Assembly (NCBI GenBank): GCA_002269645.1
Contig: NIVC01003504.1
Span: 30,611-94,610, forward strand
DNA from: Macrostomum lignano
Lineage: Eukaryota
Reading direction: 5' to 3'
DNA length: 64,000 nt
Part shown: positions 1-64,000 of the stretch, piece by piece
Layout: each line of letters opens with the position of its first letter
Numbering within the stretch: the first letter of the stretch is position 1
Position numbers and translations under genes: made by a program
The notes under the pieces: generated by a model
Seen by the model: only the letters and a program-made list of their open reading frames with translations
Told to the model about the DNA's origin: nothing
Databases searched by the model: none

Positions 1-12619: not shown

Positions 12620-13140
12620 GTGACCCTCTCCTCTCTCCCTCTCCCTCTACCCCTCTCCCTCTCTCCTTATCCTCTCCCTCTACCCCTCTCCTTCTTATCC
12701 TCTCCCTCTACCCCTCTACCCCTCTCCTTCTTATCCTCCCCCGCTACCCCTCTACCCCTCTCCTTCTTATCCTCTCCCTCTACCCCTCTACCCCTCTCCT
12801 TCTTATCCTCTCCCTCTACCCCTCTACCCCTCTCCTCTCTCCCTCTCTCTCTCTCTGTACTCCTCTCCTTCTTATCATCTAACCCCTACTCCTCTCCTTC
12901 TTATCCTCTCCCTCTACTCCTCTACCCCTCTCCTTCTTATCCTCTCCCTCTACCCCTCTCCTCTCTCCCTCTCTCTCTCTACTCCTCTTCTTCTTATCCT
13001 CTCCCACTATCCCTCTCCTTCTTACTTTTTTTCTTTACCCCTTTACCTCTCTCCTTATCCTCTCCCCTCTACCCCCTCATTCTTACCCTCTCACCTTAAT
13101 TCTCTCTATCTACCTCATTATTTTCCTATTCTTCCTCTCA
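12620..13140. repeat. Polypyrimidine CT-rich degenerate repeat
   Basis: CTCTCCCTCTACCCCTCTCCTTCTTATC-type units. Confidence 0.85.
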
Positions 13141-14289
13141 GCTCTCTTAAGCACCCTGCGCTCTCCCTCTTCTGTCTTTCTCTACCCTTACTTCCACCAA
13201 TTCTCTTTAAAAACTGCTCAGACTGCAGGCTGCTCCCTATTGATCAGCTGATCAGCCATCGCACTGCACAGTTTCTTATTGTCAAATTGATCAGGTTGGG
13301 AGACATCAGCTCCAAACTACCTCGCATCCCCCATGAGCTCACCTGGGTTCGGAGCCTCAGCACAGCCGCAAGCAGGTAGGCGACAAGCAAAGCACAAGAA
13401 GCGGACCCTCAGCGAGGAGAAAGCAGGTCAGAGCCTGGCGCGCAGAGTCGGGCTGACCTGTGACACAATTTAACCCAGGCGGTCGGGGTTGACAGAGTGG
13501 CGAGAGGGGGGGAAGAGGGCTGAAGACAAGCCAGTGACAATGAGCTCGAGTTTGCCTGGGCTGAGCAGCCGGTCCATCACCGCCCCCCCCTCTCTCCCCG
13601 CTCTCTTGTCGCACAGTTCGGCATGGAATTCTTTTGTTGTTCTGCAGCCTTCGCCAAGGTGGGCGTGGAATTTGTGCGAATCGGGCGAGTCCAGCTGCCT
13701 CCCTCCGCCATCAGCTCATTTAGCTTCTTCACTCTTAGCAGTAGGGGTTGAGCATTGGTTACTGTTTACCAAGTGGCCCTGGCTCTCCCGCTGCATTGCA
13801 TTCTGCCTCAGCCTCAGCCAGCTGACAGGTAGGAGGCGACTTCGATAAAGAGTTTCTGCCCCCCTACTGCAGGGCGAAGAAGCGGCCCAGCTCGACAAAA
13901 AAATCGAACAAAAGAGAAAAATGCAGCAGAAAGCGGTTTGCCATGAACTGTTGAATTGCCGGCCCTGAGCACTCGCTGACTCACTTGGCCATATTTGAAT
14001 AAATACTCCAATAGTTTGCATGCAGATTTATTTTCCAACAAAGAAGGCCAGCGCTGCATGCCAGGGCAACACCGGCCAGGCAAACAGAGAGTTTCTCCCT
14101 GTTCGTCTTGTTCATTTGCATTTCTCCGATGGAGTGTGAGAGACAGATAAAAAAAATTTAACCTTGTTTGCCAAGGTAGAAGCTGAGAAAGAGGTAACTG
14201 TGGCGACCTTGGGGCACTTTTAGGTGGGTTTGTTGCTCTTTGTAATTTGCTTCATCTCTTGAACTTCTCATGAATTCCAGAATCCATTA

Positions 14290-14730
14290 GCCATAGATCG
14301 CTAGAGTCCACTCCAGATCTTTAGAGTCCATTTTCAAATCTCTAGAGTCTATTCCCGAATCTCTATAGTCAATTCTCAAATCTCTAGAGTCGATTCTCTC
14401 ATCTCTAGAGTCGATTCTCAAATCTCTAGAGCCCATTCCCGAATCTCTATAGTCAATTCTAAAATCTCTAGAGTCAATTCTAAAATCTCTAGAGTCAATT
14501 CTAAAATCTCTAGAGTCAATTCTAAAATCTCTAGAGTCAATTCTAAAATCTCTAGAGTCAATTCTAAAATCTCTAGAGTCAATTCTCAAATCTCTAGAGT
14601 CCATTCCCGAATCTCTAGAGTCAATTCTCAAATCTCTAGAGTCCATTCCCGAATCTCTAGAGTCAATTCTCAAATCTCTAGAGTCAATTCTCAAATCTCT
14701 AGAGTCCATTTTGAGTCTCTAGAGCCCATT
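14290..14730. repeat. 21-bp minisatellite (TCTCTAGAGTCAATTCTCAAA)
   Basis: Direct tandem copies. Confidence 0.95.
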
Positions 14731-15789
14731 CCTTTTCGTTGGGTGACCATTTCGCAGCCGGATTCGCGTTGTACTCCAAAGCGAAAGGGTCAGTTTATAC
14801 CTTGTAGAAATTCATAAATTTAATATCGCGCTCAACCCTGACCCGGGGAGTCTTGCTGCACTGGATTGGTGCGACAGCTGCTATGCTAGACTCAGGATTA
14901 TCTTTTCTGAATAATAAATTCTACGGCAACAATTGGTACTGAAAGCTATTCCATCAATAATTAAAGAATTTTAATTCGTTAATTTTCTCGCTTTCGTTGT
15001 CAAGCTCAATTTACACTACTAAAAGTAGAAAATCTGGATTTCCTAATCTGAAATGCAGGAGATTTTGAAGAAAATGAGAAGTTTTTTTCTAAGAAACTTG
15101 CTAGGCACGCGAGTTTCTGGTTTATGATGTGACTAATAAAGTCACTACACTTCTCGTATTAAATGGGGATAAAATAGTTTTAGGGAAATGACTAAAGCAA
15201 GATTTATGGAAATCCTACAATAAAAAGTGTTCTCAGACACCATGATGTGAAAAAAACGCTCCAATCCTTCAATCGGCGTTGCCTTGACAACTTAATTGTT
15301 GCTAAATTTCTGCGGGAGCAAGTCTCGAGTTTCACTCCCCTGGAAGCAAATCCAGGTGTTCTTTTCTTTTGCCAGGCAGACTTAAACAGCCGATCATCGC
15401 CTGAAAAGCTTTCGTAATGATTTGAATATTTTTTCTTAAAATCCCCTCGAAGTTTTGTTGAAATTCGAGAGGTCAATAAGTCACGTAATTCTTGAAGATA
15501 AATTTAATCCCTTTCTTCTCACGCAGGTGGGCGTTGCTATGCGGAAAATTGTTGCGCAATCCATTTTATGTCGTGCCCGGCTCTCTCTTGGCCTGGAAAC
15601 TGACGCAACTTGTTTTTGAAAACTTTCTGGCTCTGACAAAGTGGGGCCTCTCTCAGTTTGTTTGCTTATTTAGTTATTTTCAAGGAAATTTTGAAACAAA
15701 GCACTACTAAAAACCGGAAATGGCTGATGAAGCATTGCAGCCTGCGATTTCACTTTTTTATGTTGAATTGTTAGATGGTTAGCGGTGCT

Positions 15790-16340
15790 TCGATTCAGAT
15801 AGCGGCTGCTTAGATTCAGATGGAGAGTGCGTAGATTCAGATTGCGAGTGCTCAGATTCAGATGGAGAGTGCTCAGATTCAGATGGAGAGTGCTCAGATT
15901 CAGATGGAGAGTGCATAGATTCAGATTGCGAGTGCTCAGATTCAGATGGAGAGAGCTTAGATTCAGATTGCGAGTGCTCAGATTCAGATGGAGAGTGCGT
16001 AGATTCAGATAGCGAGTGCTCAGATTCAGATGGAGAGTGCTTAGATTCAGATTGCGAGTGCTCAGATTCAGATGGAGAGTGCTTAGATTCAGATTGCGAG
16101 TGCTCAGATTCAGATGGAGAGTGCTTAGATTCAGATTGCGAGTGCTCAGATTCAGATGGAGAGTGCTTAGATTCAGATTGCGAGTGCTCAGATTCAGATG
16201 GAGAGTGCTCAGATTCAGATGGAGAGTGCATAGATTCAGATTGCGAGTGCTCAGATTCAGATTGCGAGTGCTCAGATTCAGATTGCGAGTGCTCAGATTC
16301 AGATGGAGAGTGCATAGATTCAGATAGTGAGTGCTCAGAT
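15790..16340. repeat. 21-bp minisatellite (AGATTCAGATGGAGAGTGCTC)
   Basis: Direct tandem copies with two alternating variants. Confidence 0.95.
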
Positions 16341-17169
16341 TCAGGCGGATATGAGATGCAGCGAAACAGGCGAAATGCTTTCAGGATGCGGGATCAGCCC
16401 GCCTCTTCCTTCCCGCATTCGAAATTGTTTGCAGAGCGCTGCAGCACCCCCGCTTGTCCGTGTCTTCTGCTCGATTTTGTTCTCTCAGAGTTGGTTTTTA
16501 CCTTCCGCTTGTCTTCAGGCCGGGGCTGTAAATCCATTCGGGGGGGTGGGCGTGGAAATCCTCTGATTCGAAATGGGGGGAGGAGGCGCGGAGGCTGGAG
16601 CCGCCAGACAGGGCAATAAAGCGCAGGTGATAGGAGAATTAGCGCTGGCTGGAGACCATGGATTTCTAATCTAGCCTAGCATCTGTTATTAGAATTGCTA
16701 AGCCAGTCCAGAGTCTTACATTTAAAGCTCCATGGCTTGCTGCGACAAATTTTAAAAATCTTCTCGGTCGGTTACGGGAAATTGTGCGGGGGTGACCACT
16801 ATAGAGAGGGGAGATATGAGGGGATGAATGAAGAGACACAGCTGAGAGCCTCCTCTCGAACCCTGAAAATCGGGGATTTCGCACGAACCGCAACATGGCG
16901 GAGTCGGGGCCGCTATAATTTATTGCAAACTGTCTCTCAAAGCATCCCAGGTGAGGAATTGTTTATTCGGCAAAAAATGATCCACCGGCCGCCTCTTTAT
17001 CTTATCAGCCGCCTATCTGCTCAGCCCGAGCTCAGATGCTGGAACTCCCCGTAATGCTGGAGGTCCCCGCCACGAGCGCAGCTTTTGCATTGCATTGGCC
17101 TCGGGGTCCGCGCGAGCGAATTGTTTGTTGAAACTTCGGCGCCTCGGGACTTGGTTTGGCGCTCTAGCT

Positions 17170-17880
17170 GGCGCATCTCAGATCAATTTGGCGCATTTGG
17201 CGCATCTCAAATCAATTCAGCGCATGTCAAATCAATTCAGCGCATCTCAGATCAATTTGGCGCATGTCAAATCAATTCAGCGCATCTCAGATCAATTTGG
17301 CGCATCTCAAATCAATTCAGCGCATCTCAAATCAATTCAGCGCATCTCAGATCAATTCAGCGCATGTCAAATCAATTTAGCGCATCTCAGATCAATTCAG
17401 CGCATGTCAAATCAATTCAGCGCATCTCAAATCAATTCAGCGCATCTCAGATCAATTCAGCGCATTTCAAATCAATTCAGCGCATCTCAGATCAATTTGG
17501 CGCATCTCAAATCAATTTGGCGCATCTCAGATCAATTTGGCGCATCTCAAATCAATTTGGCGCATCTCAAATCAATTCAGCGCATCTCAAATCAATTCAG
17601 CGCATCTCAAATCAATTCAGCGCATCTCAAATCAATTCAGCGCATCTCAAATCAATTCAGCGCATCTCAAATCAATTCAGCGCATCTCAAATCAATTCAG
17701 CGCATCTCAAATCAATTCAGCGCATCTCAAATCAATTTGGCGCATCTCAGATCAATTTGGCGCATCTCAGATCAATTTGGCGCATCTCAAATCAATTCAG
17801 CGCATCTCAAATCAATTCAGCGCATCTCAGATCGATTCGGCGCATCTCAAATCAATTCAGTGCATCTCAGATCAATTTGA
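17170..17880. repeat. 20-bp minisatellite (CGCATCTCAAATCAATTCAG)
   Basis: Direct tandem copies. Confidence 0.95.
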
Positions 17881-18499
17881 TAATCCAAGTTCCAACCCGA
17901 AAGGCTCACGGAGGAGATGGCAGCGGCTCCTTTGTCCCATTCCCAAGTCTCCGAGCGCTGTTTAGACAAGAAACAGAGACTGACAAGCCGGATAGGAAAT
18001 TTATAATTAGTAATCCGCCCCCACTTCAAGGATTGTCCACTCAGACGGTGGAAGAGTTGAGCAGTTTTTCATTCCCAGCAGCTGCAGGGTATCCCAGTCT
18101 CGCAGGGCAGCGGCAGCAGTGGCATGCAGTGGGTGTTGACACACTGACACATCTGCTGCCAAATTATTCATCTCTACTTGGCCGCTTCTCAAATAAGCCG
18201 CCCCTGTGCCTGTCTGTCCTTCGTGCCTCTCCTGCAATTTTTGCATTAAAAAACTTCACTTTCCACCGGAGCGCAGGTTTGCCTGCCGCCACCTGGGGGG
18301 AAGGGAGCTGGGAGTCTCGGACAGGACCGGTTTCGGGAGTTTGCCTTCCCGCAGCTCGGACTGCCAGGTGGCAGCGCGGAGTCCCCTCGGTCAACACGGT
18401 GCAGAAGATGGGATGGGGAAATTGTTTAGGCACCTGAAATTTTAAAGCTGCTTTTGCTGCTACATCTTGCCTGAGTTTGCTGCGCTTTTTATGCAGAAT

Positions 18500-19130
18500 T
18501 GATACAGACCCAAGCGACTCATCTACAGATCCGCCCGACTCATCTACAGACCCACCTGACTCATCTACAGATCCGCCCGACTCATCTACAGACCCACCTG
18601 ACTCATCTACAGACCCACCTGACTCATCTACAGACCCACCTGACTCATCTACAGACCCACCTGACTCATCTACAGACCCACCTGACTCATCTACAGACCC
18701 ACCTGACTCATCTACAGATGGGCCTGTCTCATGTACAGACCCACCTGACTCATCTACAGACCCACCTGACTCATCTACAGATGGGCCTGTCTCATGTACA
18801 GACCCACCTGACTCATCTACAGACCCACCTGACTCATCTACAGACCCACCTGACTCATCTACAGATGGGCCTGTCTCATGTACAGACCCACCTGACTCAT
18901 CTACAGACCCACCTGACTCATCTACAGATGGGCCTGTCTCATGTACAGACCCACCTGACTCATCTACAGACACACCTGACTCATCTACAGACACACCTGA
19001 CTCATCTACAGACACACCTGACTCATCTACAGACCCACCTGACTCATCTACAGACCCACCTGACTCATCTACAGACCCACCTGACTCATCTACAGATGGG
19101 CCTGTCTCATGTACAGATGTGCCTATCTCT
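18500..19130. repeat. 21-bp minisatellite (CTGACTCATCTACAGACCCAC)
   Basis: Direct tandem copies with interspersed ATGGGCCTGTCTCATGT variants. Confidence 0.95.
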
Positions 19131-19159
19131 GACACTGACTAGATACAAACGGACAGGGT

Positions 19160-19830
19160 TAGACTGACAGGATGAAACTGACAGGATGAAACTGACAGGA
19201 TGAAACTGACAGGATGAAACTGACAGGATGAAACTGACAGGATGAAACTGACAGGATGAAACTGACAGGATGAAACTGACAGGATGAAACTGACAGGATG
19301 AAACTGACAGGATGAAACTGACAGGATGAAACTGACAGGATGAAACTGACAGGATGAAACTGACAGGATGAAACTGACAGGATGAAACTGACAGGATGAA
19401 ACTGACAGGATGAAACTGACAGGATGAAACTGACAGGATGAAACTGACAGGATGAAACTGACAGGATGAAACTGACAGGATGAAACTGACAGGATGAAAC
19501 TGACAGGATGAAACTGACAGGATGAAACTGACAGGATGAAACTGACAGGATGAAACTGACAGGATGAAACTGACAGGATGAAACTGACAGGATGAAACTG
19601 ACAGGATGAAACTGACAGGATGAAACTGACAGGATGAAACTGACAGGATGAAACTGACAGGATGAAACTGACAGGATGAAACTGACAGGATGAAACTGAC
19701 AGGATGAAACTGACAGGATGAAACTGACAGGATGAAACTGACAGGATGAAACTGACAGGATGAAACTGACAGGATGAAACTGACAGGATGAAACTGACAG
19801 GATGGAACTGACAGGATGAAACTGACAAGG
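19160..19830. repeat. 14-bp minisatellite (GATGAAACTGACAG)
   Basis: Near-perfect tandem copies. Confidence 0.95.
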
Positions 19831-20331
19831 CAAGAAGCACATTTAGCAGATATGATGGATTTCTCCCAACGCTACTAGGAGTTCACAGTGTAATATTTAC
19901 TTTATATATATTTGAGACACTAAAACTGCCGCAGGTGTTTGAGGTTTATCAGTGATGAAGCAGTGACACAAACGCTGGACAATGCAGAGCATAAAACGAC
20001 AGTTACAAAAAGCATTAAATTGCAAAACAGCAATCATACGATACACCTGATAAACATTTGATTTCATTCAAAACAAAGAAGCAGAACAAGCTGCAACACT
20101 GGAGCAAATCGATAATGAGCAGTGAGAGCAATATTGAAGGTTTACAAAACACGAGGAAAAAGTGCTGACACGGCAGACACGCGCAGGGGATACGGCGGCG
20201 GCACAGAAGCAGAATATTGCAACAAAGTGCAGATTATCAAAATGAAAATCGGAGAAACGCTACTGGACTTGGGATTGAGAAACGCGAGGGGAACTTGAGG
20301 ACAGAGAGCAGGACAGACTGGCGGCGCTTTT

Positions 20332-23020
20332 CTAAGCCTCATCAACCGCGCTGCCCTCCTCAGCCTCAGCCTCCGATTCTTCATCGTCGACTTCCTCCGC
20401 CTCATCTTCGTCTGCCTCGTCGAAGACGTCGCTGATGGAAGCCGCGGCCGCCGCCTCGCTGCCGCCTTCGCCGCTGCCTTCGTTGCCGCCGGCTCCGTTG
20501 CAGAGGTCGCCGAGGCTGCGGCGCCGGCCAAGTCGGTGGATGTTCTTGAGGTGGCGCTGCATGTTGGAGCTGATGCTGAAGGCCCGGTCGCACAGCGGGC
20601 ACTGGTACGGCTGCTCCCCCGTGTGCGTGCGCAGGTGCCGGGCCAGGTTGGCCGCCCGCGGGAAACACTTGCCGCAGAAGTCGCAGGCGTGCCGGCGTCT
20701 GCGCCGTGTGAGCAGCCGCTGCTGCTGCCGCTCCGGCTGTTGCTGAAGCGCCGGCGGATTCTCCAGCAGCTGCTGCTGGTTGGCGAGGCTCCAGAAGGTC
20801 GCCGGATCCGTGACGCCGGGACGACGTGGCGGGGCGCTTGGGCTGAGCGATCGCGGCCGCTGGGCAGGCGGCGGCAGCTGCGGCTCGGCGGCTCGCTGGC
20901 GAATCTCAGAGGCTGGAGACGTCGACCTTGGAGGCGTCGGCGGCGGAGGCGGCGGGAGCGGAGACGGCAGGCGCTTGAAACCCCTGGGCTTGGGCACGCT
21001 GAGGTCCAGCGGTTGCTGCTGCTGCTGCTGCTTAAGATGCGGGGGCTGCTGGAACTGGGCCGGCAGAGGCGGCGGTGGCGGCGGAGGCGGCAGGAAGGCC
21101 GGTCCGCTGCATGGGCCGCTGCTGGCACCGAAGCGGTGCTGCTGCTGCATCAGCTGTGTCTGCTGCCGAAACAGCTGCGGCCAGGGCAGCGGCGGCGGCT
21201 GCAGCTGCGGTTGCTGCGGAACCAACGCGGCCGGGAAGAACGAAGCCAGCGAGCACGGCGGGGGCAGCGGCAGGATCGGAGGCGGCGGCGGCGGCGGCAA
21301 CGAGAGAAGCCGCGATGACTGCGAGTGCAGCGGCAGCGGCGACTGCTGCTGTGGGCACTCGGGGCCGGGGCTGTGACAGGCCCGCCTGTGCCGTTCAAGC
21401 GAGTGCGCGGTGGAGAAGCGCTGGTCGCAGGCAGGGCAGGCGACCTTCTGGCGGCAGGCTGGCTGCATCCGCTTGTGCCGGCAGAGGTTGGAGAACTGAG
21501 TGTAGCTCTTCTTGCACGCGTCGCACTGGTAGGGCTTGTGCGTGGCGTGGATGTGCATGTGCTGCTTGAGGCCGCTGGCGGTGCCAAAGCGCTTGTCGCA
21601 CACCTGGCAGGCGTGCGGCGGCTGCCCGCAGCTGGGAGCGGCGGCGACCTCGGCGCTGCCAACGAACTGACAATTGAGGGAGTCGCCTTGCCGGACAGGC
21701 GGACTGGAGATTTGGGTGGGAATTTTTATGAAGCTTTGGGTTTTAGGCTGGAAACCTGACCGCAACTCTATCATTCTCTATGATCCGATGAGACTATCTA
21801 TGACCCAATGAGACTATCTATGACCCAATGAGACTATCTATGACCCAATGAGACTATCTATGACCCAATGAGACTATCTATGACCCAATGAGACTATCTA
21901 TGACCCAATGAGACTATCTATGACCCAATGAGACTATCTATGACCCAATGAGACTATCTATGACCCAATGAGACTATCTATGACCCAATGAGACTATCTA
22001 CGACCCAATGAGACTATCTATGACCCAAGGAGACTATCTACGACCCAATGAGACTATCTATGACCCAATGAGACTATCTATGACCCAATGAGACCTATCT
22101 ATGACCCAAGGAGACTATCTATGACCAAATGAGACTATATATGACCCAATGAGACTATCTATGACCCGATGAGACTGTCTATGACCAGATGAGACTATAT
22201 ATGACCCAATGAGACCTATATATGACCCAAGGAGACTATCTATGACCAAATGAGACTATATATGACCCAATGAGACTATCTATGACCCAATGAGACTATC
22301 TATGACCCAATGAGACTATCTATGACCCAATGAGACTATCTATGACCCAATGAGACTATCTATGACCCAATGAGACTATCTATGACCCAAGGAGACTATC
22401 TATGATTCAATGAGACTATCTATGATCCGATGAGACTATCTATGACCCAATGAGACTATCTATGACCCGATGAGACTATCTATGACCAGATGAGACTATA
22501 TATGACCCAATGAGACTATCTATGACCCAATGAGACTATCTATGACCCAATGAGACTATCTATGACCCAATGAGACTATCTATGACCCAATGAGACTATC
22601 TATGACCCAAGGAGACTATCTATGACCCAATTAGATCTATTTATGATCCAATGAGATCCAATGACCCATTTTTTTGTATCTATAAATCTATATTAGTATC
22701 TATAAAAACTTAAATTCAATGAAATTATTTGGCTTGAGGCTCACCTGGATGAGCAGTTGACAGCGGCAGCAGCGGCGGCGGCGGCAGCTGCGCAGGTGAC
22801 GGCCCGGTTGCAGGTGGCCAGCAGGCGACGCTTGGCTGCGAGCTCGGCGCTGGGGTTGCGGCACAGCGAGGCCTGGTGCCGCCGGAGCGAGCCGGAGCTG
22901 CGAAACGACTCTCCGCAGTCGGGGCAGGCAAAGGCGGCGACTGCGGTGGACAGAGCGGCGGAGGCGGAGGCGTCTGGAATCGCGGAAACGGCGAGGCTGC
23001 TGCTGGTGACCGTTGGTCCT
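20332..23020 (-). CDS. MECOM: Evi1/MECOM/PRDM16 (egl-43/hamlet) family C2H2 zinc-finger transcription factor, 5' end uncertain
   Basis: Exon 21703-20332 encodes [53 protein letters not shown], the CtBP motif [52 protein letters not shown] and an acidic tail, all Evi1-family hallmarks. An upstream exon ~23020-22745 encodes the CCHC finger [22 protein letters not shown]; its phase-2 donor matches the acceptor at 21704. Further 5' exons are not resolved. Confidence 0.88.
21775..22660. repeat. 20-bp minisatellite (TATGACCCAATGAGACTATC) in zinc-finger gene intron
   Basis: Direct tandem copies. Confidence 0.95.
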
Positions 23021-23434
23021 CTTAGATTCCCTTTGGTGCAGTGCCCCTCTCACCTTTTTGCTCCAGGATCTTCTCGCTCCAAGCCCTCCCCCCTACTCCC
23101 CTCCCCTCCGATCCAGGTTCCAGCCAGACACCCACCCCCCTCCGCCGGGCCGCCATTGGCTCCGATCGGCACTCTGTTTAACGTGCCGGCATTGACAAGT
23201 CCTGTGCAATCGCTGCGGTGAATCAGCCCTATTGTTATTTTCTATTCTCACCTGCTTGCAAGTCCGAGGCATTGCCTGGAGCTTCCAGCTGCCGCTCCTC
23301 ATCCTCGGGTCATCAGACAGAGCGCCTCCGCGGCAGAGTTGGCCAAAAAGAAGCAGATCGCGCCTCTGCCGCTCCAGTTGGTGCTGGCTGTGGCGAAAGC
23401 CTGGAAACTGGAAGTGGGGAAGGGGTAGGCGATT

Positions 23435-24235
23435 ATCTGTGTGTCTGATGATGATCTGTGTGATCTGATGATGATCTGGGTGATCTGATGATGATGATCT
23501 GGGTGATCTGATGATGATGATCTGGGTGATCTGATGATGCTCTGTGTGATCTGATGATGATCTGTGTGTCTGATGATGATCTGTGTGATCTGATGATGAT
23601 CTGGGTGATCTGATGATGATGATCTGGGTGATCTGATGATGATGATCTGGGTGATCTGATGATGCTCTGTGTGATCTGATGATGATCTGTGTGATCTGAT
23701 GATGATCTGGGTGATCTGATGATGATCTGGGTGATCTGATGATGATCTGGGTGATCTGATGATGATCTGGTTGATCTGATGATGATGATCTGGGTGATCT
23801 GATGATGATCTGGGTGATTTGATGATGATCTGGGTGATCTGATGATGCTCTGTGTGATCTGATGATGATCTGGGTGATCTGATGATGATCTGGGTGATTT
23901 GATGATGATCTGGGTGATCTGATGATGATCTGGGTGATTTGATGATGATCTGGGTGATCTGATGATGATCTGGGTGATCTGATGATGATCTGTGTGATCT
24001 GATGATGATCTGGGTGATCTGATGATGATCTGGGTGATCTGATGATGATCTGGGTGATCTGATGATGATCTGGGTGATCTGATGATGATCTGGGTGATCT
24101 GATGATGATCTGGGTGATCTGATGATGATCTGGGTGATCTGATGATGATCTGGGTGATCTGATGATGATCTGGGTGATTTGATGATGATCTGGGTGATCT
24201 GATGATGATCTGGGTGATCTGATGTGATGATGATC
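23435..24235. repeat. 20-bp minisatellite (TGATGATGATCTGGGTGATC)
   Basis: Direct tandem copies. Confidence 0.95.
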
Positions 24236-24279
24236 CGTGTGGTGAATAATGACGAACTAAGACACCAAATAATGGACTG

Positions 24280-24436
24280 AGTGACCTACTCATGAACCGA
24301 GTGACCTACTCATGAACCGAGTGACCTACTCATAAACCGAGTGACCTACTCATAAACCGAGTGACCTACTCATAAACCGAGTGACCTACTCATAAACCGA
24401 GTGACCTACTCATAAACCGAGTGACCTACTCATGAA
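24280..24436. repeat. 20-bp minisatellite (CATAAACCGAGTGACCTACT)
   Basis: About 8 tandem copies. Confidence 0.9.
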
Positions 24437-25224
24437 ATGGCTGAAAAGGAGTCAGGAGCCACAGAGGAGCTGTAAAGAACCCACTGCATATCCGGAGGAC
24501 CTGTGACCCCCAGCCCCAGTCACATTGCTGTCAAGCACAAAGAATGGAATGGGAAAATCAAGATACAGAATATGAATTGCGTCCCAGTGCCAATGCCCGC
24601 ATATCAGCCCTGTGTAAGACTCAAGTGCCGGTCACCCGAATGGATACAGTTAAACTATAAACTGTATTATCAGCAAACAGACAGATTGCAGATTTCATTC
24701 AGTTCTGCAAAGAGAATGTACCGATCAGGAAGTGCTCTCGCTTACCTCGTCAGTCAGTAGGCCAGCCATTGTGCCGGGTTCAGAGAGAGAGATATTGGCG
24801 GCTCCTGCGTGGTGGCGGCTGCAATGAGGGGGGAGGGGGTTGCAGTTCTGGTTTCGGCTATGGCGCTGAATTGTAACGATTTCCATTCTCTATGGCCGAA
24901 GCCGAATGAAAGCTTAAACAGTATGCGGCAGTGGTCATAAATCAATGCTGTTTAGGACAGCACGCGGCGGCAGTTCTGATGCAGCAAATATGACCAGCTG
25001 GCACCATCGGACACATCGGTCACCTGACACCGGCTTCAACTGACGCTCGTGCCATTGAGACCCCGCGCTTAAAGCCCCGTATCAGACAGGACAAGGAGAT
25101 TCTGCCCTCATTCAGCCATCTAATCGCTGATTTTACAATTCACCTTTTTTATGCAAGAGATTGTCCACCTGTGGCTTCTAACTGCAGCAGGGTCCGATTG
25201 TGAAAGTGGGGAAAACTGGGAATA

Positions 25225-25915
25225 GATATGGGAGAGGAGATGGAGAAGGGAGAGGAGATGGAGAGGGGAGAGGAGATGGAGAGGGGAGAAGAGATGTAGA
25301 GGGGAGAAGAGATGGAAAGGGAGAAGAGATGGAGAGGGGAGAAGAGATGGAGAGGGGAGAGGAGATGGAGAGGGGAGAAGAGATGGAGAGGGGAGAAGAG
25401 ATGGAGAGGGGAGAAGAGATGGAGAAAGGAGAAGAGATGGAGAGGGCAGAGGAGATGGAGAGGGGAGAAGAGATGGAAAGGGGAGAAGAGATGGAGAGGG
25501 GAGAAGAGATGGAGAGGGGAGAGGAGATGGAGAGGGGAGAAGAGATGGAGAGGGGAGAAGAGATGGAGAGGGGAGAAGAGATGGAGAAAGGAGAAGAGAT
25601 GGAGAGGGCAGAGGAGATGGAGAGGGGAGAAGAGATGGAGAGGGGAGAAGAGATGGAGAGGGGAGAAGAGATGGAGAGGGGAGAAGAGATGGAGAGGGGA
25701 GAGGAGATGGAGAGGGGAGAAGAGATGGAGAAAGGAGAAGAGATGGAGAGGGCAGAGGAGATGGAGAGGGGAGAAGAGATGGAGAGGGGAGAGGAGATGG
25801 AGAGGGGAGAGGAGATGGAGAGGGGAGAGGAGATGGAGAGGGAGAGGAGATGGAGAGGGGAGAGGAGATGGAGAGGGGAGAGGAGATGGAGAGGGAGAGG
25901 AGATGGAGTGGGGAG
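25225..25915. repeat. 18-bp purine-rich minisatellite (GAGATGGAGAGGGGAGAA)
   Basis: Direct tandem copies. Confidence 0.95.
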
Positions 25916-26244
25916 GGAAAGATGCTAGAGAGACGAGCGTGCAAGTTTAAATAAAAAAGCTCGCTTACCTTTTTAAAGAATTTTTAATTATTTTAAACTT
26001 GAAAACAAAAGGAGGGAAGACGGCAAGACAGGCGCAGTCACTCAGCCAGAGCTCGCGGGAAATATTGGGAAATTCTTCCCCTATTTGACCAGCCTCATCC
26101 ACTCCCACTGCTGGCAGCCTCCCGCCTTTGCTCAACTCACTTGAGATGAGGCGGTGGTGTCTCAGAGCTGATTGGTTGATGGGATGCGCGGAGTCGAGAA
26201 AAGAGAGATTGAGAGAGTTGAGGCAAAGATATTTTAGGTAGATA

Positions 26245-27880
26245 AGGCATAGGCAGGTAGGCAGGTAGATAACTAAGGCAGATAGATAACTAAGACAGGT
26301 AGATAGCTAAGACAGGTAGATAACTAAAACAGGTAGATAACTAAGGCAGGTAGATAACTAAGGCAGGTAGATAACTAAGGCAGGTAGATAACTAAGGCAG
26401 GTAGATAACTAAGGCAGGTAGATAACTAAGACAGGTAGATAACTAAGACAGGTAGATAACTAAGACAGGTAGATAACTAAAACAGGTAGATAACTAAGAC
26501 AGGCAGATAACTAAGACAGGTAGATAACTAAGACAGGTAGATAACTAAGACAGGTAGATAACTAAGACAGGTAGATAACTAAGTAAGGTAGATCGCTAAG
26601 ACAGGTAGATAACTAAGACAGGTAGATCGCTAAGACAGGTAGATAACTAAGACAGGTAGATAACTAAGACAGGTAGACAACTAAGACAGGTAGATAACTA
26701 AGACAGGAAGATAACTAAGTAAGGTAGATAACTAAGACAGGTAGATAACTAAGACAGGAAGATAACTATGACAGGAAGATAACTAAGACAGGTAGATAAC
26801 TAAGACAGGTAGATAACTAAGACTGGTAGATAACTAAGTAAGGTAGATCACTAAGACAGGTAGATCACTAAGACAGGTAGATCACTAAGACAGGTAGATA
26901 ACTAAGACTGGTAGATAACTAAGACAGGTAGATAACTAAGACAGGTAGATAACTAAGACAGGTAGATAACTAAGACAGGTAGATAACTAAGACAGGTAGA
27001 TAACTAAGTAAGGTAGATCGCTAAGACAGGTAGATAACTAAGACAGGTAGATCGCTAAGACAGGTAGATAACTAAGACAGGTAGATAACTAAGACAGGTA
27101 GACAACTAAGACAGGTAGATAACTAAGACAGGTAGATAACTAAGTAAGGTAGATAACTAAGACAGGTAGATAACTAAGACAGGAAGATAACTATGACAGG
27201 AAGATAACTAAGACAGGTAGATAACTAAGACAGGTAGATAACTAAGACTGGTAGATAACTAAGTAAGGTAGATCACTAAGACAGGTAGATCACTAAGACA
27301 GGTAGATCACTAAGACAGGTAGATAACTAAGACTGGTAGATAACTAAGTAAGGTAGATCACTAAGACAGGTAGATAACTAAGACAGGAAGATAACTAAGA
27401 CAGGTAGATAACTAAGACAGGTAGATAACTAAGACAGGTAGATAACTAAGTAAGGTAGATCACTAAGACAGGTAGATAACTAAGACAGGTAGATAACTAA
27501 GACAGGTAGATAACTAAGACAGGTAGATAACTAAGACAGGTAGATAACTAAGACAGGTAGATAACTAAGACAGGTAGATAACTATGACAGGTAGATCACT
27601 AAGACAGGTAGATAACTAAGACAGGTAGATAACTATGACAGGTAGATCACTAAGACAGGTAGATAACTAAGACAGGTAGATAACTATGACAGGTAGATCA
27701 CTAAGACAGGTAGATAACTAAGACAGGTAGATCACTAAGACAGGTAGATAACTAAGACAGGTAGATAACTAAGACAGGTAGATCACTAAGACAGGTAGAT
27801 AACTAAGACAGGTAGATCACTAAGACAGGTAGATAACTAAGACAGGTAGATAACTAAGACAGGTAGATACGAACTACTAA
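26245..27880. repeat. 17-bp minisatellite (TAAGACAGGTAGATAAC)
   Basis: About 1.6 kb of tandem copies with higher-order variant patterning. Confidence 0.95.
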
Positions 27881-28899
27881 GACTAAGATAGACAGGCAGC
27901 TAGACGAAAAGGTAGACAGACAGACAAGCAGACAAACAGTGGACAGCTGTGGTAGACTGGGATGAAATATAGGAGAACAGGAGCTGATCATGCAGATACA
28001 CCGAGAGTTGCTTTGCTTTCTCAAAGAGAATCAGCTTTAGAGACAAAGCCAAAAGCCGGAGACAAGTGAGATCCGGTTGAAAGGCTCCGACTAAACTGAG
28101 TAGAAATGGATACTCAGTTATGAGGTCCGACAGAAGCGCCCGCTGTATTGAACAGAGATAAGCTTTAATCCAGTCATGCTACACACACTGCTATCCCGAG
28201 CTTCTCAAAACTAAATCGAAACACACACACACAGCAGAACTTACCAAGCTATCAAGCGATCGACCTTCAAATGTTCGGAGTTGACTAGCTTTGTATTATA
28301 ATTCGAAACTGTAGTGGTCGCGAGGCCAAGTCCAGACGGAGACGTTGACAGAGATCGAAATTCTGGATGAGCAGTGCTCAAGCAACAGTTTATATATATG
28401 GTTTTGGTGCTCAGCGGGGAGCCCCGACCCGCCAGACTTGATCAACAGGCTCAATGAAATCTGAAGGTCGCAGTGAGCAACAATGGGCCGAGGCGATAGG
28501 CAGCTCAGCGGGAAACTTGTCGGCTGCATGCGCGAGCTGGCGGCGGAGAGCCGGACATGCAAATTGGCCGAGCACCGAGCCACAGGTGCGGACTCGCCAA
28601 GCGCCCTGCCCGCTGCGCTGCGGGATTCGCAGCTGTTGCTGCTGGCAGCCAAACCACACGGCCATGCAGTGAAACTCGGGGGCTGCTAATGCCGAGCAGC
28701 GGGGGTCCGGAGTCAGTTTGAGACACTCGCTGACCTCATGCGAGCATTATTGATTCATAAATCAGTAGGAAATTTGCTTACATACCCTGGGGATTTGGTT
28801 TGGGACATCTGCCGCGAGTATTAGAGGTTTAATTCCTGTATGAAAGCATAAACTGTACATTGTGTGGCTGCGTGGGGTTGTGGAGGCGGAGGCATAGGG

Positions 28900-29800
28900 A
28901 TTAGTGACTTGGTGCACAGGGGTCATAGAGGGTTGGTCACAACGATGAGTGATTAGTGGCACAATGGTCATAGAGAATTGGTCATAACGATAAGTGATTT
29001 GTGGCACAGGGGTTATAGAGGGTTGGTCATAAAGATAAGCGATTAGTGGCACAGGGGTCATAGAGAATTGGTCATAACGATAAGTGATTTGTGGCACAGG
29101 GGTCATAGAGGGTTGGTCATAACGATGAGTGATTAGTGGCACAGGGGTCATAGAGGGTTGGTCACAACGATGAGTGATTAGTGGCACAATGGTCATAGAG
29201 AATTGGTCATAACGATAAGTGATTTGTGGCACAGGGGTTATAGAGGGTTGGTCATAAAGATAAGCGATTAGTGGCACAGGGGTCATAGAGAATTGGTCAT
29301 AACGATAAGTGATTTGTGGCACAGGGGTCATAGAGGGTTGGTCATAACGATGAGTGATTAGTGGCACAGGGGTCATAGAGGGTTGGTCATAACGATGAGT
29401 GATTAGTGGCACAGGGTCATAGAGGGTTGGTCATAACGATGAGTGATTAGTGGCACAGGGGTCATAGAGGGTTGGTCATAACGATGAGTGATTAGTGGCA
29501 CAGGGGTCATAGAGGGTTGGTCATAACGATGAGTGATTAGTGGCACAGGGGTCATAGAGGGTTGGTCATAACGATGAGTGATTAGTGGCACAGGGGTCAT
29601 AGAGGGTTGGTCATAACGATGAGTGATTAGTGGCACAGGGGTCATAGAGGGTTGGTCATAAATATGAATGATTTGAGGCACAGGGGTCATAGAGGGTTGG
29701 TCATAACGATGAGTGATTAGTGGCACAGGGGTCATAGAGGGTTGGTCATAACGATGAGTGATTAGTGGCACAGGGGTCATAGAGGATTGGTCATACCGAA
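28900..29800. repeat. 45-bp minisatellite (GGGGTCATAGAGGGTTGGTCATAACGATGAGTGATTAGTGGCACA)
   Basis: Direct tandem copies. Confidence 0.95.
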
Positions 29801-29989
29801 GAGTGACTAGTGAACAGGGATTCATAGGGGGTGTGGTCAGAACCATTTTCATACAGAGGCCATAAATGGCGTTATCATAACAGTGAGTGTACATGGAGTC
29901 GTACATGTACATGTAACAGGAAGATTCATATTGATTATTCATAGTTTATCAACTAGTGTCATGGCAAATGGAACCACAACAATTAGTTT

Positions 29990-30610
29990 GCAAGCCAAAA
30001 GGTCATGGTTGAGGGTCATAACGCTTAGTGCTTGCAGGAGTCATTGGTGATTGGTCATAATGCTTAGTGTCTGCAGAACTCATGGGTGAAGGGTCATAAT
30101 GCTTAATGTCTACAGAGGTCATGGGTGATGAGTCATAACGTTTAGGTCTGAGTGGTCATAAGTTATAAGTCATAATGCCTAGTGTCTGCAGAGGTCATGG
30201 GAGATGGGTCATAATGTTTAGTGTCTGCAGGGTCATGTGAGATTGGTCATAATGTTTGTGTCTGCAGAGGTCATGGGAGATTGGTCATAATGCTTAGTGT
30301 CTGCAGAAATCATGGGTGAAGGGTCAATGTTTAATGTCTTCAGAGGTCATGGGTGATGGGTCATAATGCTTAGTGTCTGCAGAGGTTATAGGTGAGGGGT
30401 CATAATGTTTAATGTCTTCAGAGGTCATGGGCGATGGGTCATAATGCTTAGTGTCTGCAGAGGTCATGGGTGATGAGTCATAACGTTTAGGTCTGAGTGG
30501 TCATAAGTTATAAGTCATAATGTTTAGTGTCTGCAGAGGTCATGGGAGATGGGTCATAATGCTTAGTGTCTGCAGAGGTTATTGGTGAGGGGTCATAATG
30601 CTTAAGCTTA
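29990..30610. repeat. Degenerate ~39-bp repeat (GGTCATAATGCTTAGTGTCTGCAGAGGTCATGGGTGATG)
   Basis: Diverged tandem copies. Confidence 0.85.
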
Positions 30611-31699
30611 AGCATAATCATTATGCTTATGATGCCTAGTGCACAGGGGTCATGTCAATTGGCCTGAATGAGGGTCCAAATAAACGCATCATGTCAGAGC
30701 CCCTAGGTTCGATTCCGCCAAACACCAGCAACTGGGCAGACGTGTCGCCCTGGAAATCAAAAAACACCGTTGGCAATTGGCACAATAGTGAAGGATTTTC
30801 CGTTTAAACGAGAAGGCACTCATAACAATTATGGAGCCGGCTTCTCAGTCAGTAAAAGCTATGAATAATAACAATAGTATATTTAGTATGACAAAAAGCA
30901 GTTTATTTATTTAAATAAAAAAGCGGCTCCTTGGACACTCGCGCGGTGCCATATAGTTCTATATACAGCGAGTGCCACTGACGAACAGGGGGAATGAAGC
31001 AGGAATACCAGAGCAGCGGCTCTCAGCTGGAATTTCCACCGACTCTGCGCACAGTAAACAGGCAGGCACACAGACACACACAGGGAGACAAAGGAAAGCG
31101 AAAACAGACTCCACAGGCCACGCGCGATGAGGAAAATTAAGGGGAGGGGGCTGAAAAGTTCCGCTCAATAGAGCAGTTCAATAGAGGCAGAAGGCACAGA
31201 TTAGAGCAGGCCAAGACACTTGCAGACAGCAATATTTATTTGAAAGTAACAACTAAAATAAAAAAAAAACAATTAGCGCAAAATCAAACGGATGCACACA
31301 AAAGTAGAAGACTGCCCTGACTGCCTACTAACAGTAAGTAGAGCGGGCGGGGACGCTCTTCAATCTTTAATAACTTTCCTACAAAAGACACAAAATTACA
31401 AAAGTACACGGACAGACAAAACAACCCCCAGCTTGGCTGAGGAGACAAAGGTGTGTAAGCGGGGGGTGTAAGTGAAAAGTGCCGGCGATTCAGTCAGAAG
31501 TTTTTTTTAATAAAAGGCAGCGCAAAACAAGATCAATTAATTCAGGACAGAAGGAATGTGGAATGAAAGCTGGCTTGCCGCTCGGTTGGAAAATGGCACC
31601 GACTGCTTGATGGCACTTTGGGAGCTGTGCACAATTTTGTTAATAATAGCAGTAATTTTAATTTTTCACCTGTTCAAAATGGCATCCACGTCTAAAGCT

Positions 31700-32550
31700 G
31701 ACGTTTCAATCAATAAACTGACATTCCCAAGAAATAAACTGACATCAATAATCAATAAACAGACATCTAGATCAATAAACTGACATTTCCAATCAATAAA
31801 CTGACATTCCCAATCAATAAACTGACATTCCCAAGCAATAAACTGACATTCCCAAGCAATAAACTGACATTTCCAATCAATAAACTGACATTCCCAAGCA
31901 ATAAACTGACATTCCAAATCAATAAACTGACATTCCCAAGCAATAAACTGACATTCCCAAGCAATAAACTGACATTTCCAATCAATAAACAGACATCTAG
32001 ATCAATAAACAGACATCTAGATCAATAAACTGACATTTCCAATCAATAAACTGACATTCCCAATCAATAAACTGACATTCCCAAGCAATAAACTGACATT
32101 CCCAAGCAATAAACTGACATTTCCAATCAATAAACTGACATTCCCAAGCAATAAACTGACATTCCAAATCAATAAACTGACATTCCCAAGCAATAAACTG
32201 ACATTCCAAATCAATAAACTGACATTCCCAAACAATAAACTGACATTCCAAATCAATAAACTGACATTCCCAAGCAATAAACTGAAATTCCCAAGCAATA
32301 AACTGACATTCCAAATCAATAAACTGACATTTCCAATCAATAAACTGACATTCCCAAGCAATAAACTGACATTTCCAATCAATAAACTGACATTTCCAAG
32401 CAATAAACTGACATTCCAAATCAATAAACTGACATTCCCAATCAATAAACTGACATTCCCAATCAATAAACTGACATTTCCAATCAATAAACTGACATTC
32501 CCAATCAATAAACTGACATTTCCAATCAATAAACTGACATTCACAATCAA
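31700..32550. repeat. 21-bp minisatellite (CAATAAACTGACATTCCCAAG)
   Basis: Direct tandem copies. Confidence 0.95.
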
Positions 32551-33512
32551 TAAACAGACACCAAACTGAATTTAAATTTAAATTTGGTGTCAGTTTATAT
32601 AAAGAATTATTTAAATTTAAGTAAAATGCTCAACCTTTTCTCAGCTTGAAACAAATGAACTCAGCCACCGAATTTAAACCACTAAAAGTAGCATCATCTT
32701 AAACTGTGTTTTAAGTAACGAAAATGAGCAAAATTCTGAATTAATAAAACAAAGGAAACAAATTCTACAATAAAAGTCAGTCTCAGGCACTCTGGAATCC
32801 GGACAGAAAAAATCTTTGACTAAAGAAATGTCAGCAAAGGGTGCGCGGTTCTAATCAGGATGCAGTTCTACCAATAGCAAACAATGTAGCATTTCCACAA
32901 AAATGTAAATTGCTTGTAAAATTAAAAAAGGGATAAAATTCAAAATCTTATAATACAGAGGCTGGGGTAGCACGCCACAAAAACTGGTTAAGTACAAAAC
33001 ACGCTTCAAAAGGAATAAGCGGCACATTTTGTACAGAAGGCCCCGCTTAACAATGGCATATTTTAGATTAAAAGTACACATGACGCGTAGCTGTACAATG
33101 CGCAACTCATGACACATACTACTGACAAGGTAAGTAGCTTCAACGCGAGCTAGCGACCAGGCTGCCAGAGAATTTTTATTAGCTAAGCTAAGTAGAAAAA
33201 GTGAGAAAAAGCTCAATAATTGCGCATCAATACATATTAATGACGGATGAAGCAGACAGTTGAGCAGCTGCCGCGATTCGCTATGCAGTCTGATACAGAT
33301 GGGGACAAAGGTTCAAATAGTGAGACAGTGGAATTCTGGAGAAGCAGACAGACAAACTCGTCAGACAAATTGAGCTGCATACCAGCCAGCCACTGACACG
33401 CAGTAATAGAGAAAACTGCATCTGCGGGGATGCGAGCCGGAGAGGCTCCGACAGACAGCGGGCGCAGGCCCCAGCAGAGCTGATTGGTTTCTAGGAAAAG
33501 GGGCGAGGCCGA

Positions 33513-36500
33513 TCAGCTGTGCGATGGCGATACCGCCTTGGTCAGGGCGTGGGGCGGCGGCTGCAGCTGGTCGGAGGCGGTCGGCGTTGCAGCCGAGCCG
33601 CTTGTCGGAATCGGCGACGCCGGTAACGGGACAGCTGAGGACGTCGATAAGCTGGCAGAAGCCGCGGGCATCGTCAAGGCGACCGAGGTCGACGAAGGCT
33701 GCGAATGCGAAAGCGCAGCTACGGCAGACGGCGGCGCTCCGAAGCGGTTCATAGCGACGAATCGGCTGTTCTCCAGCCGGGTGATCAGCCGCTCGTCCTC
33801 CTGGCAGGCCTGGCCGCCCATCAGGCCGGGCTCGCCGACCACCATCACTTCGCCAGGTTGCGCCGGGTCCATCGGCTGCGGCATCGACGGGCGCGCCTGG
33901 CCCGAAGCCGCCGCCGCTGCGGCTCCCGCATTCCGCTTCCGGCCGCCACCTCCGCGACCGCCGCCGCCAGTCGGCTTGGCCTCTCCGCCGGTGGCCAAGT
34001 TGTTCTCGGCCGTGTTTTTCGTCCGCTTGCGCGACCTCGGCACTTTGGCGCCGGCGCCGCCACGCGCTTTGCCACTGGTCGCGGGCGCTGCTGCGACTGC
34101 AACGCCGCCCGGCGCGACGGCTGGGACAGCGGTGGGGCCGCCGTGGAGCCCGGCGACAACGAATCCGCTGCTGACATCGCCCCCGGGGCCGCTGGGCATT
34201 CGCTGCCAGCGCTGCTGCAGCATCTGGAAAGGGTCGAGTTGAATTCACAGAGCTTATTCACAATCGGGATGGGAGCTTATTCACAATCGGGATGGGAGCT
34301 TATTCACAGGAATGGGAGCTTATTCACAGGAATGGGAGCTTATTCACAGGAATGGGAGCTTATTCACAATCGGGATGGGAGCTTATTCACAGGAATGGGA
34401 GCTTATTCACAGGAATGAGAGCTTATTCACAACAGGAATGGGAGCTTATTCACAACAGGAATGGGAGCTTATTCACAGGAATGAGAGCTTATTCACAGGA
34501 ATGGGAGCTTATTCACAGGAATGAGAGCTTATTCACAGGAATGGGAGCTTATTCACAATAGGAATGGAGCTTATTCACAGGAATGGGAGCTTATTCACAA
34601 CAGGAATGGGAGCTTATTCACAGGAATGGGAGCTTATTCACAGGAATGAGAGCTTATTCACAGGAATGGGAGCTTATTCACAGGAATGGGAGCTTATTCA
34701 CAGGAATGGGAGCTTATTCACAGGAATGCGAGTTTATTCATAGGAATGGGAGCTTATTCACAGGAATAGGAGCTTATTCACAATAGGAATGGAGCTTATT
34801 CACAGGAATGGGAGCTTATTCACAACAGGAATGGGAGCTTATTCACAGGAATGGGAGCTTATTCACAGGAATGAGAGCTTATTTACAGGAATGGGAGCTT
34901 ATTCACAGGAATGGGAGTTTATTCATAGGAATGGGAGCTTATTCACAGGAATGGGAGCTTATTCACAGGAATGAGAGCTTATTCACAGGAATGAGAGCTT
35001 ATTCACAGGAATGGGAGCTTTTTCACTAAAGAAATGGGAGCTTATTCACAACAGGAATGGGGCCTTATTCACAACAGGAATGGGAGCTTATTCACAAAAG
35101 AAATGGGAGCTTATTCACAACAGGAATGGGAGCTTATTCACAACAGGAATGGGAGCTTATTCACAACAGGAATGGGACCTTAGTCACAACAGGAATGGGA
35201 CCTTATTCACAACAGGAATGGGAGCTTATTCACAAAAGAAATGGGAGCTTATACACAACAGGAATGGGACCTTATTCACAACAGGAATGGGAGCTTATTT
35301 ACAACAGGAATGGGAGCTTATTCACAAAAGAAATGGGAGCTTATTCACAACAGGAATGGGAGCTTATTCACAAAAGAAATGGGAGCTTATTCACAACAGG
35401 AATGGGAGCTTATTCACAACAGGAATGGGACCCTATTCACAACAGGAATGGGAGCTTATTCACAACAGGAATGGGAGCTTATTCACAACAGGAATGGGAC
35501 CTTATTCACAACAGGAATGGGAGCTTATTCACAACAGGAATGGGACCTCATTCACAACAGGAATGGGACCTTATTCACAACAGGAATGGGACCTTATTCA
35601 CAACAGGAATGGGACCTTATTCACAACAGGAATGGGAGCTTATTCACAACAGGAATGAGAACTTGTTCACAACGGTGACGAAAGCTGGTTCTTTGACCAT
35701 TGGAAGCAGTGAAAAAGTGAGCAGTGAACGCACCTGTTTTAAGCACTCCCTGGGCTCCAGGTCGCTGCACTTTTGCAAAGCCATCATCGCTTGCATCGGC
35801 TCCAGCACGGTGCTGGCCTGCAGCATGTGCACCACCTGAGGTGGCAGGCCCGCTTTGCTGACGGGCTTGGCTGTTGACAAGGGCAGACACGAAGGTCCGT
35901 TGCTACCCGACTGATGAGGCATAAGAGGCTGCTGCTGCGCGTGAGAGCGTGGCAGGAGCTCGTTGTAGCCTCGAATATCCATGCGCCATAGGCGAATTCT
36001 GGCGCGCTCGTTCCAGGCGAACTCCAGCACCAGCCGGATGTCCGCTAGCACCTGGGGGGGGGGCAAATTAAAAACAGACACATTATTAGTGGCCCCAGTC
36101 CAGAGACTGCTCACCTTGCACAGACACAGAATGGCCCCAGTTTAGAGACTGCTCACCTTGCACAGACAGAATGGCCCCAGTTTAGAGACTGCTCACCTTG
36201 CACAGACACAGAATGGCCCCAGTTTAGAGACTGCTCACCTTGCACAGACACAGAATGGCCCCAGTTTAGAGACTGCTCACCTTGCACAGACACAGAATGG
36301 CCCCAGTTTAGAGACTGCTCACCTTGCACAGACACAGAATGGCCCCAGTTTAGAGACTGCTCACCTTGCACAGACATAGAATGGCCCCAGTCCAGAGACT
36401 GCTCACCTTGCACAGACACAGAGTGGCCCCAGTCCAGAGACTGCTCACCTTGCACAGACACAGAGTGGCCCCAGTCCAGAGACTGCTCACCTTGCACAGA

Positions 36501-37234
36501 CACAGAGTGGCCCCAGTCCAGAGACTGCTCACCTTGCACAGACACAGAGTGGCCCCAGTCCAGAGACTGCTCACCTTGCACAGACACAGAGTGGCCCCAG
36601 TCCAGAGACTGCTCACCTTGCACAGACACAGAGTGGCCCCAGTCCAGAGACTGCTCACCTTGCACAGACACAGAGTGGCCCCAGTCCAGAGACTGCTCAC
36701 CTTGCACAGACACGGCTGGTTCCGCACATAGCTCGTCACCAGCTCTGCCGCATCGCAGGTCAGCACCAATGTCGGAGGCAGATGCGGCGCCGGTGACTGC
36801 ATCAGCATCTCATGCGGCGCCCGCAGCCACAGATAAGCCTCCTCGCAGGCGTCCATCAGCTGATGAAAGAAGCGCGGTATTAAACTCCGGCCGATGCAGT
36901 AGGATTTGGGCGGCAGGGCTACTCCGTCCTCCTCCATCAGCGACACCTGAAGCTGGGCGTCGTCCTCGAAGAATTCAGCACCGAACGCGTCCCACCAGAG
37001 CATCGGGGTGTCGCGAGGCCGCTGGGTCAGCCTGTTGTTCAAGTCGTGCACCCGCAGGTCGCCGCTGGTTTGTCCCGGACCCATCGGCCCAGGCGGCGGG
37101 CCGGGCACGAAGGTGTGCGGCGGGAGCGGCGGCCGCATCGTTGGTGGGTGAAGATGCTGGCCATGGTGCAGCATGGGGTGAAGATGCTGGGGCGGCGGTG
37201 GCGGCGGCGGCGGCCCGGGCGGCCCAGTCCGCAT
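33513..37234 (-). CDS. LDB1: LIM-domain-binding protein (LDB1/LDB2/Chip)
   Basis: Exons 37234-36701, 36051-35734 and 34223-33513 (1563 nt, in frame). Dimerisation domain LRVHDLNNRL..WWDAFGAEFFEDDA..YCIGRSLIPRFF; LCCD-region VLEPMQAMM..LEPRECLKQ; LIM-interaction domain EVMVVGEPGLMGGQACQEDERLITRLEN. An acceptor near 37341 suggests a further upstream exon. Confidence 0.93.
34245..35665. repeat. 20-24-bp minisatellite (GGAATGGGAGCTTATTCACA[ACA]) in LDB intron 2
   Basis: Direct tandem copies. Confidence 0.95.
36090..36712. repeat. 42-bp minisatellite in LDB intron 1 built from the exon/intron junction
   Basis: Unit (- strand) CTGTGTCTGTGCAAG|GTGAGCAGTCTCTGGACTGGGGCCACT; 15 copies of the donor motif. 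Confidence 0.95.
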
Positions 37235-38229
37235 GAAGTAGACAGGATCCAGAATTGTGGCAGGCTGGTAGCCTGTGATTTTGTGCCCGCAGCGCTGCTT
37301 GTGAATGACGACAGGGCTGCCGACGCACTGCTGACAGCCGCTGTGGGGTAAAGCAAGGATGCTTTAAAGAAATGCATGATAATGAATGCAAATAGGTAAT
37401 ATTTGTGATACTAGTATGTTATCATATCCTTTTGCCTTTTAACTTTCTTGTACATCTATGAACTAACTGTTTATTTCCTCTTATGCTGTTGCCAATAAAA
37501 GTTCAGCATATTTCTTTTAAAAATTCTTTCAATTTTTTTTACTTTCTTCTAATTTAGATGAAGTTATTGTCTTTCTACTCTATATAATATTTAGCAAATT
37601 ATTTGGTATTTCTGCTATTAAATTAAGTTACAAAGTTGATGAATTTCATTATAATATACAAATGAAACAATAAAAAAGAATATAATAGAATATTTGCTTA
37701 ACAGAGTAAAAAGATAGACACATGATTTTTATTGTCCATTCAACATAGCAATTTTTATAGATGTATTGACTGTATCTTGAAGGTAATTGTAGATAGCCTA
37801 CCAGTAACACTAACTAGGAGAAAGTTGAGGTAGTAGCCAAGCTGCTTGCTAAGGACTGTTAGATTCAAGTTGCCACAAATTATGCATACTCTAGGCATCT
37901 TAGCTAGGTTAATAAATGAGATCCTATGCCAAATCCTAAGGTAAAACAAGATCAGTGCCTAATACTCGTAGATGCCCTAAATGGTTTTATAAGACCATAA
38001 GCAGAACTTACTCAGCTCTTATTGGCTTATGCTTGGACTTCTACAATGAGAATCTAGATAGATTTGAATGACAAATCATAACTAAAGATAAGTGCTAGAT
38101 CTACCACTATGACCTCAAGTCTATTCTATATTCATTGAGTGCAAGATTCTATAGTGACAGTGCCCTTGGATAGAGAAAGGACCTTTGCAAGTTCAAGTAA
38201 GCAAAGTTGGCTAGCAAGATCTTAGACTA

Positions 38230-39561
38230 CGAGGGGCATTCAAAAAGTTTTGGCAACTGCATATGCAGATATACTTTGGCTCAAGCAAAACGCACTAAAT
38301 TTTAGGGACATTTTTAGTAACATGCCTGAGACCACCATATAAATTTTCAGCTCAATGGCTTCACCCGTTATTGCACAATTCACACCTAACCATACCTACG
38401 TTTCAGCTTCTGACAAATTATGGAAAATATCAGCTCAGAAAACACGCGCTTCTACATCTTCATGCGCGCACAACTTGGAGAAAACGCCACCAAAATCCAT
38501 GCCAACTTAGCACAGGTGATAGGGGATCAAGCTCCATCTTATCGCACCGTTGCGCGATGGATTGAGGCTTTTGGCGCCGGCAGGAGCAGCCTCTGTGACG
38601 ACCCTCGATCGGGGAGGCCGAGCACAGCCGTGACCAAGAACAACATTGACGCTGTGCAATCGCTGGTGGCTGAGGACCCAAACATTTCTGTTGCCATGCT
38701 GAGCCAGACACTTGACATATCTGAGGGCAGCGTTTTCACCATCCTGCATGAGCAGCTGGGGCTCAGGAAGATCACAGCTCGTTGGGTGCCACATCAGCTC
38801 ACTGAGGAGCAGCGCCAGGAGCGGGTTCGCTGCAGTCAGGAGTTCTTGCGCTGCTTCGGTTCTGGCGGCACCAAGCGCCTCTCTGACATTGTCACCGGTG
38901 ACGAGAAGTGGTTTTACTACTTCCAGGTGCCCAACAAGAGCCAGAACAAGGTTTGGACTGGCGCAGATGAAGAGCGTCCAACAGTTCTGCGATCAGGATT
39001 TCGCTCACGCAAGCAGATGTTCGTTGTGTTCTTCAGCATCTGTGGCCCAGTAGCTGTTGTCATGGTGCCCAAAGGCCAGAATGTGAACGCCAGCTTCTAC
39101 ACCAGCACTGCCCTGCCAGCTGTCGTTGATTTCGTGCGGCAAAATCAACGCACGCGCTTGGAGTCAGGTCGCATCCACCTTTACCATGACAATGCGTCAA
39201 GCCATACTGCGGCGATGACTTCAGCATTTCTGGAGGAGAACCGGCTGAAAACCGTTCGCCACCCGCCCTACAGCCCGGACTTGGCTCCGTGCGACTTCTG
39301 GGCCTTCCCGAAACTGACCGAGAGGCTGGCTGGGCGCCAATTTCAGAGGCCGCAAGACCTGGCGCGCGCTATCAATTCAGAGTTGAGGGCATTCACTGAA
39401 TCGGAGTACCGCGGCGCCTTTGATTCGTGGCTACGGAGGCATCAGAAGTGCATAGAGCGCGGCGGAGACTACATAGAAGGACTGTAAACCCTTACTTTTA
39501 GAATAATGAGCTTGCACTAGATTTTAGTAGCCTGTTGCCAAAACTTTTTGAATACCCCTCG
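38230..39561 (+). mobile_element. Full-length mariner (Tc1/mariner, DD34D) DNA transposon
   Basis: 28-bp TIRs CGAGGGGCATTCAAAAAGTTTTGGCAAC / GTTGCCAAAACTTTTTGAATACCCCTCG (1 mismatch), TA duplicated on both sides, 1332 bp. Confidence 0.96.
38420..39487 (+). CDS. Mariner transposase, 355 aa, uninterrupted
   Basis: WVPHQL, IVTGDEKW, YHDNASSH and HPPYSPDLAPCDF motifs; 34 residues between the second and third Asp. Confidence 0.96.
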   Translation: MENISSENTRFYIFMRAQLGENATKIHANLAQVIGDQAPSYRTVARWIEAFGAGRSSLCDDPRSGRPSTAVTKNNIDAVQSLVAEDPNISVAMLSQTLDISEGSVFTILHEQLGLRKITARWVPHQLTEEQRQERVRCSQEFLRCFGSGGTKRLSDIVTGDEKWFYYFQVPNKSQNKVWTGADEERPTVLRSGFRSRKQMFVVFFSICGPVAVVMVPKGQNVNASFYTSTALPAVVDFVRQNQRTRLESGRIHLYHDNASSHTAAMTSAFLEENRLKTVRHPPYSPDLAPCDFWAFPKLTERLAGRQFQRPQDLARAINSELRAFTESEYRGAFDSWLRRHQKCIERGGDYIEGL

Positions 39562-40421
39562 TATTTTTAGGATTATCAAGGGATCTTGCTTGCCAAATAC
39601 CTACTTATAAAACATATAGGTATATACTCGTAGGTATAGTAAATTTAGTAGTAGTAGTAAAGTAGTAGTAAATTTGGCTTAGGCTTAAGGAGCCTGTTAT
39701 GCCAGTATGATTCGATTTATTTAGTATTTATTCAAAAGGTTAAATTTTACACGATTGCTGAAAACGAGTACTACTATAGCTTTATATTGAATAGCTAAGC
39801 TAGCTTCTTAGGCAATTGTCCAAAAAAGCAGGGGAAACTAAATGCTAGCTAAATGCTTTATGACAATGTACCAGTTCATACTGCCTAGGTTGTAATGAAT
39901 GTTGCCATCATTGTGGGGTTTGAAATCCTCTCCTATTTGGCCTATTGACTAGACTAGACCTGGTATTTTCCAACTATTGTCTATTTTATTAAATTAAGCA
40001 ATTACTTTATAATTATAAGTACCATTTCAAATCTAATAAATAGGTCATTCTTCTTACCAACTAGTGGCTAGAGGCCAACTGACTGAGTTATATACTAGAG
40101 TATTTAGGCATCATGTGACCAATGGCAGAAGTGCTTTAATTGCTAGCCAAAGGGACTATGTTGAAAAATAATGTAACATTATTATAAAATTTATACACTT
40201 AAACTATACAAACAACAAAACTTTTTGAAACCCTTTTATATGTATAAGCTTTAAAAGCCAATAATAACAATATGGCAAAATTAAGATCTAATCATTAAAA
40301 TATAACAACCCAAATACACAAATGCAACTTTTATAGGTCTTATATAGGGGTCAAATAGATCTTAATCTTGATCTCGATTGTGTTAAGATCATGGTAGTTT
40401 TTTAAATAGATCCTAATCAAA

Positions 40422-41047
40422 TTGTCAACTGGCATTTTGTCAACTAGGGAGCCGTTAACCTTAGGTCACTTTGTCAATTGGCTAATCAATAGACCTTTAA
40501 ACGTGGTCACTTTATTAATTGCCAATTGGCAATTGCAATAATTTTAAATGGTAGTCACTTTGTCAACTATATATCACATATATACAATGCAGTATTGTAT
40601 ACATATGTTTATAGCTATATTTTTACCAAGAATTGTTTTATTAAACTTTTTCACATGAATAAAGCAGATAAAATAGATTAATTAATTTGAAAGTACAAAA
40701 AACTACATTGACATTGATATATTATTTCCAAAATATACACTTGTCTATTTGAATTTTTCAATTATTCAAATTCAAATAAAAAAGTCAACAATGAATTACA
40801 ACAAAGGTCAAAGTAAAAATATATTTTCAAAAGAATGATAAATAATGATAAATAATTTATGAATTTAATCACTGAATATTAAAATTTAAAATCATGAATA
40901 AAAACTTTTATACAAAGTTCAATTCTCTATACATATTTGCTATCAAAGTAATTATAATTAAAAATAAGGTCACTGTCAATTGTAAATGCTGCTACCCCTA
41001 ACAAATAGTCATTTTGTCAATGACTTGACAAGATGCCAATTGACAAA
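40422..41047. mobile_element. Degenerate inverted-repeat (MITE-like) remnant
   Basis: TTGTCAACTGGCATTTTGTCAA (40422-40443) versus TTGACAAGATGCCAATTGACAA (41025-41046), 20/22 inverted match; internal GTCACTTTGTCAA subrepeats; no clear TSD. Confidence 0.45.
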
Positions 41048-41547
41048 TTATTAGCACCCTTTTAAATCTTATCTCGGTTTTAAGATCTTACAAAAAGTCA
41101 AGATTTGTGACTATGTGACTATTAGTGACTATGATATTATCATATAATTTATATTTAATATACATCAAGTTACTAACAAGCTCAATATTAATTTATATAA
41201 TAATTGTTTCTCCTTTTATTCTATTATTATAATTGTACATGTTTAACAAATAACAATACTAGCATTGTAAAATAAAATAGTGTAAATAGGCCTACTGGAT
41301 ACTAATCAGGCTTAATCTCAAATCTTGATTGAATCCCAATTATCTCAAAAGTATAATAGATCTTATCTTGAGTCTCAAAAATCTTTAAAATAGGCTATCA
41401 TGTCTTCTTCGAAAATTGATACTCTTGATGTCTTAAATAACAAAATACAGCATACACCAACACAACACAACACAAAAGTGAATTCAGCTCATGTTAATAC
41501 CTATACGTACGTACACCACCACTCACGACCACGCATTTGTTTCCCCA

Positions 41548-41926
41548 GGGTCTCCCTAAAACACGCACCGCACCGCCCCGACCGCTACACATTATAACAT
41601 TTTTGTCAATGCAGTATTTTGCTTGCAAAGAGAACTATTTGTTGTAAGAGGAACAGAATAATTAACTTTATTTATTACCTTAAATATTATTATTATTTTT
41701 CATATTCTCGTTTGCATTATTAAATTAAATTATTATTATTTTATTAATATTATTATTAATATCACTTATTATACATCGAATTAAATATTTCACAGTAAAA
41801 AAAACTAAATTTTATAAAAGCTTAAAGCTTAACATAAAATGCATTTTGAAATGTCTTCAGTTATAGTCTAATTTGTTTTAACGTGTAGCGCTGTGAGGCG
41901 GGGCGGTGCGTGTTTTAGGGAGACCC
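41548..41926. mobile_element. 379-bp MULE-like MITE nested in the left arm of the foldback element
   Basis: ~43-bp TIRs GGGTCTCCCTAAAACACGCACCGC...; 9-bp TSD GTTTCCCCA at 41539-41547 and 41927-41935; AT-rich interior. Confidence 0.85.
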
Positions 41927-41996
41927 GTTTCCCCATTGGTATTCGCATTGATATTCAAATTTTAACAAAAGCAAAATACTAAAAGCAACCCGTAGC

Positions 41997-42681
41997 ATGA
42001 AACTTTACACAGAGTAAACTGCAACCGTGAAACGACTATTGGTCAAGTTTCAGCTCGATATGTAACTTTGGCTCTGAGCAGGAGCGATTTTCGATGTGTT
42101 CCATTTAAAATACATGTGATTCCAAAATTCATATTGATATTCGAGTACAGGTACTTCTGCTTCACCGATCTTGACGAAACTTTACACAGAGTAAACTGCA
42201 ACCGTGAAACGACTATTGGTCAAGTTTCAGCTCGATATGTAACTTTGGCTCTGAGCAGGGGCGATTTTCGATGTGTTCCATTTAAAATACATGTGATTCC
42301 AAAATTCATATTGATATTCGAGTACAGGTACTTCTGCTTCACCGATCTTGACGAAACTTTACACAGAGTAAACTGCAACCGTGAAACGACTATTGGTCAA
42401 GTTTCAGCTCGATATGTAACTTTGGCTCTGAGCAGGGGCGATTTTCGATGTGTTCCATTTAAAATACATGTGATTCCAAAATTCATATTGATATTCGAGT
42501 ACAGGTACTTCTGCTTCACCGATCTTGACGAAACTTTACACAGAGTAAACTGCAACCGTGAAACGACTATTGGTCAAGTTTCAGCTCGATATGTAACTTT
42601 GGCTCTGAGCAGGGGCGATTTTCGATGTGTTCCATTTAAAATACATGTGATTCCAAAATTCATATTGATGTTCGAGTACAG
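41997..42681 (+). repeat. 177-bp tandem array, left arm (~3.9 units)
   Basis: 59-aa periodic ORF; near-identical units starting GAAACTTTACACAGAGTAAAC. Confidence 0.95.
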
Positions 42682-45171
42682 GTGGAGGAGATGGCGCAAC
42701 GTGACACAGTGGTCATTCTCGGAGACCTGAACGCAGTTCTGCGTAGGTCCGAGCGATCGCTGTTTGTGACAGCGCGCGAGAACGGCAACACCGGAGCGCT
42801 AGAGGACTTCCTGGAGAGACAGGACATGGTGTCGGCCAACACCAGATTCCGCAAGTCACCGGGCAGGCTCGCGACCTTCGTGGGCTGCAAGCGGAGGCGG
42901 CGGAACGCGCGCGGCCGGAACGCTACGCGGAGGCTGGCACAGCTCGACCACGTGCTTGTGCGCTTTCGTGTGCGCCGCCGCGTCACCAACTGCCGCACCA
43001 TTACGCCGCTGGCTCTGCGGTCCGACCATCGGCTGCTCATCTGCGACCTTCGGCTTCGGGACCCGCTCTACCGTCCGCCAAAGCGGCCACCGCGGCGCTA
43101 CTACGTCGCTTTGCCGGTGCCTTTGTCACTGCGCTGGGCGACAAGCGTGGAGGAGCCGAGTACGCGGAGGTGAGCGCTGCAGTTCGAGCCGATGCGGAGC
43201 AAGCAGTCCCACTGATGCGACCGGCCCAGCGGTCTGGCAGGACGACCCGCGATCGACGAAGCGAGGGAAGATCTGGAGAGGCTCCGTCTGAGTGGGCGGC
43301 AAACTCGCGAGGCGGAGGAGGCTCTGGCGGCTGTCTACCTGCAGCGGCAGCAGTCCGCTGTCGATGACGCCAACCAAGCCGTCTCTGCCGCAGGGCCCGA
43401 TTCCAGAGGGCGCGTGGCCTGGTCCGTCATCAACACTCTGACGGGGCGAAAGCGGCGCATCGCGCTCAACCAGGCAGGCGACATTCCGGATGAGCGCAGG
43501 TACGAGCTGCGCGAGTTCTTCGCCGCCATTGTCAACGCGCCGCCCCCTCCGCTTCCAGAAAATCTGAGGCTGCCGCCGGAGACGCCGTTGCCGGCGGAGG
43601 AGAGCTTCAACGTTGCCCCAGTCAGTACAGCCGACGTTGTGAAGTTCGCTCGGCAGTCGCCGGGCGCCAAAGCGCTTGGTCCGGACGAGATGCCCACCGA
43701 GGCGCTGCGGATCCACTGCGTGGCCACTGAGGTCGCCAGAGTGATGAACCGCGTGCTTTCCGGTGAGGTGGCGCCAAACGAATGGACCACGGCGCACATC
43801 GTCGCCATTCCAAAGAAGCCGGGCACCACCAAGCTCGAGGAGCATCGAGGCATCTGCCTACAATCCTGCGCCGCGAAGCTGTTCAGCCGCATGCTGCTAT
43901 CGCGGTTGCAGACTGTGCTGGACCCGTACCTGTGGCCTGAGCAGAACGGATTCCGGCCCCATCGCAGCACAGTGACGCAGATCCTGGCTCTTCGGCGAGT
44001 CATCGAGGAGGCGCGCATCCGCCAGTTGACCCTGATCCTGATCTTCGTCGATTTCAGGAAGGCCTTCGACTCGGTCGTGAGGGACGCGCTCCCAGAGGTG
44101 CTCCGTGCGTACAACGTGCCAGACCTGCTGATTTCTGCTGTCATGGCGCTATACCACGGCACGACGGCTGCTGTCTCAACACCGGACGGCCTATCGGATT
44201 TCTTCGAGACATCCTCCGGGGTGCTCCAGGGAGATACGCTAGCGCCGTTCCTATTTATTCTGGTGCTTGACTGGGTGCTACGGACTGCTCTGCCTTCCAA
44301 CGACGACGGCTTCCTGCTGCGGCGACGCGTGGGTCGACGCCAACCGGAGAGACGGCTCAGCGTGCTTGGCTACGCCGATGACCTCGCCCTGCTGTCCTCG
44401 ACCGTCGAGGGCGCCCAACGACAGCTGGACAGACTGGTTGCCGTTGCGGCGAGCGTCGGCCTGGTGGTCAACACGCAGAAGACCGTCGTGCTATGCGTGC
44501 CGGACGACACCGAGGCTGCAATCTTCTGCCGAGGCGCTGACGGACAGGCGAGTGAGCTTCCAAGATGTCAGCAGTTCGTCTACCTCGGCGGTCTGGTTCC
44601 CGACGTCCGCGAGGATCTGCGGCGTCGACGAGGACTTGCCTGGGCTGCCTTTCGTTCTATAAGGTCAGTCCTGCAGTCCGAGGCCCTACCGGACCGCCAG
44701 AGGGCGGCGCTGTTCCAGGCGGTGATCGAGACCGTCCTGTTATACAACGCCGAGACCTGGACGCTGATAGACTCGCTCGAGGCTCAAGTCGACGCGGCGC
44801 ACGCTGGCCTGCTGCGCGCCGCCTTCAAGATCGGCAACGAGCGAGTCACCAACACGGCGCTCTATCATCGCGCCGGCCTGGCCCGTCCTAGCGATCTGCT
44901 GCGCCGTCGGCGACTCCAGCTGGCAGGCCACGTCATCCGCGCCGAGGCCTACTGTCCGGAGCCGGTGCAGGAGGTGCTGCTACTTACGTTGCAGGCACCC
45001 TACCGGCGGGGACAGGCGAGGACTCGGCGCTACGTCGACTGTCTGCTGGCTGACGCCGGCGCCCCGGACTCTGCCGGCGGTGCGGCTTTTGTTCGCGCCC
45101 AAGCTTCGAAGCGCGCCATCTGACGCTGCTTTTGCGAACTGGCAGCGTACTCTGTTGTTGTTGTTGTTGTT
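42682..45171 (+). mobile_element. 5'-truncated RTE-clade non-LTR retrotransposon (APE endonuclease remnant plus RT)
   Basis: APE motifs ILGDLNA, LDHVLV and SDHRLL (42682-43173), then a frame break; RT ORF follows; very short 3' UTR and (TGT)n tail at 45153-45171. Confidence 0.92.
43414..45123 (+). CDS. Non-LTR reverse transcriptase (RTE-like), 569-aa ORF
   Basis: GPDEMP, EQNGFR, FVDFRKAFDSV, GVLQGDTLAPFLF, YADDLALL, GLVVNTQKT and FVYLGG motifs. Confidence 0.93.
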   Translation: MAWSVINTLTGRKRRIALNQAGDIPDERRYELREFFAAIVNAPPPPLPENLRLPPETPLPAEESFNVAPVSTADVVKFARQSPGAKALGPDEMPTEALRIHCVATEVARVMNRVLSGEVAPNEWTTAHIVAIPKKPGTTKLEEHRGICLQSCAAKLFSRMLLSRLQTVLDPYLWPEQNGFRPHRSTVTQILALRRVIEEARIRQLTLILIFVDFRKAFDSVVRDALPEVLRAYNVPDLLISAVMALYHGTTAAVSTPDGLSDFFETSSGVLQGDTLAPFLFILVLDWVLRTALPSNDDGFLLRRRVGRRQPERRLSVLGYADDLALLSSTVEGAQRQLDRLVAVAASVGLVVNTQKTVVLCVPDDTEAAIFCRGADGQASELPRCQQFVYLGGLVPDVREDLRRRRGLAWAAFRSIRSVLQSEALPDRQRAALFQAVIETVLLYNAETWTLIDSLEAQVDAAHAGLLRAAFKIGNERVTNTALYHRAGLARPSDLLRRRRLQLAGHVIRAEAYCPEPVQEVLLLTLQAPYRRGQARTRRYVDCLLADAGAPDSAGGAAFVRAQASKRAI

Positions 45172-46362
45172 TGGAATCACATGTATTTTAAATGGAACAC
45201 ATCGAAAATCGCTCCTGCTCAGAGCCAAAGTTACATATCGAGCTGAAACTTGACCAATAGTCGTTTCACGGTTGCAGTTTACTCTGTGTAAAGTTTCGTC
45301 AAGATCGGTGAAGCAGAAGTACCTGTACTCGAATATCAATATGAATTTTGGAATCACATGTATTTTAAATGGAACACATCGAAAATCGCCCCTGCTCAGA
45401 GCCAAAGTTACATATCGAGCTGAAACTTGACCAATAGTCGTTTCACGGTTGCAGTTTACTCTGTGTAAAGTTTCGTCAAGATCGGTGAAGCAGAAGTACC
45501 TGTACTCGAATATCAATATGAATTTTGGAATCACATGTATTTTAAATGGAACACATCGAAAATCGCTCCTGCTCAAAGCCAAAGTTACATATCGAGCTGA
45601 AACTTGACCAATAGTCGTTTCACGGTTGCAGTTTACTCTGTGTAAAGTTTCGTCAAGATCGGTGAAGCAGAAGTACCTGTACTCGAATATCAATATGAAT
45701 TTTGGAATCACATGTATTTTAAATGGAACACATCGAAAATCGCCCCTGCTCAGAGCCAAAGTTACATATCGAGCTGAAACTTGACCAATAGTCGTTTCAC
45801 GGTTGCAGTTTACTCTGTGTAAAGTTTCGTCAAGATCGGTGAAGCAGAAGTACCTGTACTCGAATATCAATATGAATTTTGGAATCACATGTATTTTAAA
45901 TGGAACACATCGAAAATCGCTCCTGCTCAAAGCCAAAGTTACATATCGAGCTGAAACTTGACCAACAGTCGTTTCACGGTTGCAGTTTACTCTGTGTAAA
46001 GTTTCATCAAGCTCGGTGAAGCAGAAGTACCTGTACTCGAATATCAATATGAATTTTGGAATCACATGTATTTTAAATGGAACACATCGAAAATCGCTCC
46101 TGCTCAGAGCCAAAGTTACATATCGAGCTGAAACTTGACCAATAGTCGTTTCACGGTTGCAGTTTACTCTGTGTAAAGTTTCATCAAGATCGGTGAAGCA
46201 GAAGTACCTGTACTCGAATATCAATATGAATTTTGGAATCACGTGTATTTTAAATGGAACACATCGAAAATCGCTCCTGCTCAGAGCCAAAGTTACATAT
46301 CGAGCTGAAACTTGACCAATAGTCGTTTCACGGTTGCAGTTTACTCTGTGTAAAGTTTCATG
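45172..46362 (-). repeat. 177-bp tandem array, right arm (~6.7 units, inverted relative to left arm)
   Basis: Same 59-aa periodic ORF on the - strand. Confidence 0.95.
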
Positions 46363-47434
46363 CTACGGGTTGCTTTTAGTATTTTGCTTTTGTTAAAATT
46401 TGAATATCAATGCGAATATCAATGGGGAAACAAATGCGTCTCACGACCACGATAAATAAAATTTCCGCAAATTGCACTTTAAATTATTGTAACTGCTATA
46501 ACAAAATATAAAAGAGACAACAGTTTAACACAATATATATCCAGTAAGCATCCAAAAAAGGTTTTTCATCAACAAAATAATATGATTCTGTGATAATATT
46601 TGCATCTATTCAGCGCAGCTTAGTCGTGTGTGTGTGCCTCGGGTCGTTGACCATGCAATCGCCAAACTTCCTCGACTTCTTTATTTTTTGGCTTTTATAA
46701 TTAAAAAAGGTTAAAGTGACTGTGTCTTCTGTAATCAAAAAGTGACACTTTGTGTCTAATAAGTGCATTTAAAATAAATTTTATTTGGTTTTATTAATGA
46801 TATTCCTGTTTTTACTAATGTTTTTAGGCACTCGCATAGAATCCAGTTCTAGTAGATAAAACTTGAAAATTTTAATTTTGATCATTTTATGTCCATACCT
46901 ACTACAGCTACAGCGTACAGGCTATGCTTTACATAGTCATAGATAAGGAGTTCCAGTGTGGGCTTTTTCAGTTGTGCGATATGGAAAATAGAAAAGGGGT
47001 ATACTTTAAATATTATTAATATAAAAATGGAAACAAGATAAGATACCATGATCCATGTTTACCAATATTATCAATATATAATTGAGTAGCTTTCTAATGG
47101 CATTAAGCATATGTCATGTGCATGTATACTTTTGAATAGGCCTAAATGTAAAAATTTATACTTTATGAAACTTTTGTTTTAATGCTTTTAATGCATGTTT
47201 ATTTCTTTTTCTTTTTTTCTGCAATGGAGTGACATAGTGTATGTGCCTATATATGCCAATATGCCAAATAAATTTATAACATTATAATATCATATTAAAG
47301 TGGATAAATCACACTTTAATTGTAAAGTTTCATTGGCAAAAAATATATTGGCCAAAGTTGTTGCCAAAGTGATCCAAATGTGTCGCCAAAATGGCTATCG
47401 CCAAAGTGACTTGTCACCAAAGTGATTGTAATTC

Positions 47435-47859
47435 TTATAATATATCGGACACTGGAAAGCTGCAACAGGATAGTCTATGGCCAAAACATTAACAAGTAAA
47501 CAAGTCTTTACAGAATAAATAAAAAGTATTATGGTCAAATTGCCAACAAGCAGTAAAAGCTTTATATGCTATAATAGTAGGAAATCTAATATAGGATATT
47601 CCCAAATGTTTTTATTGGGTTTAGTTAATACCATAATTCCTCTAAGTATATTTCAAATAAGGCTTGTAAAGTCTTATTCATGTGGCATGCAGCATATAGC
47701 CTTGCTAAGCAAACTTTACTTTTAATTATTTGTTATTTGTCAACTTGTTAAAAATCATTCATGTTTCAACTAGACCATAGACCTTTTTCCAAGTCAAAAA
47801 ATATCAAACATTCTGGCCATAGACTATGATGCAGCTTTCTGATGTTAGATATATTATAA
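47435..47859. mobile_element. Old MITE-like remnant with ~50-bp degenerate inverted ends
   Basis: TTATAATATATCGGACACTGGAAAGCTGCAACAGGATAGTCTATGGCCA versus TGGCCATAGACTATGATGCAGCTTTCTGATGTTAGATATATTATAA. Confidence 0.5.
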
Positions 47860-48799
47860 TAAGTTTTGAAACAGAATTAGTGCTTAATCAAGCTAATTCT
47901 CTTAAAAGTACTTAAAATAGTTTGTAGATTACTTTTTTATCAAGTAAAAATAATTTAATGAATAAAACTTGACAATTGCTGACAAAATAAAAAGCATAAA
48001 TATCATAGGTAATAAAAGTAGAGCTTATAGGTTACAAGACATTTTTATAGAAGTGAGGATATATATAACTTTGGCCAGTCTAACTAATGTTAAACTGACT
48101 GACATATAATCTACATAACAAACTAAGCAAATAGTATAATTTGGCATCATAACTCAAGTATAGTCAAAATTGTCATATTCACAATATACTCTATAATTTT
48201 AAATTGTCATATGATGATGATGACTTGTCCAATCCAAGTCCAAGTGCTTAGAATTAGTCCAAGGCTTTGCATCTTTTAAGCAGATAATATAAATGCAAAT
48301 TTTTAAAGTTGAACATTTTTTGACAAACAAAAACATATTGTTGCTATGAGCAAAGATCTTTGTGCAGCTAATGAAATATAATATAACTATTTAGTGAATG
48401 CAACAGTGTCCAAATGCTAAGACAATGACAATTTAGATAATTTAATTGTTTTTCTAGTAGTTTAAAGCATATGACAACCTTAAATATGACAACTTCAGCT
48501 AAAGCCTATGACTTATCCACCCTTTATCTCTTAGTCAGCCATCTTTATTTAATGTTGGTGAAACTGATTGGTCAAAGTTGTATATATAAGCTTAGTTTAT
48601 AAATGAGGCCATTGTGAAAACATGTGATATGTCTAATATAGTAATAGTGACTTAAAACCAAAAGGCATCTATTTATACAAACTTTTTAGTATAAAAACTA
48701 AGACATGTGGCAGCCAGCCGCACTGGAAACCCCCCACCTCTGTCTAGCTGAGGTGGGGTGGGTACGCGCCAAGCTAGCTGGCTCACTAAGCCGGGAGGG

Positions 48800-48920
48800 G
48801 GGGGTTGGCGTAGCCAATCACTCCACGCCACCTTTTCGCACCTCCCTTGGCCCCTCAATCTCGCACTGTTTGTTATAATCATATAAATACATGCGCAACG
48901 CAGTGCAGAATCTTGGCTGC
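48800..48920 (+). promoter_or_regulatory. Putative SMG5 core promoter (CCAAT and TATA)
   Basis: GC-richer island in AT-rich DNA with GCCAATC near 48813 and TATAAATA at 48882-48889; downstream donors at 48960 and 49074; TACTAAC branch point at 49585-49591 just before the ATG. Confidence 0.45.
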
Positions 48921-49618
48921 CGTACCATCTATCAAACTAAAAGGCCTTCTGCCTCATTGGTGAGCCCGACTCCCAGCGCGGACCGCTGGGCCTACCTGGT
49001 CAGCCCTGTGCAGTCCTGGCAGCCAACCACCTTGGCCGACTGCAATGGCAGCACTGCAGCTTATACCTTGAGAGTAAATGTCACCTTAAAGTTAAACATT
49101 AAAAATACTTTAAATATAAGTATAAAAGCAATTAAAGAACTATAATTTAATTTTATAATTTATGGTAGTCAACTTTAATAATGGCAAATTTGAATAAAAA
49201 GTAGGTCTTGCAAATATGTAACTTTGTAGTTGTATTATAAATAATTATCTAGCTTTTATTGCCAATATTAAAATAATAGCAAACTATGTCTTTTTTCATT
49301 AAATTGCTTTTTGAAAAGACTAAAGTTCTGTATCATGCATATTATTAATATTTACAAAAACATCATAATTTGTTTATATATTTACATGTAACTGTAATAA
49401 CAAAAAAACTAAATTCATAAGCAAATTTTATACTCGTAGCAATTAAACAATCTTATCTGCTTTCTTCTTAAGTAGTTATTAGTAGTTATATGGGAGCTAG
49501 GCTGATGCAATTAAACTGTATTTCCATGCATGAACCATATTCTACAATGCCTGTATTCTATGGCTGTACCAACCCGTACATGACTACTAACATCAGGTAG
49601 CAGGCAGGCAGCGCCAGC

Positions 49619-52600
49619 ATGGAGAAAGTCACCTATAGAGTAGTAGAGGAGTGCATTAGCCGCCTGAATGAGATCTATCATCAGCATCCACATGAGCCGG
49701 AGGTTGCTCTGTTCTGCCCAGATGCGGCCAGCCTGCGTCACCGATTGAAGTCCACGCTATTGAAGATTATCTTTCTGACGCCGGCTGATTTCGGCGCCAA
49801 AGGCGAAGACATTCTATGGCGCAAAGGCTTCTACGAGGTGTTGGCTTGCATTAAAAAGTACCGCCAGTCCAACAGGCTCTCGGGGCAGGTTGAGGCCCTG
49901 TACCGGGCGCATCTGATCAGCGGGCTGGGCTTCTACAATCAGTTGCTCTCCCGGGTGCTGCTGGAGTATCCGGTGGCAGCTGACGACGCTGCCGGCCTCG
50001 CCGAGGTGGCCGCTGTTGGTTGCGCCGATTTTGCACCGGCGCCGAAGCTTCTACTTAGCGCCGACCTGACTACCGATGCTGGCGCCAACGCTGCCGCCGC
50101 GGACTGGGCGCGCGGCGCCGTGCACAGGTGCCTGATGCACATCGGGGATCTGTACAGATATCTGCGCGAGTTTCAAGGCGAAGTGGCGCTGGCGCTTGTT
50201 CAGCGCTATTACGGCGCCGCTGCCAGATTTGAGCCCATGATTGGCCTGCCGTACAACCAGCTGGGCACATTGGATGTTGGCAACTACTACAACCTCACTG
50301 CCGTGTATTATTATCTTAGGTGCGCTGCTGTTTGTTAAAACTTAGCTGCTAGGGAGGACGAACACACAGCTGGAATCTGGATAATTCCACACTAATATGC
50401 ACACCGATAATCGCATTCGAAATCCTTTCTACTTATTTTGTTCCTGCAGATGCCTGGCCTGCGAGCAGCCGTTCGAAGGCTCCAGACGCAACCTGGCCAA
50501 AATTTTAAACAAAAATCAGCGCCGATTCGAATCCCTGCCACCGTTGGATTCCGCGGCGGCAGCTGCCGGTTCTGCCGAAGCCGGCCGACCGCACAAGCCC
50601 GTGAAGCAGTTCGCTGTGCGGTTTGTTTATCTGATTGGCCGCCTGCTGCAGCCTCACCAGCTGATGCAGCATCAGCGGCGTCAAAACTACCGTCAGCTTG
50701 ACGCCGAGCTGAACGCGCTGTGCCAGTCAGTCCTTGCCGGCCTCTCAGTCTGCCTGTCCGACTGCGACGATGGCGACGAAGCCGCATGCCTGGCCGTGCG
50801 CGCCTCCGAGGTCGACCCGATGCGGCCGCACCGCCTGGCCGACTCTGCTGTGCTGCAGGCCGCGCTGGCCGCCGTCCTCTGCCTGGACTCGCTGGCGGCC
50901 GCCAACTCCCGACATGCGCACGCCTGCACCGCCTTCTGCCTGGGCCTGTTTGCCTGCGTGCTGCGCTGCGCCCTGGCCAGGTGCCGGCACGCGCTGCAGA
51001 CCGTGGCGACTGCGGCACCCACGGCTGAGCTTGACGCTGGGGAGCCGACTGCTGATGACAGCGATGTCGATGAAGACGATGCAGCTGCAGAAGAGGTCGA
51101 AGGCGGCGGGGAGGACGAAGACGAAGACGATGCTGCCGGCGATTTTCACGGCTTCTCCGCTCCGAGGCTGCGTCGACGACGTCGAAGGAGGCGGCGACGG
51201 CGCGGCTCTGGCAGTGAAGGCGATGCTTTTTCGTCATCGGGCGAGTCCAGCGACTGTCAGTTGGCGTTCGGTTACGACGAGGATGACGAGGAGGTTGAAG
51301 GCGAGGATGGAGAAGTTGGAAGGGAAGGAGAGGACAGCAACGCCGAAGATGAGGCCGCAATGGCTGCGGCCGACCCACCGTCGACCAGCGTTGGCGGCGG
51401 CGGCGGCCTGCCGTCGTTTTGCTTCAGCTACGGCATTCCATCAGCGTTGATGTTTCACGACGAAGAGAACGACGATAAGTCGGAGGCTGCAGAGTTGGGT
51501 CAGGATGGCCCGCCTGCTGATGCAGAAAATTCCAACGCAAACGTCTCGACTGTTTGTGAGGCGGATGCGCAAAAGGACGATTCCACTGCGGCCGCTGCCG
51601 AGGCCGTTGAATTGGCAATTAGTCGGGTTCGCCTGCTGCAGACTGTCAAACTGCTGCTAGACTGGATGCTGTGCCAGCCTCATCTCCTCAGCCGAGCAGT
51701 GCAGGTGAGCTTTGAGCTTGGCTTTTCGCCAAAATGCAGACAAAGGGTGTTGCCAAAGGGTTTCCAAAAAATCGTCATACTACTTCTAGCATTGCATATC
51801 AGCAGTCAAAGTTACTCCGGCCTTTCACCCGAACTTCCACAGTCTTCCTGCCTGCCGCTGTGGGACAGTCTGTCAGCTTTGCTCAACCTGCTGCCCGCTC
51901 CGCCTGGCGAGGACAGCGGCGTCATCTGCCCGGAGCCGGAGCGCTCGGCAGCCCTGCCGGAGGACGCGCACGCCCGCGGCCTCCGCCTGTTCCAGCCGGT
52001 GCAACGCCACCTGGACTTCGCCGCCGCCGGCCAGGCTGCCCGTCTGGATGAGTCGCGCCTGCGCCTGGCCGCCATCCGCCGGTTCGGCTTCCTGGCTGTG
52101 CAGAATGACCAGCTGGCGTTCGAGTTCGACTCGACTGCTGGCCACTTTCTGGGGCCAACGGCTGTCGCACAGGCCAGCAGGGATGCCCAGATGCGGAATC
52201 TGGCCCAGCTGCGCCTCATCAATCAGGTGCAGCAGTTGGAGTCCGCCGTGTCTCAGGCGACGCCAGCAATCACCGTGAGCTCCTCAAGTGCCAATTATTA
52301 ATTAACTGCAAGTTTGTCAGTCGGCTCGCTTACATTACTAACAGTAGCTTACCCGTCCATTTTCGCTCCGCAGTCGTCGCACGCCATTCCGTCGCGTCGG
52401 TGCCTCACAGACGGCCTCGACCGGCTGAAAGCCTTGGTCAGCAGTCGGCGCTGCATCCTGGTGCTGCCGCGCAGCTCCATCGACTATCTGGACAGGCTGA
52501 AGCAGACCAGCCAGGCTGCCAGGCGCGCCAGCCGTTTCCTAGAAACCGAGCTCCAGTCGGGCCGCGGCCTTATCAACACGCACGATTATCCATCCTTGAC

Positions 52601-53177
52601 TGCCTGCGCCAAGCAGCTGGCCCCGGCCACCACCGTATTCCTGATTTGCCGCGGCGAGTCTCCGCCCCAGCTTGAGCTGCCGTTTCCAGTGCGAGAGCTG
52701 CACGAATTCGTGCGACAGGCTTGGCGCCGGGCCAAGCTGGTTGAGCACTCGAGACCTGTTGCTATGGGGAAGGGCGGCAGTTCAAATCATTACTTCGGGT
52801 GTGTCATAAGTAATGTCACTGATGTGAAAACAGACGAACTTGCAATCGCAGATGAACAAAACTGTACCACTCAACAACATAGAGTCCCCCAATATCAATC
52901 ACCCTCTGGCAGTGCTCATACAGCTTGTCTACCTCAGCCTACAGGTGTTTTTCCTCCAACTGCCGTATCCAGTGCAACGCGGCCTGTTTTACCTCTTCAT
53001 GGTTTGCGAAACCTTCTTGGAAAATTCAGCCTTCAGCCATTTGAACAGGAATCTCTTGCACAAGTTGAAGTCCGGGCTGTAGGGACTCTGTCAGAGCAGA
53101 TTCACTCGAAAATTCGAAACAGCCTTCAGGTGTGCAGCCGTGCGGTGTCCATCTGCCACAGAACCTCGTCCAGGTGA
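49619..53177 (+). CDS. SMG5: Nonsense-mediated decay factor SMG5 (EST1/TPR domain plus catalytically degenerate PIN)
   Basis: Exons 49619-50319, 50450-51704, 51843-52274 and 52374-53177 (3192 nt, in frame). EDILWRKGFYEV, YRAHLISGLGFY, HRCLMHIGDLYRY, GLPYNQLGTL, YYYLRC; acidic insertion; PIN-like LVLPRSSIDYLDRLKQ..ARRASRFLETE with the first acidic site absent (IPSR), as expected for SMG5 rather than SMG6. Confidence 0.9.
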
Positions 53178-53750
53178 CATGGATTTGACCGCAGATTGCG
53201 CCAGAGGTCTCCAGTGTGCCGGATAAAGTCGATAAAGTACTGGCCATCGACCTTGGTGTTCGGTGGAGTTGTGCAGATGGAGACTCGTTCATTTGGCGTG
53301 AAGGCTACCAGCAGCATGGTCTTCTTGTCCAAGATGGACTTCCTGGTCACAGTCGCCCTGGAGTCCCCAGCTCCCAGCCAGCAGCGATTGTCTGCCTTGC
53401 TGCCCTTGCCATCCAGGTGGAGCCAGCTTTCATCCTCAGCAACCAGGCAGTTTAGGATGTCATTCAAGCCCCGCCTGCTGAACACCTTGCGAATCTGCTT
53501 GATGCAGGCGTCTTGTCGAGATTCATGGTGATTTTTGTTCGCTGCATAGACGATTTTTCATCGCGTTGCACTTGCTAAATCTGCTTGGCGTATTCTTGCG
53601 ATAGCTTGGGCCATAAACAACCTATGCACGTCTCAAATGCGCTGCTATTGCTTCACTAAGTATACTTTGCAGCTACGCTACCCACAAGTCCATGTGCCTA
53701 CATATTTTAGACAGAGGCCTGCAGTGACATTACTTATGACACACCCGAAG
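52793..53750 (-). mobile_element. Internally deleted mariner-like transposon inserted in the last SMG5 exon
   Basis: Perfect 29-bp TIRs CTTCGGGTGTGTCATAAGTAATGTCACTG / CAGTGACATTACTTATGACACACCCGAAG; TA TSD; 958 bp; - strand transposase fragments AEDESW, WQMDTARLH and SPYSPDFNLC, with stops and frameshifts. Confidence 0.92.
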
Positions 53751-53859
53751 TATTTTCTTATTAAGGAGAAATGGTGCTTTTGATCTTGTGTTTGGGCTGT
53801 AATTGTAGTTATTAATTCTATAGTCCGTTATCCGAAATTAGCGTTTACGATCCACCCTT

Positions 53860-54215
53860 CCAAATCCTCAGATGTGATCCTCCACCCTCCCAGATCCTCA
53901 GGTGTGATCCTCCACCCTCTCAGATCCTCATGTGTGATCCGCCACTCTCCAAAATCCTCAGGTGTGATCCGCCACTCTCCCAGATCCTCAGGTGTGATCC
54001 GCCACTCTCCCAGATCCTCAGGTGTGATCCGCCACTCTCCCAGATCCTCAGGTGTGATCCGCCACTCTCCCAGATCCTCAGGTGTGATCCGCCACTCTCC
54101 CAAATCCTCAGGTGTGATCCGCCACTCTCCCAAATCCTCAGGTGTGATTCGCCACCCTCCCAGATCCTCAGGTGTGATCCGCCACTCTCCCAGATCCTCA
54201 GGTGTTAACTGCCAC
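53860..54215. repeat. 30-bp minisatellite (GATCCTCAGGTGTGATCCGCCACTCTCCCA)
   Basis: Direct tandem copies. Confidence 0.95.
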
Positions 54216-54569
54216 CCTCTCAAATACTTCAAAACCAGTTTCTAGCTTAAGAGCAGCAGTTTCGCACCTAAATTATCCATAATAATATTTTACTCCAGAT
54301 ACGCCAGTCTTTAAATAATTAGTCTATCGTGCTGGATAGTCTATCGGACTACCAATTCTAACAATAATACTTTATGGTTGTCACTGACTAGTTATATACA
54401 CTGTTTTCTGCTTTTTAGCAGTAGTAATTTTGGTTGCCTTGCCGCGCGCATATCTGTGTGCTTTTAGTGTACTTTTAATAAACAGTGATTAAGAAATCGC
54501 TTTGCGTGTCACGTGACTTTTGATTTTGCCGCGGTGCAGTTCTGGTTATTTTTATTTTATTTGTCTACA

Positions 54570-57500
54570 GGTGTCTGCCATTGAAGTATATCACTCGGGG
54601 TCTTTTATTAAAGTTTTTGTCACTTCAGTGTCTACCGTTGAAGGGTCCGTCTCTCGAGTGTCTGTCACTCTGGTGTCTTCGATTGAAGTTTCTGTCACTC
54701 GGGTGTCTGCTATTTAGGTTTCTGTCACTCAGGTGTCTGTCATTCCGGTGTCTACCATTGAGGTGTCTGTCACTCCGGTGTCTACCGTTGAAGTGTCTGT
54801 CTCTCGGGTGTCTGCTATTGAAGTGTCTCTCGAGTGTCTGCTATTGAAGTGTCTCTCGAGTGTCTGCTATTGAAGTGTATGTCTCTCGGGTGTCTGCTAT
54901 TGAAGTGTCTCTCGAGTGTCTGCTATTGAAGTGTCTGTCTCTCGGGTGTCTGCTATTGAAGTGTCTCTCGAGTGTCTGCTATTGAAGTGTATGTCTCTCG
55001 AGTGTCTGCTATTGAAGTGTCTGTCTCTCGAGTGTCTGCTATTGAAGTGTATGTCTCTCGAGTGTCTGCTATTGAAGTGTCTGTCTCTCGAGTGTCTGCT
55101 ATTGAAGTGTATGTCTCTCGAGTGTCTGCTATTGAAGTGTATGTCTCTCGAGTGTCTGCTATTGAAGTGTATGTCTCTCGAGTGTCTGCTATTGAAGTGT
55201 ATGTCTCTCGAGTGTCTGCTATTGAAGTGTATGTCTCTCGAGTGTCTGCTATTGAAGTGTCTGTCTCTCGAGTGTCTGCTATTGAAGTGTATGTCTCTCG
55301 AGTGTCTGCTATTGAAGTGTCTGTCTCTCGAGTGTCTGCTATTGAAGTGTATGTCTCTCGAGTGTCTGCTATTGAAGTGTCTGTCTCTCGAGTGTCTGCT
55401 ATTGAAGTGTATGTCTCTCGAGTGTCTGCTATTGAAGTGTATGTCTCTCGAGTGTCTGCTATTGAAGTGTATGTCTCTCGAGTGTCTGCTATTGAAGTGT
55501 ATGTCTCTCGAGTGTCTGCTATTGAAGTGTATGTCTCTCGAGTGTCTGCTATTGAAGTGTATGTCTCTCGAGTGTCTGCTATTGAAGTGTCTGTCTCTCG
55601 AGTGTCTGCTATTGAAGTGTATGTCTCTCGAGTGTCTCCTATTGAAGTGTATGTCTCTCGAGTGTCTGCTATTGAAGTGTATGTCTCTCGAGTGTCTGCT
55701 ATTGAAGTGTCATTCGGTGTCCTCTATTGAAGTGTCTGTCTCTCGAGTGTCTGCTATTGAAGTGTATGTCTCTCGAGTGTCTGCTATTGAAGTGTATGTC
55801 TCTCGAGTGTCTGCTATTGAAGTGTCTGTCTCTCGAGTGTCTGCTATTGAAGTGTCTGTCTCTCGAGTGTCTGCTATTGAAGTGTATGTCTCTCGAGTGT
55901 CTCCTATTGAAGTGTATGTCTCTCGAGTGTCTGCTATTGAAGTGTATGTCTCTCGAGTGTCTGCTATTGAAGTGTCATTCGGTGTCCTCTATTGAAGTGT
56001 CTGTCTCTCGAGTGTCTGCTATTGAAGTGTATGTCTCTCGAGTGTCTGCTATTGAAGTGTATGTCTCTCGAGTGTCTGCTATTGAAGTGTCATTCGGGTG
56101 TCCTCTATTGAAGTGTCTGTCTCTCGAGTGTCTGCTATTGAAGTGTATGTCTCTCGAGTGTCTGCTATTGAAGTGTATGTCTCTCGGGTGTCTGCTATTG
56201 AAGTGTCTCTCGAGTGTCTGCTATTGAAGTGTCTGTCTCTCGGGTGTCTGCTATTGAAGTGTCTCTCGAGTGTCTGCTATTGAAGTGTATGTCTCTCGGG
56301 TGTCTGCTATTGAAGTGTCTCTCGAGTGTCTGCTATTGAAGTGTCTGTCTCTCGGGTGTCTGCTATTGAAGTGTCTCTCGAGTGTCTGCTATTGAAGTGT
56401 ATGTCTCTCGAGTGTCTGCTATTGAAGTGTCTGTCTCTCGAGTGTCTGCTATTGAAGTGTATGTCTCTCGAGTGTCTGCTATTGAAGTGTCTGTCTCTCG
56501 AGTGTCTGCTATTGAAGTGTATGTCTCTCGAGTGTCTGCTATTGAAGTGTATGTCTCTCGAGTGTCTGCTATTGAAGTGTATGTCTCTCGAGTGTCTGCT
56601 ATTGAAGTGTATGTCTCTCGAGTGTCTGCTATTGAAGTGTATGTCTCTCGAGTGTCTGCTATTGAAGTGTCTGTCTCTCGAGTGTCTGCTATTGAAGTGT
56701 ATGTCTCTCGAGTGTCTGCTATTGAAGTGTCTGTCTCTCGAGTGTCTGCTATTGAAGTGTATGTCTCTCGAGTGTCTGCTATTGAAGTGTCTGTCTCTCG
56801 AGTGTCTGCTATTGAAGTGTATGTCTCTCGAGTGTCTGCTATTGAAGTGTATGTCTCTCGAGTGTCTGCTATTGAAGTGTATGTCTCTCGAGTGTCTGCT
56901 ATTGAAGTGTATGTCTCTCGAGTGTCTGCTATTGAAGTGTATGTCTCTCGAGTGTCTGCTATTGAAGTGTATGTCTCTCGAGTGTCTGCTATTGAAGTGT
57001 CTGTCTCTCGAGTGTCTGCTATTGAAGTGTATGTCTCTCGAGTGTCTCCTATTGAAGTGTATGTCTCTCGAGTGTCTGCTATTGAAGTGTATGTCTCTCG
57101 AGTGTCTGCTATTGAAGTGTCATTCGGGTGTCCTCTATTGAAGTGTCTGTCTCTCGAGTGTCTGCTATTGAAGTGTATGTCTCTCGAGTGTCTGCTATTG
57201 AAGTGTATGTCTCTCGAGTGTCTGCTATTGAAGTGTCTGTCTCTCGAGTGTCTGCTATTGAAGTGTCTGTCTCTCGAGTGTCTGCTATTGAAGTGTATGT
57301 CTCTCGAGTGTCTCCTATTGAAGTGTATGTCTCTCGAGTGTCTGCTATTGAAGTGTATGTCTCTCGAGTGTCTGCTATTGAAGTGTCATTCGGTGTCCTC
57401 TATTGAAGTGTCTGTCTCTCGAGTGTCTGCTATTGAAGTGTATGTCTCTCGAGTGTCTGCTATTGAAGTGTATGTCTCTCGAGTGTCTGCTATTGAAGTG

Positions 57501-60500
57501 TCATTCGGGTGTCCTCTATTGAAGTGTCTGTCTCTCGAGTGTCTGCTATTGAAGTGTATGTCTCTCGAGTGTCTGCTATTGAAGTGTATGTCTCTCGGGT
57601 GTCTGCTATTGAAGTGTCTCTCGAGTGTCTGCTATTGAAGTGTCTGTCTCTCGGTGTCTGCTATTGAAGTGTCTCTCGAGTGTCTGCTATTGAAGTGTAT
57701 GTCTCTCGAGTGTCTGCTATTGAAGTGTCTGTCTCTCGAGTGTCTGCTATTGAAGTGTATGTCTCTCGAGTGTCTGCTATTGAAGTGTATGTCTCTCGAG
57801 TGTCTGCTATTGAAGTGTATGTCTCTCGAGTGTCTGCTATTGAAGTGTATGTCTCTCGAGTGTCTGCTATTGAAGTGTATGTCTCTCGAGTGTCTGCTAT
57901 TGAAGTGTATGTCTCTCGAGTGTCTGCTATTGAAGTGTATGTCTCTCGAGTGTCTGCTATTGAAGTGTCTGTCTCTCGAGTGTCTGCTATTGAAGTGTAT
58001 GTCTCTCGAGTGTCTGCTATTGAAGTGTCTGTCTCTCGAGTGTCTGCTATTGAAGTGTATGTCTCTCGAGTGTCTGCTATTGAAGTGTATGTCTCTCGAG
58101 TGTCTGCTATTGAAGTGTATGTCTCTCGAGTGTCTGCTATTGAAGTGTATGTCTCTCGAGTGTCTGCTATTGAAGTGTATGTCTCTCGAGTGTCTGCTAT
58201 TGAAGTGTATGTCTCTCGAGTGTCTGCTATTGAAGTGTATGTCTCTCGAGTGTCTGCTATTGAAGTGTATGTCTCTCGAGTGTCTGCTATTGAAGTGTCT
58301 GTCTCTCGAGTGTCTGCTATTGAAGTGTCTGTCTCTCGAGTGTCTGCTATTGAAGTGTATGTCTCTCGAGTGTCTCTATTGAAGTGTATGTCTCTCGAGT
58401 GTCTGCTATTGAAGTGTATGTCTCTCGAGTGTCTGCTATTGAAGTGTCATTCGGTGTCCTCTATTGAAGTGTCTGTCTCTCGAGTGTCTGCTATTGAAGT
58501 GTATGTCTCTCGAGTGTCTGCTATTGAAGTGTATGTCTCTCGAGTGTCTGCTATTGAAGTGTCTGTCTCTCGAGTGTCTGCTATTGAAGTGTCTGTCTCT
58601 CGAGTGTCTGCTATTGAAGTGTATGTCTCTCGAGTGTCTCCTATTGAAGTGTATGTCTCTCGAGTGTCTGCTATTGAAGTGTATGTCTCTCGAGTGTCTG
58701 CTATTGAAGTGTCATTCGGTGTCCTCTATTGAAGTGTCTGTCTCTCGAGTGTCTGCTATTGAAGTGTATGTCTCTCGAGTGTCTGCTATTGAAGTGTATG
58801 TCTCTCGAGTGTCTGCTATTGAAGTGTCATTCGGTGTCCTCTATTGAAGTGTCTGTCTCTCGAGTGTCTGCTATTGAAGTGTATGTCTCTCGAGTGTCTG
58901 CTATTGAAGTGTATGTCTCTCGAGTGTCTGCTATTGAAGTGTATGTCTCTCGAGTGTCTGCTATTGAAGTGTATGTCTCTCGAGTGTCTGCTATTGAAGT
59001 GTCTGTCTCTCGAGTGTCTGCTATTGAAGTGTATGTCTCTCGAGTGTCTGCTATTGAAGTGTATGTCTCTCGAGTGTCTGCTATTGAAGTGTATGTCTCT
59101 CGAGTGTCTGCTATTGAAGTGTATGTCTCTCGAGTGTCTGCTATTGAAGTGTATGTCTCTCGAGTGTCTGCTATTGAAGTGTCTGTCTCTCGAGTGTCTG
59201 CTATTGAAGTGTCTGTCTCTCGAGTGTCTGCTATTGAAGTGTATGTCTCTCGAGTGTCTGCTATTGAAGTGTCTGTCTCTCGAGTGTCTGCTATTGAAGT
59301 GTATGTCTCTCGAGTGTCTGCTATTGAAGTGTATGTCTCTCGAGTGTCTGCTATTGAAGTGTATGTCTCTCGAGTGTCTGCTATTGAAGTGTATGTCTCT
59401 CGAGTGTCTGCTATTGAAGTGTATGTCTCTCGAGTGTCTGCTATTGAAGTGTCTGTCTCTCGAGTGTCTGCTATTGAAGTGTATGTCTCTCGAGTGTCTG
59501 CTATTGAAGTGTATGTCTCTCGAGTGTCTGCTATTGAAGTGTATGTCTCTCGAGTGTCTGCTATTGAAGTGTATGTCTCTCGAGTGTCTGCTATTGAAGT
59601 GTATGTCTCTCGAGTGTCTGCTATTGAAGTGTATGTCTCTCGAGTGTCTGCTATTGAAGTGTCTGTCTCTCGAGTGTCTGCTATTGAAGTGTATGTCTCT
59701 CGAGTGTCTGCTATTGAAGTGTCTGTCTCTCGAGTGTCTGCTATTGAAGTGTATGTCTCTCGAGTGTCTGCTATTGAAGTGTATGTCTCTCGAGTGTCTG
59801 CTATTGAAGTGTATGTCTCTCGAGTGTCTGCTATTGAAGTGTATGTCTCTCGAGTGTCTGCTATTGAAGTGTATGTCTCTCGAGTGTCTGCTATTGAAGT
59901 GTATGTCTCTCGAGTGTCTGCTATTGAAGTGTATGTCTCTCGAGTGTCTGCTATTGAAGTGTCTGTCTCTCGAGTGTCTGCTATTGAAGTGTCTGTCTCT
60001 CGAGTGTCTGCTATTGAAGTGTCTGTCTCTCGAGTGTCTGCTATTGAAGTGTCTGTCTCTCGAGTGTCTGCTATTGAAGTGTATGTCTCTCGAGTGTCTG
60101 CTATTGAAGTGTATGTCTCTTGGGTGTCTACCATTGAAGTTCTGTCTCTCGAGTGTCTGCTATTGAAGTGTCTGTCTCTCGAGTGTCTGCTATTGAAGTG
60201 TCTGTCTCTCGAGTGTCTGCTATTGAAGTGTATGTCTCTCGAGTGTCTGCTATTGAAGTGTATGTCTCTCGAGTGTCTGCTATTGAAGTGTATGTCTCTC
60301 GAGTGTCTGCTATTGAAGTGTCTGTCTCTCGAGTGTCTGCTATTGAAGTGTATGTCTCTTGGGTGTCTACCATTGAAGTTCTGTCACTCGGTGTCTGCTA
60401 TTTAGGTTTCTGTCACTCGGGTGTCTTCGTTGAAGTGTCTGTCTCTTGGGTGTCTACCATTGAAGTTTCTGTCACTCGGGTGTCTGCTATTTAGGTTTCT

Positions 60501-60530
60501 GTCACTCGGGTGTCTTCGTTGAAGTGTCTG
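54570..60530. repeat. ~6-kb array of a 30-bp unit (TCTCTCGAGTGTCTGCTATTGAAGTGT[A/C]TG) with higher-order structure
   Basis: Roughly 200 tandem copies; homogeneous centre, diverged edges. Confidence 0.97.
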
Positions 60531-60596
60531 TCGCCGAACCGCTCACATCCCCCGCCGCTGCCCACCACTCCTGCGCAAGCAGCCGCCACCGCAAGA

Positions 60597-60920
60597 ATGC
60601 ATCTGTCAGCCATCCGATCCGCCGCCAGCAAGTTTCTGCCGCTGTTCGACCGCGTCCTCGTTCAGCGATTCGAGCCGCAGCTCAAAACCAAAGGCGGCGT
60701 CCTGCTGCCCGAGAAGTCCAAAGGCAAAGTGCTGGAGGCCACCGTCATTGCCACCGGGCCCGGCCGGCTGTGCGAGACCTCGGGCCAGCCGCTGCCAGTC
60801 AGCGTGAAGGTCGGCGACAAGGTGCTGCTGCCGGAGTTCGGCGGCACCAAGGTGACGCTGGAGGACACGGACTACTTCCTGTTCCGCGATGCCGACATCC
60901 TGGGCAAATTCAGCGCCTGA
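60597..60920 (+). CDS. HSPE1: Mitochondrial 10-kDa co-chaperonin HSP10/GroES, intronless CDS
   Basis: KFLPLFDRVLV..TKGGVLLPEKSKGKVLEATVIATGPG..VSVKVGDKVLLPEFGGTKV..DYFLFRDADILGKF. Confidence 0.96.
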   Translation: MHLSAIRSAASKFLPLFDRVLVQRFEPQLKTKGGVLLPEKSKGKVLEATVIATGPGRLCETSGQPLPVSVKVGDKVLLPEFGGTKVTLEDTDYFLFRDADILGKFSA

Positions 60921-61712
60921 ACCTGCGGCCCAGGGCTGTCATGGCTGACCTGATTCTACCACCTCTATGCAGTACTGTCAGTAGTAGTTAGTCTCAATAA
61001 CAACTAGCAGCTTATAATAGCGGACTGGCTAATGCAACCCTTAATCTGCAGTGAATGATAGTCTCAAATTAGCTTATATAGTGCGATGTATAACTGCGTC
61101 CATCTTGTTGTTTAATCACTGAATTAGCAGTCTGTTTGCTATTTTTTCTACTAAATTCCCCAACAATACAGCATCATGGACTGTGGCGATCCGACACACC
61201 CGGTATTTTTGCATCTGAAGCGGGGCCGGAAGATCTGAAAGTTTCTTTTGCATTTTTCGATAGAAATCCATGGCTTGCGGTCTTGGCTTTTGTTTATTTT
61301 TTGGGATCTTGAATGGATGTGGCACAGGTTGCTGTAATTCGGGAGTTTAACGGAGGTAAAATACTCTGACCATATAATGTGCCCAGCTTTATATTGCATT
61401 TGTTCAGATTGAATGCAAATCCAATGGACTGTTGTCAGGTTGCTGCTGCGTTTCATGAGACGCTGCTCACTTCTCCCTCTCCACCTCTTCAGTGCTGGAC
61501 TCGCTGCCAGTCCAGAGAAGTTTTTAAGAGCCCTTGGCATCACCTTAGAGACAGATAGAAATGCGTAGGACATTTAAAGAAACAAGAGTTCAGTAGCAGT
61601 CTAATTTGACTGATCTAACTAAACTCATTCATGCCAAGATCTGAAGCTGACTGCTTGCTTTTGAAAGAAACCGCTTCTTTGTCGCATTGAGCTGAGCTGC
61701 GCCAAAATCCAG

Positions 61713-64000
61713 ATGCAGCGTCTCCGCTTCTCCTCCCTGCTGCCCCAGTTCCGCTGCCGCCTCTTTGCTGCCGCTCAGTCCAAGGCGTCGGCTGCAACTT
61801 CAACAACCTCCGGCGCGGCCAAGCTGGACTCCCTGAAGTCGCTCGGCCTCACCGACAAGCTCAACTTCGTCAACGGGGAGCGCTGCGATGGCAGCGGCAC
61901 CGCTTTCGACAATGTGTACCCGGCCAGCGGGCACAAGACTGCCGCTGTGCGGGAGTCCACGGCCAGCGATATCGACAAGGCCGTGCTCGCTTCTAAAGAG
62001 GTGCGGCGCCTGAGTCTGATGTACATGTAGCTGAGTAGCCCTGTCTAGCTGAGTAGCCCTGTCTGTAGCTGAGTAGCCCTGTCTGTAGCTGAGTAGCCCT
62101 GTCTAGCTGAGTAGCCCAGTCTGTAGCTGAGTAGCCCTGTCTGTAGCTGAGTGACCCAGTCTGTAGCTGAGTAGCCCAATCTGTAGCTTAGCAGCCCTGT
62201 CTGTAGCTGAGTGGCCCAGTCTGTAGTTGAGTAGCTCTGTCTGTAGCTGAGTAGCCCTGTCTGTAGCTGAGTAGCCCAGTCTAGCTTAGCAGCCCTGTTT
62301 GTAGCTGAGTAGCCCAGTCTGTAGCTTAGCAGCCCTGTCTGTAGCTGAGTGGCCCAATCTGTAGTTGAGTAGCCCTGTCTGTAGCTGAGTAGCCCAGTCG
62401 CTGAGTAGCCCTGTCTGTAGTTAAGTAGCCCAATCTGTAGCTGAGTAACCTTGTCTGTAGCTGAGTAGCCCAGTCTTTAGCTTAGCAGCCCAGTCTGTAG
62501 CTGAGTAGCCCTGTGTGTAGCTGAGTGGCCCAGTCTGTAGTTGAGTAGCCCAGTCTGTAGCTTAGCAGCCCTGTCTGTAGCTGAGTAGCCCTGTCTGTAG
62601 CTTAGCAGCCCTGTCTGTAGCTTAGCAGCCCTGTCTGTAGCTGAGTGGCCCAGTCTGTAGCTGAGTAACCTTGTCTGTAGCTTAGCAGCCCTGTCTGTAG
62701 CTTAGCAGCCCTGTCTGTAGCTTAGCAGCCCTGTCTGTAGCTGAGTGGCCCAGTCTGTAGCTGAGTAACACAATATGTAGCTGAGTAACACTGTCTGTAA
62801 CTGAGTAACCCTTGGTTATAGCCGAGTAACCCAGTCTGATGCAGCTGAGTAGCCCAGTCTGATGCAGCTGAGTAGCCCAGTCTGATGCAGCTGAGTAACC
62901 CGCACTCCCTTGCCCGAAGGCATTCACAAAATGGCGCGAGACGTCGCCCCTGGAGCGCAGTTTGAAGCTGGGCGAAGCCGCCCGCCTCATCCGCGCCCGC
63001 CTGCAGCACCTGGCCGCCGTGGAGGTGCTGGACACCGGCAAGCCAATCTGGGAAGCCAGCGCCGACATTGAAGCCTGCGCGGACACCTTGCAGATGTTCT
63101 CCGGCCTGGCGCACACTCTGGCAGGCGAGCACGTGCACCTGCCCGGCGGCTCGTTCTACTACACCAGGCGGGAGCCGTTCGGAGTCTGCGCTGGCATCGG
63201 CGCCTGGAATTATCCGTTTCAGGTTCGGTTTGGCGAATTCACCGCTTTTGTTGGCTATTTGTTGCAGTTGTACGTGCGCTTACCAAGATGGGAACTTTAT
63301 TATTACGGCGCGAAAATAGCGACAGATTTTATTGCAAGCCGATCTTTAAACATGAATTGCATACTTTATTGTTTCATTTATTTTTGCAAAGCTTTTTAAC
63401 GATATTTAATAAGTGGAGCTGCGGTTTCACTGTCCTATCCCGCTATTGGGCTGTCCGATCCCGCTATTGGGCTGTCCGATCCCGCTATTGGGCTGACGGA
63501 TCCCGCTATTGGCTGTCCGATCCGCTATTAGACTGTCCGATCCCGCTATTGGGCTGTCCGATCCCGCTATTAGGCTGTCCGATCCCGCTATTAGGCTGTC
63601 CGATCCCGCTATTAGACTATCAGATCCCGCTTTAGGCTATCGAATCCCGTTATTGTGCTGCTGGATCCGCCATTGGACCGCATAAACGATGATCCACATA
63701 CATTCTAGTAGCTTAAGTTTGAAAAAATCCCAATTTTCTGTATTATCCCATTGGGGCTGGGCCTCAATTATTCTACGAGTACTAGTTGGACAGCTGCACT
63801 TTTGTCATGGCCGGCGGTCCCGCAGATGGCCGTGTGGAAATCCGCGCCAGCCCTGGCCTGCGGCAACGGCCTGGTGTTTAAGCCCGCCCCGCTCACCCCG
63901 CTGGGCGCCGTGCAGCTGGCCGAGATCTACGCCGAGGCTGGCCTGCCCGCCGGCCTCTTCTCCGTAGTGCAGGGTGGCCCGGACACCGGCCGAGCTCTAG
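61713..64000 (+). CDS. ALDH9A1: Aldehyde dehydrogenase family 9 (TMABA/betaine aldehyde dehydrogenase), 5' part, runs off window
   Basis: Exons 61713-62000, 62920-63222 and 63826->64000; [45 protein letters not shown]|[25 protein letters not shown]. Confidence 0.93.
62028..62900. repeat. 20-bp minisatellite (CTGTAGCTGAGTAGCCCTGT) in ALDH intron 1
   Basis: Direct tandem copies. Confidence 0.95.
63435..63650. repeat. 21-bp minisatellite (GATCCCGCTATTGGGCTGTCC) in ALDH intron 2
   Basis: Direct tandem copies. Confidence 0.9.

What the first reader, a model, noticed from the sequence alone, without database searches (positions are those of the whole stretch)
41522..46448. Foldback-like transposon with inverted arms of 177-bp tandem repeats and a 9-bp TSD
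Seen: a 4.9-kb unit flanked by a perfect CTCACGACC duplication. Each arm has an ~80-bp unique terminus (ACGCATTTGTTTCCCCATTG..GCAACCCGTAGCAT) followed by near-identical 177-bp units, ~3.9 on the left (+) and ~6.7 on the right (-). There is no DNA transposase inside. Known: modular long TIRs with unequal tandem-repeat numbers and 9-bp TSDs define Drosophila FB/Galileo- and Mutator-type foldback elements, which drive rearrangements and can seed satellites. Inference: this is a possibly undescribed non-autonomous foldback family whose nucleosome-length unit could spread satellite DNA, and whose read-through transcript would fold into ~700 bp of dsRNA.
Basis: partly seen in the sequence, partly recalled or inferred. 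Interest (0 to 1): 0.8.

Follow-up and report, generated by a model that had tools for sequence, protein, structure and literature searches.

The report
Foldback-like transposon copy in a flatworm
This is a real but ordinary kind of selfish DNA: one dead copy of a "foldback" cut-and-paste transposon in the flatworm Macrostomum lignano. Its two long inverted arms are built from 177-bp tandem repeats, and it has since been hit by two other mobile elements.

Summary
A 4,909-bp unit (41531-46439) is flanked by a perfect 9-bp duplication, CTCACGACC. It has inverted arms, each made of a 79-bp unique terminus plus 177-bp tandem units (3.9 units on the left, 6.7 on the right).

The left terminus is split after base 17 by a nested 379-bp MITE with its own 9-bp duplication. 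The whole interior (42684-45169) is a 5'-truncated, RTE-like non-LTR retrotransposon, so no original middle domain is left.

The host is Macrostomum lignano: the SMG5 exons downstream are identical to the UniProt protein.

The best reading is a non-autonomous foldback-like class II element that inserted as one unit. A Mutator/Phantom-type or Merlin-type transposase supplied in trans probably moved it. It was later immobilised by the MITE, and a LINE replaced its centre.

This architecture is already known from Tetris (220-bp units), Galileo-F (about 210-bp units), FB and Tm1.

The claims about a family, satellite seeding and small RNAs therefore remain untested.

Verdict: a new member of a known kind, of modest interest.

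The parts
41522..41530 (.). Left copy of the 9-bp target-site duplication, CTCACGACC
   Evidence: identical 9-mer directly against both inverted termini
41531..41547 (+). Outermost 17 bp of the left terminus (ACGCATTTGTTTCCCCA), cut off from the rest by the nested MITE. Its last 9 bp (41539-41547, GTTTCCCCA) are one copy of the MITE's TSD
   Evidence: 17/17 match to the right terminus at 46423-46439
41548..41926 (.). Nested 379-bp MITE with TIR GGGTCTCCCTAAAACACGCACCGC... (30 nt at 97%, extending to about 53 nt at 87%). It has an AT-rich interior, no ORF, and a 9-bp TSD GTTTCCCCA (41539-41547 and 41927-41935)
   Evidence: (I11)
41927..41997 (+). Remainder of the left unique terminus. It begins with the second copy of the MITE TSD and holds the tandem 12-mer CATTGGTATTCG/CATTGATATTCA
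   Evidence: 70/71 match to the right terminus
41998..42683 (+). Left array: 3 full 177-bp units plus a 155-bp partial unit
42684..45169 (+). 5'-truncated RTE-like non-LTR retrotransposon. It starts at about residue 111 of a roughly 936-aa endonuclease+RT single ORF, has two in-frame stops and a short 3' UTR, and ends in a (GTT)n tail at about 45153-45169. It has no TSD of its own and occupies the exact inversion centre
   Evidence: relatives L001 and L002 share the tail
45170..46360 (-). Right array: 6 full 177-bp units plus a 129-bp partial unit, inverted relative to the left array
46361..46439 (-). Intact right 79-bp unique terminus (reverse complement ACGCATTTGTTTCCCCATTGATATTCGCATTGATATTC...CCCGTAGCA)
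46440..46448 (.). Right copy of the 9-bp target-site duplication, CTCACGACC

Best explanation
The unit is one copy of a non-autonomous, foldback-like class II (TIR) transposon in Macrostomum lignano. It lies in the AT-rich spacer between a LIM-domain-binding gene (minus strand) and SMG5 (plus strand).

**Shown:**
- It is bounded by inverted 79-bp termini and a 9-bp target duplication.
- Each arm continues into an array of near-identical 177-bp units, and the arms differ in unit number.
- It encodes no transposase.
- A 379-bp MITE is nested in the left terminus.
- A 5'-truncated RTE-like LINE fills the centre.

**Inferred mechanism:**
- The element was cut out and pasted as one unit by a transposase supplied in trans. 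That transposase recognises the termini and makes a 9-bp staggered cut. This is typical of Mutator/Phantom (FB-type) transposases and also possible for Merlin.
- The motif ATTGATATTCG occurs twice in tandem in each terminus and once in every 177-bp unit. It may act as a reiterated transposase-binding site, as shown for Galileo and proposed for Tetris.
- Unit numbers drifted apart through unequal exchange or slippage. The three outermost right-arm units share the junction variant T1, which suggests local duplication.
- The MITE insertion after base 17 and the LINE insertion came after the last transposition and left this copy immobile.
- The LINE either inserted with a target deletion or was captured at a break in the palindrome centre. 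Either way it removed any original middle domain.
- If transcribed across, the element would form about 750 bp of dsRNA.
For: - TSD and termini.
- 757-765-nt arms at about 99% identity.
- 177-bp arrays and their variant pattern.
- No transposase domain inside, only Exo_endo_phos and RVT_1.
- Nested MITE with its own 9-bp TSD, which shows that enzymes making 9-bp duplications have been active in this genome.
- LINE boundaries set by homology to full-length relatives and by the shared (GTT)n tail.
- Possible CAG(G) microhomology at the LINE's 5' junction.
- 11-mer shared by terminus and unit.
- RNA minimum-free-energy fold with 753 arm-to-arm pairs.
- Host identity.
- Published precedents with the same architecture and 8-10-bp TSDs: Tetris (PMC4079207) and Tm1 (PMC3169594). 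Tandem repeats as secondary transposase-binding sites in Galileo.
Against: - Only one copy was seen, so mobility as a family is inferred from a single TSD.
- No autonomous partner or transposase was found in the window. The only transposase nearby is a mariner-type ORF, which would make TA duplications, not 9-bp ones.
- The shared 11-mer is only about 2 SD above shuffled controls.
- The terminal bases (ACGCATTT...) do not resemble any terminal motif I can assign to a superfamily.
- No middle domain survives.
- Arm lengths are unequal, so the pre-LINE structure is unknown.
Confidence: 0.78

Rival explanations
1. This is a one-off palindromic derivative rather than a foldback family. A conventional TIR transposon carrying a 177-bp array next to one end inserted here and made the 9-bp TSD. 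That end was then copied in inverted orientation in situ, by hairpin formation or strand switching during gap repair or break repair. The LINE was captured at the same break.
For: - No middle domain remains, and the LINE sits exactly at the inversion centre without a TSD.
- The arms are about 99% identical.
- No second copy was found anywhere searchable.
Against: - Both outer termini are complete and each abuts the TSD. An in-situ fold-back of one end would have to replace the other end exactly at its boundary.
- The arms differ in unit number and in variant order. That fits older, independently evolving arms.
- Families with exactly this architecture are well documented.
Confidence: 0.12
2. 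This is an assembly artefact. A long-read chimera (missed adapter) or a collapsed repeat created a false inverted duplication of a 177-bp array around a LINE.
For: The M. lignano genome is hard to assemble: 13% tandem repeats and duplicated chromosomes. Palindromic chimeric reads are a known long-read artefact (own knowledge).
Against: - The structure is asymmetric in ways an artefact would not produce. A MITE sits in one arm only, the arms have 3.9 versus 6.7 units with different variants, and the centre is non-palindromic.
- The two flanks are unrelated to each other.
- A matching 9-bp duplication sits exactly at the two termini.
Confidence: 0.03
3. These are two independent head-to-head insertions of a shorter element (terminus plus array), later bridged by the LINE. 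The flanking 9-mer identity would then be coincidental.
For: The arms differ in unit number and variants. The LINE separates them completely.
Against: - An exact 9-bp match at both outer junctions has a chance of about 4e-6.
- Each half would lack a second terminus.
- No solo half-element is seen elsewhere in the window.
Confidence: 0.03

Closest known systems
Tetris (Drosophila virilis/americana foldback element; Dias et al. 2014, PMC4079207)
   Same: - Non-autonomous, with no ORF of its own.
- TIRs built from a unique flanking domain followed by a variable number of long (about 220-bp) tandem repeats.
- 8-10-bp TSDs.
- The flanking domain shares a short stretch with the repeat unit (37 bp in Tetris, 11 bp here).
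- Repeat number differs between arms and alleles.
   Different: - Different phylum, with no reason to expect sequence relatedness (not tested).
- The unit is 177 bp rather than 220 bp, and the unique terminus is 79 bp rather than up to 866 bp.
- There is no inner TIR domain, and no middle domain survives here.
- Tetris repeats are shown to form kb-scale satellite arrays. No free 177-bp array has been seen here.
Galileo, especially the F subfamily of D. mojavensis (P superfamily; PMC3573991)
   Same: - Long, internally repetitive TIRs.
- About 210-bp tandem repeats whose number differs between the two TIRs of one copy.
- The repeats carry secondary transposase-binding sites.
   Different: Galileo makes 7-bp TSDs and encodes, or depends on, a THAP/P-type transposase. 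The TSD here is 9 bp, so P-superfamily membership is contradicted.
FB of D. melanogaster and Tm1 of Meloidogyne (Mutator/Phantom-type foldback elements; PMC3169594)
   Same: - 9-bp TSDs.
- Composite TIRs of variable length containing tandem repeats.
- Most copies are non-coding.
- Nested insertions of other TIR elements are seen in Tm1 copies.
   Different: - Their TIR repeats are short (10-31 bp in FB by my own knowledge; about 14 bp in Tm1), against 177 bp here.
- A MULE/FLYWCH transposase is known for them, and none is known here.
- Tm1 has asymmetric 7-bp end motifs, which are absent here.
Merlin superfamily
   Same: 8-9-bp TSDs, presence in flatworms, and sometimes long TIRs.
   Different: No Merlin transposase or terminal motif was tested. 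Merlin elements are not known to me for TIRs made of long tandem units.

Membership tests
Foldback-like elements (structural class) | Long terminal inverted repeats that make up most of the element's own sequence | tested here: met
   The arms are 765 and 1,270 nt. Everything else inside is a nested MITE or a LINE.
Foldback-like elements (structural class) | Modular TIRs with internal tandem repeats whose number varies between arms | tested here: met
   A 79-bp unique domain plus 3.9 versus 6.7 units of 177 bp.
Foldback-like elements (structural class) | Target-site duplication showing transposition as a unit | tested here: met
   Perfect 9-bp CTCACGACC at both junctions.
Foldback-like elements (structural class) | Several dispersed copies, each with its own TSD (a family) | not testable with these tools
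   No second copy in the window or in metagenome contigs. M. lignano genomic DNA is not in the reachable collections.
Mutator/Phantom (MULE) superfamily, including FB and Tm1 | 8-11-bp (mostly 9-bp) TSD | tested here: met
   9-bp TSD. This is consistent but not exclusive, because Merlin also gives 8-9 bp.
Mutator/Phantom (MULE) superfamily, including FB and Tm1 | A MULE (with or without FLYWCH) transposase encoded between the same termini in autonomous copies | not testable with these tools
   None in the element or the window. The rest of the genome is unavailable.
P superfamily (Galileo) | 7-8-bp TSD | tested here: not met
   The TSD is 9 bp. Galileo's is 7 bp.
P superfamily (Galileo) | THAP-domain P-type transposase | not testable with these tools
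   Absent from the element and the window. The genome is not searchable.
RTE-like non-LTR retrotransposons (central insert only) | Single ORF of about 900-1,000 aa with an N-terminal AP-endonuclease and an RT, in an element of about 3.3 kb | tested here: met
   Relatives P0005, P0007 and P0013 are 936-941 aa with Exo_endo_phos plus RVT_1, on contigs of 3.4-3.6 kb. The window copy aligns from residue 111.
RTE-like non-LTR retrotransposons (central insert only) | Very short 3' UTR ending in a short microsatellite rather than poly(A) | tested here: met
   About 30-nt UTR plus (GTT)5-6 in the window. The same tail is in L001 and L002.
RTE-like non-LTR retrotransposons (central insert only) | Phylogenetic placement of the RT within the RTE clade | not tested
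   No reference RT set was on hand. The clade name rests on architecture only.

The most novel reading that the evidence does not exclude
This copy could represent an undescribed flatworm foldback family whose 177-bp TIR unit is one source of the unusually large tandem-repeat fraction of the M. lignano genome (13%). A second possibility is that the LINE sits exactly at the inversion centre because long palindromes break at their centre, and LINE cDNA was used to patch the break. That patch would have made the palindrome asymmetric and so stabilised it.
Probability: 0.12. Interest if true: 0.55.

Novelty: new member of a known kind. Interest (0 to 1): 0.3.

Why it matters
If more copies exist, this would be the first foldback-type transposon described in a flatworm, as far as the searchable literature shows. 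It would be a third independent case, after Tetris and Galileo-F, of roughly 200-bp tandem units inside TIRs.

Such elements promote inversions and deletions by ectopic recombination and hairpin formation. They can seed satellites and can yield long dsRNA. All of this is relevant to M. lignano, a transgenesis and regeneration model with an unstable karyotype and a genome that is difficult to assemble.

As a single dead copy it has little consequence beyond repeat annotation. It lies 3.2 kb upstream of SMG5.

Tried and rejected
1. **Repeat ORF as a handle for other copies.** 177 = 59 codons, and one frame is open through both arms, giving ORFs of 220 and 436 aa. I used the ORF as a protein query and found no homolog among 5.8 billion proteins. 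An open circular frame arises in 9% of shuffles. I reject a coding role.
2. **Exact-pattern scans of metagenome contigs** with a 34-mer from the unit and a 26-mer from the terminus gave 0 hits.
3. **Fetching M. lignano genomic loci** through the mariner ORF and the SMG5 protein, to look for paralogous or empty sites: neither is on record.
4. **The unit as a structured RNA or DNA, or a known RNA family.** Folding gives z = 0.04, and there are no Rfam or tRNA hits in the window.
5. **Homology between spacers of the many minisatellite arrays**, to see whether the window is built from one repeat-carrying TE: none.
6. **Mariner ORF at 38420-39487 as the mobilising transposase.** Rejected, because Tc1/mariner elements make TA duplications (own knowledge).
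7. **Penelope-like or LTR-like explanation for inverted repeats around an RT.** Rejected. The RT belongs to a LINE that carries an AP-endonuclease, has its own (GTT)n 3' end, and has no sequence relationship to the arms.

Full report
**Observation.**
- The sequence at 41300-46700 shows a 4,909-bp unit (41531-46439) bounded by CTCACGACC at 41522-41530 and 46440-46448.
- The inverted-repeat search gives arms 41927-42683 and 45675-46431: 757 nt, 99% complementary. It also gives a series of register-shifted matches that reflect tandem structure.
- Tandem Repeats Finder reports period 177, with 3.9 copies at 41999-42683 and 6.7 copies at 45170-46359, at 98-99% identity.
- The right terminus is intact (reverse complement ACGCATTTGTTTCCCCATTGATATTCGC...). 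The left terminus is not.
- After base 17 of the left terminus comes a 379-bp insertion (41548-41926) with 30-nt TIRs, GGGTCTCCCTAAAACACGCACCGC.... These extend to about 53 nt at 87%. The insertion is flanked by GTTTCCCCA on both sides.
- Removing this MITE and one copy of its duplication restores a 765-nt left arm. It matches the outer 765 nt of the right arm with 10 mismatches and no indels.
An exact 9-mer at both junctions has a chance of about 4e-6.

**Anatomy of the arms.**
- Each arm is a 79-nt unique domain followed by 177-nt units. The left arm has L1-L3 plus 155 nt of L4. The right arm has R1-R6 plus 129 nt of R7.
- Every unit differs from the consensus at 3 positions or fewer. The order of variants differs between the arms.
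- R1-R3 all carry the junction variant T1, which suggests local duplication of the outermost unit. G86 marks L2-L4, R4 and R6.
- The terminus contains a tandem 12-mer, CATTGATATTCG/CATTGATATTCA. The 11-mer ATTGATATTCG recurs once in each 177-nt unit. This is only about 2 SD above shuffled controls, so it is a lead for a reiterated transposase-binding site and not a result.
- The unit on its own has no unusual secondary structure (z = 0.04).
- One reading frame is open through the unit because 177 = 59 codons. There is no homolog among 5.8 billion proteins, and 9% of shuffles also have an open frame. I treat this as coincidence.

**Centre.**
- Positions 42684-45169 are GC-rich, 64-66% against 39% for the unit.
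- In one frame they translate into the C-terminal part of an AP-endonuclease plus a complete reverse transcriptase, with two in-frame stops.
- Relatives in the protein database are single-ORF proteins of 930-940 aa (Exo_endo_phos plus RVT_1) on contigs of 3.3-3.6 kb. They include several M. lignano UniProt entries.
- The window copy aligns from residue 111 of P0005, so it lacks roughly the first 0.75 kb.
- It ends with a UTR of about 30 nt and (GTT)5-6. Two relatives fetched from metagenome contigs end in the same repeat, which fixes the 3' boundary at 45169.
- This is RTE-like in architecture. I did not run a phylogeny.
- The LINE has no target duplication. Its 5' junction may share CAG(G) with the unit.
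- The LINE abuts plus-oriented units on its left and minus-oriented units on its right, so it sits exactly at the inversion centre. No original middle domain of the host element survives.

**Host and setting.**
- The two large ORFs at 49619-50338 and 50397-52301 are identical, apart from one in-frame intron, to Macrostomum lignano SMG5, UniProt A0A1I8IGD5. The window is therefore M. lignano.
- Upstream lie a LIM-domain-binding exon on the minus strand (36350-37234) and an intact-looking mariner-type transposase ORF (38420-39487).
- The element lies in a 10-kb AT-rich spacer, 3.2 kb upstream of SMG5.
- The rest of the window is packed with unrelated minisatellites. That agrees with the published 13% tandem-repeat content of this genome.

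**Interpretation.**
- Paired inverted termini directly against a 9-bp duplication mean that the unit inserted as a whole by a cut-and-paste transposase making a 9-bp staggered cut.
- Nothing inside encodes a DNA transposase, so the copy is non-autonomous.
- Long modular TIRs with unequal numbers of internal tandem units define the foldback-like structural class.
- Published members with long units are Tetris (220 bp, TSD 8-10 bp) and Galileo-F (about 210 bp).
- Galileo makes 7-bp duplications, so the 9-bp TSD here argues against the P superfamily. It favours Mutator/Phantom, as for FB and Tm1. Merlin also gives 8-9 bp (own knowledge). The superfamily cannot be settled without the autonomous partner.
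- The nested MITE also made a 9-bp duplication. This shows that an enzyme of that kind was active after the foldback arrived.
- The MITE separates the outer 17 bp from the rest of the left terminus and splits the first copy of the tandem 12-mer. Together with the LINE it very probably immobilised this copy (inference).
- The arms are 98.7% identical and the LINE has only two stops, so all three events are fairly recent.

**Consequences.** A minimum-free-energy fold of the full 4,909-nt RNA pairs 753 positions of the left arm with the right arm, in two registers. The satellite-seeding idea is untested: the 177-bp unit is absent from the other 59 kb of the window.

**Limits.**
- I could not reach M. 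lignano genomic DNA. Exact-protein look-ups failed, two metagenome scans found nothing, and the protein route through the repeat ORF found nothing.
- Copy number, TSD consistency, the autonomous partner and the empty site all remain open.
- No paper in the searchable library mentions foldback elements in Macrostomum.

**Rivals.**
- Misassembly is very unlikely. The structure is asymmetric (a MITE in one arm, different unit counts and variants, a non-palindromic centre, unrelated flanks), and it has a TSD.
- Two independent head-to-head insertions would not give a matching 9-mer.
- A one-off in-situ fold-back of one end of a conventional element cannot be excluded with a single copy. However, it requires exact replacement of the other end.

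**Verdict.** This is a real, correctly located, foldback-like non-autonomous DNA transposon copy carrying two nested insertions. It is a new member of a known kind, possibly the first reported from a flatworm. Interest is modest until a genome-wide census is done.

Noticed in passing
window 1-37000 and 53800-64000: The density of unrelated minisatellite arrays is extreme. There are about 40 arrays with periods of 12-45 bp, each 0.2-1.6 kb, plus one 5.8-kb array of a 30-bp unit at 54748-60532. They are separated by short unique spacers that share no homology with each other. This fits the published 13% tandem-repeat content of M. lignano.
   Followed up: partly
window 38420-39487 (+): An uninterrupted 355-aa mariner/Mos1-type transposase ORF (HTH_48, DDE_3, Transposase_1), possibly an intact Tc1/mariner copy. 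This exact protein is not in the gene-position index. I did not look for its TIRs or TA duplication.
   Followed up: partly
window 41548-41926: A 379-bp MITE with GC-rich TIRs (GGGTCTCCCTAAAACACGC...), an AT-rich core and a 9-bp TSD, nested in the foldback terminus. It is a second element type that makes 9-bp duplications in this genome. Its family is unknown.
   Followed up: partly
window 42068-42730 (+) and 44980-46290 (-): The 177-bp unit is 59 codons long and open in one frame, which gives 220-aa and 436-aa repeat ORFs. There are no homologs, and about 9% of shuffles also have an open frame. Gene predictors may call these ORFs as spurious proteins.
   Followed up: yes
window 47432-47862: A MITE-like structure of about 431 bp with TIRs of about 55 bp (TTATAATATATCGGACACTGGAAAGCTGCAACAGG...) in the AT-rich spacer. 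TA-rich ends suggest a Tc1/mariner-type MITE. I did not examine the TSD.
   Followed up: no
L001 (JGI 3300043259) and L002 (ENA ERZ27299534): Close relatives (70-85% aa identity) of the central LINE occur on environmental metagenome contigs and share the (GTT)n tail. Macrostomum-like or other flatworm DNA is therefore present in public metagenomes. L002 looks like a full-length 3.4-kb copy with an intact 936-aa ORF.
   Followed up: partly
window 49619-53177 (+): The SMG5 gene. The 634-aa ORF reads through a 138-nt in-frame intron (46 codons absent from the UniProt protein). The exons are otherwise identical to A0A1I8IGD5.
   Followed up: yes
window 20332-21774 (-) and 36350-37234 (-): A C2H2 zinc-finger ORF (480 aa) and an exon of a LIM-domain-binding (LDB/Chip-like) gene. 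The 3' part of the LDB ORF runs into a 42-bp minisatellite (36090-36713) that stays in frame.
   Followed up: no

Follow-up and report, generated by a model that had tools for sequence, protein, structure and literature searches.

In Macrostomum lignano, an internally deleted transposon of the mariner family has inserted into an unconstrained tail of the last exon of one SMG5 copy. The TA dinucleotide at the target is duplicated, the corresponding site is empty in a paralog, and the open reading frame of the assembly now runs from SMG5 into the antisense strand of the transposon. We think that this is probably an ordinary copy-specific mariner insertion that has no function, is neutral and is buffered by the other SMG5 copies. 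The window analyzed here is a 64,000-nucleotide stretch of contig NIVC01003504.1 from the M. lignano assembly Mlig_3_7.

The host gene and the inserted element

The 958-bp element lies in the last exon of the SMG5 copy Mlig016494.g1/g3 (g1/g3 in what follows). The gene model is as follows.

49619-50319, + strand: SMG5 exon 1, with the ATG and the EST1 domain (splice-site reading, Pfam, CDS length equal to that of P0006)
50450-51704, + strand: SMG5 exon 2 (acceptor read from the sequence; donor of the extra intron from comparison with P0001)
51843-52274, + strand: SMG5 exon 3, following an in-frame 138-nt intron (GT...AG)
52374-52792, + strand: host part of the last SMG5 exon, with a degenerate PIN-like domain, the conserved FVRQAW motif and 23 more codons to the TA of a Tyr codon

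The 46 residues that the extra in-frame intron (51705-51842, GT...AG) could encode are missing from the proteins P0001, P0006 and P0007, and with this intron in the model the product is therefore 1063 rather than 1109 residues long. The 1063-aa product (P0006) is already in GenBank as PAA51103.1/PAA70146.1, a "hypothetical protein" present on two contigs, which differ at two bases over 5.4 kb, both of them intronic. P0006 matches the Pfam families PF10374 (EST1; E 6e-13) and PF10373 (EST1_DNA_bind; E 5.6e-24). In a one-way search, all named matches of the protein were SMG5, from M. lignano (UniRef), Haplochromis and Echinococcus, and the best named matches were the fish and Echinococcus proteins. 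Fish SMG5 aligns with exon 4 over residues 963-1029, inside its own PIN_4 match (E 3e-11), and the PIN regions of flatworm SMG5 proteins align with it too; Pfam PIN_4 itself gave no match on the M. lignano protein. By homology, then, the host gene is SMG5, with a predicted role in nonsense-mediated decay (NMD). A literature search on Mlig016494 found no paper.

The inserted element has these features.

52793-53750, - strand (transposase sense): non-autonomous mariner-like element, 958 bp (inverted ends, flanking TAs, homology)
52791-52792, unstranded: left TA target-site copy (flank reading, comparison with g2)
53751-53752, unstranded: right TA target-site copy (flank reading, comparison with g2)
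52793-52821, + strand: 29-nt terminal inverted repeat, CTTCGGGTGTGTCATAAGTAATGTCACTG; the ends of L005, an intact relative, differ from it at one base
53722-53750, - strand: second terminal inverted repeat, the perfect complement of the first
52870-53539, - strand: transposase remnant, catalytic domain only, with frameshifts, stops and homology to Mos1

A preliminary description of this locus had placed a 958-bp mariner-like element at the TA of a TAC codon, and the inverted repeats, the TA duplication and the homology to Mos1 all agree with that placement. Counted with the TA, the inverted repeat is 31 nt long (52791-52821 and 53722-53752) and 100% complementary. Its 29-nt end occurs twice in the window, both times at an end of the element, where no occurrence is expected by chance.

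The transposase is dead. Its remnant carries two stops and at least two frameshifts, one of them between the second and third catalytic positions, and the third catalytic Asp has become Lys (YSPDFNLCK). An internal deletion of ~390 bp has removed the N-terminal DNA-binding domain. Once stitched together, the remnant could be aligned from end to end with the catalytic domains of Mos1 (PDB 4mda/2f7t/3hos; E ~1e-5; residues 8-223 aligned) and SETMAR (E ~1e-4). In Pfam it matched DDE_3 alone, at 25.5 bits, which is under the 28.6 cut-off, and neither the remnant nor its intact relative P0016 matched Transposase_1 (PF01359), the curated mariner model. P0016 is 370 aa long, 82% identical and matches DDE_3, HTH_32 and HTH_48. 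It is carried by L005, a 1364-bp contig that has TA at each end and an inverted repeat with one base different; the window element corresponds to the L005 element minus ~390 bp. Identity to the nearest intact element is 83-87% (Logan runs SRR28338156, SRR28338164 and SRR28338166), and the copy of the element on a second M. lignano contig (L003) is 100% identical. Exactly 34 residues separate the second and third Asp in the intact relatives P0016-P0019 and P0030, which points to a D,D(34)D triad in the lineage that the dead window copy no longer has. Judged by these alignments, the element is an internally deleted, non-autonomous mariner of the DD34D lineage, Tc1/mariner superfamily, and it would have been mobilized in trans. 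A second mariner in the window (~38.2-39.6 kb) was rejected as the mobilizer; its ends are different, and identity between the transposases is only 33%.

In the paralog g2 (L001, NIVC01000236.1) the site is empty and contains one TA, ...TCAAATCAT-TA-TTTTCTTATTAAGG. The alignment across the joined flanks is clean, with no footprint at the g2 site. The insertion is thus copy-specific, as had been proposed earlier: it is present in g1/g3, on both of the near-identical g1/g3 contigs, and absent from g2. The assembly is redundant because the DV1 line has extra large chromosomes (PMC5730564). Approximately 47 exonic differences separate g1 from g2. The preliminary description also took the perfect inverted repeats to suggest a recent insertion; the comparison with g2 sets a bound on its age rather than an estimate, in that it is younger than the g1/g2 split (dS 0.041). 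We propose that the element entered one SMG5 haplotype or paralog by cut-and-paste, at a TA in its 3' end and after its divergence from g2. The conserved parts of the protein, namely the F-x-x-x-W motif, the PIN-like domain and the EST1/TPR region, would have been left intact.

The reading frame across the junction

The following features determine where SMG5 ends.

52721-52722, + strand: TT run that sets the reading frame (TTT in g2; P0001 and P0008 of ML2 have C-termini that fit TTT)
52742-52744, + strand: TGA, the stop in g2 and presumably in the ML2 models, out of frame in g1/g3
52794-53174, + strand: 127 SMG5 codons that the element supplies (FGCVISN...HRTSSR), read antisense to what is left of the transposase and equal to the C-terminus of P0006
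53175-53177, + strand: TGA that closes the ORF in the assembly and in the GenBank annotation (translation)
53753-53783, + strand: AT-rich stretch, now displaced, in which the frame-A ORF used to end (..FLIKEKWCF, TGA 53781-53783), with CGA in place of the stop in g2

The host frame crosses into the element within the codon TAC, of which TA belongs to the host and C to the element. It then continues antisense through the element to the TGA at 53175-53177, the same path that had been traced before, and its 127 element codons reproduce the GenBank product. Removal of the element and one TA was said to restore a host ending, and the joined flanks indeed read ...SNHYFLIKEKWCF*, with TGA at 53781-53783. 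As assembled, the last nine SMG5 codons are swapped for 127 transposon-derived ones, and the predicted host/element junction peptide is GGSSNHYFGCVISNVTDVK. The Mlig_3_7 annotation combines a genome-guided RNA-seq assembly with TransDecoder (PMC5730564), and the GenBank CDS from this RNA-seq-guided annotation continues across the junction. Exact-product look-ups in public read assemblies with P0001, the 287-aa junction ORF, the 119-aa remnant ORF and Cpn10, the neighboring gene of this SMG5 copy, returned Mlig_3_7 and nothing else.

The entry frame is unusually open. Only 63 of 20,000 shuffles of the element were open for as long in that frame, and the other five entry frames stop after 4-23 codons, so the long tail reflects a lucky frame rather than a general property of the element. 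Intact relatives also contain antisense open runs of 84-114 codons, which makes the openness a compositional by-product. An origin as the mirror image of the transposase frame was considered and rejected: the register agrees over only part of the tail, and we therefore attribute the openness to composition and chance.

The coding status of the insertion site hinges on a single base, the TT at 52721-52722. Here g1/g3 reads GCT-TGG and g2 reads GCTTTGG. With TT, the sequence encodes Trp (TGG 52722-52724) followed by the long frame-A tail, and g1/g3 consequently lacks the nearby stop of the other copies; with TTT, the protein ends in ...QALAPGQAG*. The protein of g2 (P0007) and the proteins P0001 and P0008 of the older assembly, ML2, all end in ...VRQALAPGQAG*, and P0001 is 100% identical to the g1/g3 protein up to the frame shift. 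The TGA at 52742-52744 lies 47 nt 5' of the insertion TA; since the stop is upstream of the TA in g2, P0001 and P0008, the insertion site is 3' UTR in all three, and comparison of the sequences assigns it to the 3' UTR in every other known M. lignano SMG5 copy. The preliminary description had the transposon inserted before the stop codon, which is true of the sequence as assembled with TT, and not of g2, P0001 and P0008, which stop 47 nt upstream. It had also named an upstream ancestral stop as a finding that would count against it, and the other copies come close to this, for they end at the TGA equivalent to 52742-52744.

A less likely but plausible reading is that this is a pure 3'-UTR insertion in which the true base is TTT, SMG5 ends in ...QALAPGQAG* and the 1063-aa product is an artefact of a one-base consensus deletion. 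The ML2 and Mlig_3_7 assemblies share one PacBio data set, and consensus errors in PacBio data are mostly indels (PMC5730564); because the data are shared, TT may be such an error. On the other side, TT is found on both g1/g3 contigs, L002 and L003, which are separate. Illumina and RNA-seq reads served to polish Mlig_3_7, which reportedly has better base accuracy than ML2 (PMC5730564). TT also restores Trp and then Arg, adjoining the position of a Trp-Lys that the SMG5 proteins of fish, tapeworm and fluke conserve; an error would hardly be expected to do so. The short ending regains ground from its occurrence on three other haplotype backgrounds (g2, the g1-like P0001 and P0008, an ML2 mosaic) and from its fit to the tail length of orthologues. 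In addition, a substitution at 52738 is synonymous in the short frame and non-synonymous in the long frame, and the third-position GC content (GC3) collapses right past the short stop.

If the assembled TT is correct, as in our preferred account of an ordinary insertion that joins the SMG5 frame, translation would run without a near stop through 23 unconstrained host codons and 127 antisense codons to the TGA at 53175-53177. The added tail would most likely be an extension without function.

Constraint on the tail and the length of the 3' UTR

The C-terminal comparison used five orthologue sequences, because an exhaustive search with exon 4 among representative sequences gave seven matches that all lay in the first half of the PIN-like domain. 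The orthologues stop 4-8 residues past the conserved Trp of the F-x-x-x-W motif. The tail of g1/g3, at 32 residues, is lineage-specific. Its distal host part has a GC3 of 0.44 versus 0.72 (P = 0.003), a non-coding composition, and the drop begins just past the TGA at 52742-52744. Compared with g2, the tail shows four changes in 104 nt, which amount to three amino-acid changes and a lost stop (CGA), and its divergence is approximately the synonymous rate. Taken together, composition and divergence show that the tail struck by the element is unconstrained, and it looks non-coding.

A one-base deletion and a transposon would be two independent lesions at the C-terminus of one haplotype, and there are other copies in the genome. 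This would suit a g1/g3 that is a decaying redundant duplicate under relaxed constraint, with low expression or already turning into a pseudogene. We consider this unlikely, because the 2.7-kb CDS is otherwise intact, GT-AG is preserved at all three introns, dN/dS against g2 is 0.24 (dS 0.041) and the gene was kept in an RNA-seq-based annotation (PMC5730564). The dN/dS ratio argues that the g1/g3 gene is under selection.

Two features bear on the 3' UTR.

53852-54219, unstranded: 3'-UTR array of 12 tandem 30-bp repeats (g2 has one very much like it)
54477-54482, + strand: nearest canonical AATAAA on the 3' side, likely to be the poly(A) signal whether or not the element is present (motif scan)

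The sense strand of the element contains neither AATAAA nor ATTAAA. The old signal at 54477 is kept, and an AATAAA is also present in the corresponding region of g2, 3' of its tandem array. The earlier statement that the 3' UTR is replaced is therefore not supported; the arrangement of signals indicates that it would be made longer instead. The mRNA is most likely transcribed through the element to the signal at 54477, with a predicted gain of ~0.6 kb, or ~1 kb should translation really end at the upstream stop. The insert would roughly double the length of the 3' UTR.

In flies and mammals, NMD acts directly on Smg5 mRNA by way of its long 3' UTR (PMC3962487, PMC3763533). Together with the doubled 3' UTR and the rare openness of the entry frame, this raises the idea of co-option, in which the tail or the longer 3' UTR gives a new protein function or an altered sensitivity to NMD feedback. 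ML2 also annotates the antisense ORF of a related element as a protein (P0005 and P0009; 66% identity to the tail), which fits the idea. Against it, the transposon-derived tail has no Pfam match and a GC3 of 0.38, the insertion is missing in g2, there is no sign of selection on the tail, and the long antisense runs of intact relatives show that such openness is not peculiar to this copy. A single-sequence structure prediction of exon 4 plus tail had a mean pLDDT of 38, low in the tail and poor throughout, and was uninformative. A homologue search with exon 4 plus tail returned P0005 only; it missed P0001 and P0006 and is thus uninformative about other tails. We regard co-option as highly improbable.

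Our preferred account remains an ordinary insertion that is neutral or perhaps mildly deleterious. It would be tolerated because the neopolyploid genome has other SMG5 copies. It is very unlikely, and would in any case depend on expression of this copy, that a one-base deletion and a mariner, both after the recent genome duplication, mark an early transposon-driven divergence of duplicated RNA-surveillance genes. If they did, a 7-residue C-terminus would have given way to ~150 new residues, and NMD feedback or the action of the protein could be altered. For the locus to be relevant to the divergence of duplicated surveillance genes, the occupied copy would have to be expressed and the longer 3' UTR would have to alter NMD feedback.

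The chief consequence is a warning about annotation. PAA51103.1 and PAA70146.1 end in 127 residues that a dead mariner encodes on its antisense strand, and their reading frame is one base off that of every other M. lignano SMG5 copy. The insertion site can also be used as a presence/absence marker between SMG5 copies, and the insertion shows that a DD34D mariner lineage was active after the genome duplication.

Comparison with known systems

The window element shares the TA duplication, inverted ends of ~29 nt and an alignable catalytic domain with mariners of the Mos1/Hsmar1 type, and its intact relatives also share the DD34D spacing, the HTH_48 domain and a length of ~1.36 kb. It differs in that its family matches DDE_3 rather than the classical Transposase_1. 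An autonomous mariner has ~1.3 kb and an intact ORF, whereas the window element has 958 bp, a broken frame and Lys for the third Asp.

The host protein has the EST1 and EST1_DNA_bind domains, the F-x-x-x-W motif and a putative C-terminal PIN-like domain in common with fish, Echinococcus and fluke SMG5. The first catalytic Asp of the PIN-like domain is not kept (IPSR in M. lignano, VPDT in fish), and the flatworm domain is shortened relative to other SMG5 proteins, with no match to Pfam PIN_4. Other SMG5 proteins end 4-8 residues past the Trp; g1/g3 adds 23 host and 127 transposon residues.

In SETMAR, the primate fusion of a SET gene with an Hsmar1 transposase, a mariner 3' of a host gene likewise joins the ORF of that gene. 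There splicing brings in the sense strand of the transposase, and the fusion protein has a function and is conserved. In contrast, the SMG5 frame enters the antisense strand of a dead transposase without splicing and shows no sign of conservation or function. A further parallel is transposon exonization in terminal exons, which supplies new end codons, a stop and extra 3'-UTR sequence, as seen here at the level of the assembly. The SMG5 insertion is of the same kind, and stands out only for a host gene that encodes an NMD factor and for a coding status that depends on one base.

The inserted element and its relatives

The SMG5 gene region of the window is identical at every base to locus L002 (contig NIVC01003504.1 of the Macrostomum lignano assembly Mlig_3_7, GCA_002269645.1). 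We placed the gene and the element within it as follows.

49619-50319: SMG5 exon 1
50450-51704: SMG5 exon 2
51843-52274: SMG5 exon 3
52374 onwards: SMG5 exon 4
52791-52821 and 53722-53752: perfect 31-nt inverted repeat, the outermost two bases of each arm being TA
52793-53750: mariner-like element proper, 958 bp, with 29-nt ends and TA on each side

The intron at 51705-51842 keeps the reading frame and therefore cannot be seen by an ORF scan. The host product carries the Pfam domains EST1 and EST1_DNA_bind, and its named relatives are SMG5 from fish and Echinococcus. Exon 4 matches the PIN_4 region of fish SMG5 (E 3e-11), and Pfam PIN_4 itself gave no score on the flatworm SMG5 protein. The first catalytic Asp of this PIN-like region is absent (IPSR vs VPDT in fish), consistent with the inactive PIN domain of SMG5.

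The 29-mer end of the element does not recur in the 64-kb window, and no recurrence is expected by chance. On the element's minus strand, transposase fragments are spread over three frames and interrupted by stops. When stitched together, they match the catalytic domain of Mos1 mariner (PDB 4mda, 2f7t and 3hos; E ~1e-5) over residues 8-223 and also align with SETMAR; Pfam detected only DDE_3 in the remnant, below threshold. The nearest protein in the public collection, P0016, is an intact 370-aa transposase that is 82% identical to the remnant and contains HTH_48, HTH_32 and DDE_3 domains. In P0016 and four further relatives, exactly 34 residues separate the second and third catalytic Asp. One 1364-bp contig encoding P0016 (L005) begins with TA-CTTCAGGTGTGTCATAAGTAATGTCACTG and finishes with its reverse complement plus TA, and is a complete mariner element: TA, inverted end, DD34D transposase, inverted end, TA. 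Its ends differ from those of the window element by one base, and the two share 83-87% DNA identity in two blocks. A stretch of ~390 bp (L005 244-633) is missing from the window element, and with it the N-terminal DNA-binding domain; the third catalytic Asp of the window copy is replaced by Lys. Together with the DD34D spacing of the relatives, these losses show that the SMG5 insert belongs to a DD34D mariner lineage but is dead and internally deleted, and must have been mobilized in trans by transposase from elsewhere. L005 is its likely autonomous relative. Three sequencing runs each yielded the complete mariner as a contig of its own (L005, from Logan SRR28338156, and also L004 and L006).

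A second, unrelated mariner-like element lies at 38221-39570. Its inverted ends, ~37 nt long, are imperfect, and its 355-aa transposase ORF (38420-39487, + strand), which appears intact, matches HTH_48, DDE_3 and Transposase_1. Because this transposase is just 33% identical to that of the SMG5 insert's relative and the ends are unlike, the element may represent a separate and potentially active family.

Copies of SMG5 and the empty site

The M. lignano SMG5 proteins form a 90%-identity cluster of four members. A second contig, L003 (NIVC01001263.1), carries the gene together with an element 100% identical to that of the window, and differs from the window at two positions in 5.4 kb, both intronic. 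L003 represents either an allelic version, a duplicate of very recent origin, or the same locus assembled twice; redundancy is documented for this assembly, and extra large chromosomes occur in the DV1 line (PMC5730564).

The paralog g2 (locus L001, NIVC01000236.1) shares its neighbors, Cpn10 and an aldehyde dehydrogenase gene, with the window. Upstream of the window SMG5 are a C2H2 zinc-finger ORF (20332-21774, - strand) and an exon of a LIM-domain-binding (LIM_bind) gene (36350-37234, - strand); a LIM_bind gene also adjoins g2 upstream, which supports synteny of the duplicated loci. Neither inverted repeat was found at L001. When the window flanks are joined, they match g2 without mismatch for >45 nt on either side of the junction, with a single TA and no excision footprint in the alignment. 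This is a clean empty site, and it bears out the suggestion that the insertion is paralog-specific: the insertion is confined to one copy and younger than the split between g2 and the insert-bearing copy g1 (dS 0.041, dN 0.0096, dN/dS 0.24). P0008 (UniProt A0A1I8IY61), an SMG5 protein from the older ML2 assembly, is a g2-like mosaic of g1-type and g2-type residues relative to P0006 and P0007, the g1 and g2 proteins, and represents either a further haplotype or an ML2 chimera between copies.

The surroundings are rich in repeats. A 30-bp tandem array occupies 53852-54219 within the SMG5 3' UTR, and g2 has an array that closely resembles it (L001 ~11270-11700). Between SMG5 and the Cpn10 gene, 196 copies of another 30-bp unit form an array of 5.8 kb (54748-60532), and the length of this intergenic space varies among the three loci. 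Intergenic space in window 1-49600 is filled by over 25 distinct short-period tandem arrays with periods of 12-177 bp and individual lengths of 0.3-1.6 kb. This agrees with a genome in which tandem and simple repeats are reported to make up 15%. Between two 177-bp tandem arrays that face opposite ways (41999-42683 and 45170-46359) lies a 569-aa ORF with a reverse-transcriptase domain (43414-45123, + strand); the whole stretch, 41999-46359, resembles a retroelement whose terminal arrays are unusual.

The reading frame and the rewritten tail

As assembled, the SMG5 frame runs from ...GGSSNH into TAC (host TA plus element C) and through 127 element codons to TGA at 53175-53177, giving a product of 1063 residues. 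Joining the flanks yields ...SNHYFLIKEKWCF*, exactly as first described, and the element, inverted repeats, TA pair and open frame all agree with the preliminary description. The product is present in GenBank as a "hypothetical protein" (PAA51103.1 / PAA70146.1, Mlig016494.g1 and.g3). This annotation derives from StringTie/TACO genome-guided transcript assembly and TransDecoder (PMC5730564), which is indirect support for transcription through the element rather than proof.

We read the open antisense frame as composition plus luck. Runs of 127 codons arise in 0.3% of element shuffles, the other five entry frames stop within 4-23 codons, and antisense runs of 84-114 codons are open in intact relatives. 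Two ML2 "uncharacterized proteins", P0005 and P0009 (UniProt A0A1I8HR76 and A0A1I8JI75), were called from the same antisense frame in a related mariner copy; they share 66% identity with the SMG5 tail and probably arose as similar artefacts of annotation.

The element was proposed to lie before the SMG5 stop codon. This holds formally in Mlig_3_7, but depends on a single base, with which all other known copies disagree. At 52719-52726 the window reads GCTTGGCG and g2 reads GCTTTGGCG; the extra T gives a protein ending ...FVRQALAPGQAG*, with its TGA at the equivalent of 52742-52744, 47 nt 5' of the insertion TA. Both ML2 proteins, P0001 and P0008, share the g2 ending, so the short ending occurs in three haplotype backgrounds, whereas the long frame is limited to two near-identical element-bearing contigs. 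In favor of TTT as the ancestral or true frame, the resulting tail has the length seen in orthologues, a substitution at 52738 is synonymous in that frame, the long-frame stop reads CGA in g2, and P0001 ends short despite being otherwise 100% identical to the window protein. In favor of TT, both element-bearing contigs agree, and its Trp-Arg adjoins the position of a Trp-Lys conserved in orthologues (fish FYRQWKEIG*, Echinococcus FAQRWKSRGRSEL*, fluke-like FIQRWKAIKT* and one further sequence). One PacBio data set underlies both assemblies; Mlig_3_7, which received polishing from Illumina and RNA-seq reads, is reportedly the more accurate of the two (PMC5730564). On balance, TT is reasonably probable as the true sequence of the element-bearing molecules, and parsimony across the copies inclines us slightly toward TTT as the ancestral state in M. 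lignano.

The tail itself is unconstrained whichever frame is used. SMG5 orthologues terminate 4-8 residues past the Trp of the conserved F-x-x-x-W motif, and the window copy without its element would extend 32 residues past it. Codons 8 to 32 after this Trp have a GC3 of 0.44, vs 0.72 for the coding sequence (binomial P = 0.003), and the final 15 codons are 27% GC. Over 104 nt, the tail differs from g2 by four changes (3.8%, approximately dS), namely three amino-acid changes and the stop loss. Judged by the orthologue endings, GC3 drop and divergence, the element inserted where the sequence has the character of 3' UTR. The nine residues lost to the element come from a tail with no sign of function, and the conserved domains and the F-x-x-x-W motif are intact upstream of the insertion.

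The 3' UTR and consequences for SMG5

The element's sense strand contains neither AATAAA nor ATTAAA. Canonical signals begin with AATAAA at 54477, past the 53852-54219 array, and in g2 an AATAAA (L001 12161) occupies the matching region beyond that copy's array. With this signal retained and none supplied by the element, the 3' UTR was most likely lengthened, in contrast to the replacement that had been proposed. Its predicted length grows from ~0.7 to ~1.3 kb with the stop at 53177, or from ~1.05 (measured in g2) to ~1.75 kb with the upstream stop. Neither stop is followed by an intron, so junction-dependent decay would not be predicted.

The preliminary interpretation is thus borne out in part. 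This is an ordinary case of transposition into a genome that is rich in repeats and recently duplicated. The element shows no sign of function in SMG5, and is useful chiefly as a caution on the annotation and as a marker for telling the gene copies apart. NMD targets the Smg5 mRNA of flies and mammals through its long 3' UTR (PMC3962487, PMC3763533), and it is therefore conceivable that the insert-bearing mRNA would have altered sensitivity to the same feedback.
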